Positions 1-64,000 of a stretch of DNA of 64,000 nt are shown in pieces. The stretch lies in IMG/VR virus record IMGVR_UViG_3300024308_000188, positions 150,527 through 214,526 of that record; one strand, given 5' to 3'. The notes below the pieces were generated by a model, which was given only the letters and a program-made list of their open reading frames with translations, did not search any database and was not told where the DNA came from. How positions within the stretch are numbered: position 1 is the first letter of the stretch; each line of letters begins with the position of its first letter. The translations under genes and the position numbers were made by a program.

Positions 1-357
1 AAAGAAAAGTTGGTTGATCTGAAAGGTTCTGGTACTGCCAAAACTGTAAATAAAACAGTGACTGGCAAAGCAAGTAAAAAGCAAGCGGTAGCGCAGTTCG
101 TTGCTCCATCCACAGAGTTACGAAAGGTTTATCGTGAAGCAGGTTTGAGCGAAACTAAAGATTCGTTCAAGGCGAATTTAGCCAAAGCTAAAGAATTCGG
201 CGTTGCATTATCAATGTTCAACAAGTCGATATTCGTAGATGATCAGGAACTTCTGGTTTACGGTGTTTCAGTGCGTGGTGGCGTTTGCCGCTTAATCTGT
301 AAAAATGCCAAAGGCAAGGATGTTCGCGTTGAGTCAGATACTGTAATCAGTTTCTAA
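1..357 (+). CDS. Hypothetical protein, 5'-truncated (basic region plus small beta-rich C-terminal domain)
   Basis: Frame is open from base 1 (KEKLVDLKGSG...) to TAA at 355-357; codon usage like neighbouring genes. Confidence 0.75.
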   Translation, partial: KEKLVDLKGSGTAKTVNKTVTGKASKKQAVAQFVAPSTELRKVYREAGLSETKDSFKANLAKAKEFGVALSMFNKSIFVDDQELLVYGVSVRGGVCRLICKNAKGKDVRVESDTVISF

Positions 358-382
358 CAAAAAGTTTGTTTGATTAATGTGT

Positions 383-398
383 GGGGCAATCCTGCCCC
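383..398 (+). other. GC-rich hairpin GGGGCA-atcc-TGCCCC immediately before a CTGTAAATA motif
   Basis: 6-bp perfect inverted repeat in an intergenic gap; no U-tract. Confidence 0.5.
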
Positions 399-405
399 GA
401 CCGTT

Positions 406-414
406 CTGTAAATA
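406..414 (+). promoter_or_regulatory. CTGTAAATA motif, candidate phage-sigma promoter element
   Basis: Same motif recurs in intergenic gaps at 5457, 6126, 23707, 27850. Confidence 0.5.
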
Positions 415-445
415 TTTATTTGAATCCAATGTAAGGAAAGTTGAA

Positions 446-1909
446 ATGAAAGTAACTCCTAATGAAGCTTTAGTCGGTAAAAAAATTACTCTGTTAGATG
501 GTTCGCGTGACACTATCACAGAGACAACTAAAACTGGTTACAAACTGCAAGGTCGTCGTAAAGGCGTTGCCGCAAATTGTGTTGTACGTGATGGTCAAAA
601 GTTTGAAGAAATCGATCAGCCTGTTGACGGTGCAAAAGTTGGTTCTGGTTATGTGACTTTGCCAAAAGTTAAAAAAGCTCCGGCCAAAGCCGACAAAAAA
701 GCTCCAGCAAAAGCTCCGGCCAAAGCCGACAAAAAACCAGCTGGCAAAAAAGTTGCTGAAACAAAACCTGCACGTAAGTCTGCCGCCAAAGTTGTGGAAG
801 AACTGGAAGAAGTTGACGCCATTACTATCGAAAATGTTACTGAACAGTCAGGTGAAATTCGTTCAGCGGTTGAAGAAATTCTGCGCGAACATTTGCCAAA
901 ACGCTTTGACAATTTCGTTAGCGTAAACACTGGCGCACAGATCGAAGAAGAAGGTGGCGATCCGACCGTTATTCTTTGCATGTCAGATTTAACTTTTGAC
1001 ATTCCTGAAGAAGAGGAAGAGTTAGAAGAAGAACTAGAAGAACTGGAAGAAGAGGAAGAAGCTGTAGAATTTAACTTCAGCGAAGAAACTTTATCTCTGG
1101 TTGAAGAAGGTCTGTGGGAAAGTCAGGTTGCCGCGAATTCAAAAGTTGCTCAACGTGTGTTTGCCGCACTGCAACTGGACGAAGAAGAAATGGAAGAGTT
1201 TGTCATCGGTTCACGCTTAGTTGACGAAGATGGTAAAACTTACTACTTTGCTGGTATGCAACGTGATCCAGTTCGTTTGATTCTGGAAGATGAAAACGGT
1301 GAACCAAAAGATGTTGGTTCAAAAGACTTTGAAAGTTTAGACTTTGTTCCTTTCTCTGAAGAAGAGGAAACAGAAGTTGATGAACTGGAGGAAGAAGAAG
1401 TTGATGAACTGGACGAGCTGGACGAAGCCGAAGAAGAGGAAGAAGAATCTGAAGATGATTCAAATCTTTTAGAAGGCTGTGAATCTGCTGAAGAAGCCGC
1501 TGACGCACTGGCCGATTACTCTGAATCAGAAATCCGCACTTTCATCTTTGGTGCTGTTGATTTAGGTGAAGAAGGTAGCGAAGATTACGAAGCTACTGTT
1601 GATTACATCGAAGGTTTGGATAAAGAAGAACTGATCGAATACGTGGTCAGCCTGTTCTTTGAAGAAACTGACGAAGAGGAAGAGGAAGAAGAAGTTGAGG
1701 AAGGCATTACTGCCGAGGAAATCAACGAAATCCGCGACTTCGATTCTTTACTGGAAATTGCAAAACAATACAGCGATAAAGTTGGTAAAGTTTCGCAGAA
1801 CATCCGTCACTTCCGTAAAATCAAAGCGTTGAAAGCTTTACTGATTGAAAAGTTGGTTGACGCTGAAGAAACTACTGGCGAAGAGGACTTCGAGTTCGAG
1901 AGCGAGTAA
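446..1909 (+). CDS. Acidic low-complexity protein with N-terminal beta domain, PAKADKK basic patch and Glu-rich tracts
   Basis: ATG 446 follows AGGAAAG (preferred to 377); KKAPAKADKKAPAKAPAKADKK; multiple poly-E runs. Confidence 0.85.
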   Translation: MKVTPNEALVGKKITLLDGSRDTITETTKTGYKLQGRRKGVAANCVVRDGQKFEEIDQPVDGAKVGSGYVTLPKVKKAPAKADKKAPAKAPAKADKKPAGKKVAETKPARKSAAKVVEELEEVDAITIENVTEQSGEIRSAVEEILREHLPKRFDNFVSVNTGAQIEEEGGDPTVILCMSDLTFDIPEEEEELEEELEELEEEEEAVEFNFSEETLSLVEEGLWESQVAANSKVAQRVFAALQLDEEEMEEFVIGSRLVDEDGKTYYFAGMQRDPVRLILEDENGEPKDVGSKDFESLDFVPFSEEEETEVDELEEEEVDELDELDEAEEEEEESEDDSNLLEGCESAEEAADALADYSESEIRTFIFGAVDLGEEGSEDYEATVDYIEGLDKEELIEYVVSLFFEETDEEEEEEEVEEGITAEEINEIRDFDSLLEIAKQYSDKVGKVSQNIRHFRKIKALKALLIEKLVDAEETTGEEDFEFESE

Positions 1910-1964
1910 TTCTCTAGCTTAAGAGGAAGATGAAGAAGAGGAAGAATCTTTAACCAAGTAAATT

Positions 1965-1986
1965 GGCGGTAGGAATTCCTACCGCC
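1965..1986. promoter_or_regulatory. Perfect 22-bp palindrome GGCGGTAGGAATTCCTACCGCC
   Basis: 11-bp arms with no spacer, 15 nt before ATG 2002. Confidence 0.6.
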
Positions 1987-2001
1987 TAATCTGGAAAATT
2001 T

Positions 2002-3279
2002 ATGAATCAGCACACAAAGTTGATCTATTCAAGCATTTTGCATGAACAAGCGCCAAACGCTTTAACAAATTGTTTGATTACTACTGCTGTGCCTTTGTCT
2101 GGTGATCGTTGGGTAGCGCGAGGTAGCGCAAGCAGCGAACATCATTTCATGTTGCGTATATCACGTTCGCACCTTATTAATTTGTACAATCAAATTTGTC
2201 GTGGTAGTTATGTTGCTTGTGAAAAAGTTGCATTACTTTACGAATGCGGTTTAGCTTTGCCCCAAAGCAATATAAATAAAATGCTTTGGAATGAAGTCGC
2301 TGGTTATGATGCGGTTCAGTTGCCTGATTCCGTATTAACGAAAAAAGATCTAAGATCAGTTTTAAAAGAACACATGCGCTCCGCTTTAGATTGCAGTGTG
2401 ACTTATGTTCCTTCTGATCACTATTTAAAATTGATGAAGAGCATTTCTCAGTTCAAAATAGTAGATGGGCCAGCAAAATCTTGTTTAGGTAAAAGTTTTG
2501 TTCGTGTTCAAACTGACGCTTATGATATGTACTGCGTTTATAAAAAAGTTGCTGGTCAGACTAAGTTAGTTTCTGCTTTTCTGAATTACGTAGACTCCAA
2601 ACAAAAAGAAAAGTTTGTTGATTTTACGTATCAAGCTTCAAACATTGTTCCACCGAATTTACCTGACGGTGCTTTTGGTAAAAGTGAGCAGTATTATGTT
2701 GTTTACGGCAAACTTGAGCGCAACGAATACGATCCTGAAATGGATTATGCTTCGGTGATTCATGAATGGATTATTCACGATGTTGATCGTTTAGCTGAGA
2801 TATATCGTGAACGTGCGGATCGAAAAAGTCCATATATTGGATTCTTAGATAAGTATCGTGAAAAGAAAGCAAAGGCAGTGCTTTATCTTTCAGAGTTCAA
2901 TCAAATAAAACGGCCAACAAGACGCCAGATTAATTTGGCTGAAGCCGCTAAAAAGTTGATTGATGCTTTTGAAGAAAAGCGAGAAGCCAATCGTGAATTG
3001 CGTAAAAAAGCTCGTGAAGTTGCGAAAGCAAATGACCCAGTGAATTTATTTTGTTTTAAAGCATTAGATTTATTTCTTTGCTCAAATTCAAATGAGATCA
3101 CATGCACTCCACCGAGCGTTAAACACCCTCAGATTATGAGCAAACTAAAAAGTTTGGGTTTTGTTTGTTGTGATTCAAAAACAGCTCAGAGTTCCAGCCT
3201 CGAAAGCAGAAAGGGCAAAAATGGAACTCAGCCAGTTGTGAGAATTTCAAAACCTAAAATGTACTGGCAAAAAGCCTAG
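2002..3279 (+). CDS. Hypothetical protein (425 aa)
   Basis: Long ORF; no recognisable motif. Confidence 0.75.
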   Translation: MNQHTKLIYSSILHEQAPNALTNCLITTAVPLSGDRWVARGSASSEHHFMLRISRSHLINLYNQICRGSYVACEKVALLYECGLALPQSNINKMLWNEVAGYDAVQLPDSVLTKKDLRSVLKEHMRSALDCSVTYVPSDHYLKLMKSISQFKIVDGPAKSCLGKSFVRVQTDAYDMYCVYKKVAGQTKLVSAFLNYVDSKQKEKFVDFTYQASNIVPPNLPDGAFGKSEQYYVVYGKLERNEYDPEMDYASVIHEWIIHDVDRLAEIYRERADRKSPYIGFLDKYREKKAKAVLYLSEFNQIKRPTRRQINLAEAAKKLIDAFEEKREANRELRKKAREVAKANDPVNLFCFKALDLFLCSNSNEITCTPPSVKHPQIMSKLKSLGFVCCDSKTAQSSSLESRKGKNGTQPVVRISKPKMYWQKA

Positions 3280-3287
3280 AGGACATT

Positions 3288-5438
3288 ATGCTAAAACCAA
3301 AACATAAGTTGTTGCCTAAAGTTAGTGCAGCTGCCGCTGCTTCTATGCAACAATCTAAAGTAGTGCCGAACTCAGCGCCTGTTGTGGCTGAACCAAAAAC
3401 AAATGTTGGAGAAACCGCAATGTACGTTAACGAAGTTAAAATTCCTGCTCCAGAGAAAAAGCAATTCAATCCATCTGTTGATTACACTAATCCGGTGAAT
3501 CTTGAAGAGTTAAGTTTGAAAGGCCACAAAGATCTGTTGAACCATTTAGGTGGTAATGCGGAAGCTTTGTTGAAAGGTATTAAAAACGGTGCTGAATCTC
3601 GCAACAAACTTCGTGCCGAAATTGATCCGTTATTGGCCGCTTTATCTGGCGGAAATCCAGCAAACTCTACTTTTGATGAAGCTGATTTTGCCGAATTCGA
3701 TCCGATGGTCGATTACTCAGACGCTTCAAAAGTTGAACAACTTTCTGATGACGGTCTGGCCGATCTGCTTATTCACTTAGGCGGTTATGCCGATGAAGCT
3801 ACAGAAAACGCTGAAACTTCAGACGAAGCTCGTCAAATGTTGATTGCAGCAATCAACAAAATTTATGCTGAAGATTCAGATGAAAGCACAACTGTAGTTG
3901 TTGATGCTGTGCCGACTGCCAGCGATTTTGAAGCCGAAGAGTCGAGCGAATTTGATTTTGCAGAAAACGAAACTGTTTCAACAGCGCAGGTTATGCAGGA
4001 AATCACCGGAACTGAAAAAGTTGATGATTCAGATTTTGATGAACTTCTGGAACATGCTACCAACGGTGACGAAGATAAATTTCTGGAAGTTTTGGACTCT
4101 ATGGATCGCAAAGCCTTGCTTTCTCATTTTGAACAGCACATTAGCTTAACAGCTGATCAGCTTTCAGAAATTTCTGACTTAGGTACTTCAGAAATTCGTG
4201 AAGAATTACGCGGTCAGTATTCTGACGTTCTGGCCGTTGCTGAAAACAAAGCTTTGGCTGAAGTAGAAGCCGAAGATGATTCAGAAACTTCTGACGAAAC
4301 TGACGACTTTGAAACTCATGAAGAAGAAGTCGAAGAAGTTGAACGCGACGATCCTGAAAACTATGTTTCTGATGAAGATGAAGAAGATGGTGTTCAGATT
4401 GAATTCACCGAAGAACAATTGGCTGAAATGGATGCCGAAATCGAAGCAGAAATGCAAGCTGAGGCTGAAGCTGAAGCTTTGAATGCCGAAGTGATTCGTC
4501 ACTTAGAAGAAGTAGATTATTTAGGTTCAGAAGTTCCGCACTTTGAACTTACAACTTCTTCTCGCATTATTCTGGTTTTATCGGCTGGCACACAGCAAAC
4601 TCGTGAAATCGATCAGGAAGAACTGGCCGCAATTTACATTGGCGAAAATGCAATGTGTGCCAATCATCCGTTACGCCGTCGTGAAACCGATGACAAAAAC
4701 ATGGGCTGGTTTGTAGATCCAATGCAATCATTATCGCAAATGGTTGCAGAGTTTAACATGAAGCAGCGCGTTTACTGCGGCCCAACAATTGCTGTTCATC
4801 AAACCGTTTATGGTATTTGTGAGAACCTGCAAAAAGTTGCAAAAGCTTTGGTCTACGGTTTAACCGATGACAACGTATTACCAGAAGGTATCGATTTAAG
4901 CGACTTAGCTTCTATCAATGTTCAACCTTCAGTCGGTGATACTGAAAATGAAATCGTGTACAACTTTTTCGTATCTCTGAACGTCCCAATGTTGGGCCGT
5001 AGCCGTGATTCAGAAAAGTTGCGCGGAAATCTGACGGCACTAAAAAAATCTGCTCAAGCAATTGCTGATGAAGCGACAGAAGAGTCGATTGAAATCATGG
5101 TTACTTTTGCAGCCGATTTAGATCTGCTGTTAAAATCTCGTGCTGTTGTTGATCTGTTTAACAAAACAGGCTACTATAGCCGCGAACAGTTAGTTGAATA
5201 TGTTCGTGAAAAAGCAGAACAGGCCGCTGAAATGCAGGACTCTGAATTTGAATTCGATGGTGAATTGGATGAAGAGTACGAAAGCGAAGAAGTTGAAGAA
5301 ACAGAAGAAGAAATTGATTCAGAAGAAGAAACTGAGTCAGAAGTCGAAACCGACATTGTTCACACTCTGTTATCTGATTTTGATTCAATTTCTTACCTGT
5401 TGCCGTGGTCTGCAAACTCAATGATTGTCATTGAGTAA
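3288..5438 (+). CDS. Large acidic protein with an internal repeat and a globular C-terminal domain
   Basis: GAGGA SD; repeat FNPSVDY..NLEELS..LLNHLGG / FDPMVDY..VEQLS..LLIHLGG; D/E-rich linkers. Confidence 0.85.
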   Translation: MLKPKHKLLPKVSAAAAASMQQSKVVPNSAPVVAEPKTNVGETAMYVNEVKIPAPEKKQFNPSVDYTNPVNLEELSLKGHKDLLNHLGGNAEALLKGIKNGAESRNKLRAEIDPLLAALSGGNPANSTFDEADFAEFDPMVDYSDASKVEQLSDDGLADLLIHLGGYADEATENAETSDEARQMLIAAINKIYAEDSDESTTVVVDAVPTASDFEAEESSEFDFAENETVSTAQVMQEITGTEKVDDSDFDELLEHATNGDEDKFLEVLDSMDRKALLSHFEQHISLTADQLSEISDLGTSEIREELRGQYSDVLAVAENKALAEVEAEDDSETSDETDDFETHEEEVEEVERDDPENYVSDEDEEDGVQIEFTEEQLAEMDAEIEAEMQAEAEAEALNAEVIRHLEEVDYLGSEVPHFELTTSSRIILVLSAGTQQTREIDQEELAAIYIGENAMCANHPLRRRETDDKNMGWFVDPMQSLSQMVAEFNMKQRVYCGPTIAVHQTVYGICENLQKVAKALVYGLTDDNVLPEGIDLSDLASINVQPSVGDTENEIVYNFFVSLNVPMLGRSRDSEKLRGNLTALKKSAQAIADEATEESIEIMVTFAADLDLLLKSRAVVDLFNKTGYYSREQLVEYVREKAEQAAEMQDSEFEFDGELDEEYESEEVEETEEEIDSEEETESEVETDIVHTLLSDFDSISYLLPWSANSMIVIE

Positions 5439-5456
5439 GCTGCTGGTCTGCTAAAA

Positions 5457-5465
5457 CTGTAAATA
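5457..5465 (+). promoter_or_regulatory. CTGTAAATA motif followed by GGCAGGTC/GACCTGCC inverted repeat (5470-5505)
   Basis: Intergenic, upstream of ATG 5562. Confidence 0.5.
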
Positions 5466-5561
5466 CATAGGCAGGTCGGGAGGAATTTTAGAATTCTGAC
5501 CTGCCGATGATAATGTAATAACTGTCGCTTTTGACTAAAATCGCAAAGGAAATTTATAGCT

Positions 5562-6083
5562 ATGTCAAACCAAAAGAAACTGCCTTTAACCAAAGGCAAA
5601 GCCCCTGTAAAAGCTGCCGGTAAAGTACCTGCCAAAGCTCCTGCTACAAAAGTTAAGAAAGCTGGCCAGCCTTCAATGCTTGATAAGTTTGAAAGCAAAC
5701 TTTCCAAAATTTCTTTACGCAAGCACAACCCTAAAATGGAATTACGTGTTCGTATTGTTGCGAAACGCACTGCCCAACACCTGCAAGGTTATTTGCTGAA
5801 AATCGAAGGTGAATCTTTTGTTTTCTCACACACAAAACCTCGTTCTTCCAAGCAAACAGTTTCAATCTTTCCAGCGAAAGATGTAATCATGTACACTGGT
5901 GCTGTAGGTGAACGCGCTCAAATCACCGTGATGTCACAAGAAGTTGTTCGTGAAATCAAACGTGCCAATGTTGAAACTCGCGGTTCTGCCAATGTTATCA
6001 CAAATCTGGACACTGGTGACGTTACTGTTTTTAATACGTCAAATACTGACGGCTTTGAAATGCAGACCGAACTGGCCGAGTAA
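5562..6083 (+). CDS. Protein with a Lys/Ala/Pro-rich N-tail and a beta-rich, possibly Sm/Hfq-like domain
   Basis: KGKAPVKAAGKVPAKAPATKVKK tail; LRVRIV..HLQGYLLKIEGESFVF..QTVSIFPAKDVIMY resembles the Sm-fold pattern (fold call is low confidence). Confidence 0.7.
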   Translation: MSNQKKLPLTKGKAPVKAAGKVPAKAPATKVKKAGQPSMLDKFESKLSKISLRKHNPKMELRVRIVAKRTAQHLQGYLLKIEGESFVFSHTKPRSSKQTVSIFPAKDVIMYTGAVGERAQITVMSQEVVREIKRANVETRGSANVITNLDTGDVTVFNTSNTDGFEMQTELAE

Positions 6084-6125
6084 TTCTTTTCAAGTATTCC
6101 CTTAGTTTAGTCTGCTTTGGGAATA

Positions 6126-6133
6126 CTGTAAAT
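6126..6133 (+). promoter_or_regulatory. CTGTAAAT motif overlapping the right arm of AGTATTCCC/GGGAATACT inverted repeat (6093-6127)
   Basis: Intergenic, upstream of ATG 6196. Confidence 0.45.
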
Positions 6134-6195
6134 TCTTTAGTATACCTAAATGGTATAAACAATTTTTTATAACAGTAGAACATTGGGAAAATATC

Positions 6196-6921
6196 ATGTC
6201 AAAGAAAAAGACCGCCGGAAAAACAGTTGCTTCTGCGTTACTGGAATTGCTGACAGTTTGTGTTGAAGAAGGTGTTATCGAAGCTGATGACGTTGTTGCC
6301 GCTGTAGGCGCTCCTGCCGGTAAATCCTCCAAAGGCAAAAAATCCAAAAAGGATGAAGAAGTCGAAGAGGAAGAAGAGGAAGAAGAGTCTGATGAACCAG
6401 ACTTTGAAGAAATGAATCTGAAGCAGCTGAAAAAGTTTGCTAAAGACAACGAAATCGAGATCCCTAAAAAGATCAAAGATGAAGATGACCTGCGCGAGTT
6501 TTTAGCTGAGCAGTATTCCGAAGAGGAAGAGGAAGAAGAGGAAGAAGAGGAAGAAGAATCTGATTCTCCTGACTTCGAGGACATGGATCACAAAGCACTG
6601 AAAAAGTTTGTGAAAGAAAATGATCTGGAAGTTCCTGCCAAAGTTCTGAAAGACGAAGATGACCTGCGCGAGTGGTTGGAAGAAAACTATTCCTCTGACG
6701 AAGAAGAGGAAGAAGAGGAAGAAGAGTCTGAAGAACCAGACTTTGAAGAAATGGATTTAAAAGAAATGAAGGCTTTCGCAAAAGAAAACGATCTTGAGCC
6801 GCCTAAGAAGGCGCTGAAGAACGAAGATACTCTGCGTGAGTGGCTGGAAGAAAACTATTCCTCTGACGAAGAAGAGGAAGAGGAAGAAGAGGAAGAAGAG
6901 GAAGAGTGGGAAGAAGATTAA
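6196..6921 (+). CDS. Extremely acidic protein: three helix-extension-helix (Rho-N/SAP-like) modules separated by poly-Glu runs
   Basis: Three copies of PDFE(E/D)MxxKxxKxFxKxNxxExPxKxxKxEDxLRExLxE; runs of up to 13 Glu; near-identical DNA blocks at ~6669 and ~6838. Confidence 0.85.
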   Translation: MSKKKTAGKTVASALLELLTVCVEEGVIEADDVVAAVGAPAGKSSKGKKSKKDEEVEEEEEEEESDEPDFEEMNLKQLKKFAKDNEIEIPKKIKDEDDLREFLAEQYSEEEEEEEEEEEEESDSPDFEDMDHKALKKFVKENDLEVPAKVLKDEDDLREWLEENYSSDEEEEEEEEESEEPDFEEMDLKEMKAFAKENDLEPPKKALKNEDTLREWLEENYSSDEEEEEEEEEEEEEWEED

Positions 6922-6954
6922 TCCCTGACCTCTAACTAACCTTCTTTAAAATTT

Positions 6955-6979
6955 AAAGCGATGTGTATTGCATCGCTTT
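6955..6979 (+). terminator. Probable intrinsic terminator
   Basis: AAAGCGATG/CATCGCTTT stem followed by a pyrimidine run. Confidence 0.5.
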
Positions 6980-7009
6980 CCTTTAATTCGCAATAAGAGA
7001 AATTGAAAA

Positions 7010-7477
7010 ATGAGTAAACAAGCTATTTCCGCACTGAACAAAAGTGCAACTGCTTCTACAAAGCAAGCCGCTGCTTTACGCAAACAAGCAGAAGCTTTAG
7101 TTAAAGCCGCTGAACAAGCAGAAGCAGTTGCTGCCGCTACAAAACAGCAAGCCGAAGCTTTAGCAGGTAATCCAGCTCCTGCCGCAAAAGCTCCTGCCAA
7201 AGCTGACAAAAAAGCTCCGGTAGCCGATAAGAAAGCTCCGGCCAAAGCGGATAAGAAAGCTGACAAAAAAGCTGACAAAAAAGCTCCGGCCAAAGCGGAT
7301 AAGAAAGCTGATAAAAAGTCTGCTGACAAAAAAGCTCCGGCCAAGTCAGACAAGAAAGCTGACAAAAAGCCAGCTGATAAAAAGTCTGCTGACAAAAAAG
7401 CTCCGGCCAAGTCAGACAAGAAAGCTGACAAAAAGCCTTCTACAAAAAAGAAAAATAACGACTTCGATTTTGAATAA
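7010..7477 (+). CDS. Histone H1-like (Hc2/AlgP-type composition) Lys/Ala-rich protein
   Basis: N-terminal Ala-rich coiled coil, then tandem PAKADKK/ADKK repeats. Confidence 0.85.
   Translation: MSKQAISALNKSATASTKQAAALRKQAEALVKAAEQAEAVAAATKQQAEALAGNPAPAAKAPAKADKKAPVADKKAPAKADKKADKKADKKAPAKADKKADKKSADKKAPAKSDKKADKKPADKKSADKKAPAKSDKKADKKPSTKKKNNDFDFE
7306..7437 (+). repeat. 66-bp tandem duplication (22-aa unit ADKKSADKKAPAKSDKKADKKP)
   Basis: Identical copies start at 7306 and 7372. Confidence 0.85.
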
Positions 7478-7500
7478 TAAATTTTAGTCGTTATAAAACA

Positions 7501-7524
7501 AAAGCCGCTTCTTGCGGCTTTTTT
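7501..7524 (+). terminator. Rho-independent terminator
   Basis: AAAGCCGC-ttctt-GCGGCTTT followed by T run. Confidence 0.85.
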
Positions 7525-7556
7525 CGTAAAAGTTCTCTAGCGAATGGAATTGAGAA

Positions 7557-7985
7557 ATGAACACGAGTTTGGCTCATGTAACCAATAATCTGCTTCACAT
7601 AAAAGATCCTGTTGAGCTTTATGCTTACATGGTTTCTTACCGCACTTCGCTTCGCCTCAACTTACTTGAGCTAGAGCAACAAAAAACTGAACAAACAAAC
7701 TTAGTTGCAAAGGGAAATAGAATCCTTACTAAAAACAAGGACAATCTAGATCCAGAAGATATTGCAATTTGGGAAGGTTCAGTATCTTGCGCCAAAGCCT
7801 CTTTGGAAATTCTAAAAGTTAGTCTGATGGAAACCTCTATGGTTCTTGATGCTGTTAATGCAAATATTTCCTTGCTAGGGAAACATTATAATCTCAGCGA
7901 AGAAAAGATTTTATCTACTCAGATTGATAGCATTAACGAATATTTCCGAAAATGTTTGGGGATAACTTTAAATGCCGAGCATTAA
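7557..7985 (+). CDS. Hypothetical helical protein
   Basis: 142-aa ORF overlapping the next gene. Confidence 0.7.
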   Translation: MNTSLAHVTNNLLHIKDPVELYAYMVSYRTSLRLNLLELEQQKTEQTNLVAKGNRILTKNKDNLDPEDIAIWEGSVSCAKASLEILKVSLMETSMVLDAVNANISLLGKHYNLSEEKILSTQIDSINEYFRKCLGITLNAEH

Positions 7986-8349
7986 AAAGCGCTTGACTTC
8001 TTTGCAGAATCAAGGAACTTCGTGGTTTGAAAAGTTTGAGGCTAAGGTTGATGTTTTCCGGCAAGATGTTTTCCGAGCTTTTATTTTGGATGGTTATATT
8101 TTCCTGATAACAGCTACAGGTAACTCAATCACAGCACCTATTGAAATTGTCGCCACCGTTCTTGACGAAAATTTTTCTCAGATACCAGTCAAGTTGGATT
8201 CTTCTGATCTGAAATTGGTTAATGCTTATGTAAAAGTTCTTAACCTTATTTCTTCTGGAAGATTACCAGATGCTGATCCAGATCTGACTTCAAAAATAAT
8301 TCAAGTGTTGGAGTCTCGTTATTTCAATACAAATAACAATACGCCTTAA
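7972..8349 (+). CDS. Hypothetical protein
   Basis: 125-aa ORF upstream of topoisomerase B. Confidence 0.7.
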   Translation: MPSIKKRLTSLQNQGTSWFEKFEAKVDVFRQDVFRAFILDGYIFLITATGNSITAPIEIVATVLDENFSQIPVKLDSSDLKLVNAYVKVLNLISSGRLPDADPDLTSKIIQVLESRYFNTNNNTP

Positions 8350-8361
8350 GGAAAGATCCCA

Positions 8362-10344
8362 ATGGCTAAAGCAAAAGCAAAATCTGCAAATACTTATGAT
8401 GAAGATAGTATTCAGGTTCACAAAGGTTTAGCTGGTGTTAGATTAAACGCTGGCATGTACATGGGTGAGCTTGGCGATTCAATGATGTATCGCATGGGCA
8501 AAGAAGCTGTTGAAAACAGCCGCGATGAATACGAAGCTGGACGCAACAACGCAATCTATGTAGCCTTTAATAACAAAACAAGTGAATACGTTTTTGCCGA
8601 CTGCGCTCAAGGTATTCCTGTTGGAATGAAAACAGTTGAAGGTAAAAAAGTAAGCGCATTAACAGTAATTCTTACTGAACTTCATGCTGGCGGAAAATTT
8701 GATGTAAAAGCTTATCAGACTTCAGGTGGTACGCACGGTGTTGGTATTTCTGCGGTCAATGCTTTATCAAAAGAACTTGAGGTCTGGACTTGTCGTGAAG
8801 ATCAGTGGTACTACCAAAGTTTTTCATGCGGAAAAGAAACCAGTCCTGTTAAAAAGGTTCCAGACACTTTCCTCAAGAAAAAGTTTGGTTATCTTTTGCC
8901 GCTCAAGAAAAAGTTTAAGCGACTTGGCACTATCATTCGCTTGGTTCCAGATCAAAGCGTGATAAGCGTTGATGCTAGTCGTACCTCAAAACTTAAAACA
9001 TATACCCAAGCTGTTTTGGAAGAACAAAAGTTTGCTGATTATTTAAAGTTCATGAGTACCATGAATAGCAAGCTTTATATCGGTTTCCTAAACCTTGAAA
9101 CAAACAAAGAACAGGTTTTCTACAATGATAAAGGTTTGGGTGCTGTAGTCAGTTCAATAATTTCTGATCATGATTTAGAGCCTTTGGGTAAGCCATTCGA
9201 GTTCGATGGCTCAAGCCTGAAAGTTGCTATTCAATGGTCTAATCACTATGACAGTGATCTGTTCAGAAGTTATGTAAATAGTAGTCCAACAATAGATCAT
9301 GGTACGCATGTAAATGGTTTCCGTGCGGCCATGTCAAAAGCTTTGAAAAACTATCTGCCCAAAAAAGCAGGTAAGTTTAAGCCAGAAGATCTTTATGTTG
9401 GCGCAGTTGCTATTATCAACTGGAAAATGAACAGCGCTCAATTTAGTGGTCAGGTAAAAGATAAACTGGTATCTAAAATCGATAACGAAGTTTGTGATTT
9501 ACTGACTCAACCATTAACCGATTTTTTTGCAAAGAACAAAACATTAGCCAAGCAGATTATAAAACGCGCAAGTGATGTTGCGGCTTCCCGTGAAGATCTT
9601 GCTAAAACAATGAAAGGCATGAGCGAAGTTAAAAAAGGTGGAAGTAAGCTGCCGATAAAACTTTATGAAGCTCCAGATTGTAAACCGCATGAGCGTGAGC
9701 TGTATTTTGTCGAAGGCGATTCGGCTGGCGGTACTGCCAAAAATGCTCGTGGCTTTAATCAGGAAGTTTTAAAACTTGGCGGTAAAATTCCAAACGCATT
9801 GAATGTTAGTCTAAGTGCCTTACTTTCAAATGACCGCATTCAAGATATGCTGAACAGTTTGGGAGTTGACATAAAAAGTTTGGATGTTAAAGCTGATAAT
9901 CCTACATTCAGTACAAAGAATCTGCGAGTTGCTGTTGCAATGTTGCTTGCTGATGCTGATGCTGATGGATCTCACATTAACGTACTTATCACCGCATTTT
10001 TCTATAAACTTATGCCCGACTTTATTAAAGAAGGTCGTTTGTTTGTTGTTGACGCTCAATTGTACAACGCACTCGTTAATGGTGTGCATTACAGCGGAAA
10101 CACAATGGAAGAGTGTTTAGCTAAGTTACCAAAAAATGCTCCGAAGGGAAGTGTGTTCCGTGCAAAAGGTTGGGGAGAGACAGATGCAGATTTACTTGAA
10201 GCCATAGCATTTGATATTAACAACAGAAAGTTGATTCAAATTGAATATGGCAAAGTTCAAGAAGATCTTGCGTTTTACAGATCAGTTGTAGGTGAAGATG
10301 CCTCTGCCAGACGGCAATTGTTGGGGTTAAGTTCCAACGATTAA
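8362..10344 (+). CDS. gyrB: Type IIA topoisomerase subunit B (GyrB/ParE family)
   Basis: GMYMG, ENSRDE, GIPVG, TELHAGGKF, GGTHGVGISAVNALS, TOPRIM VEGDSAGG, DADADGSHI, KGWGE. Confidence 0.95.
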   Translation: MAKAKAKSANTYDEDSIQVHKGLAGVRLNAGMYMGELGDSMMYRMGKEAVENSRDEYEAGRNNAIYVAFNNKTSEYVFADCAQGIPVGMKTVEGKKVSALTVILTELHAGGKFDVKAYQTSGGTHGVGISAVNALSKELEVWTCREDQWYYQSFSCGKETSPVKKVPDTFLKKKFGYLLPLKKKFKRLGTIIRLVPDQSVISVDASRTSKLKTYTQAVLEEQKFADYLKFMSTMNSKLYIGFLNLETNKEQVFYNDKGLGAVVSSIISDHDLEPLGKPFEFDGSSLKVAIQWSNHYDSDLFRSYVNSSPTIDHGTHVNGFRAAMSKALKNYLPKKAGKFKPEDLYVGAVAIINWKMNSAQFSGQVKDKLVSKIDNEVCDLLTQPLTDFFAKNKTLAKQIIKRASDVAASREDLAKTMKGMSEVKKGGSKLPIKLYEAPDCKPHERELYFVEGDSAGGTAKNARGFNQEVLKLGGKIPNALNVSLSALLSNDRIQDMLNSLGVDIKSLDVKADNPTFSTKNLRVAVAMLLADADADGSHINVLITAFFYKLMPDFIKEGRLFVVDAQLYNALVNGVHYSGNTMEECLAKLPKNAPKGSVFRAKGWGETDADLLEAIAFDINNRKLIQIEYGKVQEDLAFYRSVVGEDASARRQLLGLSSND

Positions 10345-10356
10345 GAGGATCGTGAA

Positions 10357-10746
10357 ATGGGACAACGCTACTATGCTCTAATGGACTTAAGCTTTATTCC
10401 AATAAAGATGAATCCAGATCACATGCGAAATAATAGTTTGACTGTGTTTTGGGTTCGACTTTCATTTATCAACACAAAGATTAAACGGGCCGCTTTGATT
10501 GTACTTAGTAATGATGGTACAATCGTAAAAAGTGTTTGGCCCACAAAATCGAAAACAATATCTTCAGTTATATTGAATGTGTTTGAGAGAACTTCTCTTG
10601 ATGGTGACGATTGGAATTGGGACGAGCTTTTAAAAATAAGTCTGGCGCGAAAGCGTATGATTCAGTATTATGGATCAAGAGAGTCTTATCGCAGACGTAT
10701 TGCTTTGCTTCCAGTTACGCAAAATAGTTTGCATAATATTTGTTGA
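10357..10746 (+). CDS. Hypothetical protein between topoisomerase subunit genes
   Basis: GAGGA SD; 129 aa. Confidence 0.7.
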   Translation: MGQRYYALMDLSFIPIKMNPDHMRNNSLTVFWVRLSFINTKIKRAALIVLSNDGTIVKSVWPTKSKTISSVILNVFERTSLDGDDWNWDELLKISLARKRMIQYYGSRESYRRRIALLPVTQNSLHNIC

Positions 10747-10755
10747 GGAAATTGC

Positions 10756-11181
10756 ATGATTAAAAAACAAATTGTATTCATGTATATGGCTCAAGGTGTA
10801 GTCGAAGAAAGTTGTCGATGGATAAAAGCTGAACTTGAAGTCAACGACAATCCTAAAAAATTGTTGGAAACTCGATTGCAGTGTATGGCCTTAGCTATTG
10901 TGGATGCGAACGGATTTTTCATAAAACGCCCTCCACAAAATATTATTGGTAGCGTTTCCCGTGTTTACACTACAGGTCTTTATTGGTTGGGTAAGAATAG
11001 TAAATTCCTGACAGACACGTTGCTTAATGAATTGAGTGAAAAGAAAACTCTTTCAACATTAGGACTGGACTCTGTGAGAGCATATGTTTCTTATTTGAGT
11101 TCAAATAATCCGTATGATCAAGTTCAATTCACTTCATTCCTGAAAGAAGTGTTACCTAAAGGAACACCATCTTTAGTATGA
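10756..11181 (+). CDS. Hypothetical protein between topoisomerase subunit genes
   Basis: GAGGA SD; 141 aa. Confidence 0.7.
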   Translation: MIKKQIVFMYMAQGVVEESCRWIKAELEVNDNPKKLLETRLQCMALAIVDANGFFIKRPPQNIIGSVSRVYTTGLYWLGKNSKFLTDTLLNELSEKKTLSTLGLDSVRAYVSYLSSNNPYDQVQFTSFLKEVLPKGTPSLV

Positions 11182-11279
11182 ACTGATCCAAGTGTGTCAA
11201 AAATCAGGGGTTTATTTCAATACCTTATTTTGGTATAATCCGGCCTGTTCGCTTACACAAAAAGTTGGTAAACTAAACA

Positions 11280-12923
11280 ATGAAATCAAAAAAGCCGCCA
11301 GCAAAAACAAAGAAAGTTTCTAAGACTGAGTTGGGAGATATTAAACAACATAAAAAGTCGAAGAAAAATTTACCCGCAGTTGTTGAACCTAATCAATTCA
11401 AACTGCCTTCCACTGTACTGATGAAAACTATTGTCAAAGAAGATTTGGCAAACTTTGCAAAAAGAAATTTAACTCATTACGGTGAATACGTTGTACAAGA
11501 TCGTGCTGTTCCAGAATTCCGTGATGGATTAAAGCCAGTTCACCGCCACATTATTTATGCAATGTCTCAGCTGAATTTATTCGGTTCTGACTTTAAAAAG
11601 TGTGCGCGTATTGTTGGTGATACAATTGGTAAGTATCATCCTCACGGTGACTCTGCAACGTATGGTGCATTAGTTACGTTAGCCAATACAATTCCAAAAC
11701 TTATTCAAGGTCGAGGAAATTTTGGCAGTCCACTCGATATGGCGGCAGCTCAGCGTTATACTGAAGCGCGTTTGAGTGATTACAGCAAACTTTTTCTTTT
11801 GGATAAAGGTTATCTTGAAGTTGTTCCGCGTATAAACAACTTTGATGACAGCGAAAAAATTCCGTTGTATTTGCCTTCGCTTCTTCCAACAATGCTGTTG
11901 ATTGGAAATGCTGGTGGTATTGCCTACGGTGTTCGTGCTTGTAATCCTGCTTTTGAAATTGAAGGCGTTACAAAACTTATTCAAATTGTATTGGAAAAAG
12001 GCGATTTGAAATCTTCTGATTGTGTAAAGCATTTAAAAATTCAAGCTCCTTTTGGATCTGATTGCGTTAGCACACCAGAAGAACTTGCAAGCTTTATTGA
12101 AACAGGTAGAGCAAAGGCAATAAAATATTGTCCGAAAGTTCAAGTTGATTACAAAAATAAAATCGTTGAAATTGTTTCTTATTCTCCCGGTTTCGCATCT
12201 GAAGATGGCGTTGCTAAAAAACGTGATAAGATTTTAGAATTACCCGAAGTTAGTCGTTGGGTAAGTGACTGTGGTGATAAACGTCCGAACGCTGGCCCTT
12301 ATGGTGCATATTATTATGTTGTACCAAAACGTGGAATGTCAGATGACGGCCTTTTTGATTTAGCTGAAAAAATTCGTAAGATGTTGACTGGCAGTGAGTT
12401 CTATAACTTAGGACTTACAATAAACAACGTCGATGGAACTGCTAAATTCCTTTACTGTAACTTTGCGACCTATATTAAAAACTGGGTTCGCTATCGTGTG
12501 GAATTGGAAAAGCGTTATCTGGAAAACATTATTGCAAAACGCGAACGCGATTTGTGGGAATACAACGTATTGTCCTACGCTGTTATCAACAAGAATAAAA
12601 TCTTGGAAGTAATGAAAAAAGCTTTGGACAAAGATGATCCAGATACTTACACTGCAAAAACATTGAAGATTCCTCAAGATGAAGCTACTTTCATTTTGGA
12701 ATTGAAAATGCGTAGGCTGGCAAAACTTGAACTGAAAGCGCTACAGGACAAGATTAAAATTGCTACTGCCGACATTAAAGGATGGAAACGCGATCACAAA
12801 GATCCTAATCCTCGTATCGCTTCTTCCTTGACCGAATCTGTAAATAAGTATGTACGGATGGTAAATGCTTCAATCGCAGACACTAAAAAGTCTGAGAAGA
12901 AGCGCAAGAAAAAAGCAGACTGA
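11280..12923 (+). CDS. gyrA: Type IIA topoisomerase subunit A (GyrA/ParC breakage-reunion core, no C-terminal beta-pinwheel)
   Basis: [33 protein letters not shown], catalytic [11 protein letters not shown]; ends at 547 aa. Confidence 0.93.
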
Positions 12924-12945
12924 CGCTGCTTTAGGATAAAGGCAA

Positions 12946-12968
12946 GAGGATTATAATTTATAATCCTC
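12946..12968. promoter_or_regulatory. 23-bp palindrome GAGGATTATAA-T-TTATAATCCTC containing two TATAAT boxes
   Basis: 11-bp arms, 1-nt centre, in the gap after gyrA. Confidence 0.55.
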
Positions 12969-13024
12969 AACACCTTTCGGGCCTAGCCCATTATAACAAA
13001 CAGAAAATTAGGGAAATTAACACA

Positions 13025-14410
13025 ATGTCAGAAGTCCTTTACGCGACGGTACTTCAATCATTGATGTCGAGCATTAGCTCAACAGACAATTTGATTAAAA
13101 AGGCTGCAACACCTAAAAAGTTTGCTAAAGCTAGTGAAACACTGGCTGACCTATCATCTACTATAGATGCTTTAGCTGACTTCGATTCTAGCTCAAAGCG
13201 GGATCGTAAATTTACCGCACAGCGAAAACCTGCTCGGTATTTAGCTAACACTATACGTTCTTTAAAGGATGCGTTGGAAAATCGTGAGATTAATCTCACT
13301 AGATTTTGTGAATTGATCAGAACAGAAATGTCTGACAGATTGCAAGATCTAAAAGATTCTTCGCAGACCCATATAAAAAGGATCGAGCAAAATCCAGATC
13401 TTTTAATGGAAGTAAGTGACGACGAAGTTGGCCATGCCATTTTTGTTGAATCCTACAAAAAAGTTTCTGGTGCTTCAAAATCCAAGGCAGAACCTGTCGA
13501 GGAGTACGAAGAGATTGCCGATTTTTCTCAAGCTCAATATGAATTTGTGACAAACAGATTGGCTGTTCATAGTCAAGCTGTACACAAAGCATTAGTCAGC
13601 AAAATAAAATCTGATAAATTAAATTTCTCCAGAAGTGCTGTAATACCAACGCAGTGCCCTGTTACAGTTAACTTTGAAAATGTTGCTTTACGCAGCACAA
13701 AACTTTTACGTCACATATTTACTGGTGTCGATGCGCTTGGCTTTGCTGGCCCTGATAGCAGTGATGTTGCTTTAATTTTACCTAATCAAATTCTTTTGCA
13801 GTTTAGCAAAAGTCAAAGCGAATTGTTGATTGCTACAAAACACGACGATTCAAAGTTTGCCGATGCCGTAACAAAAAACAAGTCTGCAATGAAAGCGGAA
13901 AAAAGTTTGTTACGTAAACTTCTGACCGAACGTGAAAAACTAAATAACAGAAAAGAAGGGGCAAAGCGTACTGGAACTCTGGACTCTGAATTACGTAAAA
14001 AACTTGAAGCCGAACTGAAATCGGTTCAAGTTAAAATAGATACTTCTGAAAAGATGATCTCTATTTTGAAACGTCATGGAGTAGAAGCTAAAAGTATCTA
14101 TGATTCCAAGGCTCGATTCCTTGACAAGAAAACCTCAAATGTTTATTTTGAGCGCGTTAATCAATTTCTTGATGACGCTAGATCTCGCGGCCATGAATAT
14201 AGTTTAATGTCAAATGATTTTGCTACCAGTCCTACTAATAGCGATATTTCCTTGGCATGGATCGTACCAACAGCCGTCTATAAAAAGTTGTATGCTCAAA
14301 CAAAAGGCAATATCAAAGTTTTGTCATGGGGACTTCCACTTTCAAATAAAAGTTTAGGAGTTTCAAATGGAAAACAAACTGCCAGTGGTAAAAAGAGCCG
14401 ACGGCTGTGA
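13025..14410 (+). CDS. Hypothetical protein with a coiled-coil segment
   Basis: 461-aa ORF; heptad-rich EKSLLRKLLTEREKL...KKLEAELKSVQ. Confidence 0.8.
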   Translation: MSEVLYATVLQSLMSSISSTDNLIKKAATPKKFAKASETLADLSSTIDALADFDSSSKRDRKFTAQRKPARYLANTIRSLKDALENREINLTRFCELIRTEMSDRLQDLKDSSQTHIKRIEQNPDLLMEVSDDEVGHAIFVESYKKVSGASKSKAEPVEEYEEIADFSQAQYEFVTNRLAVHSQAVHKALVSKIKSDKLNFSRSAVIPTQCPVTVNFENVALRSTKLLRHIFTGVDALGFAGPDSSDVALILPNQILLQFSKSQSELLIATKHDDSKFADAVTKNKSAMKAEKSLLRKLLTEREKLNNRKEGAKRTGTLDSELRKKLEAELKSVQVKIDTSEKMISILKRHGVEAKSIYDSKARFLDKKTSNVYFERVNQFLDDARSRGHEYSLMSNDFATSPTNSDISLAWIVPTAVYKKLYAQTKGNIKVLSWGLPLSNKSLGVSNGKQTASGKKSRRL

Positions 14411-14918
14411 GTTATGTTGTATTTGTATGAATTGGTTTGCCAATATACATTGGCACCACACTATTCCAAGATCGTTAGGTGGTAGTGATAGTTTGCAAAT
14501 TCCTATCGATGGAGCTTGCCATACAACACTTCATGCTCATGCAGATGCTATAGTTGCACGTATTGGTGCTAAAAACCCAAAACCCTTAAGGAAATTTTGG
14601 GCTGACCCTGAGACAGAACTTAGAGCTAAAACTTGGTTAGAAATTTTGGTCAAGGCATTATTGAGTCCTCCAGTTTCTTCCAATGCTAAAATGACTTTAC
14701 TTCCTATGGTACATGCCGATCCAGCAACTCGGCAAGGATTAGAGTTACTCAAAAAAGATCTTCCGGGGATAACCAATATGGAGCAGACGATCTTATATTG
14801 TATCAATCACACGTTGAGATCCAAAGGATTAAAAAATGACAACAAAAAGACAGACATCAGTAAACAAAGCGCAGATAAAGATAAAAGTCATAACAGAAGA
14901 AAAACTAACTTGTGGTGA
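14367..14918 (+). CDS. HNH-like protein (degenerate motif)
   Basis: CELCCIC..WHHTIPRSLGGSDS..GACHTTLH matches the HHxxPxxxGG...CHxxxH pattern. Confidence 0.65.
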   Translation: MENKLPVVKRADGCELCCICMNWFANIHWHHTIPRSLGGSDSLQIPIDGACHTTLHAHADAIVARIGAKNPKPLRKFWADPETELRAKTWLEILVKALLSPPVSSNAKMTLLPMVHADPATRQGLELLKKDLPGITNMEQTILYCINHTLRSKGLKNDNKKTDISKQSADKDKSHNRRKTNLW

Positions 14919-15921
14919 GTGCATTGGACTCACACGAGAACGGTTGATTGCTGGTGACGATACGCCTTGCATTAAACAAGGTCGCTTTGAATACTCTTCG
15001 AGCTGTGAAAATTTTAAACCCAACAGTGTGGCTCTGGCCGAGAGCATCGAGAAAAATGGCAGTTCACTTTATGAGCTTGCCGATATTATGCGTGAATTTG
15101 ATAATGGACAGCTAAGACTTTTTGGTGCAGCTATTTTAAACGAACATATTACTCGCAAACAAGGATATACATTCTTACAAAAAGTTTATGTTCGTTTCCG
15201 TGGAACTTTGGCTTCGGATTATTTATCAAATTTCATGACAGCACGTATTCTTTCAGCTGATAAAGATTATGTGCGTGTGTGCAGTGATGATGGAAAGATT
15301 GTACTGACTTTCCAAAATCTAGGAAAAGAGAAGAATATATTTACGGTTTCTCAGTTTTCTATTTTCCGCCGTCAGATGGAATTCAAAGGTCGAGTTGTAG
15401 ATCCTAAGTTGGACAGACCGACCGCTAAAAATGTAAAAGCTCTTGAACTTCCATTTGAATTAAAATTGAATACCAATGGAGTCATGGGTTACATTGATGA
15501 CATAGGATCTTTGGCTAAACGCAACAAAATTAAACGTGAAAGCTCTGATCAGCAAGTTTACAGCCTTGTTGATATTGCTCGTGATATTGACCGTGGTTAT
15601 GCAAAAGCTCATAAAGAAACGGATGAAGATCATTACGAACTGGATGAACTTGACTACAAGCGTGAAACCACGATTGAAGATATTCAGGAAATGGAAGAAG
15701 CGCAACTTCTGAAGTTTGCCAAAAAGAACAAAATTCGTATACCTCGTGATATTAAAGAAAGCGATGACGTCGATGACTTAAGACAACATTTGTCAACAGC
15801 TTATCTTGAAAAATTGGAACTGGAATTGGCAGAGGCTCAGGCCGAAACGAAAAACTCTGGTAAGAAACGAAGTCTTAAAGGCGGTAAGATCAAAACTGAA
15901 CTTGGCGATATGGCAGACTAA
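14836..15921 (+). CDS. Hypothetical protein with N-terminal Cys motif and a C-terminal HeH-like module
   Basis: LTCGEC..PC..SC; IQEMEEAQLLKFAKKNKIRIPRDIKESDDVDDLRQHL matches the repeats of 6196-6921. Confidence 0.75.
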   Translation: MTTKRQTSVNKAQIKIKVITEEKLTCGECIGLTRERLIAGDDTPCIKQGRFEYSSSCENFKPNSVALAESIEKNGSSLYELADIMREFDNGQLRLFGAAILNEHITRKQGYTFLQKVYVRFRGTLASDYLSNFMTARILSADKDYVRVCSDDGKIVLTFQNLGKEKNIFTVSQFSIFRRQMEFKGRVVDPKLDRPTAKNVKALELPFELKLNTNGVMGYIDDIGSLAKRNKIKRESSDQQVYSLVDIARDIDRGYAKAHKETDEDHYELDELDYKRETTIEDIQEMEEAQLLKFAKKNKIRIPRDIKESDDVDDLRQHLSTAYLEKLELELAEAQAETKNSGKKRSLKGGKIKTELGDMAD

Positions 15922-15944
15922 CCTTCTTATTCAGGGATTTAAAA

Positions 15945-17075
15945 ATGCAAATAGAGTCCAGATCTATAGTAAGCGTTTTTCAAAAAGTTTTGGGTGTTGA
16001 ATATGATACTCAGCAATGCAAAGATTTGTTTAATTATGTTGTTGAACACTTTTGTATGCAAACAAACATCGCGGATTTCCATAAAAAGATTTCCTCTGTT
16101 GTAAATTTTAATGATACGGAACTTTCTGCCAGCCAGTTTAGATTACTGCTTTCTGAAACAGGTTATGTTGTTTTGAATTTGCGTTACTATGCAACATTCT
16201 TGTCTGGTTATCGTGGTTTGAACAGTATGGTGGCCGAAGAAAACTATGCGCGATTTGATTTATGCCGTTGTGATGCTGTGCGAGTATTTCACGCAGTTAA
16301 AATACACAGAACGGCAATAAACAAATTTTTGGTTAAACGTAAGCAAACAAGCAAACTTTTTTGCCCAAGTGAATTTGAGCAGGTTCGTAATGGCTTTGCT
16401 CAGTATGCCGAGCCGATTCAACGCTTTATACGTTATAAGACTAAAAGCAAACTGAAATTTGTTTATCAGTCTAACAATATTGATAAGAAGGATTTTCACT
16501 CTGAACTTACTATAGCTGCTTTAAGAGCATACTATAAAAGACAGCCGTGCAATTTAAGTTATGACCACATGCTGAATTATTTAAGAGCCAGTGTTCGTAA
16601 TACAACTTGCAATCTTATCGATAAGTACACAACTGAAAAACGTCAAACACTTATTGGTGATGGTGAAGGAGCAGATCGTCGTTATCGGTTGAACGTAGAA
16701 GCTATGAGTCAAATAACTCCACGTTACAATGGTGACGGTGAAGAAATTTCAATCGAAGATCGTTTCGATGAATCTGCTCACACTAAATCTGGAAGTGATT
16801 TTGATTTCAGCGTAGATCGTATGCTTGATCGTTTACGCAACACCAAAAAAGGATTCATCCTTGCTGTTTATGTTGGACGGGAAGTAGCCAAGTTTACACA
16901 GTGGCTCCGTGAGAAAAGATACATTCGTACAGAAGATAAAAGTTGTCAAGATTTTTTAGCTGAGCGCGGTTTTGATGAAACTGCAAGTGTTGTAGCTAAA
17001 TTTATGGGATCTGATGTCGATTACGTTCATAAAAAACTACGGGAAGTTGCGTTAGAACTTGGCGTCATGAATTAG
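15945..17075 (+). CDS. Phage-encoded sigma70-family RNA polymerase sigma factor (divergent)
   Basis: Region-2-like IDKKDFHSELTIAALRAYYK...LNYLRASVRNTTCNLIDKY; region-4-like HTH TASVVAKFMGSDVDYVHKKLREVALEL. Confidence 0.65.
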   Translation: MQIESRSIVSVFQKVLGVEYDTQQCKDLFNYVVEHFCMQTNIADFHKKISSVVNFNDTELSASQFRLLLSETGYVVLNLRYYATFLSGYRGLNSMVAEENYARFDLCRCDAVRVFHAVKIHRTAINKFLVKRKQTSKLFCPSEFEQVRNGFAQYAEPIQRFIRYKTKSKLKFVYQSNNIDKKDFHSELTIAALRAYYKRQPCNLSYDHMLNYLRASVRNTTCNLIDKYTTEKRQTLIGDGEGADRRYRLNVEAMSQITPRYNGDGEEISIEDRFDESAHTKSGSDFDFSVDRMLDRLRNTKKGFILAVYVGREVAKFTQWLREKRYIRTEDKSCQDFLAERGFDETASVVAKFMGSDVDYVHKKLREVALELGVMN

Positions 17076-17084
17076 GTAAGTAAA

Positions 17085-17531
17085 ATGACAACTACATCAA
17101 ATTTGTTATTAAAAAGTAGTAAAGTGGACGGTGACTTATTGATAAAAAGGTCACTATTGTTTGGGTTGGTTTCTGAGGGCTTGTTCGAGGAAAAGAACAA
17201 TCTGCTTTATGTTGTACTCAAAACGCTTAAGCGCTATCCGAGTATATCTAATAGCATGTTGTCCTACAATCTGTCTAAGCGTTTTCCATTTTCAGAAAAA
17301 GTTATTATGCAAATGGTAGATGCTTTAACAACGGATGCAGCTGGCACACCTCCTTTAGTGTGGAGTCGCAAGAATACTCAGGATGCTAAACGCCCTGAAA
17401 AAGTTTTTTACTCTATCCAAAATGCAGAACTTGCTGACCAGTGGTTATCTGCTTTAGAGTTGGAAAATTCGGCTTTGAAATTGGTTAACGTAGTAATCGG
17501 TGCGCTTGAACAAAAAAGCAAAGGGAGTTAA
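17085..17531 (+). CDS. Hypothetical protein (possible winged helix)
   Basis: 148-aa ORF between sigma and helicase. Confidence 0.7.
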   Translation: MTTTSNLLLKSSKVDGDLLIKRSLLFGLVSEGLFEEKNNLLYVVLKTLKRYPSISNSMLSYNLSKRFPFSEKVIMQMVDALTTDAAGTPPLVWSRKNTQDAKRPEKVFYSIQNAELADQWLSALELENSALKLVNVVIGALEQKSKGS

Positions 17532-17534
17532 CCA

Positions 17535-18902
17535 GTGTCTAAGAAATTGTTTTCGCCACTAGCGGAAATGACTTTGTTAAAGACGATAACCGACACTGAC
17601 GTTCCAGAAAAACAAAGAACAATGTTGCTTGCAAAAACTGATGCAAGTCTTTTTCATACACCTGCAACAAAGAAAGCTTTCTTGCGTGTGAAAAAATTGA
17701 CTGAAGCAAAGCAACGTGTTCCTGTTTGGGATGATATAGTTGATGATCCTACGTTCGATGCAAAAGTCCGAGAATTTTTAGCGGACTCAGATGCTAAGCC
17801 TGTAAAAAGTAAAATAAAGGCAAGGACTCTAATTGAGCGTTTAGATCGTTACCGCAAATTACGCGGTCTATTTGATATGGGAAAGGATATTATTTCCTAT
17901 TTCGATTTACAGGATTCTTTAGATCCTGAAGAACTTGCAGATAAGTTAGCGCTTCAACTAGCCAATAACCGTAAAGAGTTTGGAAAGCAACAAGAAATAC
18001 ACACGTTTGGTGTTGGTGGATCTATTCGTGCTTTGGTACGCAGAACTTTGCATAAACCAACAGAACGAATGTACAAAACTGGTTACGCAGATTACGATAG
18101 GCGTAATGGTGGATTGCCGACAACTGGAGTTATGTTACTTGCTGGTACAACGAGCGGTGGTAAATCCGTTCTCGCATCAAACTTGGAACATAATCTAACT
18201 TCTTTAAATTCTGGACTTTCAGCTATCAAGATAACTCTTGAAATGACGGCAGAGCAAGAAACCAACAGGGTTCTTTCAATGCTTACTGGAATTCCATTAT
18301 GGAAGTTCAAACAAAATAAGCTTACTAAACAGGAGAAGAAAAGAATAGAACGTGCTGCCTTAAAGCACGATAAGAAACTGAAAAAACTTGGCAGCAAATT
18401 TAGTTATTCGAGTCCTGATGGTTCAATGACGATAGATGATGTCATTAACATGGTCAAACCTTTTGGTTACAATGTTGTTATTCTCGACTACATTAGTTTG
18501 CTTGAAGGTGTTGACGATGATAACCAGTGGCGTATGCTAAGCGCTATTTGTCGTAAAGCAAAAGTTTATGCAACAGAATTCAAAGTGTTGTTTATAATTC
18601 TTGCTCAGTTAGATAGCGATAGTAACAATCTGAGATATTCTCGTGGTATGAAAGAACACGCTGACATTGTGTGGACTTGGAACTATAGTAAACCTGAAGT
18701 TCGTGCTACGAAGATATTACCAATCGATGTTGTTAAAGCGCGTGACGGTGAATTATTCCGTCTTGAGTTGCAAGAGACATTTGAAACAATGCGTGTTTCA
18801 AACTTACCCGGAGTTGCAGGTTCTCAATTTGGAGCAAGCGCTGCTGGCGGGTCTGACGTTGATGAAGATGATGAAGATGCTGGTCTTAATGCTTTATCGT
18901 AA
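17535..18902 (+). CDS. dnaB: DnaB-like replicative helicase
   Basis: Walker A AGTTSGGKS, TLEM, Walker B VVILDYISLL, LAQL, EHADIV, VKARDGE. Confidence 0.9.
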   Translation: MSKKLFSPLAEMTLLKTITDTDVPEKQRTMLLAKTDASLFHTPATKKAFLRVKKLTEAKQRVPVWDDIVDDPTFDAKVREFLADSDAKPVKSKIKARTLIERLDRYRKLRGLFDMGKDIISYFDLQDSLDPEELADKLALQLANNRKEFGKQQEIHTFGVGGSIRALVRRTLHKPTERMYKTGYADYDRRNGGLPTTGVMLLAGTTSGGKSVLASNLEHNLTSLNSGLSAIKITLEMTAEQETNRVLSMLTGIPLWKFKQNKLTKQEKKRIERAALKHDKKLKKLGSKFSYSSPDGSMTIDDVINMVKPFGYNVVILDYISLLEGVDDDNQWRMLSAICRKAKVYATEFKVLFIILAQLDSDSNNLRYSRGMKEHADIVWTWNYSKPEVRATKILPIDVVKARDGELFRLELQETFETMRVSNLPGVAGSQFGASAAGGSDVDEDDEDAGLNALS

Positions 18903-18911
18903 ACTTAGATA

Positions 18912-18932
18912 AGAGGCACATTTTGTGCCTCT
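18912..18932 (+). terminator. Hairpin AGAGGCACA-ttt-TGTGCCTCT after dnaB
   Basis: 9-bp stem; weak T tail. Confidence 0.55.
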
Positions 18933-18954
18933 ATTCTTTGGGGAAATAAAAAAT

Positions 18955-19764
18955 ATGTTTAGTTCACCAGAAAATAGTCCTTATGGAGTGTTGCCAGAAC
19001 ATACAATACCTTTGGTTGAAATAGAAGAATCTTTGTGTGAACCTTATATTCATGGTCAAACAGTAAAAGTCAAAAAGCTTCCAAGGTTTCAACCAGTATG
19101 TCACATTATAATTCGCCCACCTGAAGCCAAACAAGTTGTTGTAGAAGAAAGTTTCGAGCAAGATTTTATTCAACAAAAATACACAACTGTAGATCTCAGC
19201 AAACTTTCTCGCTACAAAAGAACAGCCGAACAAAAAGAAGTCATGCAGGAAGTTGACATCGAAGTTGATATTTCTCCACCTGACAATCTGATACGTTTAA
19301 AAACTGCCCATATAAAAAACTTTCCTAAAATACTTCAAACTAAATCAGGTTTGATAAAAGATGTTTTTATAAAAGAATATCTTCCTCAAATTTTAGGTAT
19401 TGATGAAGCTTCTGCTTATGTAGAGGCATTCGCAAAAGACGGACTCGGCTTATCTGAATTTGAGATAAGCGTTGATATGATTCCATATATTCATAACGCG
19501 ATCAAGACTGATTTCGTTAGCCTTATCCTAAAACAATTGACTAACCTAAGTGAAGAAACCCGACAAGCTTATATTATAGGTTATGTAACTGATGCTCTTG
19601 CATCTGCGCGTTATCTAGCTAAAAATAATCTTGCGGCTCAACAGCACAGACGTTACCAAGAAAGACTGGACAATCCTGCCGGATATGTTGCTGGCGTTGG
19701 AATGAAAAAATCTAAGGTAATTCGTGATGGTAAAGCAGATAAAGAAAAAGAAGCCAATAGGTAA
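18955..19764 (+). CDS. Hypothetical protein upstream of terminase (positional candidate for small terminase)
   Basis: ATG 18955 preferred because GTG 18925 lies inside the hairpin; function is positional inference only. Confidence 0.7.
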   Translation: MFSSPENSPYGVLPEHTIPLVEIEESLCEPYIHGQTVKVKKLPRFQPVCHIIIRPPEAKQVVVEESFEQDFIQQKYTTVDLSKLSRYKRTAEQKEVMQEVDIEVDISPPDNLIRLKTAHIKNFPKILQTKSGLIKDVFIKEYLPQILGIDEASAYVEAFAKDGLGLSEFEISVDMIPYIHNAIKTDFVSLILKQLTNLSEETRQAYIIGYVTDALASARYLAKNNLAAQQHRRYQERLDNPAGYVAGVGMKKSKVIRDGKADKEKEANR

Positions 19765-22675
19765 AGCCAAAAAACCTAGTGCAATTAAACCATTAGATGA
19801 TTTATTCAATTTGTTGGGTGAAGATGACGATGAAAGCGTCACAATAGTACATGACGACGATGACGACGATGATGGCCATCATTTTAAGCATGATTTAGAA
19901 GATGGCCATGAAGTCTTAGATCTCGAACAACTTATATATGATGAACTGGATAATGCTAGGCCGATCTCTAAAGATTTGCGTATAGACGACAGTTCTATGC
20001 CGATAGCAAAAAACTTCTTACAGTTTGCTAATGATGAAAGTTTTCTTAGTTCCACGCCTTATCTCGAACAGGCCATAATAGGTATCAAACTTTTTGCTGA
20101 GTATTGTCCAAGACCTGAATGTTCTGATTTAAAATGGTTTTCTGATGATGGACATTCGGCAGATGAACCATTAGCAACACTTTCCAGAAAAGTGTCTCTT
20201 TTACATCATGGTGTTTGTCCAAAGTGTGGCGCACGTAAATCCGAACTTATTGCAAGTGGTGAACTAAATTTCTATAACGAACTTGTAGTTGTTGCTGGAC
20301 AGCGTTGTGTTACTGGCGATACTCATATTTTCACTGGAAAAGGTATTGAAAGAATTGGAGATCTTGTTCCGCGCAATGCTAAACAAGGTTACAATGATTT
20401 TAAATATCCTGTATTCAACGGTGAAAAGCTTGAGACAACAAAAGAATTTTATATAACGAAAGCCGAACACGTTTACACACTACAGCTGGATAATGGATCT
20501 ACTTTAAGTGGAACTCTTGACCATCCTGTTCGTGTTGAAAAGTTTGGTTATCGTGCTTTGCACCAAATAAAAGCTGGTGAGCAAGTTGTTGTACAAACCG
20601 GACAAAATTGTTGGGGAAATTTAAACTGCCCTTATACAGTTGATGAATTACGCTCTATAGGATCTGATATTACAAATCGACTAGACTTGTTGGTTGATAC
20701 AGTAGCTGGTAAAGGCTTACATCCAGATCTTTTAAAATACAGTATGAAAAATTGTCGAGAATTTCTACGTGGAGTATTCGACAACAACACAACGCAATAT
20801 CCTGTTGCTTACCACCAATTAGTAAAAGATGTTTATGCCTTGCTGCTAAACATTGGCATTCTGCCTACAATTCAAAATACCTCAGAAACAATCTCCATTT
20901 CTATCTCAAACGAAAACCGAAATATATTATTTGATGATCACAGATCCGTCAAAAGAAATCGGCATCTTTTATCCGTTGTTAGCTGCGGAGTTACAGATAG
21001 AACTGAAGTCATGTACGATGTTACAATGCCTATCACACAACATTTTATTACCAATGGCATTGATTCACATAACAGCGGCAAGTCTGCGGTTGTTACCATG
21101 ATAAGTGCTTATATAGTGCATTTGTTTTTGATGTGTGGTAAGCCCACTGAACTTTTCAATATTCGTAATAACGAAATATTGCATGGAACTTTCCTTGCGC
21201 TTACACTTGGACAAGCAACACAAAACTTATGGGAACCTTTTCTCGGTTACATAAATAATAGTCCTTGGTTTAAAGCTTATCACTTAATGCTTCGTCGTTA
21301 TGAAAAGAAATACGGAGAAGTTCTACTAAAGCTAAAAGATACCTTTATTGATTATCGTCATAGAAACCTTAAACTTTATCCGGCAACTCCAGACAAACGT
21401 GTACTTCGTGGTCGTACTCGTATACTCGGAGCCCTGGATGAACTTGGGTGGTTTGATTCTAATCGTGATAGTAAAAAAGTTAAGGATAACGCGCACGAAG
21501 TTTATAAAGCAATGTCAAACAGTTTGGCTACTGCCAGACAAAGTGAAAAGCGTTTAGTCGAACAAGGCTTTGATCAATTCATGTTAACCGGATATATGTT
21601 GAACGTAAGTTCTCCAAATAATATCCGTGACAAAATCATGGAACTTTATAAACAAAGTTTGGGCAGTCGTAAGATGCTTGGCCTTCATCGTCCAACATGG
21701 AAAATGAATCCACATATTCCATTTGATGGTGAATTGATACGTGAAGAATATCGTAAAGATCCTATTGGAGCTGCACGAGACTTTGGAGCCGAGCCAAGTT
21801 TATCAAGTAATCCGTTTATGAGTAATCACAGATTACTTGAAGAGACTGTTAGAACTAGCGGTAAAAATTGGGTTAAATATGCGCTCAAAACTATTCGTAT
21901 CAGTCGAGACGAAAAGCACAGAACCGTTGAGTTACTTAACGTCAAACAAAATGGCTCTAGGAGTGTTATGGCTATTGATGCTGGATTCTCTAACAACTGT
22001 TTTGCCATAGTCTGTGGATCTTTGCATGATGGTATTCCTCACATGGATTGCCTTTTAGAAATAAATGCTCTTCCTGGTATTCCAATAAGTTTCACTTCTG
22101 TTTTTGCAGATGCTGTACTTCCACTTATTGAACAGCGCAATTGCAGTATTCTTTTGGCAGACCGTTGGAATAGTATCAAGTTATTGCAAGATGCTCAAGC
22201 CACCTATGATAGTTTAAAAGTGTCAGGTCAATATAGCTTACGCTACAACGATATGTACGAAGTTAAAACAGCTATTGAAATGGGTCAATTCAAAATACCA
22301 AACATTGAAGATCCTAGCATTAAAAATATCCTTGCTAGTAACCTCGATGATTATCCAGCGTGTTTTGAAGGTAGACCTGTACATCATTTGCTGCTGCAAC
22401 TTGCAACCGTTGTTGATGTTGGTAAGAAATCTGTTGAAAAAGGAAATGGATTCACCGATGATCTTTGGAGAGCAGCCGCGCTTTGTTATTTTGGTTTAAC
22501 TAATCCAGATTATCAAGAGCATTTGGTTGGTGAGGTTGAAAGTAAAAAAGTTCAACCACCGTTAGCCCTGTTGAAGAAACTCACGGGCGGAATGAATGCG
22601 CTTACTGTTACAACCGGAAACAAAACGTATTCGGGTTCGACAAAATTCATCGGTGTAAAACGAACAGGAAAATAA
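19724..22675 (+). CDS. terL: Terminase large subunit, intein-containing
   Basis: Walker A GQR|SGKS split by intein; Walker B LGALDE; nuclease AIDAG, LADRW, DDLWRA; portal-like gene downstream. Confidence 0.9.
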   Translation: MMVKQIKKKKPIGKAKKPSAIKPLDDLFNLLGEDDDESVTIVHDDDDDDDGHHFKHDLEDGHEVLDLEQLIYDELDNARPISKDLRIDDSSMPIAKNFLQFANDESFLSSTPYLEQAIIGIKLFAEYCPRPECSDLKWFSDDGHSADEPLATLSRKVSLLHHGVCPKCGARKSELIASGELNFYNELVVVAGQRCVTGDTHIFTGKGIERIGDLVPRNAKQGYNDFKYPVFNGEKLETTKEFYITKAEHVYTLQLDNGSTLSGTLDHPVRVEKFGYRALHQIKAGEQVVVQTGQNCWGNLNCPYTVDELRSIGSDITNRLDLLVDTVAGKGLHPDLLKYSMKNCREFLRGVFDNNTTQYPVAYHQLVKDVYALLLNIGILPTIQNTSETISISISNENRNILFDDHRSVKRNRHLLSVVSCGVTDRTEVMYDVTMPITQHFITNGIDSHNSGKSAVVTMISAYIVHLFLMCGKPTELFNIRNNEILHGTFLALTLGQATQNLWEPFLGYINNSPWFKAYHLMLRRYEKKYGEVLLKLKDTFIDYRHRNLKLYPATPDKRVLRGRTRILGALDELGWFDSNRDSKKVKDNAHEVYKAMSNSLATARQSEKRLVEQGFDQFMLTGYMLNVSSPNNIRDKIMELYKQSLGSRKMLGLHRPTWKMNPHIPFDGELIREEYRKDPIGAARDFGAEPSLSSNPFMSNHRLLEETVRTSGKNWVKYALKTIRISRDEKHRTVELLNVKQNGSRSVMAIDAGFSNNCFAIVCGSLHDGIPHMDCLLEINALPGIPISFTSVFADAVLPLIEQRNCSILLADRWNSIKLLQDAQATYDSLKVSGQYSLRYNDMYEVKTAIEMGQFKIPNIEDPSIKNILASNLDDYPACFEGRPVHHLLLQLATVVDVGKKSVEKGNGFTDDLWRAAALCYFGLTNPDYQEHLVGEVESKKVQPPLALLKKLTGGMNALTVTTGNKTYSGSTKFIGVKRTGK
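20306..21073 (+). mobile_element. Intein (256 aa) with degenerate LAGLIDADG remnant
   Basis: Starts CVTGDTHI, block B TLDHP, ends FITNGIDSHN followed by Ser; remnant EFLRGVFDNN..LVKDVYALLLNIGI. Confidence 0.9.
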
Positions 22676-22681
22676 ATTGAT

Positions 22682-22704
22682 TAGGGGATAAACTTTATCC
22701 CCTA
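22682..22704. promoter_or_regulatory. 23-bp palindrome TAGGGGATAAA-C-TTTATCCCCTA
   Basis: 11-bp arms, 1-nt centre, directly before AGGAG SD of the next gene. Confidence 0.55.
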
Positions 22705-22717
22705 TCAGGAGAAACCT

Positions 22718-23401
22718 ATGTCAAATCAATATGTCTATAGTGCTAAGCAGCACTCAGACTTTCTGCAAAAACATAATGTACTTAAAGCCGCAAATTTTCT
22801 TGAGTTTGTCTCTGCCCCTCAGTTTTTAGGGCAATCTGTTATTTGGGAAAAGATGTCTACTGCAAGTGTAATGGACTACGCACACAAAATTACATTTTTT
22901 CAAAATAGTGTAATGGGTGATGTTAACTATTATGAAGCATTATTTTTATATGCGATACATACTCAAATAACAACACTCAATTTTCACGAACACAACGCAC
23001 AACCTAAACACCTTTATTTGTGTCGTACTGAACGTGCATATATGTTCAATCGATTCAAAGATATTTTCCGAGATAGTCCTTGGTTCTCAAATTTACTTAA
23101 ATCATTGGCTGAATACAATAGCAATTCTTTTAAAGCCCTAACAATTAAAGACTGTGACATGGAATTCTCTTTGTGTGGGAATTTAGTTATTCGATTTGTT
23201 GGAGCTATTAACACAGATAATGATCTAAGATTGATGCGCGGTAAATTCATTGTAGGTATTCTGAACTTCCAAAGTTCGCTATTTCCTAGTGTGAAATTGC
23301 CTTATGAAAAACCTCGCCTTATCTATGATAAGTTTTTGTCCGAAAATGTAGATCCTGCTGATTTGCCGTATTTGCCATACATAAACGCTTGTTTAGAATA
23401 A
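22718..23401 (+). CDS. Degenerate paralogue of the terminase ATPase N-terminal region (no Walker A)
   Basis: AANFLEFV..FL vs TerL AKNFLQFA..FL; FRDSPWFS vs INNSPWFK; DLRLMRGK vs DKRVLRGR. Confidence 0.6.
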   Translation: MSNQYVYSAKQHSDFLQKHNVLKAANFLEFVSAPQFLGQSVIWEKMSTASVMDYAHKITFFQNSVMGDVNYYEALFLYAIHTQITTLNFHEHNAQPKHLYLCRTERAYMFNRFKDIFRDSPWFSNLLKSLAEYNSNSFKALTIKDCDMEFSLCGNLVIRFVGAINTDNDLRLMRGKFIVGILNFQSSLFPSVKLPYEKPRLIYDKFLSENVDPADLPYLPYINACLE

Positions 23402-23457
23402 GTAGGGTACATGCTCTAATTCGATAATTTAAGGGTATAAACACAAGGAAACTGATC

Positions 23458-23694
23458 ATGAACCAAACTCAAAGAAAAAAGCCTTTAGATCCATTCGCAC
23501 TTGTTAAACAGCAAAAGCTTTCAAGTGAAAGTAGTGCGATTAAGAGTGAAAGTAGTGTAGATAACACTCGTGCTGGTGTGTGTCCAAAGTGTGGTGTTCC
23601 TATGGATATAGTTAAAGCTAACACACATAGCATGAGCACAGTGGATGCTTATATGTGCGCTCCATGTTGCGTGGTTACACCTATTCCTGCGTAA
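23458..23694 (+). CDS. Small zinc-ribbon protein
   Basis: GVCPKCG...CAPCC; AAGGA SD. Confidence 0.75.
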   Translation: MNQTQRKKPLDPFALVKQQKLSSESSAIKSESSVDNTRAGVCPKCGVPMDIVKANTHSMSTVDAYMCAPCCVVTPIPA

Positions 23695-23706
23695 CATCCA
23701 CTAAAT

Positions 23707-23715
23707 CTGTAAATA
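23707..23715 (+). promoter_or_regulatory. CTGTAAATA motif inside ATCTGTAA/TTACAGAT inverted repeat (23705-23726), upstream of portal
   Basis: Intergenic; motif recurrence. Confidence 0.55.
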
Positions 23716-23740
23716 CAATTACAGATATGGAGAATACATA

Positions 23741-25675
23741 ATGTTCAGTTTTAAGAAAACAATTCCTTCCACTTCTCGAAGTCGAGATCAAGAAGGGTTA
23801 GGTACGTCATCTAAAGATCGTGTTAGTGTTCGCAAAGCTGCTGAGGCAGAACAAAAGAAAACACGATCCGAACAACAAGGCTTCAGATCTGAAAGTAACG
23901 CTTCAGCTGGCGCACGTATGAGTAGTTTAGACGTAAACTTAGATACCTCTTTATTGTTAGAAGGTATGGACAGTGATTTAAAAGATCAGCAACTGTTCAG
24001 AGTTTATCGTGATATGTACTGGCACGATCCTGTTTGTGGATCTTGTGCAGATTTATACTCAACACTTCCTTTTTCTGAATTTAGTTTGGCCGGAGCTTCG
24101 GACAAATATTTAGATCAATACAGAGAAGTAGTTGAACTCTTGAATCTGCGTACAGCAATGCCTCGTATTAGTATTGACCATCAAGTTACTGGCGCATTCA
24201 CTGCAACTATTTTGTACAACAGCCAGAAAAAGCAATTCATTGATTTGATGTGTCACAAATATGAAAACCTTACCGTACACTCTTTGCCATTATTTGGTCA
24301 AGATCCAATAATGTACTTGCAGCTTGATGCTGATATGAAACGTACTTTGGGTTTGCCTTCAAAACGCATAGAGCAAATACGTCAAAGTCTTGGTATAGAA
24401 TTTTTTAACAAACTACTCAACGATCAAATTGAATTAGATCCAGTAGGTACTTTGTATGTTCCACGTAAAACTTTCTCTTATGGTGAAGGTGTTAGTTACT
24501 TTAAACGAGTGCTTCCACTTTGGTTGATTGAGAAAAATTTATATCGCGGAACACTGATTGAAAGTGGACGTAGACAACGAGCCATACTTCACTTAATGTT
24601 AGGTGAAGAAGGTTGGGAACCTACACCACAAGATTACGAACAAGCAACTGATTTATTTCTTGATGCTGATGCTGATCCTATAGGTGCTGTTGTCGCAACA
24701 CGTTTAGGTATTAGCGTTAGCGAGTTAAGACCAGGTGGTGACTTTTGGAAAGTTACTGACATTTGGGATCAAACAACTCCAGCAAAAATGAGAGCGCTTG
24801 GAATAAGTGAAGCTTTCTTGAGTGGTGACGCAAGTTATCAAACAATGGAAGGCTCAATGACTGTTTTCACTGAAACAATGAGAGCATATCGTGATATGCA
24901 AACTCGTTGCATTTTCTACGATAAAGTATTTCCGTTAGTTTCTATGATGCACGGTAATACAATTCGTAAAGGTAAGATTGTTAAACGTGAAGGCTTGATG
25001 TCTGGAACTACAGAAGAACGCTTACGTTTAATGCAAGATGGTTCAAAACTTTTAATTCCAAATGTACATTGGGCAAAAAGTTTAAAGCCTGAGCAAGATC
25101 AATCTTATATGGAAATTCTTGATCGTATGACTGCTGCTGGAATTCCAGTTCCAATACGAATGATGGCTGCTGCTGGTGGATTTAACTTGGATCAGCTGTT
25201 ATTAAATCAAGATGAAGATTTTGCTATTCAACGTCAACTTCTTGATTACAAAAAACGTGTTGCCGATATGACCGCTAAATATGCTGCTGCCGAAGGCGGT
25301 GGCGCTGAAGGCGGTGGCGGAGGAATGGGATCTTTCAGTTCTTCAAGTTCTGATCGTTATTTCAATCCAGATCGTTATCTCGATAAAGTAACTGCACAGC
25401 CACGGGGATTCAGTAATATTCTTGGAGGTGCTTCGCAAAATCTTTTACGTCACGATTTTGGTGAAGGAAGCGAGTTATATACTCACGATCATAGCGGTAA
25501 GAAAAAGCATGTATTTAATCAGACTGCGAAAAACAAGATGATCAATGCCAAAATTACAAAAGCCTTAGTTGCTATGAGTAAGAGTGGTAATGCACCATTG
25601 TTAACGCACGAAACAACGACAAATTTAAAGCCAACGCAAAGAGAAATGCAACGGCTTCTTGGAGTAGTTAAATGA
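23741..25675 (+). CDS. Portal protein (probable)
   Basis: Position after terL; 644 aa; YRDMYWHDPVCGSCAD, RALGISEAFLSG portal-like pattern. Confidence 0.7.
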   Translation: MFSFKKTIPSTSRSRDQEGLGTSSKDRVSVRKAAEAEQKKTRSEQQGFRSESNASAGARMSSLDVNLDTSLLLEGMDSDLKDQQLFRVYRDMYWHDPVCGSCADLYSTLPFSEFSLAGASDKYLDQYREVVELLNLRTAMPRISIDHQVTGAFTATILYNSQKKQFIDLMCHKYENLTVHSLPLFGQDPIMYLQLDADMKRTLGLPSKRIEQIRQSLGIEFFNKLLNDQIELDPVGTLYVPRKTFSYGEGVSYFKRVLPLWLIEKNLYRGTLIESGRRQRAILHLMLGEEGWEPTPQDYEQATDLFLDADADPIGAVVATRLGISVSELRPGGDFWKVTDIWDQTTPAKMRALGISEAFLSGDASYQTMEGSMTVFTETMRAYRDMQTRCIFYDKVFPLVSMMHGNTIRKGKIVKREGLMSGTTEERLRLMQDGSKLLIPNVHWAKSLKPEQDQSYMEILDRMTAAGIPVPIRMMAAAGGFNLDQLLLNQDEDFAIQRQLLDYKKRVADMTAKYAAAEGGGAEGGGGGMGSFSSSSSDRYFNPDRYLDKVTAQPRGFSNILGGASQNLLRHDFGEGSELYTHDHSGKKKHVFNQTAKNKMINAKITKALVAMSKSGNAPLLTHETTTNLKPTQREMQRLLGVVK

Positions 25676-26457
25676 AGTTAGTCCGTGACCTTTTTTATAA
25701 AGGAACTGCGGCAATATCTGACTGGCTTGTATTCCACCGATTCATTCGTCAGCCATTATCTTTCTTTGAGGATAATCTGAGGAAAGGAATTTTGTCTGAA
25801 GTAAAAGCAATTGAAGATATTCTCTTTGCTTTTACTTCAGAACATTCCGCTTGGTTTACAGACAGACACTTCAATCAATACGGTGCATTTATGTGCCGTG
25901 ATTTGATAAACAAAGAACTTTTCGATATAAATGATTATGTAGCTACGGATCTATATGATGCTGTGGCGCGGTCATCCATCAAAAGTAATTTTTCAGTTGA
26001 AGTGCAAAAGATGGTTGCTGAGCTTTCTAAGAAATTTTCAGAAGATCCTCGTTTCCAAAACACAACAACTGAAACTTATTTGAATTTATTTCACAGAACG
26101 CTACCTTTATTGTTTTTGAGATTTTTTGCACCAAAAGATTTGGTGAATTTCTCTAACAATTTCTTATATGCTATCGCAGCATTAGTAGCGTTTGATCGTA
26201 AAGGCTACTCAGAGTTTACCTCACCTGAAGCCATAAAAACAAAAACCTTTCTTGAGGATTTTTTGTTTGAAGTTGTCAACGATAGCTTTCACATATACAG
26301 CTACAATTTTTATATGGTTGTGCGTCGTATGTTTCCTGAAAGAATGTCTAACAGAATGGCAACCGTGCAATTCAAATTCAAATCCCTTCAAAGTGATAAT
26401 TACATATATGCGCCAAAACGCATGGTTAGTGATGTTGCCCTGTTCAGGAGAAAATGA
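25672..26457 (+). CDS. Hypothetical protein
   Basis: 261 aa; 4-nt overlap with portal end. Confidence 0.75.
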   Translation: MKLVRDLFYKGTAAISDWLVFHRFIRQPLSFFEDNLRKGILSEVKAIEDILFAFTSEHSAWFTDRHFNQYGAFMCRDLINKELFDINDYVATDLYDAVARSSIKSNFSVEVQKMVAELSKKFSEDPRFQNTTTETYLNLFHRTLPLLFLRFFAPKDLVNFSNNFLYAIAALVAFDRKGYSEFTSPEAIKTKTFLEDFLFEVVNDSFHIYSYNFYMVVRRMFPERMSNRMATVQFKFKSLQSDNYIYAPKRMVSDVALFRRK

Positions 26458-26837
26458 TGGAACTTTCTTGGTCAGAATTTCTGAAGAAATTTGAGGAAAA
26501 AGAATCTGGATCGAACATACGCTTGCTTATTCAAGATGTGAATTTACCTGCGTTTTGTGTTGGGATTATTTTTAGAAGCAATCAAGGAGTGCTAGAACCT
26601 ATTGTTAGATTCTTCACTACAAAAGACGCGACTGATGCACTACAAGCAAATGCCGAGAATCTCGTTTCTTTAAATTCGTGCTATGTAATTCCACACGTTC
26701 TTTACTATCCGGCTGGTTTGCTGGTTAATCGTGTAATGGCTTGGATGTCAGGATCTACAACTCTTGCTGGTGTTCCGTTTAATTCAATGCAATACAAAAC
26801 AACATTGACATACAGGGATCATAAACAAGATGAATAA
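26454..26837 (+). CDS. Hypothetical protein
   Basis: 127 aa; ATGA coupling; AGGAG SD. Confidence 0.75.
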   Translation: MMELSWSEFLKKFEEKESGSNIRLLIQDVNLPAFCVGIIFRSNQGVLEPIVRFFTTKDATDALQANAENLVSLNSCYVIPHVLYYPAGLLVNRVMAWMSGSTTLAGVPFNSMQYKTTLTYRDHKQDE

Positions 26838-27099
26838 TGAAGAGTTAAATGCCGCTTGGTCAGAACTTACAAAACAGCCTGTTAAAGCTTGGGCAGAAGA
26901 TCAGGTTAAACTTGATTTAAGCTTTATAACCGATCTTGAGTTGCAAGTTAAGATTGCAACAAGCTTTAGCGGATCTGTTTCTGAACAATTTTATAAGTTG
27001 CCTTCTAGTCAACAAGATGCTTACTTGTTTTATTTTATGATGGCAACCATACCGAACAAACTGCTTATGCAAGCAGTTTTATCTCAACTTAAAAAGTAA
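26830..27099 (+). CDS. Hypothetical protein
   Basis: 89 aa; overlapping start. Confidence 0.7.
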   Translation: MNNEELNAAWSELTKQPVKAWAEDQVKLDLSFITDLELQVKIATSFSGSVSEQFYKLPSSQQDAYLFYFMMATIPNKLLMQAVLSQLKK

Positions 27100-27107
27100 A
27101 GGAAGTA

Positions 27108-27485
27108 ATGATGGAAACTTTGTTTGATTTTTCTCAGGTTGATTTGAGTTCTGCCCCTGCACTGGTTATATTACCTGTTGGAAATTTCAATGGGGAAGAT
27201 CTGGAAACCTTAAAACGCTTTGAACAAGAGTACGATAAATACGTAAATCTTGGTGAGATCGTTAACTACGAAACAGCTGAAATTTTAGTGGATGCTTTTG
27301 GTGAATTTCAGGAAGAAAACGAATTGTATGTTGGTGACGAATCTTCAGCTGAAGAAGATGGTGTTGAAAACATTGCAATGATTTCAGGCGTTACGTTATT
27401 AGCGCTTGGTACTCGTCAAACCATTTTGATTACAATCATACCGTCCTTTGAAGATGCTGAATCTGAAGAAGATGACTTTGAATAA
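27108..27485 (+). CDS. Small acidic hypothetical protein
   Basis: AAGGA SD; D/E-rich; ends DDFE like 7010-7477 (DFDFE). Confidence 0.75.
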   Translation: MMETLFDFSQVDLSSAPALVILPVGNFNGEDLETLKRFEQEYDKYVNLGEIVNYETAEILVDAFGEFQEENELYVGDESSAEEDGVENIAMISGVTLLALGTRQTILITIIPSFEDAESEEDDFE

Positions 27486-27499
27486 CAGTTAACCCAAGG

Positions 27500-27526
27500 A
27501 AGGGCGGCCCAGTGTCGCCCTTTTTT
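27500..27526 (+). terminator. Rho-independent terminator
   Basis: AAGGGCG...CGCCCTT stem followed by T6. Confidence 0.8.
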
Positions 27527-27541
27527 ATTAGGAATTTCATT

Positions 27542-27844
27542 ATGAATATTCAACTTGTACATTCCTCAGTTTTAACCGTTAATCATTTTGTACGCAATCA
27601 AATGGCAGGAGAACTTACTGTTGTTTTATGTGATACAAGCGATACACTAGAAGCCCAGCGCTATATGGAAACCTTCAAAAAGAAAGTCCAACAGGTAATG
27701 CCGCTTATGGTTCCAGATAAGTTAAGTTGCTACTGCTATACAAATGGCCGCCTTAATTGCAGAAAGCTACACAGGAATCTTTCTACCTTTATTCAAAATC
27801 ATCCAGACCAGAAATTAATTAATCAACGAGCCGAGTGGCATTAG
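27542..27844 (+). CDS. Hypothetical protein
   Basis: ATG 27542 follows AGGAA; 27512 lies within the terminator. Confidence 0.65.
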   Translation: MNIQLVHSSVLTVNHFVRNQMAGELTVVLCDTSDTLEAQRYMETFKKKVQQVMPLMVPDKLSCYCYTNGRLNCRKLHRNLSTFIQNHPDQKLINQRAEWH

Positions 27845-27849
27845 TAAAA

Positions 27850-27857
27850 CTGTAAAT
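27850..27857 (+). promoter_or_regulatory. CTGTAAAT motif
   Basis: Intergenic, before AGGAG SD and ATG 27883. Confidence 0.45.
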
Positions 27858-27882
27858 CTTTCTTTAGTAACAGGAGAGATTT

Positions 27883-28584
27883 ATGATATGCACTTTATAT
27901 TCGTGTGGTTGCAGTAACACAGCTAAAAAGCAAGGGCCAGATTTCTGTGACATACATGGAAGGCAGTATATAATCAGAGGCAGCTGGCCGAATCCTTTAA
28001 AGAAAAGAAAGTTTGTGCGCGATAAGTATTCTGTTTATTTATGTGCTAATCCAGAAGATGTGCCGTTCAAACCTGTGATAACAGATCTTGTTGTCATAAA
28101 CAATATGTATGACTTAACAGTCGAAAACATAAAGCATTTCTTTGGTGGAAATAAAGTTCTTTGTTTGCTCTTAGAAAACATGAAAGCAGAATCTGACATA
28201 AGATCTTTTATTTTTGCTGGCGTCCCTATGAACATGGGTACTGTAGGAAAAAGTTTCCAGTTTGTGGACATACATACAGTAGAAAATGGATCTATTATTT
28301 CAGAATACAAAACGCTTTCTGGAATACTCGCTCCGAAAAAGCTTGAAGAATTTGCTGAGTGTCATCGCAGCGTTGGTTGCTTTTTTGAAAAGTGGCTTAT
28401 TACACAAGTTAAGCCAAAACGAGTTGTTCACGTAAATGCTAAATCTTTACGTTGGTTAAAAGCAGCTAAAGAAACTGAAACTCCTTACACAGCGCAAACT
28501 GTAAATCCATTAGTATACAATCTAATGGTCGATTCGGATAAATTGGAAAGAATTCAATTATCCGAACATGGGATAATCAAATGA
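27883..28584 (+). CDS. Hypothetical protein with N-terminal Cys/His finger; possible degenerate N4/N6 DNA methyltransferase fold
   Basis: CTLYSCGC..FCDIH; TDLVVINNMY where DLIITDPPY is expected (fold call weak). Confidence 0.65.
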   Translation: MICTLYSCGCSNTAKKQGPDFCDIHGRQYIIRGSWPNPLKKRKFVRDKYSVYLCANPEDVPFKPVITDLVVINNMYDLTVENIKHFFGGNKVLCLLLENMKAESDIRSFIFAGVPMNMGTVGKSFQFVDIHTVENGSIISEYKTLSGILAPKKLEEFAECHRSVGCFFEKWLITQVKPKRVVHVNAKSLRWLKAAKETETPYTAQTVNPLVYNLMVDSDKLERIQLSEHGIIK

Positions 28585-29549
28585 ATAAAATCAAACCTAA
28601 TCCGGTTATAGATATTATTGACGGCCACAACTGGCTTAATCGAGCATATTACTCCAGTTTAAAGAACAAGGGAATGACGTTAAAGGACGGAACACCTACC
28701 GGAGCAGCTAAAACTTTTTGCGTTATGCTAAATGCTCTTATTCGCAGAAGATTAGCGTCACGAGGTCAAGTTATTTTAGCTGTTGTATTTGACCACAAAA
28801 AAGGTTCGGACAAGCGCAAGAAAATAATGCGCGATTTCATGGAAAAGCGTTTACGCGGAGAAGATGCTGCTAAATTTCCAGAAAAATATTTAAGTGGTTA
28901 TAAAGGTAATCGTTTTTCTGACGGTGACGATGCTAAAAGTATTGCACTTCGCCCACAATTAAAAATGATTATTGATATTTTGACTGCGCGTGGAATTCAC
29001 CCTATAACTTCTGTTCACGGTGAGGCCGACGATATTATAGGAAGCTTGTGTTTCCAACTAAAATGTCGTAAATATATTTGGAGTCGTGACGGTGATTTCG
29101 CTCAGTTATTAAAACCTGATACAAGGTTACGTTTACCAAAACAAGACAACAGTGAAGAACAAGATATTACATATCAAAGTTGTCTTGAAAAGTATGGCGT
29201 TATTCCTCCAATGTTTGTGGATCTTTTGGCACTGACAGGAGATCAGAGCGATAACATTCCAGGCATTCCAGGCGTCGGAGATAAAACAGCTATCGAATTG
29301 TTGATGCAGTATGAAGATCTTGATTCTATATTCCAAGCAGAACATAAAGGCGCTTTGGGAAAAAAACTCAAAGATCCATTTTATCAAGATCTTTGTTTTA
29401 TGTGCAGAGATTTAGTTGAGATCAAGAAAGACTTAAAGGTAGATACACGATTATCGACCTATCTGTTGGAACCTTGGTCTAAAAAAGTCGAACGAAAAGT
29501 TCGTTCTGTAGAAAAACAGTTTGAGTTCAAAGAAACATTCAACTGTTAG
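28581..29549 (+). CDS. 5'-3' exonuclease / flap endonuclease (PolA N-terminal-like)
   Basis: IIDGHN, VVFD, YKGNR, EADDIIG, SRDGDFAQL, LTGDQSDNIPGIPGVGDKTA. Confidence 0.93.
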   Translation: MNKIKPNPVIDIIDGHNWLNRAYYSSLKNKGMTLKDGTPTGAAKTFCVMLNALIRRRLASRGQVILAVVFDHKKGSDKRKKIMRDFMEKRLRGEDAAKFPEKYLSGYKGNRFSDGDDAKSIALRPQLKMIIDILTARGIHPITSVHGEADDIIGSLCFQLKCRKYIWSRDGDFAQLLKPDTRLRLPKQDNSEEQDITYQSCLEKYGVIPPMFVDLLALTGDQSDNIPGIPGVGDKTAIELLMQYEDLDSIFQAEHKGALGKKLKDPFYQDLCFMCRDLVEIKKDLKVDTRLSTYLLEPWSKKVERKVRSVEKQFEFKETFNC

Positions 29550-29563
29550 CGAGGGGAAATATT

Positions 29564-30238
29564 ATGACAACATTAGAACAAAGACTTCAACAGCTGGTTA
29601 AAGGTGGCTTGGGCTGCAAAACAAATTCAGTTAACTATATGATAACCGATCATTTCTTGGACGCTATAGTACACAGCGTAAGAAATAATTTTTCTGATTT
29701 GGTTGTTGCCTCAAATACGTCCCATGTTCCTAAAGGTCTTGTGGGTTCTTTGCATAAGTTTATACCTGAACTTATTAAAGCAGAAGCTGCTTGCAAATTC
29801 ACCGGACGTACTGCACTAGGAAAGCATTTTAAATATTCTTGCTATCCGGCTTCAGAGTTACCTAACATAGTTGACCAGAGAAATGCCGGACGCAAACTCG
29901 ATATTACTACAATATTCGTGCAAAATACTTTTGGACACAAAGTTCCAGATAATAAAGTTCACCACGTTGATCTGGATTCTGTAGAATCTGGCTTTAATCA
30001 ATTGTTGGAAGATTTTGATAAACCGACCAACATCGGACTTTATTTTTTCGGTAACGATTCTTCTTATGGTACACCTTGGGAAGAAATAGAAGATGCTTTA
30101 AATCGGTCTTTTGATGGTACTCGCCACAACTTAACAGTTTTCCTTCCTGCATCTGTTGTTCGAGATCATAATTTTTTCAAAAGACTGAGTTTGACTTCAG
30201 TTCCTAAGTATTACAGCAAAGTCAAAAACAAAAACTAA
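29564..30238 (+). CDS. Macrodomain-like protein, apparently degenerate
   Basis: Pattern VASN..KGLVGSL..FIPE..ALGK..IFVQNTFG..VDLDSVE..F..FFG..PWEEIEDAL..LTVF follows phage macrodomain layout; Gly-rich loops altered. Confidence 0.5.
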   Translation: MTTLEQRLQQLVKGGLGCKTNSVNYMITDHFLDAIVHSVRNNFSDLVVASNTSHVPKGLVGSLHKFIPELIKAEAACKFTGRTALGKHFKYSCYPASELPNIVDQRNAGRKLDITTIFVQNTFGHKVPDNKVHHVDLDSVESGFNQLLEDFDKPTNIGLYFFGNDSSYGTPWEEIEDALNRSFDGTRHNLTVFLPASVVRDHNFFKRLSLTSVPKYYSKVKNKN

Positions 30239-30290
30239 AAAGTTTGGGGGCTTAGGCTCCCAACCTGTTAGTTCTGATAACAGGTGAATC

Positions 30291-31124
30291 ATGATCACTC
30301 AATTTTCAGCTAATGAAGCTGTTCGTTGTTTTATAAGTCAAGAGTCCTCAGACTTGTCTTTGTTAGAAGATAATTCGGAGGCTTTAGAGAGACTCACAAC
30401 AAAATACAATCGTACTTATATCTTCAAGGTAACTAAAGATCGTATTGATTGCTTTAGTACAAGCATGACACGAGTTATGAATGCCGTGCTTTATCATGGA
30501 TATGATATTCCTTGCTATTTGGTTCCTGCTTCCTCAAATTCTTTAACTGACAGGCTGGCTAGACTTATCGAGCATAGTGAATTAATAAATACATTGAGAA
30601 GCAATTTTACAGAAAGCTTTGTTACCGTTACAAAAATAGAAGATACTTGGTATTTCAAATATGGCCATAAAGATTCTATTTCTGATAAAGCGTTAACATC
30701 TTTTGGATTTCCAATTTGTTCAAAGTTAAATCGCTTAATTGATTCTCAGCTTGATGTGTCGGGCATAGGTAAAATTTTTCTGATAAAAGATCAGACTCTT
30801 ATGTTGAACGTACAGTCTTTGCTTGAAATGAAATATTCATTTGATTTAATTGAAAGCAGAGCCGAAAACAAATCCACCTCTGACGAAATGGATATTTGGC
30901 GTTTGACATCTTGGATGAATGAATATGCTCTTTTCATATACAGAACTTACGACCTTGATATTTGCACTAGCTTGAGCGGTAAATATTTTGGATTAAATCA
31001 CGACAGAGTTTGCATTAAGTCTATTGACGGGCATTTACGCATTGTAAGTAATTCAAGCCCAAGACATCACGACTTGCATTATCTTCATATTTTAAATCAA
31101 GTAGAAGCCATAATGGAGGCTTAG
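30291..31124 (+). CDS. Hypothetical protein
   Basis: 277-aa ORF; CAGGTG SD. Confidence 0.75.
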   Translation: MITQFSANEAVRCFISQESSDLSLLEDNSEALERLTTKYNRTYIFKVTKDRIDCFSTSMTRVMNAVLYHGYDIPCYLVPASSNSLTDRLARLIEHSELINTLRSNFTESFVTVTKIEDTWYFKYGHKDSISDKALTSFGFPICSKLNRLIDSQLDVSGIGKIFLIKDQTLMLNVQSLLEMKYSFDLIESRAENKSTSDEMDIWRLTSWMNEYALFIYRTYDLDICTSLSGKYFGLNHDRVCIKSIDGHLRIVSNSSPRHHDLHYLHILNQVEAIMEA

Positions 31125-31126
31125 TT

Positions 31127-31582
31127 TTGCAGATACAACCTTATTCAAGTACAACTTGGTGGCGTGATATTTTAAATCAATCGCTGCCTTCCCATCTTTT
31201 GCTTGTCGATGTTCAGTTGACAGAGTTTCCTGTAAGTACATCCAAGCATTGGGGTAAGCTTGAGTTGATTCAAGATCCTGAAGATCAAGAGTCGCAGAGT
31301 TACAATGAGTATCTTCAATCTTTTATAGATGAAGGAAATATTTTTAATTATGGTGCAGAACGTCTTGAAGATTGCACTTTGTTTATGACAGTAGCTACTG
31401 TGATAATGGAAAAACAAGACGGCGAATTATTTGCTCAAATTGAAATTCCTCTTGTTATTGATCAGACTACAGTAAGTCCTGATGTAGTTGGTATAAGAAA
31501 AACTGTTCTTACCACTGTCAAAACGCAGTTAGATGAATTGTTATCTGATATTCCAGAATTTATTCCTCACAGGCTAAACTAA
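31127..31582 (+). CDS. Hypothetical acidic protein
   Basis: TTG start after GGAGG; 151 aa. Confidence 0.7.
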   Translation: MQIQPYSSTTWWRDILNQSLPSHLLLVDVQLTEFPVSTSKHWGKLELIQDPEDQESQSYNEYLQSFIDEGNIFNYGAERLEDCTLFMTVATVIMEKQDGELFAQIEIPLVIDQTTVSPDVVGIRKTVLTTVKTQLDELLSDIPEFIPHRLN

Positions 31583-31583
31583 G

Positions 31584-32264
31584 ATGAAAGCAAAACAACT
31601 ATTAGCTGAGTACGGAAAGTGTTACAGCATTGTTCACCGCACAGCAAACTCAAAATTCAATACAACGATGGGTGTTGTTTGTGAGTGCGAAAAACGACTT
31701 GAATCTATTACAAATGAATTGATTAAGTTACCTGAAAAATCTCAGTACGCAAGTCCTTATGTTCGTATTCGTTATGGAAATCGGTTATGCACTATTGATG
31801 AACTTGCTTCTGCTTTTGATTGTTCACCAGTTTATATAGCTGCATATTATGGAATTTATGGTGCTGATATTAAAGGTATGTTACGCGATCTTGGTCGTGA
31901 CTACATTGAATACCACGGCCACCACTATGATCTTTTAGAGATAGGGAATAGAATAAATGTTCCTTGGTCGCTAATGAAAGACATTGAAGATCCAGAAGTT
32001 TTGTACAAGCTGCATGATCACTATCTGAGAATTTTATTCATAGATAAAAATGTTTCTCACGGCAAACCAAATAAAGAACCTTCTGAGAAAATTAAAAAGG
32101 AATACGATATTATACTGAAGAAAATTCTTCAGGCATTTAATACACTTCCTAAGCTTGAAAGTTACTTGGCGGATAAAGCAAAATGTAATTCTGCCGCGCA
32201 AGCACGTAGCGTTAAACGTAGGGCAAAACCTGCCGATATTTTTGATAACATTGATAGAGGATAA
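31584..32264 (+). CDS. Hypothetical protein with two repeated small DNA-binding-like modules
   Basis: IRYGNRLCTIDELASAFDCS / IEYHGHHYDLLEIGNRINVP. Confidence 0.65.
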   Translation: MKAKQLLAEYGKCYSIVHRTANSKFNTTMGVVCECEKRLESITNELIKLPEKSQYASPYVRIRYGNRLCTIDELASAFDCSPVYIAAYYGIYGADIKGMLRDLGRDYIEYHGHHYDLLEIGNRINVPWSLMKDIEDPEVLYKLHDHYLRILFIDKNVSHGKPNKEPSEKIKKEYDIILKKILQAFNTLPKLESYLADKAKCNSAAQARSVKRRAKPADIFDNIDRG

Positions 32265-32267
32265 TTC

Positions 32268-33074
32268 ATGTTTTTCACAAACTCAAATCCGTATATGACC
32301 GCTACTGAAGCCAAAGTGAACTTGAATCCAAAGGGATTTATTTTGGTTGAACAGCAGGTAAGTGCCGAAGAAGTACATCAAACTCTTTTAGATCGTTACC
32401 GTGATAAAGATGGTGATGGTTACTTAGATATTAATCCTGACGAACTTTTAAGCGACAACTTTAAATATAAAGAGTTGATTCGTAGTGATAACGCCACTAA
32501 GTATGGCCTTGAAAATCGTGTACCTGCCAACATGATTCACATTGTTGAAAATGCACGTTACACAGCTAAAACTTGTTTGGAAGTTATTCGTAATAAGTTT
32601 GGCGGCTTCACACCTAACAGTTGGTATCGCGGCCCTGAAGTTGAGTACATGGCTACCTATAAAGACGGCTTTAGTAAATACGTTACAAAGTCTTATCGTC
32701 GCAGCAACAACAGTGAGCCTACAGCCGCTGAATTAGTTACCATAATTAATTCAACTATGTATCATCGTGATTTAGTTCGGAATGCACTGAATTCAAAAAC
32801 TCACACGTATGCGATTATTTTAGAACTTTGGGATCGCTATTACGCTGGCAAGCAGCATCCGTTAGGTGAAGCTGTTGATCTTGAAGTTACTAAGAGTGGA
32901 AGTAATGGCTCATTGTTTAACTGGATCAAAAACGACAGTAAGATTCAGTACGATCAGTTGATTCTGGAATTTCACAAACCAAATATGGGTGCATTTACTG
33001 GTTGGGTTCATATTAGCACAACGGAAACCGCACGTACTGGTAAAAAGAATCGGTTGAGCGCATTCAGCATTTAA
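32268..33074 (+). CDS. Peptidase M15A-family Zn metallopeptidase (candidate peptidoglycan hydrolase)
   Basis: LSDNFKYKELIRS, SWYR, QHPLGEAVD, DQLILE, WVHIS. Confidence 0.85.
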   Translation: MFFTNSNPYMTATEAKVNLNPKGFILVEQQVSAEEVHQTLLDRYRDKDGDGYLDINPDELLSDNFKYKELIRSDNATKYGLENRVPANMIHIVENARYTAKTCLEVIRNKFGGFTPNSWYRGPEVEYMATYKDGFSKYVTKSYRRSNNSEPTAAELVTIINSTMYHRDLVRNALNSKTHTYAIILELWDRYYAGKQHPLGEAVDLEVTKSGSNGSLFNWIKNDSKIQYDQLILEFHKPNMGAFTGWVHISTTETARTGKKNRLSAFSI

Positions 33075-33077
33075 TAT

Positions 33078-33097
33078 ACGAGGCCGCAGCCTCGTTT
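33078..33097 (+). terminator. Hairpin ACGAGGC-cgca-GCCTCGT-TT
   Basis: 7-bp stem with short T tail after the peptidase. Confidence 0.55.
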
Positions 33098-33113
33098 CCT
33101 ATTGGAGATTCTT

Positions 33114-33332
33114 ATGTTTGAGTATCAAACTCCTCAATTGTTTCAAGCCGATGATATTCGGGACTCTGAAACGCAAACACAAATTACTCGTCAGGGTGCA
33201 AGTTGTTGGACTGCTTCTCGTCCATTATCGCTTCCAAGTTTACGTACTCGTTTAAGTTTAGCTTGGAAAGTATTTACTGGACAAGCTGATGCTTTAGTGT
33301 GGCGTGGAGATCAGGGAAAACAAACAAAATGA
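33114..33332 (+). CDS. Small phage protein (RLSLAWKVFTGQADAL type)
   Basis: GGAG SD; motif recalled from small phage hypothetical proteins. Confidence 0.7.
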   Translation: MFEYQTPQLFQADDIRDSETQTQITRQGASCWTASRPLSLPSLRTRLSLAWKVFTGQADALVWRGDQGKQTK

Positions 33333-33457
33333 TGTATATGAAAAAGATGAATCCTTTTATTCGTGCTGTACTTATTTACATTGCAAGTACAATTGTAGTA
33401 TCTACTTTACTCGTGGCAAGCAACGCACTCAGTTATGTAGCAAAAGAACTAGATTAA
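33329..33457 (+). CDS. 42-aa single-pass membrane peptide (absent from ORF track)
   Basis: ATGA overlap with upstream stop; MMYMKKMNPFIRAVLIYIASTIVVSTLLVASNALSYVAKELD. Confidence 0.6.
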   Translation: MMYMKKMNPFIRAVLIYIASTIVVSTLLVASNALSYVAKELD

Positions 33458-33472
33458 AGGTTACGGCACTCT

Positions 33473-33988
33473 ATGACTTCAGATCAATTTTGGACAATTT
33501 ACAACATGATCAAGGCCAAGCCTGTAATAAGTAAAAGTGTACATGCTGTGCATGACGTCTTGTGTGGTAGCCTGTCTGTTAGTGAATCCGCTGCTAAATA
33601 TGGTGTGAGTATTCCAGTTGTTTTTGATGGTGTAAAGCGCTACACTAAATATCACGCTGATTTATGTATAGCCTATGGTTATTCGGATCGTGAGATAATT
33701 CAGTTACGTATTGCTTCATCTTCGCGTGATTGGATTTTAATGCAACGTCCGTTTGCTGCACGTAATTATAAATTTGTTGCTGAGCTTGCGTTAAAATCTG
33801 ATCCAAACGCGAAAACGGCAATGATAGACAACTTTATTGCAAGCGTGATTAAACTTGTTAAACAAAACAAGTGCATTCAACCTGATGTGAAGTTAAGGGC
33901 TTTAGTTTACAGTTGGCACAGCATTCCAGCAATGGATGCGTTAAACTCTTTGGAATTGAAACCTCAACCGCAGCAATTAGTCTGTTAA
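33473..33988 (+). CDS. TrfB/KorA-like HTH transcriptional regulator
   Basis: MTSDQF...AVHDVLCGSLSVSESAAKYGVSIPVVFDGVKRY resembles KorA MTESQF..IARGVLVDG....A..LGLT..AVSQAV. Confidence 0.55.
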   Translation: MTSDQFWTIYNMIKAKPVISKSVHAVHDVLCGSLSVSESAAKYGVSIPVVFDGVKRYTKYHADLCIAYGYSDREIIQLRIASSSRDWILMQRPFAARNYKFVAELALKSDPNAKTAMIDNFIASVIKLVKQNKCIQPDVKLRALVYSWHSIPAMDALNSLELKPQPQQLVC

Positions 33989-34001
33989 AGGAATTAATTT
34001 A

Positions 34002-34208
34002 ATGTCAACAAGCTCTAATGTTCCACCGCATCCAGAAATTAAATATTTCCCCACTGGAAATTCACGATTGCGCCCTCACACTTTAGAAGATGGCACTGTT
34101 TTGCTTGTATATCAAATTGAGTTGGCTTCAAATATGAATCAAGTTAAAATATATCGTGACGCCACTGTGCAAGATTTATCTCTTAATATTCCTCTTGTAA
34201 AAAACTAG
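34002..34208 (+). CDS. Small hypothetical protein
   Basis: AAGGA SD; 68 aa. Confidence 0.65.
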   Translation: MSTSSNVPPHPEIKYFPTGNSRLRPHTLEDGTVLLVYQIELASNMNQVKIYRDATVQDLSLNIPLVKN

Positions 34209-34223
34209 AAAAGGAAATCAATT

Positions 34224-34745
34224 ATGAAAATTTTGGTATCTTTAAATAAAAATAAACCTAAGTCTTTTCCTCAGAAAAGTGCTCAAGTAATTTGCGGCTT
34301 TCCTGGAATTGGTAAAACTCATTTCTTCAATCGCCAGCAAGAGTTGGGATTTACTGTTATGGACAGCGATAGTTCAAAATTCCCTAAAGATGATTTTCCG
34401 GCAAATTACATTAAACACATTGAAGAAGCTCGTTACCAGTGCGATTATTTACTCGTTAGTTCGCATGATGCTGTACGCCAAGCTTTGGTAGATGCTGGAA
34501 TTGAATTCACTTTGATTTATCCAGAAAAGAATTTAAAAGTAGAGTACATGCAGCGTTATGCTAAGCGTGGATCTCCAAAAGAATTCTTAACCATGATGAA
34601 CAAGAACTGGGCAAATTTTTTAACCAGTTGTGTTGATCAACAAGGTTGCACTCATGTTGTGTTAAAAGCAAAACAATTTATGTCGGATGTGATTGGCACA
34701 CAGGAGAAAGTTGATGAATTTACAACAGATGAAAGTCAGGGTTAG
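34224..34745 (+). CDS. P-loop nucleotide-kinase-like protein
   Basis: VICGFPGIGKT, DSDSSKF, lid RY.KRG. Confidence 0.75.
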   Translation: MKILVSLNKNKPKSFPQKSAQVICGFPGIGKTHFFNRQQELGFTVMDSDSSKFPKDDFPANYIKHIEEARYQCDYLLVSSHDAVRQALVDAGIEFTLIYPEKNLKVEYMQRYAKRGSPKEFLTMMNKNWANFLTSCVDQQGCTHVVLKAKQFMSDVIGTQEKVDEFTTDESQG

Positions 34746-35586
34746 AAACTGGCTTACTAATTGTTTTGGTGTTGAACACACAAATGACAAAAGTGAACGC
34801 AGTTTTCGTTTTGCAGAAGAATGTGTAGAATTGTGTCAGGCTATAGGTTTATCGCGTGACCAAATGAATAGTATTTTAGATCACGTTTATAGCCGACCAA
34901 AAGGTGAAGTAGATCAGGAAGCAGCAGGTACACTGATCACATTATTATCAGTGTGTGATTTGCATAGCGTTTCACTTGAATCAATTTTTAAAAGTGAAAT
35001 GAATCGCGCTGAAAATAATATTGAGGCTATTCGTGCTAAGCATAATACAAAACCTGCACATTTGGCCAAACATATTTCTTATTCACAAAATCAAGAAATT
35101 TTAAATCGATCAAAGATAAAGCACGTTACTAAGAAATTGTGTGATTTCTTTAACGCACCTATTTCCTTTGCTTTTCACATGGGAACCGCATCTTCGGAAT
35201 ATTTCGCAATAAGTGTTAAATCTATTTCAGCAGTTATTCAGGCAGATCCTACATTGCTGGACATAAGGGTATATAAAGAGTGGCGCGAAAAACAACCAAA
35301 ACTGTTTTTCTTGGATTCTTATACCACTATAGAAAGAATCACCGGCATCTTTGAAGGCATTAAACTTGATAAGAAACAGACTAAATTTTGGGTAACTCGC
35401 ATTGCACCAAACTCAAAAGATTTGAATAATATAGTAGAGCTTACGGAAGCTCTGGACTTGGACTCAATTGGTTTTTGCTTACAAGGAATTGCATTTCCAA
35501 AGGTTGTTCAGTGTGAGTTCGGTAGCCCTGTTCCATCAGACAATGAATACTTATTTATATTCAATAAACAAATATTGAATGACTGA
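34714..35586 (+). CDS. MazG-like nucleotide pyrophosphohydrolase fused to an unknown C-terminal domain
   Basis: ATG 34714 after AGGAG; ERSFRFAEECVEL...QEAAGTLITL (EExxE...E pattern). Confidence 0.65.
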   Translation: MNLQQMKVRVRNWLTNCFGVEHTNDKSERSFRFAEECVELCQAIGLSRDQMNSILDHVYSRPKGEVDQEAAGTLITLLSVCDLHSVSLESIFKSEMNRAENNIEAIRAKHNTKPAHLAKHISYSQNQEILNRSKIKHVTKKLCDFFNAPISFAFHMGTASSEYFAISVKSISAVIQADPTLLDIRVYKEWREKQPKLFFLDSYTTIERITGIFEGIKLDKKQTKFWVTRIAPNSKDLNNIVELTEALDLDSIGFCLQGIAFPKVVQCEFGSPVPSDNEYLFIFNKQILND

Positions 35587-35595
35587 GGGTAAATT

Positions 35596-36429
35596 ATGCA
35601 ATCTTTTTTCCAATTTTGTACAAAATACCATGATGGAATGTGGCCTGATTTAATTTTGATCGGAAGTCAGATATTCGGTCAAGTTAAGCCTGATGAATTC
35701 TTAAAAAGAGACGGTATAAACATTCCGAAACCTTGCACTTATTTAGATGTTGGTAACTTGCAGTTAGATGCTAGTTACTACAGGGAACAGGCTTTGACAT
35801 CTAGCCTTCTTATAGGTCAAAGATCCGGTAAATCTTATTTGTTAAGAGCTTTAGTGAGCTATATATCTAGCTTCTCAGAAGAATTTAATTTAGGTCAGAA
35901 TTCTACACAGTCAAAAGATTATTTTCATATTGATGTGCCGAATGCAAATGTTGAAGATCATGTAAGAAGTATATGTGAAACTTTAACAGCCTTTAAAGCA
36001 GCCTTTACTGTGGAAATGTTTGAATCAGGAAATCAGACAGCTGCACGAATTCTAATGAATTCTGGATTCACCGTGGTTTTGTGTGATGGTATTCCAAATT
36101 CAGGAAACGCTGATTATTTTGAACTTGGAAGATGTATTGGTTATATATCTGAAGAGTTAGCTTGGAGATATAAAGCAGTAAAAAATAAATCAATGAATCC
36201 AATTGACCGACTTAATTCTTTAAAGATGTCGAGCATTGCACATAATGCACCTCTCTTTATTTCGATAAGTTCGGTTTTCGATGATGATACCTTTTTAAAA
36301 TGTCGCGTTAATTTATTCATACGTCGCGCTACTTGGGAAGTCAACCCAAATATAAAAGGATCTTTACTTGGAGAGTTATTCATCGCAGATCCTACAGGAG
36401 CCATGCGTGATTTTGGATCACGAGTTTAA
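35596..36429 (+). CDS. Stand-alone paralogue of the terminase ATPase domain (intein-free, no nuclease domain)
   Basis: GQRSGKS identical to spliced TerL Walker A; RATWEVNPNI vs RPTWKMNPHI; DPTGAMRDFGS vs DPIGAARDFGA. Confidence 0.8.
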   Translation: MQSFFQFCTKYHDGMWPDLILIGSQIFGQVKPDEFLKRDGINIPKPCTYLDVGNLQLDASYYREQALTSSLLIGQRSGKSYLLRALVSYISSFSEEFNLGQNSTQSKDYFHIDVPNANVEDHVRSICETLTAFKAAFTVEMFESGNQTAARILMNSGFTVVLCDGIPNSGNADYFELGRCIGYISEELAWRYKAVKNKSMNPIDRLNSLKMSSIAHNAPLFISISSVFDDDTFLKCRVNLFIRRATWEVNPNIKGSLLGELFIADPTGAMRDFGSRV

Positions 36430-36441
36430 ATTTACTTGTTG

Positions 36442-36477
36442 AAAAAAGAAAAGGGAACCGTAATGGCTCCCCTTTCT
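36442..36477 (-). terminator. Terminator at the convergence of the two transcription arms
   Basis: Minus strand GAAAGGGGAGCC...GGTTCCCTTTTC followed by T-rich tail. Confidence 0.7.
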
Positions 36478-36941
36478 CATATTGCTACGACTAATGCAAG
36501 TGCAGTAATTATTTTCAGTGTTATGCTTTCAATACTATTCCGCAATTGTTCTTCCCTTCTGCTTTCCCTTTCATCATTCAAAACAACTTCCATTTTCAAT
36601 GCTCTGTATTCTTCCAGCTCAGCAAGTTCACGTATTAAGTTTGCGCGTTGGACAGTTAATTCTAAAATTAAATTGGCCTGTTCCACAAGTGCTGCATTAG
36701 ATTCAGCACTGATATAAGCTTGCTCTACTTTTACTAAGTCGTCAGGATCTACAAGTGCCCATGTTTTTCCATTTGCATCTTTATAACTTCCTACATCATG
36801 CGTGAAGGCTTCTGGAATACTCACAGGAGTTACTTCTTTGTGTACGAATTCTGCAATCTTTTTGGTCTGTATTTCTCTCGGCTCTGGCGCACTAGCACAT
36901 CCAAAAAGAAACATTGATAAAACAATTAGAGCGTATTTCAT
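36477..36941 (-). CDS. Lipoprotein with coiled coil and C-terminal hydrophobic segment (spanin-like)
   Basis: MKYALIVLSMFLFG-C lipobox; ATGA coupling at 36938-36941; C-term ITLKIITALALVVAI. Confidence 0.75.
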   Translation of the reverse strand: MKYALIVLSMFLFGCASAPEPREIQTKKIAEFVHKEVTPVSIPEAFTHDVGSYKDANGKTWALVDPDDLVKVEQAYISAESNAALVEQANLILELTVQRANLIRELAELEEYRALKMEVVLNDERESRREEQLRNSIESITLKIITALALVVAI

Positions 36942-37447
36942 TTCATTCCCCTGTTTTCTTCCCAAGCACGAAATCCAACTAAACGAAGTGCATTGTACAT
37001 TGCCCAAGATTTTCTGTCGGTTACGCCTTCAACAATTAAACCTATTTTAAAAATTAAGTCCGCATCTTTCTGCGTGTAAAATTGCCCTGATGGAGAAGGA
37101 ATATCATTTCTATAAAGTAGATCATGAATAACCGATGCCTTTAGTCCACTACCAAATGGAGGAAACAGCGACCATAGAAATCGAGGACTACTAATAAGAT
37201 CAGATTCAAAACCTTCTCTTGCTGTTAGCGTTACGATCTTAAACTTACGCAACTTATTAGCTGTTGGAAGTATAGGGCAATTATTTTCTATGTCCCAACA
37301 AAAATCCATACTAAAATCTTCAAGTAAATTAAACTTGTAGCCGCCATCATGTGCTTGAATTTTCAAACTATCGTGAAATTTCGCAGAGAAGGCATTGGCT
37401 ACAGAAATTTGCTCTGAATGTTTTACCAAGTAATTTTCTGTAGCCAT
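36938..37447 (-). CDS. DUF1353-family protein
   Basis: GFESDLISSPRFLWSLFPP..ASVIHDLLY..DADLIF..AMYNALR. Confidence 0.8.
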   Translation of the reverse strand: MATENYLVKHSEQISVANAFSAKFHDSLKIQAHDGGYKFNLLEDFSMDFCWDIENNCPILPTANKLRKFKIVTLTAREGFESDLISSPRFLWSLFPPFGSGLKASVIHDLLYRNDIPSPSGQFYTQKDADLIFKIGLIVEGVTDRKSWAMYNALRLVGFRAWEENRGMK

Positions 37448-37450
37448 TAA

Positions 37451-37813
37451 CTATCTCCGTTTTTTCATGCTTTCATTAAAATCAGCAATCTTTTGATCGT
37501 CCGTTTTATTAACTGCTTGATCTGCAACAGAATCGAAAGCAGCTTGCCCTTCAACTTTAATTTGTTGCATATCCGTTTGCTCAGCCTCTATTTCTTTCCC
37601 TACTGTGTTCGCATCAACAATTTTATTCTCAATAATATCTCTGTCGATTTCATCAAGTTTATCGGTTGTATCAGTAGGATTTTTTGAACGCGCTGCATAA
37701 GCATACGCGCCCAGTGTAAGTACGGCAAGCAATCCCATAAGAATATACTTGCCCCACTTTTTATACCATACTTCTTTAACTTCAGTAACTTGGTTCGTCT
37801 GGAGTTCTGACAT
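37451..37813 (-). CDS. Type II membrane protein with periplasmic coiled coil (i-spanin-like)
   Basis: KKWGK then YILMGLLAVLTLGAYAYAA, then helical hydrophilic tail. Confidence 0.65.
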   Translation of the reverse strand: MSELQTNQVTEVKEVWYKKWGKYILMGLLAVLTLGAYAYAARSKNPTDTTDKLDEIDRDIIENKIVDANTVGKEIEAEQTDMQQIKVEGQAAFDSVADQAVNKTDDQKIADFNESMKKRR

Positions 37814-38129
37814 TTGGATTCACCTTTGGGCCACCATCCCTGTTTAATATGCTATCAGCCATATAACTAATACCGATAAACGTCATTAAATTTGGATTTG
37901 GATCAATAATCAAAGTGGTAAAATAACCAGCTGTTGTAGTTAAGACAACTAAAATACTGCTTTGTTTGTTGCAAGTCCAGTATTTCACAAAATCCAGTTT
38001 ATCCTGCACACATTTTTTAACCCAGTGTATTGCTACACCAAGCAAAGTAAATGCGTAGGCTAAGATAAGATAATCCCATGAATATTTCATCAGTGGGCCG
38101 AGTAGTTGAGTTGCTGTTACTTGCTCCAT
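37782..38129 (-). CDS. Small multi-pass membrane protein (holin-like)
   Basis: 2-3 hydrophobic segments, charged C-tail, next to spanin-like genes. Confidence 0.55.
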   Translation of the reverse strand: MEQVTATQLLGPLMKYSWDYLILAYAFTLLGVAIHWVKKCVQDKLDFVKYWTCNKQSSILVVLTTTAGYFTTLIIDPNPNLMTFIGISYMADSILNRDGGPKVNPNVRTPDEPSY

Positions 38130-38143
38130 TTTATTTCCTTATG

Positions 38144-39274
38144 TTATAAATTAAGTTCAAACAATTGTTTGTTTACAATGCAATTTGGTCTGATATAATG
38201 TTCAGATCTTCCATTGAATTCTATATCAGCGCCGCTTGCTGGATCACCTATTGTAACCAAGGCTAAAGGTAATTTTCTTTCGGTTAAGGCCGAAGCAGTT
38301 GGATCTGGTGTTGGCACTAAAATACCCCAAGTAAAAGGATTTCTCGTGTTATCACTTAAGTCAGATTCTAATTCCCAATCTTTAAGACCTGCCGTAAAGT
38401 AAGTTGCATAGAATCTGGCTTGGGTTGAACTAAAAGTTTGATGTGTTGTTGCCAAACGTAAACCCTTTATCAAAGTTTTTGCAAAGTTTAACACGTAACT
38501 TATATTTTGTGTTGCCGTGAATGTAGGCAATTCCACTATCGAATTATTTGGCAAAATTAAAGATACGTTTGAAAAAGTTCTTGTAGCCACGTTATTCTGG
38601 CAAAGCATTCTGAATAAAAGAAAATCCGCTTGAACTGGTTCGTCGAACACGATAGCCATGTGTGCTCTGTGACTATCGTTAGTAACACCTGCTGTTGTAG
38701 ATCCTCTACGACCTAAATAAGTCCCATAGGAATCCAATTGTTCAAATGTACGTATTTTTTGACCAGATTGGCAATTTATTCCAGTCATCTGCAATAATGA
38801 ATTTACTGAATCCAGTGGAGGTAACACCGGAGGAATAACGAGCGCAGGTAAGCCCGTTCCCGCTTGCCAATCTGCCCAAGCATTATTGAATCTATATAAG
38901 ACACAATCACCTAAAGCTCTATTTCCAGAAGTATTAAGATCAAATACTTGTTGTGAAATATCTGGAATATAAGCTCCTTTCTTTGTGCCAATTTTTTCTC
39001 TTATTCCACCAAAATCACCGCTTGCTATATTGGCCTTTATTTTCAAACCATCTGATTTATCCAGAACTATATTTGGAAAACATACACCATCGGCGCTTTG
39101 AAGTAGCGACTTGAGATTTTCTGTCAAGGAACCTACATTCAAATCTAATGATTCAAGACTTGGTGGAACTGAACCGCTAAACATATACAAAACACTTTGA
39201 TGTGTTATGGAATTAATTGTTGCAGTGTTAATTAATGTTCTTACTAAGTTTTCATTTAATCCTGCGGTCAGCAT
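38144..39274 (-). CDS. Paralogous virion protein, long form (scaffold plus inserted domain)
   Basis: YMFSGSVP..FTWGILVP..VTIGDPASGADIE; shares ADFLL and FTAGLKD with 44845-45993. Confidence 0.75.
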   Translation of the reverse strand: MLTAGLNENLVRTLINTATINSITHQSVLYMFSGSVPPSLESLDLNVGSLTENLKSLLQSADGVCFPNIVLDKSDGLKIKANIASGDFGGIREKIGTKKGAYIPDISQQVFDLNTSGNRALGDCVLYRFNNAWADWQAGTGLPALVIPPVLPPLDSVNSLLQMTGINCQSGQKIRTFEQLDSYGTYLGRRGSTTAGVTNDSHRAHMAIVFDEPVQADFLLFRMLCQNNVATRTFSNVSLILPNNSIVELPTFTATQNISYVLNFAKTLIKGLRLATTHQTFSSTQARFYATYFTAGLKDWELESDLSDNTRNPFTWGILVPTPDPTASALTERKLPLALVTIGDPASGADIEFNGRSEHYIRPNCIVNKQLFELNL

Positions 39275-39293
39275 AAATTTTTCCTTAAGTAGA

Positions 39294-39307
39294 GGGGCCG
39301 AAGCCCC
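39294..39307 (-). terminator. GGGGC-UUCG-GCCCC hairpin (copy 1)
   Basis: Identical to 60976-60989; between co-directional genes. Confidence 0.6.
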
Positions 39308-39313
39308 AAATAC

Positions 39314-39805
39314 TTATATAGATTTAATTTCAAAGTCTGTAGTTTTATATAGTTTATCAGATTCAATCATTGAACCTAATAATTCCATATCGACTCCAGT
39401 TTCACCTATGTCACCAACTTTACCGATGAAACATTGATAAATCTTGGCGTCTGTTGTGTAGTTCGGTTCGTTGATGTTAGTTTGCACATACATAAAAACA
39501 AACCAATCGGCAGCACCAGGTGAGTTAACTGTGAAAGTTTCACCGCGTTGACTTAATAACCAACTTACTAGGTTTATTCCGGTACGTAATGGAACAACAG
39601 TGGCTGGATATGTAACACTTAATCTTAAAGTACCTAATGCTTTTAATGCGTTACTACTTATTGAACCATCAGCCTGAACTAATGCAGCAATTTGAGCTTG
39701 AGTTGGCATAGTGCCTCCCATAACCCACATTACTTTTTTAGCCACAGATGCTTGCTCGTACTTTGCACCAAGTAGTGCTTTCATGCTAGTGGATAATCCA
39801 ATCAT
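39314..39805 (-). CDS. Paralogous virion protein, short form
   Basis: VMGGTMPT..GAADWF..IGKVGDIG..DME..YKTTDF. Confidence 0.75.
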   Translation of the reverse strand: MIGLSTSMKALLGAKYEQASVAKKVMWVMGGTMPTQAQIAALVQADGSISSNALKALGTLRLSVTYPATVVPLRTGINLVSWLLSQRGETFTVNSPGAADWFVFMYVQTNINEPNYTTDAKIYQCFIGKVGDIGETGVDMELLGSMIESDKLYKTTDFEIKSI

Positions 39806-39807
39806 AA

Positions 39808-40716
39808 TTAAATCTCCACTACTTGAGGACGAATTTGACAGTGCATTACAACAACATCTTCGCCAGATTGCTTTGTTCCTATGTCTAAACGCATTTCCGT
39901 TGTTGCATTTGTTCCACCAGAAGATATTACCATGAAAGGATAATCTGCACCTACTGGTAATAAACTGCCGGTTACACTTACTGGACGTAACAGAGCAAAA
40001 TTAATTGATACTGCTGAATGTCCATTAATATTATCTGTCATGATCTTAATAGATTTTAGATCAAAAGCTGGTTGTCCGGCTGTAAACTCGATAATAACTT
40101 TAGTTACATCTGTTCTTGTGTTATTGAACATGAAACGATTGTTCGCTACTTTAGTAACAACGTGTTCAAGCTCTACTCCATTAGCCACGGTTTTGATATT
40201 GAAGTTTGGAACAACAGAACCAAAATCCATGTCAATAAAATTTATCTTTTGCGCGGAACAGTCTAATTCTATTTTATGACCTAATGCTGTTTGAGCAAAA
40301 GTCACATAAGTTGATTGTCTACCAAGTAGCGCACATTTCTCAGCAAAAGTAAATTGAGTTCTGTCTCCTGTACTCCAAACATTTAAAATGCGGCCTTGAT
40401 AAAGGGGATCATTGCCGTATCTTGGATTGGAAACATCTGGCCCCATTTTTCTCATAGGAATTAATGAAGATGCGTGATTAAATACCAAGTTTCCATTAAC
40501 AACACTTGAGGTCAGTAATGATACTGCTCGACAGTTATTAATCAACGCATCTACATCGTGCGGATTGAATTTTAAAAACTCTTCCGTCAATTCCTCAAAA
40601 CTAACTGGAAGAGTTAAACCCAAATCCGCTGCCGAAAAGAAAAATGAATGCCATCCAGAAGCACCGAAATAGTCTTGAATACTATTAGGTGCGTTAACTC
40701 CTGAATGGAATATCAT
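39808..40716 (-). CDS. Paralogous virion protein, long form
   Basis: C-terminal FALLRP..MVISSGG..TEMRL pattern; central beta-sandwich-like insert. Confidence 0.7.
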   Translation of the reverse strand: MIFHSGVNAPNSIQDYFGASGWHSFFFSAADLGLTLPVSFEELTEEFLKFNPHDVDALINNCRAVSLLTSSVVNGNLVFNHASSLIPMRKMGPDVSNPRYGNDPLYQGRILNVWSTGDRTQFTFAEKCALLGRQSTYVTFAQTALGHKIELDCSAQKINFIDMDFGSVVPNFNIKTVANGVELEHVVTKVANNRFMFNNTRTDVTKVIIEFTAGQPAFDLKSIKIMTDNINGHSAVSINFALLRPVSVTGSLLPVGADYPFMVISSGGTNATTEMRLDIGTKQSGEDVVVMHCQIRPQVVEI

Positions 40717-40718
40717 GG

Positions 40719-41255
40719 TTATACTCCGTCAAAAGTGAATATTTGATCATTCATTTTAACTGCGCGTGTGTTATCAATTGCGCCGCCGAACAAAATCATA
40801 TCAGCACCACTTCCAGAAGCACCAACAGTACCGATACCTACCCAGTGAACTGCACCGTTAGTTGTTGGAGCAACAACTGTACTGGCAACAACTGCCAGAA
40901 TAAAATAAGTTACATTACCAATCGCAGATTTAATCAATTCTTCTGGACGTTCGGATAATGGAAAACGCAATTTGTTTGCACCTTGCATCTGAAGTGCAAA
41001 GTTTGTTGGGTAGTTTACATAACCGCGTAATATTCCGCCTTTTGCAAGGGCAAGATTGTGAATAAGATCTTGACGATAAAGACCGCGAGTTGTACTTGCA
41101 ATACCTGATCCTGAAGTAGTGGAATATAAAGCAGCTTCCAAATCTTCTTTTGTTGGCATGGTGCCATCATACAGAGTAAGCATTTTGCGGTTTGTTACAC
41201 CTAAAATTGGTGATTGATTCAACAGTGGAATCATCGCATCAGTTGCTAATAACAT
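40719..41255 (-). CDS. Paralogous virion protein, short form
   Basis: LYDGTMPT..GNVTYF..IGTVGASGSGADM..VKMND. Confidence 0.75.
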   Translation of the reverse strand: MLLATDAMIPLLNQSPILGVTNRKMLTLYDGTMPTKEDLEAALYSTTSGSGIASTTRGLYRQDLIHNLALAKGGILRGYVNYPTNFALQMQGANKLRFPLSERPEELIKSAIGNVTYFILAVVASTVVAPTTNGAVHWVGIGTVGASGSGADMILFGGAIDNTRAVKMNDQIFTFDGV

Positions 41256-42205
41256 TATGCTACCTCCGTGACTACAGCAGTTTTAAGTTTAAGACTGATA
41301 ACACTAAAAATATCTTCGATTGTTCCGCTACTGCGATTTAATAGGCCCACGCCACCGTCAGCTGGCCCACCTAATGTAAAAATAAATGCGGGTACACGTT
41401 GAGCAAACAAACTTTCATAGATAGAAGCTACTGGAGCTGCCGGAACTAAAATACCCCAAGTTACAGGAATATTTTCTTTTGACATTACATTACTTGGTAC
41501 TGCCGAAGCAAAGAAACGAATGTAGTTATACACTAATGTATTTGCCGCAACAGTTCCTGTGTTATCCAGAAAACGCACTCTCCAACGACGAGCACTGATT
41601 GGAGCAAAAGTTGATTCAATACCGGCAGCATTATAAGTTTTAACAGCGATGCCTGTGGCTGCTACAACCCAAGCACTTCCGTTCCAATATTCAATCGCCA
41701 TTGTGCTTGGATTTCTTGTGGTAGTAACAAAATTTCCGTATACAACACGGTTCACACTAACAGCATCACCAAAATCATATTCAATCCAACCATCAGTTGT
41801 TATGTGAGTTGTGGCTGTTGCTGGAGCCAGTGCCATAGTCTCCAATCCATTCACAAAACCAGCTGGTTTTTCCAGTCCTTGAATGTTTGAATCGATAGAT
41901 TGTGGTAACAGTTGAATGCCAGCCAGACCATTAGTAGATCTTGCACCGTGCATTTTAAGTGTGAACAGTTGAGCTACGTTTTCAAATGCAGCTAATTCTG
42001 TTCCGTATGTTGTACTGTTTACAGACAGTAAACGTAAACCTGCAATGGCATTTGCATAAATGCCTTTCATATCTGACAAGCCGATTTCTGTATGAACTTC
42101 ATTTACTGAAGTTGGAACATCACCAGTCATCAGAAAAAGATTCCATTGTGTGCCAGCTTGCGCTTGCATACTTACCATATTCGCATTTTCTGCTGCAAAA
42201 TACAT
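41255..42205 (-). CDS. Paralogous virion protein, long form with discoidin (F5/8 type C)-like insert
   Basis: LMTGDVPT; WIEYDFG..IEYWNGSAW..ARRWRV; VTWGILVP. Confidence 0.75.
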   Translation of the reverse strand: MYFAAENANMVSMQAQAGTQWNLFLMTGDVPTSVNEVHTEIGLSDMKGIYANAIAGLRLLSVNSTTYGTELAAFENVAQLFTLKMHGARSTNGLAGIQLLPQSIDSNIQGLEKPAGFVNGLETMALAPATATTHITTDGWIEYDFGDAVSVNRVVYGNFVTTTRNPSTMAIEYWNGSAWVVAATGIAVKTYNAAGIESTFAPISARRWRVRFLDNTGTVAANTLVYNYIRFFASAVPSNVMSKENIPVTWGILVPAAPVASIYESLFAQRVPAFIFTLGGPADGGVGLLNRSSGTIEDIFSVISLKLKTAVVTEVA

Positions 42206-42215
42206 AACTGCGCCC

Positions 42216-42677
42216 TTATATCAAAGTTGAGGTTAATGTAGATTCATTCATCAGATTGTACTGCACAAATGCAGTAGCATTAAAATCTAAATCAGGATCT
42301 TGAGGCAATAACACACTAACTGTATGCAGAGAATTCTGTACAAATACTTGTCCAAAATTTGATTTAACCTCCACTACAGTGTATGGTATTTGCAATTCAT
42401 TTATTGAACTACTTAGCAAGTATGAACTTGCTTGTGGAACTAAAGGTCGTTCAACTGTAGTCGCTACTTGATCGAAAAATACTTCTGGCATGTTCAGGTA
42501 AGTTAGACTCAAGAAACTTAAAAAGCTTTGACCTATATTGTACTGACCTCTTTGTGCCAATGAAGGATTTCCGTCTGACAAAAAAACTTGATCGCCATCA
42601 ATCGTGACCGTTTCAGGAAACAATGTATCTGGATCAAATCTGTTTGCGTAGTATGCCGCGACATATACACTAGGCAT
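42216..42677 (-). CDS. Hypothetical (probable virion) protein
   Basis: AGGAG SD; within structural array. Confidence 0.7.
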   Translation of the reverse strand: MPSVYVAAYYANRFDPDTLFPETVTIDGDQVFLSDGNPSLAQRGQYNIGQSFLSFLSLTYLNMPEVFFDQVATTVERPLVPQASSYLLSSSINELQIPYTVVEVKSNFGQVFVQNSLHTVSVLLPQDPDLDFNATAFVQYNLMNESTLTSTLI

Positions 42678-42732
42678 CAGATGTCTCCTATTAAATGCAG
42701 AACATACTGCGTTTCATTTTCCCAGTTTTATT

Positions 42733-43062
42733 TTATTCTTCTGTCATTACAGTTTCGCATATTCTGTGAGACTGTGTAGTAGGTTGAGTATCCACAACAG
42801 ATCCTCTTGAAAATCTGGCTCGGATTGCAGAAGCTTCTGGTTCCGCCACTATAACACCATTTAAACGAAGTGGCAAAATGACGGCACCTGTTGCATCGTT
42901 AGTGACCCAATAGTATCCGTCAAAAAACCATTCGTTTTGTCTAGGATTTACCGATGTATAAAAGTTTACGTAACGTCTTGGTGAATTTAGACTATAGTAG
43001 CATGTGGTCACTGGAACTAACGTGGCTTCTTTTGAGTGACTGTGTACGTATATATTTGCCAT
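42733..43062 (-). CDS. Hypothetical protein
   Basis: 109 aa; aromatic/beta-rich. Confidence 0.65.
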   Translation of the reverse strand: MANIYVHSHSKEATLVPVTTCYYSLNSPRRYVNFYTSVNPRQNEWFFDGYYWVTNDATGAVILPLRLNGVIVAEPEASAIRARFSRGSVVDTQPTTQSHRICETVMTEE

Positions 43063-43071
43063 TACATTGCC

Positions 43072-43734
43072 TTAATTCGTTGAATATGTTTTAATGCACA
43101 CCGCATGTATAGCAGCACCTGTTCCTGAGATATAAGTTCCCAAAGAAGTCAGATTTAAAATATAGTTACGAAGCTCTACATTAGTTGAAGGTAAACCCGC
43201 TACTGAAAATTCACTTAAATATCCAGAAGCTCCAGGAGTATCTGTCCTACTTCTCCATCTGTACGTTATATTATCTACTTGGATATTGAACAAGGTTGTT
43301 CCGTTTAAGTAAGGTTCTGGTTGGTAGTTTTCGTATTTTACTGCTTGGTGCGTAGTTTGAACATACGAGCAGTAAATGCTTTCTGTATAATCATCATACT
43401 CAACTCTTTCAAATAAAGTGTAGTAAATGGGATTGTTATTTATATTCCTATTCGGCCCTATAAAGTATTTAGATTGTAACAAGGCAAAAGTCTGCGCTTG
43501 ATCCGCAACTACTACACCATTTAATCTAACAGATCCATATTGAGTTCCGTCTGGATTGTATGCCCATTCGTAACCACCAACAAAACCAAATCTTACATTC
43601 GGTGTTCCTGACTGCGGGTACGACATAAAATAACGTAACTCACCGTTATTTACTAAGTTATTAAAAGAAGGCTTGAATAAAATAACTGGTGTAGACTCTA
43701 CGCGATTTGTATTATGTAAATAAGTATTTCCCAT
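43072..43734 (-). CDS. Hypothetical protein, Tyr/Asn-rich
   Basis: 220 aa within structural array. Confidence 0.7.
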   Translation of the reverse strand: MGNTYLHNTNRVESTPVILFKPSFNNLVNNGELRYFMSYPQSGTPNVRFGFVGGYEWAYNPDGTQYGSVRLNGVVVADQAQTFALLQSKYFIGPNRNINNNPIYYTLFERVEYDDYTESIYCSYVQTTHQAVKYENYQPEPYLNGTTLFNIQVDNITYRWRSRTDTPGASGYLSEFSVAGLPSTNVELRNYILNLTSLGTYISGTGAAIHAVCIKTYSTN

Positions 43735-43738
43735 AATC

Positions 43739-44266
43739 CTAACCTAACAAGTTTTGAATTGTAAACTTGAAGTCGTTTATTTTGTAACGCTGTCCAGTTA
43801 CTATTGGGCCATTGTGTTCAAATTCAGCACCTGAACCTACGTTACCTACTGAACACAACATTAACATTCTGCAAATATTTCCTGCTGTGTAAGCAGCTGC
43901 ACCACCATGCAGAGAAATCATTGCAAGTGTTGGCGATCCATTAGCTAATCCAGTCATTTCTTCTGTGCGTTGTGTGAACATCCAAATGCGTTCATGTACA
44001 CTTCCACCTATTTTCTTTTGAGTAAAAGTAGGTAAAAACAGTTGACCAAGTTCAGTACGTGTTGAAATTAAATTTGTTCTGGCTAAACTGTGACTAATCA
44101 AACCTGTCGCAGCTGCTGTAACAGTAGCACTGTTTATATAATCTTCTTCAGGTTGAGTTAGTGGGCCACCAGTAAACAAACTAACTGAAACAGCCGTAGT
44201 ATTTGCAAGATCGTTTCTGTGCAAAGCGTATGTACTTGCTAATAAAGCACCAGTATTCATTTTCAT
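43739..44266 (-). CDS. Paralogous virion protein, short form
   Basis: LFTGGPLT..LCSVGNVGSGAEF..YKINDF. Confidence 0.75.
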   Translation of the reverse strand: MKMNTGALLASTYALHRNDLANTTAVSVSLFTGGPLTQPEEDYINSATVTAAATGLISHSLARTNLISTRTELGQLFLPTFTQKKIGGSVHERIWMFTQRTEEMTGLANGSPTLAMISLHGGAAAYTAGNICRMLMLCSVGNVGSGAEFEHNGPIVTGQRYKINDFKFTIQNLLG

Positions 44267-44281
44267 TGTGTGACGCCTCTA

Positions 44282-44848
44282 TTACCAGCCCATTTCAAGA
44301 CTTGGGAAATTAAATTGGAAATTAATGTCAGTAGCTTTAACCTTACTTTGCATAGTAATGGATGTTGATTCAATTTTTACATCAGCACTGCTTGCATTAT
44401 TTCCTACTGAACCGTTGAAAATAATTCGACTCGCATTTGCCGCCGCTGAAGTCCAACCTGTCCAACTTGAACCTACAATTGCGAGAGTGAAAGATCCAGC
44501 TGTACCTGCTGACAGTACAGTCATTAAGCTATCGATTTTGGATAAAGCAAATTTCTTGCGTAGACCAGTAGTTCCGCTATTGTCAGATCTTTGTGAAAAA
44601 GCCGGAACATATAATCGAGCTAATTCAACTCTTCCATTTGGCCCCATTAAAGTAGCTGGCCAATTTCCTGCAATAATTCCATTTGCGTCTGTGAATGTGT
44701 CCCTAATGACATTCATTTCAGTCTGAGAAAGTTCTGATCCACTCCACAAACTAAATACTATGCCTGTTCCCAAAGTTAAATTGGAATTTGCGTAGCGTTC
44801 TCCAAATAAAAGTAGCATTTGATCTGCAAAAGATTTATTAATTTTCAT
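44282..44848 (-). CDS. Paralogous virion protein, short form
   Basis: LWSGSELS..AGTAGSF..NGSVGNNASSADV..VKATDI. Confidence 0.75.
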   Translation of the reverse strand: MKINKSFADQMLLLFGERYANSNLTLGTGIVFSLWSGSELSQTEMNVIRDTFTDANGIIAGNWPATLMGPNGRVELARLYVPAFSQRSDNSGTTGLRKKFALSKIDSLMTVLSAGTAGSFTLAIVGSSWTGWTSAAANASRIIFNGSVGNNASSADVKIESTSITMQSKVKATDINFQFNFPSLEMGW

Positions 44849-45993
44849 GCGTCCACTTCCAAAAGTTTTTGACCATCAACAAAGAAGTTGCTTGGTATGA
44901 AATACTGACTTTGATTATTTATCTTAAGTTCAGCCGCTGATTCTGGAGTACCTACATTACACATGAGGACGGGAACTGTTTTTCCTTGCACACCAAGTAG
45001 TAGGTTACTTTCTACGTTTGGAATAACAACGGCTTTTGTCCACTCCGGTCTGGCTGTGTTTGCGTATGTCGCATTTGCACTCGGATCTTTTAATCCGGCA
45101 GTAAACTGTCTTATATAGAATGAGGACTGTCCTGAAGTTGTGGAGGTAGCATGTGAAATACACGCAACACCTTTTATCATTCGCTTTGTAAAATTAAAGC
45201 GATAAGTAGTGTTCACGTTTATTGAAGTACCTGCCGCTATTCCTATACTCACTAAAGCATTATTTTCATCTACAATATAAAGTGCGCCAATTTGCTGGTT
45301 ATTAAATGCACCAGTATCAGAGCGAATTATATGTAGTAAAAGAAAATCAGCTTCAACAGTTTCCTCAAATAAAAAACAACTAAAATCCCTTCTGCGTAAA
45401 GTACCGTCACCACCAGCTCTACGTCCAAAATCTACAGCAAAGTAAAGTGGGCCACCTAAAGTTTTGGCTGCTATACTATTTAAGTGCCAAGCACCGCCGT
45501 CAGATGCACCACCCAAAGCATAATACTGATCTTCCGTTGTCAGTGCTGGAACAGCTTGAGAAGGTGCGGCATTTGAGCTGCCTCCATTTCTATTTACATA
45601 AGTTCTTGCTGTAAATAAAACACAATTCCCTATGTTTTGGTTTGCGGCTGCTTGCCAATCATAGACCTGATCAGTTATGTTTACTGGCTTAAACCAACAA
45701 CCATCCCGTTCTTTGTACGTAGCATAATTTCCGTTTGAAAGTTGTAAACTTACTTTTCCACTTGCACGGACAACATTCAACTGAGCTGTGGTCATGCCAT
45801 CTGCTGCTAGTGCAACTGAACTTACCCAATTGTTATCTCTTGATTCAATTCCTGTGTTAAGATCTTCTATATTTTCTGCCGTAGACTCTCTGAATAAAAA
45901 TACTTGACAGTTATAACTTATATTTCCAGACGGAGTTATGTAATCAAAATCTAAAGATCTTAGTGCTGTGTCCATCAAACCAGTAGAGCGCAT
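44845..45993 (-). CDS. Paralogous virion protein, long form
   Basis: ATG 45993 after AGGAG; EADFLL, FTAGLKD, CNVGTPESAAEL. Confidence 0.75.
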   Translation of the reverse strand: MRSTGLMDTALRSLDFDYITPSGNISYNCQVFLFRESTAENIEDLNTGIESRDNNWVSSVALAADGMTTAQLNVVRASGKVSLQLSNGNYATYKERDGCWFKPVNITDQVYDWQAAANQNIGNCVLFTARTYVNRNGGSSNAAPSQAVPALTTEDQYYALGGASDGGAWHLNSIAAKTLGGPLYFAVDFGRRAGGDGTLRRRDFSCFLFEETVEADFLLLHIIRSDTGAFNNQQIGALYIVDENNALVSIGIAAGTSINVNTTYRFNFTKRMIKGVACISHATSTTSGQSSFYIRQFTAGLKDPSANATYANTARPEWTKAVVIPNVESNLLLGVQGKTVPVLMCNVGTPESAAELKINNQSQYFIPSNFFVDGQKLLEVDA

Positions 45994-46001
45994 AGCAACT
46001 C

Positions 46002-46994
46002 CTAGATAATCTGCCCAACTACTAAATAGTAGTTGTATTTGTTGTATTCGTCTGTTGTAGGTGCGTTCATTTTCATGTAAACGCTTTGGCTTGGCAGACC
46101 TGCACTGCACATTATAAGATGTTCAGTATTTTGATTACGGTTTCCATAAGTGTCGTTTTGTTTTGATAACAAGTTTGTGTAGGTAGCCGCACTAATATGC
46201 TCTGGAACAATAATGGCGTATTGTGGAACAGCTACGTTCTTACGAATGTCACCAGCATTGAATCCAAACTTACCAAAATAAGCGAAAGCTAAATCGATAT
46301 TCGCTGCTGTCCCAGTTGTACTTACTTTACGAATTCTGAAACGAGTAGCTGTTACCTCAGCAAATTTAACTATCCAATAACCAATTTGATTTATTGGACT
46401 TGTATCAATCAATGTCCAAGCAGATCCATTCCAGTATTCAATGTGAAATTGATACATCACTTGCGCGGCTGTTGTACTTTGCTTGATACCAAAACAGTTT
46501 ACTGCTCTTGGTGTATCATATTCGAATTCGATAGTTTCATCATTTTCTGTTGTACGAGCAATGAAAGTATCTAATCCGTCAAAGCCATAATCACCTTGCA
46601 TCTTATACATGACAGACATAAAAGTGTTGTGATCTCTGTAGTCATTTTTGCAGGTGATTTTTCTTGGATAGTAAATCAAATGATCATCAAAAGCTGTTGG
46701 ATTACTTGCTCCGTCTTTAACTGACACAACTTCACCGCGATATACAGCAACCAAATCGCCAGACTTTATTAATGATCCTGCGTTCACAAAATTTACATTG
46801 CGGTTATCTGTGAAATAGCTTGTGATAACACAAGCGTTCTTACAGTTTTCAATTAAACCTGCTGCTGTTTGCGGAAAACCTAATGAATTAAAATCCGCTG
46901 GCATTGTACCATCAAAGAAATACGCAAGATTTCTTGTTGGCATAATGTTCTTAAATGACTCAACTAAAGTTGGATTCATTCCAAAAGTTTTCAT
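46002..46994 (-). CDS. Paralogous virion protein, long form with discoidin-like insert
   Basis: FFDGTMP; IEFEYD..IEYWNGSAW..ATRFRI; YAIIVP. Confidence 0.75.
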   Translation of the reverse strand: MKTFGMNPTLVESFKNIMPTRNLAYFFDGTMPADFNSLGFPQTAAGLIENCKNACVITSYFTDNRNVNFVNAGSLIKSGDLVAVYRGEVVSVKDGASNPTAFDDHLIYYPRKITCKNDYRDHNTFMSVMYKMQGDYGFDGLDTFIARTTENDETIEFEYDTPRAVNCFGIKQSTTAAQVMYQFHIEYWNGSAWTLIDTSPINQIGYWIVKFAEVTATRFRIRKVSTTGTAANIDLAFAYFGKFGFNAGDIRKNVAVPQYAIIVPEHISAATYTNLLSKQNDTYGNRNQNTEHLIMCSAGLPSQSVYMKMNAPTTDEYNKYNYYLVVGQII

Positions 46995-46995
46995 T

Positions 46996-47388
46996 TCATA
47001 CCCCTATCTGAAGTGTAAAGAAAGCAGCATTCATTACATTTAAAGTTGGCAATGTAGTTGCTTCAAAATTTATGATGGCTGTGTACGTTTGAAATACAAC
47101 ATTCGAGTTAAGCTGCGTAGCCACAAAAGGCATATCAATGAACTGAGGTTGTACAAAAATAGAAATACTTGGCAATCCAGCAGAGTAAATTAATCCAACA
47201 TTTATAACAGGATGAATTAAATTTACTATTTCTGGAGTCGGCACATAATCAACTTGAGGGTTGTTACCTTGAATTACATTAGTGCCGTTTAAAGATAGAT
47301 CCCAAGTGATTTGTTTTGGAAAAAACACAAATTTATTCTGATCGAAATTCTTGTCGAAGTAATTGACGTCTTTGATTAAATTATTCAT
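46996..47388 (-). CDS. Hypothetical (probable virion) protein
   Basis: 130 aa within array. Confidence 0.7.
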   Translation of the reverse strand: MNNLIKDVNYFDKNFDQNKFVFFPKQITWDLSLNGTNVIQGNNPQVDYVPTPEIVNLIHPVINVGLIYSAGLPSISIFVQPQFIDMPFVATQLNSNVVFQTYTAIINFEATTLPTLNVMNAAFFTLQIGV

Positions 47389-47887
47389 GACCTACCTGCC
47401 TTATTTTGCAGTTTGTCATTTCATAAATTTCACCAACTGTCATGTTGCGATTTCCAACACGCAAATCACCGTCACCTGAAAAATCTGTTATGCTGCCACG
47501 TATTAAAAAGTTTGACGCACCATTAGCATTGTAAGCTACGTTTGTTGTTCTTGGATAAATCAAAAACCAATCAGGTTGACCTGAAACCATAACAGTTGGA
47601 GCTACTTTACTCCAATCAAAATCTAATAAGCTAGGAAAGTTTGCTTTCATTGCTGGATTTTGCGTTGTTATTAATTCTGCTTGTGCTAACACAGCACCGC
47701 CACGCGAACCTATCTGAGTTATCAAGGTTGCTATATTGGTAAAGATTCCGTTTGTTGCATTGAACAGTGTATCTAACTCTGTCGTCGTGTGTGTATTACC
47801 GCGAACAAAAATCATGTGATACCGTAAAGCAGTAGTACCTAAGTTTCTTTGGTACAATAAACTAGCAGCGGCTTTATTCATTTTCAT
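47381..47887 (-). CDS. Paralogous virion protein, short form
   Basis: FVRGNT..GQPDWF..RGSITDFSGDGDL..YEMTN. Confidence 0.75.
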   Translation of the reverse strand: MKMNKAAASLLYQRNLGTTALRYHMIFVRGNTHTTTELDTLFNATNGIFTNIATLITQIGSRGGAVLAQAELITTQNPAMKANFPSLLDFDWSKVAPTVMVSGQPDWFLIYPRTTNVAYNANGASNFLIRGSITDFSGDGDLRVGNRNMTVGEIYEMTNCKIRQVGHE

Positions 47888-48804
47888 GTTAATGTGGCCC
47901 TTGCTTCCATACGACCTGCAATCAAATTCATTTCAATGAAACGATTTGTTTGAAGTGTATTCAATTTGATTTCACTTAAATCGTAAGAAAATATTCTTAC
48001 GCTACTTGGTTCCCAAGTTGCAGGTGAAGTGTGTCCAGCTATAGGCATAGGGCAAACAATTAAAGATTCAACTGTTTCCTCCAATATATAATCGGAATCT
48101 GTCTCAAATGTTAGATAACTAAATTGCCAACCTATTTTGCTTCCTGAATTTATAGTACCTATTTTAATTGCAGTACATTCAGGAATATCAAAGACTTTAT
48201 TTACTATGTTCGTGTTGGCATCTGTTAAAGTAATGGTATCAGCAGAAAACCATTGATCGCCAACTTTGTATTGAACTGAAAGACCTAAAGGTCTTGAGTT
48301 TGCCGCACTTCCTGCAAAGTGAGCGTAAGCAATGTTCTTTATAGTTGTTGGGTTCTGAAATTCGTAGATAACAAAAGCAGTGATCGGAATACTAACTCGC
48401 TGTAATCGAGAAGTTCCGGCCAGAAGTGTTGGGGTATAAAACGGGGTAAGTGTAGCATTCCATTGCGAATCAGTTACACCTTCAAAATAAATACGAGTTG
48501 GTATTGCGCGTCTTAAGTTTGAACCTGAAATATCCAGCGTACCTCTGTGGTGAAATAATCTTCCGCTATCTGCAAAAATTAAATCAGCGTAAGGATTTAC
48601 CGCTGGATATATATTACGCAAGCTAATTAATCTACTTGCAATACAATTTTGTGACATGAATTCAAAAGAAGAAAGCGAGACAGGATCTTCTAGCAGCAAG
48701 TCCGTCTGCGCTGTATTTAGGTAGCCAAATAGCCAATCAGTATTTCCATTTGTGTTACCCGTCAAATTTGTAAGTGCTGACTTTTCCCACTGTATAAGAT
48801 CCAT
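47884..48804 (-). CDS. Paralogous virion protein, long form (divergent)
   Basis: ATG 48804 after GAGG; IYEFQNPTTI..VQYKVGDQW discoidin-like insert. Confidence 0.65.
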   Translation of the reverse strand: MDLIQWEKSALTNLTGNTNGNTDWLFGYLNTAQTDLLLEDPVSLSSFEFMSQNCIASRLISLRNIYPAVNPYADLIFADSGRLFHHRGTLDISGSNLRRAIPTRIYFEGVTDSQWNATLTPFYTPTLLAGTSRLQRVSIPITAFVIYEFQNPTTIKNIAYAHFAGSAANSRPLGLSVQYKVGDQWFSADTITLTDANTNIVNKVFDIPECTAIKIGTINSGSKIGWQFSYLTFETDSDYILEETVESLIVCPMPIAGHTSPATWEPSSVRIFSYDLSEIKLNTLQTNRFIEMNLIAGRMEARATLT

Positions 48805-48811
48805 ACTAACC

Positions 48812-49360
48812 TCAGACGAATAAAAGTCCTGCCATTGTAATAGCAATTGTTGACAGTGTTGTATCACGAGTGGCCGGAGCTACAATCGTTAATTCATCAC
48901 CTACACCAAAGATAATAGAGTTTGCACCAGCTAAACTCGCATAAACACCAACAGTTGCACCAGCTGCAAAAGTTAAGGTTCCTATTTGAGTTGTTACGCC
49001 ACTACGAACAGCATTAATAGTAAATACTGTTTGTGCTGTTGCAGCTACGTTTGCTCTTGCAGAACATCCAGCCAATCCAGCCTTTAGATAAAAAGTTCTT
49101 GCTGCTAAATGTCTGACCACAACATCACTGCTACGTGGACGATCAAAAATGCTCGAACTAATATCATAGCTGTTAAAGGCTACGTTTGTTACCAGAATCC
49201 AAGTTGACAAAAATGCGGAGTACACATAATTGCCTGCACCTGTTCCAGTTTTCTTAAAGCGTTTGCCGTCAGTTGGTGACGCTGGAAAACTTGCACCTTC
49301 TTCAACAGGTGAAATTTCCAGCGTACTTCCATCAAGCAAAGAAGCGCCATCTAATAACAT
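48812..49360 (-). CDS. Probable virion structural protein
   Basis: AGGAG SD; FPASPTDG motif; Ala/Thr/Gly-rich beta protein. Confidence 0.7.
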   Translation of the reverse strand: MLLDGASLLDGSTLEISPVEEGASFPASPTDGKRFKKTGTGAGNYVYSAFLSTWILVTNVAFNSYDISSSIFDRPRSSDVVVRHLAARTFYLKAGLAGCSARANVAATAQTVFTINAVRSGVTTQIGTLTFAAGATVGVYASLAGANSIIFGVGDELTIVAPATRDTTLSTIAITMAGLLFV

Positions 49361-49370
49361 TTAATTTCTC

Positions 49371-49601
49371 CTACAATGCGCGAACATTGCCAGTCATCGG
49401 AACAGAGAAATGAATCTTGGTAATATTACCAGATTGTTGCTCTATAGATTTTGGCTGAATTTTTTGCAGAATGCCTTGGTGATTTACAAACACTTCCAAC
49501 AATGGAACACGACCTAAATTGTGCTCAACCAACCACATTGTACTTGGAGTTTGTTGCGTGTGAGTATAGCCACCTTGACCTACCAAACGAACTGATGCCA
49601 T
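49371..49601 (-). CDS. Small protein made of a single HNLG-type beta module
   Basis: YTHTQQTPSTMWLVEHNLG. Confidence 0.7.
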   Translation of the reverse strand: MASVRLVGQGGYTHTQQTPSTMWLVEHNLGRVPLLEVFVNHQGILQKIQPKSIEQQSGNITKIHFSVPMTGNVRAL

Positions 49602-49611
49602 AACTTACTCC

Positions 49612-50232
49612 TTATAAACAGTAAACTGTTCCAGTTGAAGAAGTTGTAAACGTCAGCACACTTTGATTCACTGAAGGACTGGATAATTCGTAATTCAAAA
49701 TTTCCATTCCGTAAGCGTTCAGAACGCGAATTGCTGGATCATAACCTAAGTTGTGATTTACCGTAACAGTTGTTTGACTGGTGAACGGTTGCTCATAACG
49801 AATATCTGGTTTAGCTAAACCATCAATGTTACCAACCATAATTGTTGCAACACCAGAAACTGCTACGTTAAATGTAATCTGAACTGTGTCAGCATCTAAT
49901 GTAATAATTTCTTGCGCTGTAGCAACTTCACCATCCGGCCAAGGCTGCACAATTAAACGTGTACTGTTCATATTGTGTTGCACTGTCCAAACTGTCGATG
50001 GAGTTTGTTGTTCGTGCGTATAAGTATTTTTCTCTTGCAGAAGTTGCACCCAACCTAAAGAAGTTGTTTGACCATCAACAATAGTTACACCCATAAGCAG
50101 ACGACCTTGGACACGCACTATTCGACCTTCACCTGCAAATTCGACACCATCGTCGTCAGCACTAAAGGCCAAATTTTTTACGGCGTTTCCCATGAAGTTT
50201 GTTCTACCTAAGACTTTCATAGGTTTCCTCAT
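49612..50232 (-). CDS. Protein with two HNLG-type modules
   Basis: YTHEQQTPSTVWTVQHNMN; YEQPFTSQTTVTVNHNLG. Confidence 0.75.
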   Translation of the reverse strand: MRKPMKVLGRTNFMGNAVKNLAFSADDDGVEFAGEGRIVRVQGRLLMGVTIVDGQTTSLGWVQLLQEKNTYTHEQQTPSTVWTVQHNMNSTRLIVQPWPDGEVATAQEIITLDADTVQITFNVAVSGVATIMVGNIDGLAKPDIRYEQPFTSQTTVTVNHNLGYDPAIRVLNAYGMEILNYELSSPSVNQSVLTFTTSSTGTVYCL

Positions 50233-50245
50233 TAAAGAAAATGAT

Positions 50246-50278
50246 AAAAAATTGGGGCAGTCAAATGCCGCCCCAATT
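50246..50278 (-). terminator. Rho-independent terminator
   Basis: AATTGGGGC...GCCCCAATT followed on the minus strand by a T run. Confidence 0.75.
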
Positions 50279-50295
50279 GTTATTAGCCGTAAAAA

Positions 50296-51990
50296 TTAAA
50301 CTAAAGGTGCAGCACCGACAGCGATAACACGGATTTTACTTGCAGGAATTACGTCAACAGTAAAGCTGTTTGCATCAACGAAAGTAATTTCGTCAACACC
50401 AACTACGTTGTCGAATTCATCTACAACAGTTACACCAACATATTTCTGGCCCATACCGTGTGTTACAGTGTGGGTAGAAGCAGCTGTTGCAGTACCATCA
50501 TAAACGAAGTAACCAGCAGAAATGCGCGTGTTCACATCGTTGATTGCGCCACTTAATTCTGTATCTAAGTTATCCAGATCCAGTTTACGAGCAGGGTTTG
50601 CATCAACAGTCGGAGCTTGAACTGTAACAGCACCAGTGAAATCCGCACCATCTAAACGTGCATACAGACCATCTAAGAAAGTTTCGTCAACACTTACACC
50701 AGAACCATCAACAGTGATACCATCACCAGCAGTAACAGAAATCGCAACACCGTTACCACCAGCTAAACCGTTACCAACAACTGCACCTAACATTGCAGCA
50801 GTAACGCCTTGCGAAGCGATTTGTACGCCACCATCGACACCGAAACTTAAACCACCAGCAGACTGTAATAAAACAGCTAAAGCAGCAGAAGTATCAGTAG
50901 AAGCAGTTGAACCATCAACAGTTAAGAATAAACCGCTGTTAGCGCGAACATCAATACCAACTTCATCAGTAGGTAACTGAGAAATACCAGCACCCATGTT
51001 TACGTTGAAAGTATTTCCGCTACGAACTAAACCGATACCCGCAACGATTGAATCGACACCTTCAAAACGTGCCCAAGCGCCGTTGTAACGATAGAATGAA
51101 CCATCATCTAAGTTGGTAGCAAAAGTACCAGCGGCATTTGCACCAGCTGTAGAAATATCGTAGGCAACTACGAAAGATCCATCCATATATTCAACGATGT
51201 CGTTGTCACCAACACCAGCGATAGTTCCGAAACCTGCATTCAGATTCGCGACATCAGTAACGATATAGCGAGCACCTTCAACAGTCTGTGGAACTAATGT
51301 GTTATCAACTTGAATTGCTAACACATCATCTTGCCAGTTCAGATTTGCAATGGCAGTTTCTAAATCGATTTTACGAGCGACATCAGTTGCATTCAACGGC
51401 GCACCAACACCACTAATGCGATTGTCGTTCATTGCTAACTGACCAGTCATGCTGTCGCCAGCACGATTTACTGGAGTGTAGCCTAAATCAGCTTGTTTTC
51501 CATCCAATTGAGTTTGGATTGGGCCAGTAACTCCACCGACATAACCTAATTCAGTAGTCGTTACAGAAGAAACTCCAACTTTACCAAAAGCATCTGCAAC
51601 CAAAACACGATCAGATGTTAAATCGGCGGTAGTGATTGAAGTGGCAGCACCAGTGATAGTGTTTTGTTTGGTAGCTAATTGAGTATCTAAGTGACCTTTA
51701 CTGATTGCAGTTAAATCAGTAGCAGCACTTTGATCATCGCTGTCTAACAGCAAAGCACCTAACATTGCCAGTGAACCGTCACGACGTAAATAATCGTCCA
51801 GTGAACCACCTTCGGCAAATTGTTTTACTTCGCCATCTAAATAAAAGCGAATAACATTGTCAGTTGTGTTTGTCCATACACGACCTTCCCACAAACCTGC
51901 GCCAGCTGGATCAGCTACCAGTTTCTCAGGTGTGAAATTTTTGATTTGGCCTTGGCCCATAAAAGTTAAAGAACCATATTGTTTAGACAT
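50296..51990 (-). CDS. Fibre-like structural protein (564 aa)
   Basis: GDSMTGQL and xAxxKxxLD fibre-type motifs; Gly/Val-rich repeats; C-terminal HNLG-like module (THGMG); GAGGT SD. Confidence 0.75.
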   Translation of the reverse strand: MSKQYGSLTFMGQGQIKNFTPEKLVADPAGAGLWEGRVWTNTTDNVIRFYLDGEVKQFAEGGSLDDYLRRDGSLAMLGALLLDSDDQSAATDLTAISKGHLDTQLATKQNTITGAATSITTADLTSDRVLVADAFGKVGVSSVTTTELGYVGGVTGPIQTQLDGKQADLGYTPVNRAGDSMTGQLAMNDNRISGVGAPLNATDVARKIDLETAIANLNWQDDVLAIQVDNTLVPQTVEGARYIVTDVANLNAGFGTIAGVGDNDIVEYMDGSFVVAYDISTAGANAAGTFATNLDDGSFYRYNGAWARFEGVDSIVAGIGLVRSGNTFNVNMGAGISQLPTDEVGIDVRANSGLFLTVDGSTASTDTSAALAVLLQSAGGLSFGVDGGVQIASQGVTAAMLGAVVGNGLAGGNGVAISVTAGDGITVDGSGVSVDETFLDGLYARLDGADFTGAVTVQAPTVDANPARKLDLDNLDTELSGAINDVNTRISAGYFVYDGTATAASTHTVTHGMGQKYVGVTVVDEFDNVVGVDEITFVDANSFTVDVIPASKIRVIAVGAAPLV

Positions 51991-52013
51991 GAAAACTTAC
52001 CTCGGTAATGTGA

Positions 52014-52745
52014 TTAAAGAATACAAACAATTTCAAACCCGCACTTCTTTATTTCCTCTAGTGTCAACTCGTAAGTATCGTTGAGCGTTTGATCACTTTC
52101 CAACCGCTCAGCGTTTAAATACGATTTCACACAAAGAAATTTGTCTCTCAAAAGTCCATTGTCCTTATAGAATTTCAATCTTTCTACAACAAATGTTTTA
52201 TCTATATCTCTTGTGAATATGAGATCTAAATAATCAAGTGTGATAAAAGGATCAAAATTTTCTTGAGATTTACAAAAAACCAGATAGTCGATTTCACTTA
52301 AAATAAAACCAACATGGTTTAAAACGCTACACAAAAAGTTTGCGGTTTCTGTGTAGCTTGCTTCTCGGCTAGACTGTATCAAAGAATTGACACGTTCCGC
52401 CACGACCCTTATGTACTTTTGCTTTATGTTCAAGTACACAAGACGCAATTTTGGATCTAACTCAGACCTAGATTTTAAGCTTGCAATTTGATATGTCATT
52501 GCTCTTTGCAGATCATTGATGATATTTACTCTCGCAGCCTCTATGTCTAAATTATTTAGAAATTCGTTTTCCATGCAACGAATTGTTTCACTGAGTAAAT
52601 CTATTTCAGACTCAAGTACAAACAAACTTGTTTCCGAAAATTTATATCTTTGACTGTTTAAAAACATTGTAATCAAATGATGTTTCTTTTGTTCAACATG
52701 GCTATTTGCTAAACTGACAATGGCTTTAAATGCAAGATCTTTCAT
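52014..52745 (-). CDS. Hypothetical helical cytoplasmic protein
   Basis: 243 aa; ATGA coupling to upstream gene. Confidence 0.7.
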   Translation of the reverse strand: MKDLAFKAIVSLANSHVEQKKHHLITMFLNSQRYKFSETSLFVLESEIDLLSETIRCMENEFLNNLDIEAARVNIINDLQRAMTYQIASLKSRSELDPKLRLVYLNIKQKYIRVVAERVNSLIQSSREASYTETANFLCSVLNHVGFILSEIDYLVFCKSQENFDPFITLDYLDLIFTRDIDKTFVVERLKFYKDNGLLRDKFLCVKSYLNAERLESDQTLNDTYELTLEEIKKCGFEIVCIL

Positions 52746-53275
52746 TTGAGATCCTTTACGTCGTTCCCCATTAAATCAGATAGCGCAGACCTCTGTTGAT
52801 TTCCGATCAACAAACCAGTTATTGTTGCTAATCGGTAACTTACTGCACTGACTTGTTGGGTTATAAGCCTGAGTTCGGCATCTAGTCCTTCTACCCTTCG
52901 CAATAATGTGCTATCACTGCTTGCCGAAACTTCTTTCAATGTACCGATAAGTTTATCCAGTTTACCTGCCAATTCAACAAACTCTTTATCAGTTTCTACT
53001 ACTAAGCTAGATACCATTTCGTGAGTTGCTTGGCATGTTTTTATTAGATCTAACAGAAGTTGTTCTGTCGAATCTTGCGTTACGTGGTTTTTAATAACCT
53101 CATTTAATTCATCTTTTTCTTTCTGCCACTTTTCCCGTTCTTCCTCGAACGTCTTTTGGTTTTGAATAGCAGGTAAGCCGTGGCTATACAAATACCAACC
53201 ACAGGCAACAAGTAATACTGCAAGTATCACTGTGCTTGGGGCTGAACTTGATAAATACTCAAAAAAGCCGCCCAT
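52742..53275 (-). CDS. Single-TM protein with long coiled coil
   Basis: TVILAVLLVACGWYLY then heptad-rich region. Confidence 0.75.
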   Translation of the reverse strand: MGGFFEYLSSSAPSTVILAVLLVACGWYLYSHGLPAIQNQKTFEEEREKWQKEKDELNEVIKNHVTQDSTEQLLLDLIKTCQATHEMVSSLVVETDKEFVELAGKLDKLIGTLKEVSASSDSTLLRRVEGLDAELRLITQQVSAVSYRLATITGLLIGNQQRSALSDLMGNDVKDLK

Positions 53276-53290
53276 CCGTCAACCCTTTAT

Positions 53291-53584
53291 CTAGTTGTGT
53301 ACTGAGCATTCATTACCAGTCTCAATGATTAACCTTTTAGCATCACGTTCAACAGAATCTTCAGCCACAACAACACGAGCAATAACAGGAGCCATTTCTA
53401 CACACTGTTGCCCAACTTTTTTATTTAAGCATACAGCGCTGACACAAAGTACGAATTCTTCTCGTATTGCTTTTTGTTTGTCATCTTCTCGGTTTAAATA
53501 AAAATCACCGAACACAACACCGAGAACAAATAAAAGCAATATAAGGAAAATCCACTTAACTTGTTTTTGGCTAAAGTTAGTCAT
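53291..53584 (-). CDS. Small single-TM protein with Cys-containing exported domain
   Basis: WIFLILLLFVLGVVFG; C..C..C..C. Confidence 0.7.
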   Translation of the reverse strand: MTNFSQKQVKWIFLILLLFVLGVVFGDFYLNREDDKQKAIREEFVLCVSAVCLNKKVGQQCVEMAPVIARVVVAEDSVERDAKRLIIETGNECSVHN

Positions 53585-54515
53585 TTGTTAGTGCATCCAC
53601 ATTATGAAGGCCGCGAAGATAGTTATCTTTAAAGCCAAGTTCATTCATGCGCTTTGCATTTAATGTGACTCTAAATTTAACAGTACCACTGAGTTTAGTT
53701 TTGGTTCCTAAAACACTATTCGCAAAATAATCACCAGCCGTTTTTGTGTCAATTGAAAATATTAGCGCTTCGTTTTCTTCAGGGCTTAGATAACCATTTA
53801 CATCAATGTGTTTTCGGTTAATGCGTACAACAATGTTTTTTAGATCGACCGCATAACTAAACTTACTTAGTTCCTGATCCTTTAGAACATACATCGCATT
53901 TATAATAATTCCGTGCGGCTCTGCATTTAAAGATCTTAGCTTCAATTCCAGTTGTTTGACATTCTCAAATTTATGAATCTCAACCAAATTTTCCTTTATG
54001 CCTTGATTTAATAACAGAGTTTTGTAAAGTCTAGCATTGCGCCCACTTTGATTTGTTTGATCTGTTAAGATATGAACCCTGCCGTATTCATAATCAAATT
54101 CAGATAAAACGTGTAGCAATTTAGCTATAGGATTCTCAATAACAATATCTGTGTTGGAAGATACTATAGAAAAATCAGCTACAATAAATTTATTTCCTAG
54201 CTCTCGCTTCAAATCAGCAGCTATTCCAGAATTGTACACAAATACATAAGCTGGCTTAACATTTTGCACATCACGAACTACAATATCCAGTAAATACTTT
54301 GCGTTAGATCTTGAACCTCCAACATCCATTTGCATATAGTATGCAAGAACTTGATGGCTCTTGAATCTGGATGCTAAATAACTGGCTATTGGATCTCCAT
54401 AATGTGTGCTGATTGGATTTTGAGTTACGTAATAAATGATAGGTTTTTCAGTAGACAACAAAGGGTTGGCAAAAGTCTGAAACGCTAAAAATAATGCACC
54501 TATCAAATAACGCAT
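53577..54515 (-). CDS. Exported protein resembling type I periplasmic/ABC substrate-binding fold
   Basis: Signal peptide MRYLIGALFLAFQTFA; alternating beta-alpha units; C-term VTLNAKRMNELG like ABC_sub_bind (fold call moderate). Confidence 0.6.
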   Translation of the reverse strand: MRYLIGALFLAFQTFANPLLSTEKPIIYYVTQNPISTHYGDPIASYLASRFKSHQVLAYYMQMDVGGSRSNAKYLLDIVVRDVQNVKPAYVFVYNSGIAADLKRELGNKFIVADFSIVSSNTDIVIENPIAKLLHVLSEFDYEYGRVHILTDQTNQSGRNARLYKTLLLNQGIKENLVEIHKFENVKQLELKLRSLNAEPHGIIINAMYVLKDQELSKFSYAVDLKNIVVRINRKHIDVNGYLSPEENEALIFSIDTKTAGDYFANSVLGTKTKLSGTVKFRVTLNAKRMNELGFKDNYLRGLHNVDALTND

Positions 54516-54519
54516 GATC

Positions 54520-55434
54520 TTATTCCTCTGGAACTACTTCTAACCCTGCTTCCAACAACACAACTATTCCTGTTGCTGGTATCGTATGATCAATTAAAAC
54601 AAAATTGTCATTTACTATAACAACTTGTTCTGCTCCAGCCAATTCCAATTTTATTCCATCAGGTGTAGTAATATGAACCCAATGTTGTACAATTAAGAAT
54701 TGAGTACCTAGATTGTGATTTATAATCCAAGTAGGCTCTGCTTCTGCTTGCTCATGTACATAAGTACGTGGAACAAGATTTGGATCTATTTGGCCACCAC
54801 CAGTTGTCTCTAAAGCTGTAATTCTTTGAGCTAACTGAGCGTTAGTTGTTTCTACTGCACCTATTCTATTGAACAACTGCATTAGAATAGTGTAAAAGCC
54901 TTGAGTCTGGCTATTAAGGCTATCTGTCATTTTTTGCAGAGGAATAAATTCTTCTGGTTGTAGTGGAACAGATCTCCAATTTGCTCTGGCTCTTAAAACG
55001 CCAAGCATTGTATCGCCATTTATATTAACTGCTCCAATTTGAGTTGGAGTAGCAGCATGAGCATTCCCTACAGAATATCTATGATTTTCTAGTGCAGGGC
55101 GAATAAAACCGTCAACAGCATCATACACAGGAAATGTATTTATTACGTTTGCGTATACCGTTGGATATTCGTAAGTATTTTGGTAAGGAAAGTTTGCAGT
55201 CTTTGAAGTTCTTCTCAGAATCTTCTGATAATCTGCACTGTTAGAATCTGAAACTATCCACATAAAATTTAGTGGAAGTTCTGGCCCAGTGGGTTCAACA
55301 GCACTGACATAAATCAAAGCTGTTTCGTTTTGTGTAGATCCTACAGCTAAAACTATTTTATTGGATGCCGTCAGTCCCAAAGCTACAGCTTTACTCAAAC
55401 ACTCACTAACTAGCCCTATTAATAGTGTGTCCAT
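54520..55434 (-). CDS. Probable virion protein with coiled coil and C-terminal HNLG module
   Basis: GDTMLG; YVHEQAEAEPTWIINHNLG. Confidence 0.75.
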   Translation of the reverse strand: MDTLLIGLVSECLSKAVALGLTASNKIVLAVGSTQNETALIYVSAVEPTGPELPLNFMWIVSDSNSADYQKILRRTSKTANFPYQNTYEYPTVYANVINTFPVYDAVDGFIRPALENHRYSVGNAHAATPTQIGAVNINGDTMLGVLRARANWRSVPLQPEEFIPLQKMTDSLNSQTQGFYTILMQLFNRIGAVETTNAQLAQRITALETTGGGQIDPNLVPRTYVHEQAEAEPTWIINHNLGTQFLIVQHWVHITTPDGIKLELAGAEQVVIVNDNFVLIDHTIPATGIVVLLEAGLEVVPEE

Positions 55435-55446
55435 TGATCTACCCTA

Positions 55447-55950
55447 TTACAAAGTTTCGTAAGCACCTGAACTGATAGATTCACGGCGATCATTAATAGC
55501 AGTAGCTAGTCGCACTAAATCTTCGTATGTATGATCTCGGAATATCCAAGTATCTGATTCCACAACTTTACACGGCAAACTTACCGTTTTATTTTTATCA
55601 TGAATACATAAATGTAGACCTAGTGCTGTGTTTAGTTGCAAAGTCATATCTGGAATATATACAAATTTTGCATCACCGTGCTCTATTTCTAAAGGACTTG
55701 TGATTGTTGTTTTTGTTATTTCTTTTTCTGTCTGCATTCTTTGGACAGTTGAAATGTTTGGCTGATTAATCTTTTCCAACTTACCAAGTGTAACTCTGAA
55801 TCCATTTGGGTTTTTTCTAAATTGCTCTACTTCAAGAGCTGTGACAAGAATATGATTTTTTCCAGCCAGTTCTTTTGTTGAATATTGACCGCGAATATTC
55901 GGGCCAGTTTCAACAGTTGGATCGTAACTAAGGTACTTAGATTGTTGCAT
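55447..55950 (-). CDS. Hypothetical protein (possible fibre assembly chaperone)
   Basis: ATG 55950; immediately downstream of collagen fibre gene; role is positional inference. Confidence 0.65.
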   Translation of the reverse strand: MQQSKYLSYDPTVETGPNIRGQYSTKELAGKNHILVTALEVEQFRKNPNGFRVTLGKLEKINQPNISTVQRMQTEKEITKTTITSPLEIEHGDAKFVYIPDMTLQLNTALGLHLCIHDKNKTVSLPCKVVESDTWIFRDHTYEDLVRLATAINDRRESISSGAYETL

Positions 55951-55952
55951 GA

Positions 55953-56726
55953 TTAATCGCCCATTACAAACCACCAGAACTGCCAAGGCTCAAGCTGTGC
56001 AGGTGGAGTTCCTTTAAGAGTTATTGTTACACCACCAATTTCTAAATCATCGTAGAAATATTCACCTATTTCATAATTCAGAGCTTGGTAGCTACTTGGA
56101 TTCTTAAAGAACAATACAATACTTACAACACCGTTTATTAAATTTCTCGGAAACAGTAAAGTTATTGTTCTGTCTTGCAGAGCATTTTCGAAGAAGCCAC
56201 TTTGAATTGTTCCACCGCTTCTTTGTAAATAAATAGATGCTCCACGACTTGTCTTTACATATTCTGGTTCAAGGCCGTCAATACCTGCATCACCTTTGTC
56301 ACCTTTGTCACCTTTGTCACCTTTGGGGCCGATTTCTCCTTGCGGCCCTCGTGGGCCTTCTGGCCCAATTGGGCCTCTTAAGCCACGATCACCTTTTACT
56401 CCAGGACAACCTTGTTCTCCAGGACGACCATCACGACCATTTCTTCCTGCTACTCCAGAAATACCTTGTTTACCTTCTGGCCCACGTTGTCCAGTTGGTA
56501 AACTTCTTATTGTTGGAAAGCCAGAAATTAAAACTATCGAATTATCAGCATTGACTATTGTGACTGTTCCACTATCCGCATCATACGTTCCTTGTATAAC
56601 AGCAGGTTGAACAGTTGCCGACGGATCTTGTGCGGCTAATATTCCCGGCTGAACAACCGTAACATTTTGTCCTGCTAAACTTGTTGATCCAGCGTTGATC
56701 ATTGCTAAAGGTAGTCTAGTTATCAT
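55953..56726 (-). CDS. Collagen-like fibre protein
   Basis: About 24 contiguous Gly-X-Y triplets (GQRGPEGKQG...GDKGDKGDKGDAGIDG) plus C-terminal beta domain. Confidence 0.9.
   Translation of the reverse strand: MITRLPLAMINAGSTSLAGQNVTVVQPGILAAQDPSATVQPAVIQGTYDADSGTVTIVNADNSIVLISGFPTIRSLPTGQRGPEGKQGISGVAGRNGRDGRPGEQGCPGVKGDRGLRGPIGPEGPRGPQGEIGPKGDKGDKGDKGDAGIDGLEPEYVKTSRGASIYLQRSGGTIQSGFFENALQDRTITLLFPRNLINGVVSIVLFFKNPSSYQALNYEIGEYFYDDLEIGGVTITLKGTPPAQLEPWQFWWFVMGD
56291..56325. repeat. 9-bp tandem repeat (CACCTTTGT)x~4 encoding GDK repeats
   Basis: Directly visible. Confidence 0.85.
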
Positions 56727-56944
56727 TCTGATACCACCTGTGTATATAACGGAAATTCAGTATCATCTGGTGCGTGTACAGTTGGATCATGATCTGGATT
56801 TTTAATCAGAGTATTTTCTGGAACCATTCTGATCCATTTATTTTCATGACGAACACGCCAGCCACCTAAATGAAAATTCTTTACGTGAAAAGGATCAAGG
56901 ACGTTTTTAACGTCCCTGACTCTCAAAACAACTGCCTTTGGCAT
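56723..56944 (-). CDS. Small hypothetical protein
   Basis: ATG 56944 after GGGAG; ATGA overlap with collagen gene. Confidence 0.7.
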   Translation of the reverse strand: MPKAVVLRVRDVKNVLDPFHVKNFHLGGWRVRHENKWIRMVPENTLIKNPDHDPTVHAPDDTEFPLYTQVVSE

Positions 56945-56962
56945 TTTAAGCTCCCAGTACAC

Positions 56963-56998
56963 AAACTTCTTCTGAATACAATGAAACAGAAGAAGTTT
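56963..56998 (-). terminator. 12-bp-stem hairpin after the large fibre gene
   Basis: AAACTTCTTCTG / CAGAAGAAGTTT. Confidence 0.6.
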
Positions 56999-57041
56999 TG
57001 TCTATAACTTTAAATTAGCAGGTTTTGCCATTTTAAAAACA

Positions 57042-60000
57042 CTACTGTTGTATTGTAGTATCTTTGTTGTGTACAAGAACTCCACCAGCAAAATAAGTAT
57101 CTAACGATTCAACATCAAGACGTACAGTTTTAATGTTTCCGTATATCAATTGATTCGACAGAACTTTTATTTGACGACCGTTTGAATCTAAAACAGTATC
57201 ACCTGCTTTAAGATAACGAGCGTAATCAAATACCCAATCATTTCTATCAGAAAACTTAACTAAGAATGGATGTTCCGCAGTGACCCTTATAGGATCTATT
57301 TTGCCTTCTATCCAAATCTTATGATGTAGATTAGTTTCGTGATAAGAAACTGATGTTACTATGGCAGTAGATTCTTTTATTTGCAGATCATAAGTTGACC
57401 AAGTTAAATAATCAACAGGATTTTCAGCATTTGCATCAGTTAATCCTTCTATGGAAAAAGTTTTAACTGTTTCTCCAATAACAATATCTTCGATTTCTTT
57501 TTCAAAACCGTCAGACATAGTTATCAAAGTTCCGTATGCAAAACAATCTGCACTTCCGCCACCTACACTTGTTCCACCAATTACAGGATCGCAAGGGAAT
57601 TGTATTGGAACGTAACCAACTGTATCTGCCGCCGGACTAACATAACTTGTTACTGTTTGTGTGCAAATCACATTATCATTTTGATCTAAAAGATCTATGC
57701 TGTATGGAAGTGCTGGAGCGCGAAACACTGGCGCACCGTTACTATTACAGTAATGCCAATCCATCATGTTGAAACCTATTATATCCGTCATTTGAGATAA
57801 ACGAATTAATAAGTACGCATCATTTGTGAATGGGCCATAGTAATCCTTGTGTGAACACTGTATTCCATCTTGATAGCCATTTATCGCCTGTTTTGGCTTA
57901 TAGCTATTTAGATATTGGACAGGTTGGCCTTCTGTATATCCATGCTCAAAAGTACAATTTACGTAATTGTCTTGTATGACATTACCGAAATCATAAATAG
58001 ATCTATCTGATTTTATAAAATCAATATAACCTATTGCAATTGCTCCTGCCCCAGGTGCTGGATCTAAATTTCTGAATTTTATTCCAGCAATTGTCACGGC
58101 TGGTGGAGGTGGTGCTTCTGCTGGAACAGGACAATCTAAATTGTAATTCCATGCAGTTCCGTTTGGCCCAGTCATTCGGATCATTATTGTTGAAGGTTTA
58201 TTTGGCGGCCCTTCATAGTAAAATGAAAGAGTACCAGAACCACTTACTTCTGTTGGCAAATCTTTATTACCATTAGGTAGATTGTAATAGCGACCAGATC
58301 CATCATACGGATTACTTAAATCTTTACTTGTGGCCGCAACACGTACACCATCATAAAAGATTTCCATCATATCTGGAACACCAAACATATCAAAACCAAC
58401 TGTCACTTGGCCTGATTCAGATCCCATATTGTGAACTGTTTCTGTAACACCAGTACCACCAGATCCTGTCGTAACACCGCAAGGTTGAGCGTCATCATCT
58501 TGAAGTGTGACACGACCAACATTTTTTACTATTTGACCTCGACTATTGTTAGAGATCATTATTTCAAAATATTCGTCGTTTTCAATTGTAGTGTCCCCAA
58601 CAATAGTAACTTCAATTATTTTGTGTTGTTCACCTACACCAAAAACTAAAGTTCCTCTACCACTTATATAATCAGGTTCACTATCAATAGCATCAACGTA
58701 AGATTCAGAGTCACCTGCGTCAATGGCTCCACTCAAGCCAGCCCACAATGGATGATTACCTAAAGTAGATTTTGCGTTTTCTACTGTAAGTACCATAGAG
58801 CTTCGATCAATATTTCCTTTTAAGCCTATTCCAAAAGCATCAATTAAAACTTCGTTCACACCTTTAAAGTAACCAAATCCATTTATATCTTCAACGCCAT
58901 GATCTGATATGAATGCTGCACCTATTCCACTTAAATGGCTATCAACTAAAGCATTGATAAACTCTGGTGTGTTAACTTGAGATCCTGATTCAAAACTTCC
59001 AACATAAATAATGCAATCGAATTGATCGAAATATGCTTTAGTGGCCGGAACCTGAGAAGTGTAACCAGTAACCAAAGTTCTTCCAGATGCAATTGCAGCC
59101 GCATTAAACATATTAAAGAAGTCTGCATCATGACTTCCAGCTACATTGTAAGGTGAATCCAATTTGTCACCTAACAACAAAACTTGACCGCCAGTTTTAG
59201 ATTTAGATAACCAGTTTATTATGTTTATTGTAAATAAGTAAGAAGTTTGGTATTTTGCTACAGTATCTTTTGCAGCAAAACTCATGTTATACCATTTTGG
59301 AAAACAGCCATCTATATAAGTTCTGACTTTACTGTCTAAACTTTCTATGACGGTTATAAATGGATTACCTAAATCATCTTTAGCAAGTGTTTTAACACTA
59401 AGATCGCCTTTTGCCGTACCGTCACGAGTTTGCCAATCGACTGTTAATGCTTCGGCTGTTGCAGGTTCAGATAATGAAACTGTAACTTGTATTACATGAT
59501 TAACGTCTTGCTCAAGTACAGTAATATCTTCAATGCTTATGTCTGGTTGGTTAGCCACAACAATACAAGGTAATTCAAATTCGATAATTGCTGTATCGCT
59601 ATCTTGTACACCAGCTGAAGCATAATCCATATCATATACTGTAACAGCTACATTGATAGGGAACATTATTCCATCGTCAGTTGGTTCCAACATTTTTACA
59701 AAGCGAATTTTTGCAATTCGCCCTTTAGCCTCGGTTCCAACTAATTCAACAGAACCATTTCCAATATCGCCGCCCCATTCGTAACGATAGTTTCGTAATT
59801 GCCAATCATCAGGCTTAACAAAACGAACTTCAATACTCGCTGTTTGTTCCCACAAAACTCCTGCTGGTACGCAAGCGCGACAATCAATTACAGGATCGAC
59901 TGGCGGTGGAGGTTCTGGCGGTGGAACATCCAATGTAGGTAATTTCTCCCACGCTGCATAAATTCTGCCATCACTTGAACGAATATGTTTTGTTCCGCGA

Positions 60001-60953
60001 TTTTGCCAAATAGGTTTCAACAACTCTATATAATGATCATAACCCGCATCATACAATAAACCGCGTTCACGCCAATTTATTTGAGTTGTATTCTGAATGT
60101 TTGAATCTGTGAAATAATAAGAAGTAGCCATTTCTGTGCTACCTTTAGGATCTTGTGATACTACCATTATTTCAGTATCATCAGGCCAAGCATAAGGTTT
60201 AGCATCACGCCAATTTCCACCAGCTTGTATGCCATTAGGAAGTGCAAACGTGTGTTGCTTCCAACTATTAAATTCAGTTGTTGCTTTGGTATCAGTTCTA
60301 AATTTTCTGCGAAGTATATACGCTATTAAACCATCACCTTTGTCGAATCTACGAATATGTCTGCCAGTTGGACTAGAAAACCGACCACGATACATCATTA
60401 CACCTGACGCACCTTCAATCGGTTTTAAATAACCACCGCCATTTATATCACTCGCATTCATTGCTGCCGGACAAAAGAAGTGAGCGCATATAGACCACTT
60501 AAGATCTGGATAGCGACCAGGAGGCTCTGTTGCGTGAACAAAGATAACGTATTCATAATCATCAGGCCAGTCAATATTTAATTGTACAACTCCAGGGCCT
60601 GAATAATAAACTTCCCAATTTTCTGAAGTAAAGTCCGATACGCCAACTGTAATCGGGCGCTCTAAAACTTTTAAAATTGGACAAGCATCACCTTTACGTG
60701 ATTCGCTTTTAATCTGCATTGTTTGACGATCAAGAACAATCCATGCGTCAACCGTTACAGCTAAAAATCCACGATCAATAGCTCGAAGAGAAGCCGCATG
60801 TGTATTTATATAAACAACACCTACTTCATCATCTGCGTTTCTTTCAATCGTGTAGATAATGTATTCATGGTCAAACTTCCACGAAATTCCAGGAACAGTT
60901 GTCGCATTAGATCCTAAATTTTCGTAAACAGTTGTGAATGGAGTTCCTGCCAT
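57042..60953 (-). CDS. Large modular fibre/adhesin-like protein (1303 aa): PKD-like region, split Calx-beta, beta-sandwich module, C-terminal Hint domain
   Basis: ISIEDITVLE..WQTRDGTAKG [insert] PDYISGRGTLVFGVGE..ENDEYF..VTLQDDD; Hint CFAYGT..TAEHPF..VLVHN. Confidence 0.85.
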   Translation of the reverse strand: MAGTPFTTVYENLGSNATTVPGISWKFDHEYIIYTIERNADDEVGVVYINTHAASLRAIDRGFLAVTVDAWIVLDRQTMQIKSESRKGDACPILKVLERPITVGVSDFTSENWEVYYSGPGVVQLNIDWPDDYEYVIFVHATEPPGRYPDLKWSICAHFFCPAAMNASDINGGGYLKPIEGASGVMMYRGRFSSPTGRHIRRFDKGDGLIAYILRRKFRTDTKATTEFNSWKQHTFALPNGIQAGGNWRDAKPYAWPDDTEIMVVSQDPKGSTEMATSYYFTDSNIQNTTQINWRERGLLYDAGYDHYIELLKPIWQNRGTKHIRSSDGRIYAAWEKLPTLDVPPPEPPPPVDPVIDCRACVPAGVLWEQTASIEVRFVKPDDWQLRNYRYEWGGDIGNGSVELVGTEAKGRIAKIRFVKMLEPTDDGIMFPINVAVTVYDMDYASAGVQDSDTAIIEFELPCIVVANQPDISIEDITVLEQDVNHVIQVTVSLSEPATAEALTVDWQTRDGTAKGDLSVKTLAKDDLGNPFITVIESLDSKVRTYIDGCFPKWYNMSFAAKDTVAKYQTSYLFTINIINWLSKSKTGGQVLLLGDKLDSPYNVAGSHDADFFNMFNAAAIASGRTLVTGYTSQVPATKAYFDQFDCIIYVGSFESGSQVNTPEFINALVDSHLSGIGAAFISDHGVEDINGFGYFKGVNEVLIDAFGIGLKGNIDRSSMVLTVENAKSTLGNHPLWAGLSGAIDAGDSESYVDAIDSEPDYISGRGTLVFGVGEQHKIIEVTIVGDTTIENDEYFEIMISNNSRGQIVKNVGRVTLQDDDAQPCGVTTGSGGTGVTETVHNMGSESGQVTVGFDMFGVPDMMEIFYDGVRVAATSKDLSNPYDGSGRYYNLPNGNKDLPTEVSGSGTLSFYYEGPPNKPSTIMIRMTGPNGTAWNYNLDCPVPAEAPPPPAVTIAGIKFRNLDPAPGAGAIAIGYIDFIKSDRSIYDFGNVIQDNYVNCTFEHGYTEGQPVQYLNSYKPKQAINGYQDGIQCSHKDYYGPFTNDAYLLIRLSQMTDIIGFNMMDWHYCNSNGAPVFRAPALPYSIDLLDQNDNVICTQTVTSYVSPAADTVGYVPIQFPCDPVIGGTSVGGGSADCFAYGTLITMSDGFEKEIEDIVIGETVKTFSIEGLTDANAENPVDYLTWSTYDLQIKESTAIVTSVSYHETNLHHKIWIEGKIDPIRVTAEHPFLVKFSDRNDWVFDYARYLKAGDTVLDSNGRQIKVLSNQLIYGNIKTVRLDVESLDTYFAGGVLVHNKDTTIQQ
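57066..57545 (-). other. C-terminal Hint (intein-like/BIL-type) domain, 160 aa
   Basis: Cys1, block B TAEHP, terminal HN followed by Lys and only 7 residues. Confidence 0.85.
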
Positions 60954-60975
60954 AAAATTCTTCTTCTTGGTGAAA

Positions 60976-60989
60976 GGGGCCGAAGCCCC
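60976..60989 (-). terminator. GGGGC-UUCG-GCCCC hairpin (copy 2)
   Basis: Identical to 39294-39307; followed by TTT on the minus strand. Confidence 0.6.
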
Positions 60990-60995
60990 ATTTGA

Positions 60996-63900
60996 TTACG
61001 GAATGTTTCCACCTGCAAAAATTGGATCACTAACAATATTGATTGTAACCAAGTTACTTTTCATTTCAACACCATTACTTGCTTTGATCCATAATATTGC
61101 CTCTACAACAAGCGAGTAACCTGATCCGCTATGTTCTTCGTTCGATTGATTCACAGCAAACGATGTTATTCTGTTCATTACATCGTAAGTAGTTGCTATC
61201 GACGGAACAGTAAGCTTTCTATTTCCATCATTAAATTTAACTGAGTATTCCCACTTATAAACATAAGTAAGTGCAGGATCATACGGATAATCACCAGCAG
61301 TATAGTATTTATTAAGTTGAGCTTGCGTACCCATACCACCATTTGCTTCAACAACAGCAATTTTTCCAGGCTGTTCTATGCCACCTGGATTTGTTTGGGT
61401 AGGAAAGCCGGAATAATCTATTGCAAACGCAACTGCACTTCCGTAAACTCTGACACCAGAGTTGTCCCAAGTATTTTTACTGTGTGAAGTAAAATAAGAT
61501 GGAGCAAAGTTCAAATCACCTACGGGTGTAGGTGAAGTGTTGGAGTTAGCAAAAGTTGCAATACCTTGAGCATCTACAATTGTACCGCTGTCAGTTCCAG
61601 TTAAGTTCAAATAGAAATTTTTTCCAATCGGACTTGCTTTTGGATCTAAAGTTGTTACCTTAACTTGAGCTGAAGTTGCCCCAGTTGGTATAGTAACTAT
61701 TTCAGATTTCGCAACGTAATCAGGATCAACTGTTGTCGGTGCTGGAATATAAAGAACATCCAATACAGTAAAATCTGAATCAGCTTTTGCTTCAGAAATA
61801 CCTGTCAACAATGGAGTATCAGGATATTGAGCAAGATGACGACCAAGCGTAACATCAGCATTAGTCGGATTTTTTGTCAGCTGCTCGTTCCAGTAAAACT
61901 TTACACCAACAAAACAATTCATTACATCACGAATTAAAATGTTTTGGGCAAGACGTTGGTTTGTCGCTCTAAAATAACAATGAAGCACTCGATTTTGTTT
62001 AACTTGATCTGCAATGGCAATACCAACAGGACTTTTATATCCTTGAAGTACCCGCGCCATATAATGCACACCAGCCGCACTGAATTGACCAACTTCACCC
62101 CAACGTCTACTATTCGCAATCGTAATAATATCATATGGTGTAAAATTTTGAGTTGTATAATCATCACGCACAACATGAACATTCATGCCATAAATGTTTA
62201 TCATGCTTTGAATAAAGTTGGAACATATTTCAGAAAAATCACCAGCAGGATCTGCACTATCCGTTAAGATAATCCAACTTTTGCCATTTAAGTTCCCTAA
62301 ACGATGTTTCCAAGCATTCACAACTAATTTTGCATCAGGCGAAAGATTAGCGAATGAACTTGTTTCCAAGTTTTGCCAGTAGTTGGTGTTTCTTCCCATT
62401 ATATGAGAAGGATCATTTGTAGCCGCAGCATTTTTATGTTCAGGGTTTGCCAAATTTCCCCAACCATTATCAAATACAACACTAGCATTCGGCCAATTCT
62501 GTACACCAAAACGCAATGTCTTGCTGTCGAAATTTGCGGTTTCTGTAGGTGAATCATTATCCTGAAAAATACCATAAATGTCCGGTAATCCAGCATAATC
62601 AGATCCTGCACCGCCAGAACTTTTCGCAGTTCCGTCTTGCGTTGAAACACTTACATGCACATCATTTGGAACCGGTAAACTTGATGTGACTGTGAATGTA
62701 GCAAAATCACTTTTCACACACTGAACATCATTAACAGTGATCTCAAATTCATCGTTACAAACTGGAATTGTTTTATCATCCAACTCAATATCAAGTAATT
62801 CTACTGGACATCCTACAAAGTAAGTCCAAGAACTTCCGATTGGCGCATCAATACGTACAGCAATGCGTTTACGAGTATCACCATGTTCAGCCGCTTTAAT
62901 AAAAAATTGAGTAAATGTAGTTCTCTTACCTTCAGTGTACGCAACAAGTTTTCCGTCAATATCAAAAACAGTTACAGTATAAGTAAAATCTCCGTAACCT
63001 GTTGCTTTAATACTGACTACTCCGTTTTCAACACCATTATCCATGTCATAGTTATCTTCGGTGCTACCGTGACCCATGCTACTTAAACCAGCAACAGGAG
63101 TTTCACAGTCCCAAGGATTTTCTCTGTATCCAGGAGTGTTTTGACAGAATAATGTGTAGTACCAACTCATAATATCTTCGCCGTATTGACGAACATCAGC
63201 ACTCACACGAATCATTAAATCTGGAACGGGAATACTAAAACGATTTGGTTCCCATAAAAATTGAATCATTCCCAACAAACTTTTTGGATCCATTGTGCTA
63301 CCGATACGCAAGCCTCCGTGATAAACTTCAAATTTATCAAGGTTCATCCAACTTGTGTAATCAATAACCATTAAGGCAAGTTCGTTTGGATCTGCATTTT
63401 CACCTACATAGTGGTGAAATTCGTAAAACCATTTGCCATCATTTGTTTTGTAGTCACGAGGAAAAACTGTTGCGTGGCACGGTGCAGGAAATAAAGGAGT
63501 TCCACTATATTCATCAGTTCTTATTAAAACCTGATGCAGTGGATCTTCTAAATCTAAATCATAAACACTGAGCATTTGTTTTGGCCCAGTTACCATGTAT
63601 GTCCAACGTGTACTTTCTTGACCACGAACACGAATCATTACACGACTTTCACCTTCGCCAGCAAGTGCATCAAAAAAGAATTCAATTTTGTAACGATCTT
63701 TAATGCGACCACACGTTGTTGCAATACGTTGACCTAAATAATAAACGTCAACACTAATACCTACATCGTCGTATGAAGCAAATATTACTTCGTACCATCC
63801 AGCAACTTGACCAAGATCATAAATTGTTTCAGTGATTTGAGCGCCACCACTAAAAGTAGTTGCCCACAAATAGTTTGGGTTCGCATAATTGCCACGACCT

Positions 63901-64000
63901 AGATTACTTGTAACACCTTCTGGATCGTAATATTCAAGAGCATAGTTTAATGCAGGTCTTTTAAGTGCAAAACCGCGAGGACTTCCTATCGCACGTTCTA
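60996..64000 (-). CDS. Large modular fibre-like protein, 5'-truncated; three beta-sandwich modules plus split Calx-beta
   Basis: Frame is open to the window edge (ERAIGSPRG...NYLWATT); STQDGTAKS..SDY [insert] PDYVAKSEIVTIPTG. Confidence 0.85.
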   Translation of the reverse strand, partial: ERAIGSPRGFALKRPALNYALEYYDPEGVTSNLGRGNYANPNYLWATTFSGGAQITETIYDLGQVAGWYEVIFASYDDVGISVDVYYLGQRIATTCGRIKDRYKIEFFFDALAGEGESRVMIRVRGQESTRWTYMVTGPKQMLSVYDLDLEDPLHQVLIRTDEYSGTPLFPAPCHATVFPRDYKTNDGKWFYEFHHYVGENADPNELALMVIDYTSWMNLDKFEVYHGGLRIGSTMDPKSLLGMIQFLWEPNRFSIPVPDLMIRVSADVRQYGEDIMSWYYTLFCQNTPGYRENPWDCETPVAGLSSMGHGSTEDNYDMDNGVENGVVSIKATGYGDFTYTVTVFDIDGKLVAYTEGKRTTFTQFFIKAAEHGDTRKRIAVRIDAPIGSSWTYFVGCPVELLDIELDDKTIPVCNDEFEITVNDVQCVKSDFATFTVTSSLPVPNDVHVSVSTQDGTAKSSGGAGSDYAGLPDIYGIFQDNDSPTETANFDSKTLRFGVQNWPNASVVFDNGWGNLANPEHKNAAATNDPSHIMGRNTNYWQNLETSSFANLSPDAKLVVNAWKHRLGNLNGKSWIILTDSADPAGDFSEICSNFIQSMINIYGMNVHVVRDDYTTQNFTPYDIITIANSRRWGEVGQFSAAGVHYMARVLQGYKSPVGIAIADQVKQNRVLHCYFRATNQRLAQNILIRDVMNCFVGVKFYWNEQLTKNPTNADVTLGRHLAQYPDTPLLTGISEAKADSDFTVLDVLYIPAPTTVDPDYVAKSEIVTIPTGATSAQVKVTTLDPKASPIGKNFYLNLTGTDSGTIVDAQGIATFANSNTSPTPVGDLNFAPSYFTSHSKNTWDNSGVRVYGSAVAFAIDYSGFPTQTNPGGIEQPGKIAVVEANGGMGTQAQLNKYYTAGDYPYDPALTYVYKWEYSVKFNDGNRKLTVPSIATTYDVMNRITSFAVNQSNEEHSGSGYSLVVEAILWIKASNGVEMKSNLVTINIVSDPIFAGGNIP

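What the first reader, a model, noticed from the sequence alone, without database searches (positions are those of the whole stretch)
38144..48804. Array of about 11 paralogous virion proteins: bare scaffolds alternating with scaffolds carrying inserted lectin-like domains
Five short genes (39314, 40719, 43739, 44282, 47381) share an N-terminal hhxGxxP/T motif and a C-terminal GxVG..sGad...y..nDF motif. Six long genes (38144, 39808, 41255, 44845, 46002, 47884) appear to keep these termini around a central insert. Inserts come in subtypes: discoidin-like IEYWNGSAW in 41255 and 46002, and ADFLL/FTAGLKD in 38144 and 44845. Short and long forms largely alternate. Inference: a combinatorial hair or whisker fibre built from heteromeric units displaying several glycan-binding heads. 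Hairy jumbo phages with paralogue families are known, so novelty lies in the insertion-based diversification.
Basis: partly seen in the sequence, partly recalled or inferred. Interest (0 to 1): 0.62.

Follow-up and report, generated by a model that had tools for sequence, protein, structure and literature searches.

The report
Expanded garland-type tail protein gene array
An uncultured jumbo phage carries a tight run of at least ten related genes for small tail-fibre "garland" proteins, half of them with a sugar-binding domain spliced into the middle, which probably form paired building blocks of a glycan-binding network at the tail end of the virus.

Summary
The five short genes (163-188 aa) are one family. 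Five long genes (39808, 41255, 46002, 44845, 38144) keep the family's N- and C-terminal modules around an inserted domain. Gene 47884 shares only a weakly similar central domain; its termini are unresolved.

The scaffold is not new. The short proteins match the 139-residue chain of PDB 9RKV, which by its length is the "garland" protein of Agrobacterium phage 7-7-1, by fold (Z 8.6, next best 5.1). They match its genes gp012 and gp014 by profile. The insert of 41255 is a CBM32/discoidin-like domain (Z about 13). The inserts of 39808 and 46002 are homologous to it. The 38144/44845 insert is a second type of unproven fold.

A predicted 41255+40719 heterodimer passes its controls (ipSAE 0.77, best control 0.00). 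The two N-terminal arms are exchanged and the insert lies outside the interface.

Similar unannotated arrays exist in Erwinia phage Alexandra and Phage NCTB. Fold matches point to Y3, Yoloswag and Dickeya JA11/JA13. PaBG has none.

Best reading: paralogous garland or tail-fibre-network dimers displaying lectin domains at the baseplate or tail-fibre periphery. The "tail hair" reading is untested but not excluded. I rate it a new variant of a known kind.

The parts
47884..48804 (-). Long gene, about 306 aa from the ATG at 48804. The central region is weakly CBM32-like. The termini are not detectably of the garland family, so membership is doubtful.
   Evidence: Relatives align from residue 22 of the GTG-started ORF. 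Insert versus the 41255 insert: 49%. INS1 HMM E 6e-6. C module at or below 0.7% and N module 16-18%.
47381..47887 (-). Short garland-type paralogue (168 aa), the most divergent of the five.
   Evidence: hhalign 95.4% to the 43739 family and 94.7% to the 44282 family. No phrog_17152 hit.
46996..47388 (-). X1 family small gene (130 aa), function unknown, conserved in front of the 46002-type long gene in a relative.
   Evidence: BLASTP to L006_3546, E 4e-13. Weak link to 42216, 5.4%. X1 HMM.
46002..46994 (-). Long paralogue (330 aa): N module, then a CBM32/discoidin-like insert at about 104-248, then C module.
   Evidence: Insert 97.2% to the 41255 insert. N module 92-94% and C module 91-93% to other long genes. 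N module 73.9% to the short family.
44845..45993 (-). Long paralogue (382 aa from the ATG at 45993): N module, second insert type, C module.
   Evidence: 99.7% to the 38144 family. C-terminal block 66.6% to the deep short-family profile. Start inferred from relatives.
44282..44848 (-). Short garland-type paralogue (188 aa). Its orthologues in relatives are 609-623 aa with a C-terminal Laminin_G_3 domain.
   Evidence: phrog_17152 E 1.7e-7. BLASTP to residues 1-184 of L006_6037 and 1-182 of L007_529. Pfam tags of those genes.
43739..44266 (-). Short garland-type paralogue (175 aa).
   Evidence: phrog_17152 E 3.7e-7. hhalign 98.9% to the 44282 family.
43072..43734 (-). X2 family gene (220 aa), function unknown. 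No homologue found in the related arrays.
   Evidence: Related only to 42733 (BLASTP E 6e-4; hhalign 50%). No PHROG hit.
42733..43062 (-). X2 family gene (109 aa), resembles the N-terminal third of 43072.
42216..42677 (-). X1 family small gene (153 aa), conserved in front of the 41255-type long gene in relatives.
   Evidence: BLASTP to L006_8448 and L003_8568. X1 HMM.
41255..42205 (-). Long paralogue (316 aa): N module 1-93, CBM32/discoidin-like insert 94-237, C module 238-316. Its stop overlaps the start of 40719.
   Evidence: Pfam PF22633 28.3 bits against a cut-off of 27.8. AF2 model pLDDT 83.1, pTM 0.86. CBM32 structures at Z about 13, rmsd about 2.5 A, 134 residues aligned. C module 87.8% to the short family.
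40719..41255 (-). Short garland-type paralogue (178 aa). This is the one that was modelled.
   Evidence: phrog_17152 E 5e-13. AF2 pLDDT 78.6, pTM 0.77. 9rkv_A at Foldseek E 2.9e-4 and VIA Z 8.6. Predicted dimer with 41255.
39808..40716 (-). Long paralogue (302 aa): N module, CBM32-like insert, C module.
   Evidence: Full-length 97.9% to the 41255 family. Insert 99.2%. C module 83.1% to the short family.
39314..39805 (-). Short garland-type paralogue (163 aa).
   Evidence: hhalign 99.2% to the 40719 family. phrog_17152 E 5e-4.
38144..39274 (-). Long paralogue (376 aa): N module, second insert type at about 150-304, C module. It is the last gene of the array.
   Evidence: Short-family HMM E 1e-6 in two pieces, residues 3-42 and 309-356. 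C module 95.6% and N module 76.6% to the short family. Atlas lead for the insert: F5/8 type C at 0.79, a lead only.

Best explanation
The array encodes at least ten paralogues of the "garland" protein family of contractile-tailed phages. Known members are 7-7-1 gp014/gp012 and Milano gp125/gp127, whose fold is reported to resemble T4 gp8 and A511 gp105, the connectors of the tail-fibre network.

Shown here:
- The short proteins have that fold and are profile-level homologues of the 7-7-1 proteins.
- Five long proteins are the same scaffold with a beta-sandwich domain of roughly 140-155 residues inserted between the N and C modules.
- In 41255, 39808 and 46002 that insert is a CBM32/discoidin-type domain.
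- In relatives, one short member instead carries a C-terminal LamG domain.

Predicted in silico: a long protein and its downstream short neighbour form a pseudo-symmetric dimer. Each partner lays its N-terminal arm on the other's central C-module strand. The insert points away from the interface.

Inferred by analogy with solved phages: such dimers string together into a garland, or into arms, at the baseplate and tail-fibre periphery. There the displayed lectin domains would give multivalent, low-affinity binding to host surface polysaccharide. Gain, loss and domain swapping within the array would tune host range.
For: Family and paralogy.

Split homology of long to short. Cross controls stayed at or below 4.1%. 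Proteins of NCTB and Alexandra that were not in the training set behave the same way.

Fold:
- The short model matches 9rkv_A at Foldseek E 2.9e-4.
- VIA gives Z 8.6, rmsd 4.0 A, 125 of 139 residues aligned. The next best is 4.2 among Foldseek's top 1000 and 5.1 among 48,161 representatives.
- 7-7-1 gp014 is 141 aa and gp012 is 143 aa. Both are annotated as virion structural proteins and lie beside the tail fibre gene gp015.
- The short-family HMM scores gp012 at 28.2 bits and gp014 at 15.3 bits. hhalign gives 94.5% and 95.1% for the C half alone.

Role of garland proteins in virions: PMC12796354 and PMC10811340. Related gp8-like filaments in Goslar, A511 and phage 812: PMC13742148.

Insert.

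Dimer: median ipSAE 0.77, best of 3 controls 0.00. That mark was reached by 58 of 80 solved complexes and 2 of 110 mismatched pairs. The runs agree in at least 46% of contacts, and the partner's pLDDT is at least 70. Interface residues 1-17, 30-37, 65-70, 255-277 and 307-313 of the long chain mirror 1-18, 36-44, 56-60/90-93, 137-143 and 171-177 of the short chain.

Context: the array lies directly downstream of tail-fibre-type genes. Genes overlap or are separated by 1-55 nt. The 41255-40719-39808-39314 block keeps its order in five related contigs.
Against: - No direct evidence that any of these proteins is in the virion, or where.
- The scaffold of a long protein was never compared with the short fold in 3D.
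- Similarity of the short model to T4 gp8 itself is weak (5hx2_C, Z 3.2). The link to the wider gp8-like group therefore rests on the Milano paper's statement.
- The dimer score comes from the model's own confidence. Close cousins of a true partner also pass, so it shows the mode of pairing, not which paralogues pair. It may also partly reflect memory of solved garland dimers.
- The fold of the 38144/44845 insert is unproven: sequence comparison to the CBM32-type inserts gave 1.1% or less.
- Sugar binding was not examined at residue level.
Confidence: 0.6

Rival explanations
1. Tail hairs. The paralogues polymerise into the whisker-like fibres seen along the contractile tail of "hairy" jumbo myoviruses. 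Short/long heterodimers would be the beads and the lectin inserts the exposed heads.
For: The window's phage belongs with Y3, Yoloswag, JA11/13, Alexandra and NCTB, judged by its tail protein gene and by fold matches of both models. Y3, the JA phages and AD1 are described as hairy Myoviridae (PMC6143709). Proteins with the gp8-like fold are known to form end-to-end filaments (PMC13742148, PMC10811340). In Goslar, a different paralogous family, some of whose members carry carbohydrate-binding domains, forms tail-associated filaments.
Against: The only solved relative sits around the distal tail fibres, not along the sheath (PMC12796354). The array is adjacent to tail-fibre genes. No paper found here assigns a protein to the hairs of this lineage. 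Whether hairiness tracks with presence of the array could not be checked. PaBG lacks the family, but its morphology was not established here.
Confidence: 0.22
2. Assembly factors. The short proteins act as chaperones or scaffolds for the neighbouring long lectin proteins or for tail fibres, and are absent or substoichiometric in the finished particle.
For: The short/long gene pairing with overlapping stop and start codons resembles fibre-chaperone pairs. T4 gp8 is also needed for folding of gp6 (PMC3004832). A DUF1353 / "tail assembly chaperone" PHROG gene follows the array.
Against: Short and long proteins are homologous to each other rather than a client-chaperone pair. The 7-7-1 homologues are resolved in the virion and annotated as virion structural proteins. 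The predicted complex is a symmetric-type dimer of like folds.
Confidence: 0.08
3. Non-virion function. The array encodes intracellular or released glycan-binding proteins, for example for host-surface modification or superinfection control, that merely reuse a tail-protein fold.
For: All members are unannotated. No expression or proteome data exist for this phage: no run on record as RNA holds the stretch.
Against: The array lies inside the tail-fibre module on the same strand. It is homologous to structural proteins. Family scans found no signal for enzymatic domains.
Confidence: 0.04

Closest known systems
Garland proteins of Agrobacterium phages 7-7-1 (gp014, and its paralogue gp012) and Milano (gp125/gp127)
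   Same: Same fold (Z 8.6 to 9rkv_A) and detectable profile homology. Small size. Genes sit next to tail-fibre genes. Paralogous copies occur in one genome. Homo- or heterodimers are the building unit.
   Different: Those phages have two copies of about 140 aa. Here there are at least ten copies of 163-382 aa, with longer N-terminal halves. Half of them carry an inserted beta-sandwich domain. Location in the virion is unknown.
T4 gp8 / Listeria phage A511 gp105 / Staphylococcus phage 812 gp118 / Goslar gp32 (baseplate wedge to tail-fibre-network connectors, arm segments)
   Same: The literature describes them as sharing the garland fold. They form two-fold dimers that chain end to end, linking receptor-binding proteins to the baseplate (PMC10811340, PMC13742148).
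   Different: Direct structural similarity measured here is weak (5hx2_C Z 3.2; a phi812 baseplate chain Z 3.8). No sequence signal was found. Those phages usually have one such gene, not an array.
CBM32 / F5/8 type C (discoidin) / NedA-like galactose-binding domains
   Same: The insert of 41255 matches at Pfam level and at Z about 13 over about 134 residues. The 39808 and 46002 inserts are homologous to it.
   Different: Here the domain is nested inside a loop of another domain rather than appended to an enzyme. Ligand and binding residues are unknown. The 38144/44845 insert is not demonstrably of this type.
Goslar DUF7941 paralogues and phiKZ gp131 paralogues
   Same: Analogous logic: a jumbo phage multiplies one tail-associated module, and some copies carry carbohydrate-binding or other recognition domains.
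   Different: A different fold family: no DUF7941 or other Pfam match was found at E up to 1 for the ten proteins scanned. There the recognition domains are appended at the C-terminus, not inserted.

Membership tests
Garland protein family (7-7-1 gp014/gp012, Milano gp125/gp127) | Fold of the garland protein | tested here: met
   The AF2 model of 40719 against 9rkv_A: Foldseek E 2.9e-4, VIA Z 8.6, rmsd 4.0 A, 125 of 139 residues aligned. It is the only hit at Z 8 or above among 48,161 representatives. Chain A is taken to be the garland protein from its length, 139 modelled residues against 141 aa for gp014.
Garland protein family (7-7-1 gp014/gp012, Milano gp125/gp127) | Sequence homology to a member seen in a virion | tested here: met
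   The 169-sequence short-family HMM scores gp012 at 28.2 bits and gp014 at 15.3 bits. hhalign gives 94.5% and 95.1% for the C half. The match is strong only over the C-terminal half.
Garland protein family (7-7-1 gp014/gp012, Milano gp125/gp127) | Dimer as the building unit | tested here: met
   In silico only. 41255+40719 gave ipSAE 0.77 against 0.00 for the best control, with reciprocal N-arm exchange. Partner specificity was not tested.
Garland protein family (7-7-1 gp014/gp012, Milano gp125/gp127) | Virion component wrapped around the distal parts of tail fibres or spikes | not testable with these tools
   The phage is an uncultured metagenomic one, found in subsurface, soil and wastewater runs. 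No proteome or map is available.
T4 gp8-like connectors (gp8, A511 gp105) | Structural similarity to T4 gp8 | tested here: inconclusive
   5hx2_C (332 residues, presumed to be gp8 from its length) scores only Z 3.2. No gp8 or gp105 match appears in BFVD for either model.
CBM32 / F5_F8_type_C | Domain profile and beta-sandwich fold | tested here: met
   For 41255: PF22633 28.3 bits against a cut-off of 27.8; Z 12-13 to many CBM32 structures; the PDB profile search hits YeCBM32. 39808 and 46002 qualify by homology to it. For 38144/44845 the evidence is inconclusive.
CBM32 / F5_F8_type_C | Carbohydrate-binding site residues and metal site | not tested
   No residue-level comparison was made.
DUF7941 tail-filament family of chimalliviruses | Pfam DUF7941 module | tested here: not met
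   No Pfam family other than F5/8 type C was found at E up to 1 for the ten proteins scanned.

The most novel reading that the evidence does not exclude
The whisker-like "hairs" of the Y3/JA/Alexandra lineage of hairy jumbo myoviruses are beads-on-a-string filaments of garland-type short/long heterodimers. Their combinatorial set of inserted CBM32-like domains and fused LamG domains would give each phage a programmable glycan-binding coat along the tail.
Probability: 0.2. Interest if true: 0.75.

Novelty: new variant of a known kind. Interest (0 to 1): 0.55.

Why it matters
It gives a name and a testable structural role to about 10 kb of "hypothetical" genes. These genes recur in at least two published jumbo phages (Alexandra, NCTB), probably in Y3, Yoloswag and the Dickeya JA phages, and in many metagenomic relatives. 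The short family alone has 654 cluster representatives at E up to 0.001.

It links phrog_17152 to the recently solved garland proteins. It shows that this small scaffold can be multiplied ten-fold. It also shows two ways of loading the scaffold with lectin domains: loop insertion and C-terminal fusion.

If the products pair and chain as predicted, the array is a compact system for diversifying host-glycan recognition. It is also a candidate for the unidentified appendages of hairy jumbo phages. Both points matter for predicting and engineering host range in phages considered for plant-disease biocontrol.

Tried and rejected
- Megablast of the whole array and tblastn of 40719 against 50,697 phage records found nothing. 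The relatives are too distant for BLAST, and only profiles and folds reach them.
- Profile searches of the PDB by sequence found nothing for the scaffold. For A3 they found only CBM32-type domains.
- Whole-protein hhalign of long against short families gave only 2-20%. The relation became clear only with a deeper short-family profile and module-wise comparison.
- The long model's fold search was filled by CBM32 hits, so its scaffold was not tested in 3D.
- The 38144/44845 insert could not be tied to the CBM32-type inserts by sequence (1.1% or less). The Atlas feature search gave only a sub-threshold lead, 0.79.
- 47884 could not be placed in the family.
- The X1 and X2 genes show no relation to 7-7-1 gp013, the gene between its two garland genes and the positional counterpart of Milano gp126, the paper's candidate "string".
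- Literature searches found no protein assignment for the hairs of this lineage and no virion proteome covering the array.
- A role as DUF7941-type filaments was considered and rejected: no Pfam match.
- Read laying was not used. No listed run is on record as RNA.
Full report
**Setting.** The window is the last 64 kb of a single 214.5-kb contig. It is an uncultured jumbo phage found in subsurface, soil and wastewater metagenomes. Its 564-aa tail protein gene (50296-51990) is 51% identical to that of Phage NCTB and 41% to PaBG. It is 33-35% identical to Erwinia phages of the Alexandra type, with further matches in Dickeya phages. Genes from 36.4 to 64 kb run on the minus strand. Upstream of the array lie tail-fibre-type genes. 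Downstream lie small membrane proteins and a DUF1353 gene.

**The observation.** All eleven genes exist as described, and the quoted motifs are in the translations. Two starts need correcting. They align from residue 40 of the 44845 ORF, so its start is the ATG at 45993. The cluster is compact: neighbours overlap by 1-8 nt or are 1-55 nt apart. No convincing terminator lies inside it. A strong one (11-bp stem) follows gene 50296 at 50250-50278.

**Paralogy of the short genes.**
- BLASTP already links 39314~40719 (E 4e-11) and 43739~44282 (E 5e-7).
- Four short genes hit phrog_17152, a family of unknown function.
- I fetched related arrays from five metagenomic contigs (L003-L008) and built orthogroup alignments. 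With these, all five short families are mutually related at 76-99% hhalign probability. This includes 47381, through 43739 (95.4%) and 44282 (94.7%).
- The 29-sequence alignment A2 shows the invariant Gly of the N-terminal motif and the conserved C-terminal block.
- A profile search of 1.84 billion representatives found 654 proteins at E up to 0.001. Of the 150 best that are listed, nearly all are 160-200 aa, and a few are 555-620 aa with the module at the N-terminus.

**Are the long genes the same scaffold with an insert?**
- Whole-protein comparison was weak but always collinear.
- With a 169-sequence short-family profile, the C-terminal 50-70 residues of 38144 (84.6%), 44845 (66.6%) and 39808 (42.3%) matched the C half of the short family. 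The N-terminal 30-40 residues of 38144, 46002, 41255 and 39808 matched its N-terminus. Nine unrelated neighbouring genes scored 0.7% or less.
- As an HMM on all 518 ORFs of the genome, the same profile hit 38144 at E 1e-6 in two pieces (residues 3-42 and 309-356). It hit 46002 in N and C pieces.
- I then cut every long family into N module, insert and C module. Long N modules match each other at 64-99.9% and the short N half at 27-77%. Long C modules match each other at 91-99.9% and the short C half at 25-96%. All 36 N-against-C controls were 4.1% or less.
- Long proteins that played no part in building the profiles behave the same way. Alexandra's 318-aa gp090 is hit on both sides of a 128-residue gap. 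Several 345-402-aa NCTB proteins are hit by the short-family HMM at their C-termini, down to E 1e-7.
- Gene 47884 is the exception: C module 0.7% or less, N module 16-18%.

So ten genes belong to one family, and five of them have the insertion architecture.

**The inserts.**
- 41255 passes Pfam's cut-off for the NedA-like galactose-binding domain (PF22633: 28.3 bits against 27.8).
- Its AF2 model (pLDDT 83.1, pTM 0.86) aligns over residues 94-237 with dozens of CBM32/discoidin structures at Z 12-13, rmsd about 2.5 A, about 134 residues.
- The inserts of 39808 (99.2%) and 46002 (97.2%) are homologous to it. The central part of 47884 is weakly similar (49%; HMM E 6e-6).
- 38144 and 44845 share a second insert type (99.7% to each other overall). 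It shows no sequence relation to the first type. It has only a sub-threshold language-model lead to F5/8 type C (0.79), so its fold is open.
- In relatives, the orthologue of short gene 44282 is 609-623 aa with a C-terminal Laminin_G_3 domain. The scaffold therefore acquires lectin-like domains in two ways.

**What the scaffold is.**
- The AF2 model of 40719 (pLDDT 78.6, pTM 0.77) has one clear match in the PDB. That is chain A of 9RKV, "Agrobacterium phage 7-7-1 tail fibers": Foldseek E 2.9e-4, and VIA Z 8.6, rmsd 4.0 A, 125 of 139 residues aligned. The next best match is 4.2 among Foldseek's top 1000 and 5.1 in an exhaustive comparison with 48,161 representatives.
- The 7-7-1 paper describes that entry as a long tail fibre (gp015), short tail fibres, and the small "garland" protein gp014, which surrounds the distal parts of the fibres (PMC12796354).
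- In the genome, gp014 is 141 aa and a paralogue, gp012, is 143 aa. Both are annotated as virion structural proteins and lie just after gp015. That is why I take the 139-residue chain to be the garland protein.
- The relation is also visible in sequence. The short-family HMM scores gp012 at 28.2 bits and gp014 at 15.3 bits. hhalign gives 94.5%, or 95.1% for the C half alone.
- The Milano paper reports two paralogous garland proteins that form homo- and/or heterodimers. It states that their fold resembles T4 gp8 and A511 gp105, dimers that string together and connect receptor-binding proteins to the baseplate (PMC10811340). The Goslar paper describes the same kind of filament for gp32 and for phage 812 gp118 (PMC13742148).
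- My own measurement of similarity to T4 gp8 is weak (Z 3.2), so I do not claim membership of that wider group on my own data.

**Pairing.** The complex test on 41255 and its downstream neighbour 40719 gave a median ipSAE of 0.77, with the best of three controls at 0.00. That mark was reached by 58 of 80 solved complexes and 2 of 110 mismatched pairs. The counts hold only roughly, because my own alignments were used. The runs agreed in at least 46% of contacts, and the partner's pLDDT was at least 70.

The interface is reciprocal. Residues 3-8 of the short chain lie on strand 271-276 of the long chain. Residue 4 of the long chain lies on 138-139 of the short chain. The N-terminal helices meet. 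This mirror relation is what two copies of one fold would give, and it independently supports the residue equivalences found by profile comparison. The insert (94-237) contributes no interface residues.

The test cannot say which paralogues pair in reality, because cousins of a true partner also pass. A solved garland dimer may also have informed the model.

**Distribution.**
- The same kind of array follows the same tail protein gene in Erwinia phage Alexandra (gp079-gp094, all annotated as hypothetical).
- Phage NCTB has a 16-gene array at another place (141-155 kb).
- PaBG has no match.
- Both models find full-length structural matches in BFVD. These are proteins of Y3, Yoloswag, JA11/JA13 and a set of unnamed entries that I suspect, but did not verify, are NCTB proteins.
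- Across relatives, the block 41255-40719-39808-39314 keeps its order. Other positions gain and lose genes.
- Four unrelated small genes sit inside the window's array. Two are X1 genes (46996, 42216), each in front of a CBM32-type long gene, as in relatives. Two are X2 genes (43072, 42733), seen only here.

**Interpretation.** The best-supported reading is an expanded set of garland-type dimers that carry lectin domains and belong to the tail-fibre and baseplate periphery.

The steps that are shown are the family, the insertion architecture and the nature of the 41255-type insert. The dimer is predicted in silico only. The inferred steps are virion location, chaining into a garland or arms, and glycan binding.

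This lineage is described as hairy (PMC6143709), and gp8-like dimers can form filaments. But nothing here places these proteins along the tail. I put it at about one in five. Chaperone-only and non-virion roles are less likely, because short and long proteins are homologues and the solved relatives are structural.

**Novelty.** The scaffold family and the CBM32 fold are both known. Paralogous tail modules with appended recognition domains are known in other jumbo phages: Goslar DUF7941 and phiKZ gp131. In the papers I could search, I did not find three things:
- the assignment of phrog_17152 and these arrays to the garland family;
- the ten-fold expansion;
- the nesting of a lectin domain inside the scaffold.

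I therefore rate it a new variant of a known kind, of moderate interest.

Noticed in passing
window 36477-38129, minus strand: A lysis-like set lies directly after the array. 37782-38129 is 115 aa with three hydrophobic segments, holin-like. 37451-37813 is 120 aa with one N-terminal membrane segment. 36938-37447 is DUF1353 / phrog_1158, "tail assembly chaperone". The ORF 36477-37007 has an internal Met that starts a lipoprotein signal (lipobox Cys), and it ends in a C-terminal hydrophobic stretch, like a unimolecular spanin. Alexandra has an annotated lipoprotein at the matching place.
   Followed up: partly
window 50250-50278, minus strand: The strongest terminator-like hairpin of the region (11-bp stem, 6 GC pairs, T run) sits between the 564-aa tail protein gene and gene 49612. 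No comparable site lies inside the array.
   Followed up: no
window 49612-50232, 50296-51990, 54520-55434: These three genes share a domain (phrog_21918 / phrog_30556). Gene 54520 also hits phrog_24148, labelled "HNH endonuclease"; PaBG and Alexandra annotate an HNH endonuclease gene in this part of their loci. The shared domain among tail genes suggests that this label may be a misnomer.
   Followed up: no
whole contig G000:C1: The genome in hand is 214.5 kb. Proteins 99% identical to 41255 and 38144 occur on contigs up to 319.5 kb, and a 90% relative on one of 329 kb. The contig may therefore be an incomplete genome.
   Followed up: no
window 46996-47388 and 42216-42677: The X1 family is 130-198 aa and has a conserved N-terminal motif, aromatic-x-x-x-F-D followed by F-P. 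It lies just upstream of a CBM32-type long gene both here and in relatives. Function unknown; no PHROG hit and no relation to 7-7-1 gp013; it was not scanned against Pfam.
   Followed up: partly
window 42733-43734: The X2 pair: 42733 (109 aa) looks like a shortened copy of the N-terminal third of 43072 (220 aa). Neither has a homologue in the five related arrays.
   Followed up: partly
L006:6037-7899, L007:529-2358, L008:3734-5599: In relatives, the orthologue of short gene 44282 is a 609-623-aa fusion of the garland module with a Laminin_G_3 domain. The window's copy stops cleanly after the module, and no remnant follows it.
   Followed up: partly
L013:6334-6765 (phage 7-7-1 gp012): 7-7-1 gp012 (143 aa) scores higher against the short-family profile than gp014 does. 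The paper names only gp014 as the garland protein. As in Milano (gp125/gp127), 7-7-1 may therefore have two garland paralogues, separated by a third small gene, gp013.
   Followed up: partly
window 44325-44726, plus strand: A 133-aa ORF lies antisense inside gene 44282. It is almost certainly not a gene.
   Followed up: no
window 48812-49360, minus strand: This 182-aa gene, just upstream of the array, has a C-terminal part that matches tail-fibre PHROGs (phrog_7049, E 1.4e-12). It is conserved in relatives, NCTB and PaBG by position. It may be the fibre that the array products associate with.
   Followed up: no

What the first reader, a model, noticed from the sequence alone, without database searches (positions are those of the whole stretch)
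57042..57545. Fibre protein ending in a non-splicing Hint domain
Cys1, block B TAEHP and terminal HN are present, but the +1 residue is Lys and only 7 aa follow, so it cannot be a normal intein. Established: BIL and Hedgehog-type Hint domains self-cleave at their N-terminus and can ligate the upstream protein to a nucleophile. Inference: it is an auto-releasing folding chaperone, like S74 domains of tailspikes, or it covalently attaches the fibre C-terminus to another protein or small molecule.
Basis: partly seen in the sequence, partly recalled or inferred. Interest (0 to 1): 0.62.

Follow-up and report, generated by a model that had tools for sequence, protein, structure and literature searches.

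The report
Self-removing Hint cap with lysine tail
A large tail-module protein of an uncultured jumbo phage ends in an intein-like (Hint/BIL) domain followed by a seven-residue tail, and in about 100 related proteins that short tail almost always holds exactly one lysine, which suggests the domain cuts itself out and passes the protein's end onto that lysine.

Summary
The last 167 codons (Cys1137 to the end) of a 1303-aa ORF (57042-60953, minus strand) encode a Hint domain (residues 1137-1296). It has Cys1, block B T-A-E-H-P and a terminal His-Asn. A 7-aa tail starting with Lys follows, and then a stop.

The AlphaFold model is confident (pLDDT 92.8). Its best structural matches are bacterial-intein-like (BIL) domains: Tetrahymena BIL2 first, then Clostridium thermocellum BIL. 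Classical inteins and Hedgehog score lower.

The architecture is common. Gly-rich linker, Hint, short tail and stop recur on phage virion or adhesin-like proteins, including cultured Erwinia and Dickeya jumbo phages, and on cellular proteins. The catalytic residues are near-invariant.

New here: of 108 distinct tails of 1-27 aa, 105 contain Lys and 99 contain exactly one. Arg is not enriched.

Tetrahymena BIL2 is reported to splice by forming an isopeptide bond to a Lys. My best reading is therefore a type-A BIL cap that excises itself, with the tail Lys as acyl acceptor. "Non-splicing" is probably wrong.

Complete orthologues without the cap exist, so it is not needed to fold the conserved body. 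No experiment or publication on it was found. New variant of a known kind; interest about 0.65.

The parts
57042..60953 (-). Whole gene: 1303-aa multidomain virion/adhesin-like protein ending in the Hint cap
   Evidence: PHROG 11065 and 38766 'virion structural protein'. Full-length homologues at 37-88% identity in syntenic jumbo-phage loci.
58695..59486 (-). Residues 490-753, region matching PHROG 11065 (virion structural protein)
   Evidence: E 3.7e-23
58494..58676 (-). Calx-beta domain (residues 760-820)
   Evidence: E 7e-10, above the Pfam cut-off
58119..58487 (-). Beta-sandwich (residues 823-945) of the PPC / collagen-binding / GOLD-like kind. Orthologues without a cap end here.
   Evidence: AlphaFold pLDDT about 85-90 for this part. 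VIA-align Z 9.7-8.1 to the Tk-SP C-terminal domain, p24 GOLD and ColG/ColH collagen-binding domains. P0008 and P0006 end after it.
57579..58118 (-). Residues 946-1125, extra pre-Hint domain of unresolved fold; would be the mature tip
   Evidence: No Pfam hit. AlphaFold pLDDT <50. The only lead is discoidin/F5-8 type C in the protein atlas, score 0.83-0.86.
57546..57578 (-). Gly/Ser-rich linker (residues 1126-1136, G-G-T-S-V-G-G-G-S-A-D); Asp1136 is the -1 residue
   Evidence: Gly is the commonest residue at -1 to -5 in relatives.
57066..57545 (-). Hint / type-A BIL domain, residues 1137-1296 (160 aa, no endonuclease insert)
57543..57545 (-). Cys1137 (Cys1), predicted thioester-forming nucleophile
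   Evidence: Cys in 138 of 144 aligned domains.
57267..57281 (-). Block B Thr1225-Ala-Glu-His1228-Pro
   Evidence: Thr in 125/144 (Ser in 13 more), His in 138/144.
57066..57071 (-). His1295-Asn1296, C-terminal junction (Asn cyclisation)
   Evidence: His in 139/144, Asn in 143/144.
57045..57065 (-). Seven-residue tail KDTTIQQ; Lys1297 (57063-57065) is its only Lys and the proposed acyl acceptor
   Evidence: Tail pLDDT about 40, so flexible. One-Lys rule in 99 of 108 unique tails.
57042..57044 (-). TAG stop codon
56956..57003 (-). RNA hairpin (12-bp core stem, 12-nt loop) in the 79-nt spacer after the stop; possible 3' end or stabiliser. Not part of the protein feature.
   Evidence: z -2.9. Not called as an intrinsic terminator.

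Best explanation
The C-terminal 160-residue domain is a type-A bacterial-intein-like (BIL) Hint domain. It acts as a single-turnover, self-removing cap on a virion adhesin or fibre-like protein.

Proposed steps:
1. Cys1137 attacks the Asp1136 carbonyl (N-S acyl shift, assisted by Thr1225/His1228). The 1136-residue body is then held as a thioester.
2. The epsilon-amine of the single tail lysine (Lys1297) attacks the thioester, giving an isopeptide-branched intermediate. This parallels what is reported for Tetrahymena BIL2.
3. Asn1296 cyclises (assisted by His1295) and frees the Hint domain.

The product is the mature protein, with its C-terminal carboxyl amide-linked to the Lys of a 7-residue peptide, plus a free Hint domain of about 18 kDa.

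Shown here: the fold, the residues, the architecture, their conservation and the one-lysine rule. Inferred: all of the chemistry, and that the lysine is the acceptor.

The biological purpose is not established. The cap is accessory. It may be a transient mask or assembly timer for a sticky tip, a C-terminal capping device, or a tolerated passenger that must excise cleanly.
For: 1. BIL-type Hint.
- Foldseek best hits are BIL2 6Y75 (E 1.4e-10, TM 0.83) and BIL 2LWY. Classical inteins and Hedgehog score lower.
- The top PDB sequence hit is 2LWY.

2. Catalytic residues under selection. In 144 aligned domains of about 30-45% identity: Cys1 138, block-B Thr 125 (+13 Ser), His 138, penultimate His 139, terminal Asn 143. 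Near-invariance of Asn argues that the C-terminal junction reacts, which pure Hedgehog-type release would not need.

3. Recurrent architecture.
- 91 of 144 domains sit 1-40 residues from the protein's end, with a mode of 5-9, usually after a Gly-rich linker.
- Stops were verified in DNA for IMG/VR loci.
- Full-length homologues P0003, 4, 5, 7, 9 and 10 all end this way. So do the 1304-aa protein of phage NCTB (tail APVDQKH) and Erwinia phage Yoloswag gp103 (collagen-like, tail TDIVAQAEKT).

4. One-lysine rule.
- 105 of 108 unique tails of 1-27 aa have Lys, and 99 have exactly one.
- Controls: pooled-residue shuffle of the first set gave 47+-2.8 against 76 of 77 observed. Same-length windows from the same proteins gave 26.5+-4.1.
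- Arg is not enriched: 1.5% in tails against 2.4% elsewhere.
- Lys sits anywhere from +1 to +9, and a tail of 'K' alone followed by a stop occurs.
- Lys is kept even where +1 is Ser or Thr (P0005, P0007).
- The three Lys-less tails are last units of tandem Hint arrays whose upstream inter-Hint linker holds the Lys.

5. Precedent. [quoted passage not shown] Type-A BILs have His-Asn, lack a +1 nucleophile and can splice by amine attack on the thioester (PMC4031507).
Against: - No experiment bears on this protein or any phage relative. No virion proteomics was found.
- Type-A BILs studied in vitro give mainly cleavage products.
- A nucleophile at positions +1 to +9 is geometrically loose, and the acidic tails could raise the Lys pKa.
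- One cellular clade (Polyangiaceae/Nannocystis, 7 loci) ends His-Asn-Tyr-stop with no Lys. The Lys is therefore not obligatory for every member.
- An isopeptide-attached heptapeptide has no obvious use.
Confidence: 0.5

Rival explanations
1. Cleavage-only cap. The thioester at Cys1137 is simply hydrolysed, or resolved by a small thiol or amine. Asn1296 cyclisation independently clips off the tail. The Hint is released and nothing is ligated. The tail lysine then has another role, for example docking the tail in the acidic active site (Glu/Asp of blocks B and F), tuning Asn cyclisation, or acting as a recognition element.
For: Cleavage products dominate for type-A BILs in vitro (PMC4031507 and PMC7664689). 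The Polyangiaceae clade with a His-Asn-Tyr-stop ending shows the domain can exist without a tail Lys. Conserved acidic residues near the active site could bind a Lys: Glu151 and Asp154 of the domain numbering are >=90% conserved.
Against: Hydrolytic release needs neither the terminal Asn nor any tail, as in Hedgehog, yet Asn is present in 143/144 and a tail is always present. A docking or charge role would tolerate Arg, but Arg is depleted. A precise catalytic role is hard to reconcile with Lys at +1 to +9.
Confidence: 0.25
2. Trans-ligation device. The thioester-activated C-terminus is passed to an external nucleophile. Candidates are a Lys of another virion protein (covalent anchoring of the fibre) or an amine or hydroxyl on the host envelope. 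This is analogous to Hedgehog cholesterylation, BUBL ubiquitin-like conjugation or sortase anchoring. The tail Lys would be only a default or safety acceptor.
For: BIL2 is reported to conjugate its N-extein to different substrates in trans (PMC8616854). Cargo domains are all extracellular adhesion types: collagen-like, Ig, FN3, BACON, LCCL, Calx-beta.
Against: No candidate partner is identified. A built-in Lys a few residues from the active site would outcompete external amines. The cap is absent from complete orthologues in otherwise syntenic phages, so any covalent anchoring cannot be structurally essential.
Confidence: 0.12
3. Retained, non-reactive structural or binding domain. The Hint stays on the virion as the distal tip, and the catalytic-looking residues are relics.
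For: None specific. Hint-fold domains without chemistry exist (general knowledge).
Against: Cys1, Thr/His of block B and the terminal His-Asn are all near-invariant across hundreds of relatives at about 30-40% identity. A flexible Gly-rich linker precedes the domain. Surface loops, not active-site residues, would be conserved in a binding tip.
Confidence: 0.05

Closest known systems
Type-A bacterial intein-like (BIL) domains (e.g. Clostridium thermocellum BIL, PDB 2LWY)
   Same: Hint fold, Cys1, block B TxxH, C-terminal His-Asn, no +1 Cys/Ser/Thr and no homing endonuclease. Located in a variable part of a surface or secreted-type protein rather than in a conserved enzyme site. Best PDB sequence hit, and among the top structural hits.
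   Different: Here the domain sits at the extreme C-terminus with only 7 residues after it, on a phage virion protein. The tail obeys a one-lysine rule that I did not find described.
Tetrahymena thermophila BUBL BIL2 (PDB 6Y75/6TMM)
   Same: Best structural match (E 1.4e-10, TM 0.83). Reported to resolve its thioester on a Lys epsilon-amine, giving an isopeptide bond. This is the chemistry proposed here.
   Different: BIL2 lies between two ubiquitin-like domains and its acceptor Lys is in a folded C-extein or other proteins. Identity is only 20%. The Zn-dependent His switch of BIL2 was not examined here.
Hedgehog C-terminal autoprocessing (Hog/Hint) domain
   Same: A C-terminal Hint that releases the upstream protein through a Cys thioester and attaches a nucleophile to the new C-terminus.
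   Different: Hedgehog lacks the terminal His-Asn and has a sterol-recognition region. It is a weaker structural match (1AT0, E 6.5e-5).
Pretoxin HINT (PT-HINT, PF07591) of polymorphic toxins
   Same: Best Pfam model. An autoproteolytic Hint near the C-terminus of large filamentous or surface proteins.
   Different: PT-HINT precedes a C-terminal toxin domain that it releases (PMC3482391). Here nothing but a 7-residue tail follows.
Peptidase S74 intramolecular chaperone domains of phage tailspikes and fibres
   Same: Functional analogy only: a C-terminal self-cleaving domain on phage fibre proteins that is absent from the mature virion.
   Different: Unrelated fold and chemistry (Ser-Lys dyad). 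No S74 match in Pfam. Orthologues without the Hint cap argue against an obligate folding role.
Classical class-1 mini-inteins
   Same: Same fold and the same four junction and assisting residues.
   Different: No +1 Cys/Ser/Thr, no functional C-extein, and not inserted in a conserved host-protein site.

Membership tests
Hint (Hedgehog/intein) superfamily | Hint fold | tested here: met
   AlphaFold pLDDT 92.8. 55 PDB matches at E<=1e-3, all of the listed ones BILs, inteins or Hedgehog.
Hint (Hedgehog/intein) superfamily | N-terminal Cys/Ser nucleophile and block B Thr-x-x-His | tested here: met
   Cys1137; Thr1225 and His1228. Conserved in relatives.
Type-A BIL domain | C-terminal His-Asn like inteins | tested here: met
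   His1295-Asn1296. His 139/144, Asn 143/144. Definition taken from PMC4031507.
Type-A BIL domain | No Cys/Ser/Thr at +1 | tested here: met
   +1 is Lys1297. In relatives +1 is mostly K, A, I, V; S or T occurs in a minority.
Type-A BIL domain | No homing endonuclease; sits in variable, non-essential regions of surface or secreted proteins | tested here: met
   160-aa domain. Orthologues with and without it.
Type-A BIL domain | Autocatalytic N- and C-terminal cleavage, with or without splicing | not testable with these tools
   Needs expression and mass spectrometry.
BIL2-type lysine (isopeptide) splicing | Acceptor Lys downstream of the domain | tested here: met
   A single Lys in the tail; 105/108 tails have Lys and 99 have exactly one.
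BIL2-type lysine (isopeptide) splicing | Isopeptide product actually formed | not testable with these tools
   Chemistry inferred by analogy with PMC8616854.
Classical intein | +1 Cys/Ser/Thr, and a C-extein that completes a functional host protein | tested here: not met
   +1 is Lys; only 7 residues follow.
Hedgehog Hog domain | Sterol-recognition region after the Hint; no terminal His-Asn | tested here: not met
   His-Asn is present and only a 7-aa tail follows. Pfam Hint (PF01079) E 0.079.
PT-HINT polymorphic toxin module | Toxin domain C-terminal to the Hint | tested here: not met
   Stop codon 7 codons after Asn. The Pfam score is above the cut-off only for the isolated domain.
Peptidase S74 intramolecular chaperone | S74 fold with Ser-Lys dyad | tested here: not met
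   No Pfam match. The fold is Hint.

The most novel reading that the evidence does not exclude
A large, previously unremarked clade of Hint domains performs natural lysine-directed protein splicing. It occurs on phage virion proteins and on proteins in genomes of candidate-phyla bacteria, Omnitrophota, Planctomycetota, Legionella, Bacteroidota MAGs and small archaea. Each cap carries its own single acceptor Lys. It excises itself while amide-linking the cargo's C-terminus to that Lys, or, when the tail is outcompeted, to a Lys on another protein. That would make it an enzyme-free, ATP-free conjugation and capping system for extracellular adhesins and phage fibres. The tandem Hint arrays with K/KG/KGG linkers would be serial versions of the same reaction.
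Probability: 0.35. Interest if true: 0.8.

Novelty: new variant of a known kind. Interest (0 to 1): 0.65.

Why it matters
If the tail lysine is the acyl acceptor, lysine-directed isopeptide splicing would not be confined to one ciliate locus. It would be a widespread natural reaction, common in phage tail-fibre modules.

That would add a third self-processing strategy for phage fibres, beside S74 chaperone domains and protease trimming. It would also explain why virion proteomics may miss the C-terminal 18 kDa of such proteins.

It would offer compact, cysteine-initiated, self-contained tags for C-terminal protein labelling or ligation to lysine.

It also matters for annotation. These genes are currently labelled 'intein domain protein', 'virion structural protein' or 'hypothetical'.

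Tried and rejected
- Classical intein: rejected. No +1 nucleophile and no real C-extein.
- PT-HINT toxin module: rejected. Nothing follows the domain.
- Hedgehog-type domain: rejected. His-Asn is present and there is no sterol region.
- S74 chaperone: no match.
- Obligate folding chaperone for the whole protein: weakened. Complete orthologues P0008 (931 aa) and P0006 (965 aa) lie in syntenic loci and lack any Hint. The 236-aa ORF after P0006 is unrelated.
- Lysine enrichment as a composition or gene-end artefact: rejected. Shuffles and same-protein windows give far fewer Lys-containing tails, there is no Arg enrichment, and the rule holds in the IMG/VR loci with DNA-verified stops. In cellular genomes 27 of 34 short tails follow it.
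- Other Hint copies in this genome: none found with this query.
- Near-identical DNA in cultured phages: none.
- Literature: 9 of the 10 allowed full-text searches found no description of C-terminal Hint caps on phage virion proteins and no virion proteomics for relatives. Subscription-journal papers, e.g. on Erwinia phage Y3, are not in the library.
- Fold of residues 946-1125: the AlphaFold attempt failed (pLDDT <50). The discoidin lead from the protein atlas is weak.
- The search for related loci with the 54-sequence alignment failed for lack of a conserved stretch. It was repeated with a 12-sequence alignment.
- Not used, because they do not bear on protein processing: complex prediction and the read-mapping tools.
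Full report
**The observation**

The window is the last 64 kb of a 214.5-kb IMG/VR virus record estimated to be 85% complete. It encodes a large terminase, a portal, topoisomerase II subunits and a DnaB-like helicase, so it is a jumbo tailed phage.

On the minus strand, ORF 57042-60953 encodes 1303 residues. Its last 172 residues read as follows:
- a Gly/Ser linker ending Ser-Ala-Asp;
- Cys1137-Phe-Ala-Tyr-Gly-Thr;
- block B Thr-Ala-Glu-His-Pro (1225-1229);
- Val-His-Asn (1294-1296);
- Lys-Asp-Thr-Thr-Ile-Gln-Gln and a TAG stop.

The finding's coordinates run exactly from the Cys1 codon to the stop.

**Is it a real Hint domain?**

- Pfam gives PT-HINT at E 4e-7, above the curated cut-off for the isolated domain, plus Intein_splicing, Hom_end_hint, Hint_2, Vint and Hint.
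- The best PDB sequence hit is the C. thermocellum bacterial intein-like domain 2LWY (E 5e-4).
- An AlphaFold model built on 54 relatives has mean pLDDT 92.8. Only the tail is disordered, at about 40.
- Foldseek ranks Tetrahymena BIL2 (6Y75/6TMM, E 1.4e-10, TM 0.83) and 2LWY first. Class-1 mini-inteins follow at about 1e-6 and Hedgehog at about 6e-5.

It is therefore a BIL-type Hint of 160 residues without an endonuclease insert.

**The carrier protein and its neighbourhood**

The body matches PHROG 'virion structural protein' families. It contains a Calx-beta domain.

Residues 823-945 form a confident beta-sandwich of the PPC / collagen-binding / GOLD kind. Residues 946-1125 could not be folded. 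The only lead for them is a weak discoidin-like one.

The gene lies in a minus-strand block of virion genes. A collagen-like tail-fibre gene lies downstream at 55953-56726, separated by a 79-aa ORF. The 957-aa upstream gene shares PHROG 26008 with residues 830-877, which lie in that beta-sandwich.

A homologue's locus (P0007) has the same gene order. 'Fibre protein' is thus plausible, as a tail-module adhesin, but it is not demonstrated.

**How common is the architecture?**

phmmer of the domain against 1.84 billion representatives gives 1687 hits at E<=1e-3. In the top 150 proteins I located 144 full-length domains, with these residue counts:

| Position | Conserved in |
|---|---|
| Cys1 | 138 |
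| Block-B Thr | 125 (+13 Ser) |
| Block-B His | 138 |
| Penultimate His | 139 |
| Terminal Asn | 143 |

Ninety-one of the 144 lie within 40 residues of the protein's end, with a mode of 5-9. They are typically preceded by a Gly-rich run.

Six of the nine close full-length homologues (P0003-P0011) of the window protein end the same way, with tails of 6-12 residues.

Cultured phages carry it too. Examples are Erwinia phage Yoloswag gp103 (collagen-like body plus Hint), many Erwinia SNUABM phages, Alexandra, Y3, Dickeya AD1, and phage NCTB. NCTB's 1304-aa 'large intein domain protein' has the domain at its extreme C-terminus.

An independent scan of IMG/VR returned 80 loci in which I checked the stop codons in DNA. 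Some phages carry two capped proteins.

The same clade occurs in cellular genomes: candidate-phyla bacteria, Omnitrophota, Planctomycetota, Polyangiaceae, Legionella, Bacteroidota MAGs and small archaea.

**The new observation: one lysine in the tail**

Among 77 unique tails of 3-27 residues in the first set, 76 contain Lys and 73 contain exactly one. Shuffling the pooled tail residues gives 47+-2.8.

Adding the IMG/VR set gives 108 unique tails of 1-27 residues. Of these, 105 have Lys and 99 have exactly one. Same-length windows drawn from the same proteins give 26.5+-4.1.

Further properties of the rule:
- Arg is not enriched (1.5% in tails against 2.4% elsewhere). The selection is for the amine, not for charge.
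- Lys is at +1 or +2 in about a third and last or penultimate in about a third.
- A tail consisting only of 'K' before a verified stop occurs repeatedly.
- Lys persists when +1 is Ser or Thr (P0005, P0007).
- The three Lys-less tails are the last units of tandem Hint arrays, whose preceding inter-Hint linker carries the Lys.
- A group that I first mis-scored as lacking His-Asn in fact ends Ala-His-Asn plus a 7-residue tail with one Lys.
- In cellular genomes, 27 of 34 short tails begin with Lys at +1 or +2. The 7 exceptions are a single Polyangiaceae/Nannocystis clade ending His-Asn-Tyr-stop.

**Mechanism**

Established knowledge covers the following (PMC4031507, PMC7664689):
- Hint domains form a thioester at Cys1 with help from block B.
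- The terminal Asn cyclises to cut the C-terminal junction.
- Type-A BILs have His-Asn but no +1 nucleophile. They mostly cleave, but they can splice by amine attack on the thioester.

Two features are co-conserved here: a terminal Asn, which simple release does not need, and a single downstream Lys. This mirrors the co-conservation of Asn and +1 Cys/Ser/Thr in inteins.

I therefore infer a three-step route: thioester at Asp1136-Cys1137, aminolysis by Lys1297, then Asn1296 cyclisation. The products would be the mature body carrying an isopeptide-linked heptapeptide and a free Hint. I put this at about 0.5.

That the domain is an active self-processing BIL at all, I put at about 0.8.

Rivals are cleavage-only processing (0.25), transfer to an external nucleophile (0.12) and a retained inert domain (0.05).

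**Purpose**

Complete, syntenic orthologues exist in three forms:
- without any cap (P0008 of 931 aa, P0006 of 965 aa);
- with the cap directly after the beta-sandwich (P0009, P0010, P0039);
- with an extra domain plus the cap (the window protein, P0003-5, P0007).

The cap is therefore accessory and mobile among C-termini. This argues against an S74-like obligate chaperone for the body.

Three possibilities remain:
- a transient mask or timer for the distal domain;
- chemical capping of the C-terminus;
- a tolerated self-removing passenger.

The data do not discriminate among them.

**Comparison and novelty**

The domain meets every sequence- or structure-testable criterion of a type-A BIL. 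It fails the criteria for a classical intein, a Hedgehog Hog domain, a PT-HINT toxin module and S74.

Databases annotate relatives as 'intein domain protein' or 'Hint domain containing protein'.

Nine full-text searches found no description of C-terminal Hint caps on phage virion proteins, of the lysine-tail rule, or of proteomics that would show processing. The library lacks many subscription papers, so prior mention cannot be excluded.

I rate it a new variant of a known kind, with interest 0.65.

**Limits**

- All of the chemistry is inferred.
- Only the best 150 of 1687 homologues could be inspected.
- The host is unknown.

Noticed in passing
P0019, P0021, P0044, P0046, P0052; L013, L034, L053, L057; L101, L131, L145, L158, L160, L163: Tandem arrays of 2 to at least 5 complete Hint domains joined by 1-5-residue linkers, such as His-Asn-K-Cys, -KG-, -KGG-, -KGA-, -IPPK-, -RC-. 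They occur in phage contigs and in Legionella, Sedimentisphaerales and Planctomycetia genomes. Each unit keeps Cys1 and His-Asn. What serial self-excising units achieve is unexplained.
   Followed up: partly
window 55953-56726 (-): A 257-aa collagen-like tail-fibre gene matches positions 21-148 of PHROG 38766, while the Hint of the 1303-aa protein matches positions 337-472 of the same family. In Erwinia phage Yoloswag the two halves are one protein (gp103). The cap has therefore moved between fibre genes.
   Followed up: partly
L164 4001-6796 (P0008); L165 2744-5641 (P0006): These are complete orthologues of the window protein in syntenic loci that end right after the PPC-like beta-sandwich, with no Hint cap. 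The cap is gained and lost among close relatives.
   Followed up: yes
L105, L108, L124, L130, L134, L146, L153 (Polyangiaceae / Nannocystis genomes): This is a cellular clade of C-terminal Hint caps ending His-Asn-Tyr-stop. Apart from the last units of tandem arrays, it is the only group without a tail lysine.
   Followed up: no
window 56956-57003 (-): A stable hairpin (12-bp core stem, 12-nt loop; z -2.9 against shuffles) lies in the 79-nt spacer between the stop of the Hint gene and the next ORF. There is no U-tract, and the terminator scan did not call it.
   Followed up: partly
window 54520-55434 (-) and 49612-50232 (-): Two ORFs hit PHROG 24148, labelled 'HNH endonuclease', but the 304-aa ORF (the only one of the two scanned against Pfam) has no Pfam match, and both sit among virion genes. 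They also share PHROGs 21918/30556 with the 564-aa virion protein at 50296-51990. The PHROG label may be a misnomer for a fibre-related module.
   Followed up: no
window 60996-63869 (-): The 957-aa upstream gene matches PHROG 26008 (E 3e-71). Residues 830-877 of the Hint-bearing protein match the same family. The two neighbours share a repeated beta-sandwich module that is also repeated in the phage NCTB and Yoloswag gp98 proteins.
   Followed up: partly
window 19724-22675 (+), 23741-25675 (+), 8362-12923 (+): These ORFs encode a large terminase (983 aa), a portal and two topoisomerase II subunits. A search of the genome with the Hint domain found no second Hint, so the long terminase shows no intein related to this domain.
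   Followed up: partly
L010 and L019 (IMG/VR contigs); phage NCTB L003 1-1205 and 2569-6483: Several phages encode two or three separate Hint-capped proteins in one tail module. NCTB also has a free-standing 153-aa Hint ORF directly after a capped gene.
   Followed up: no
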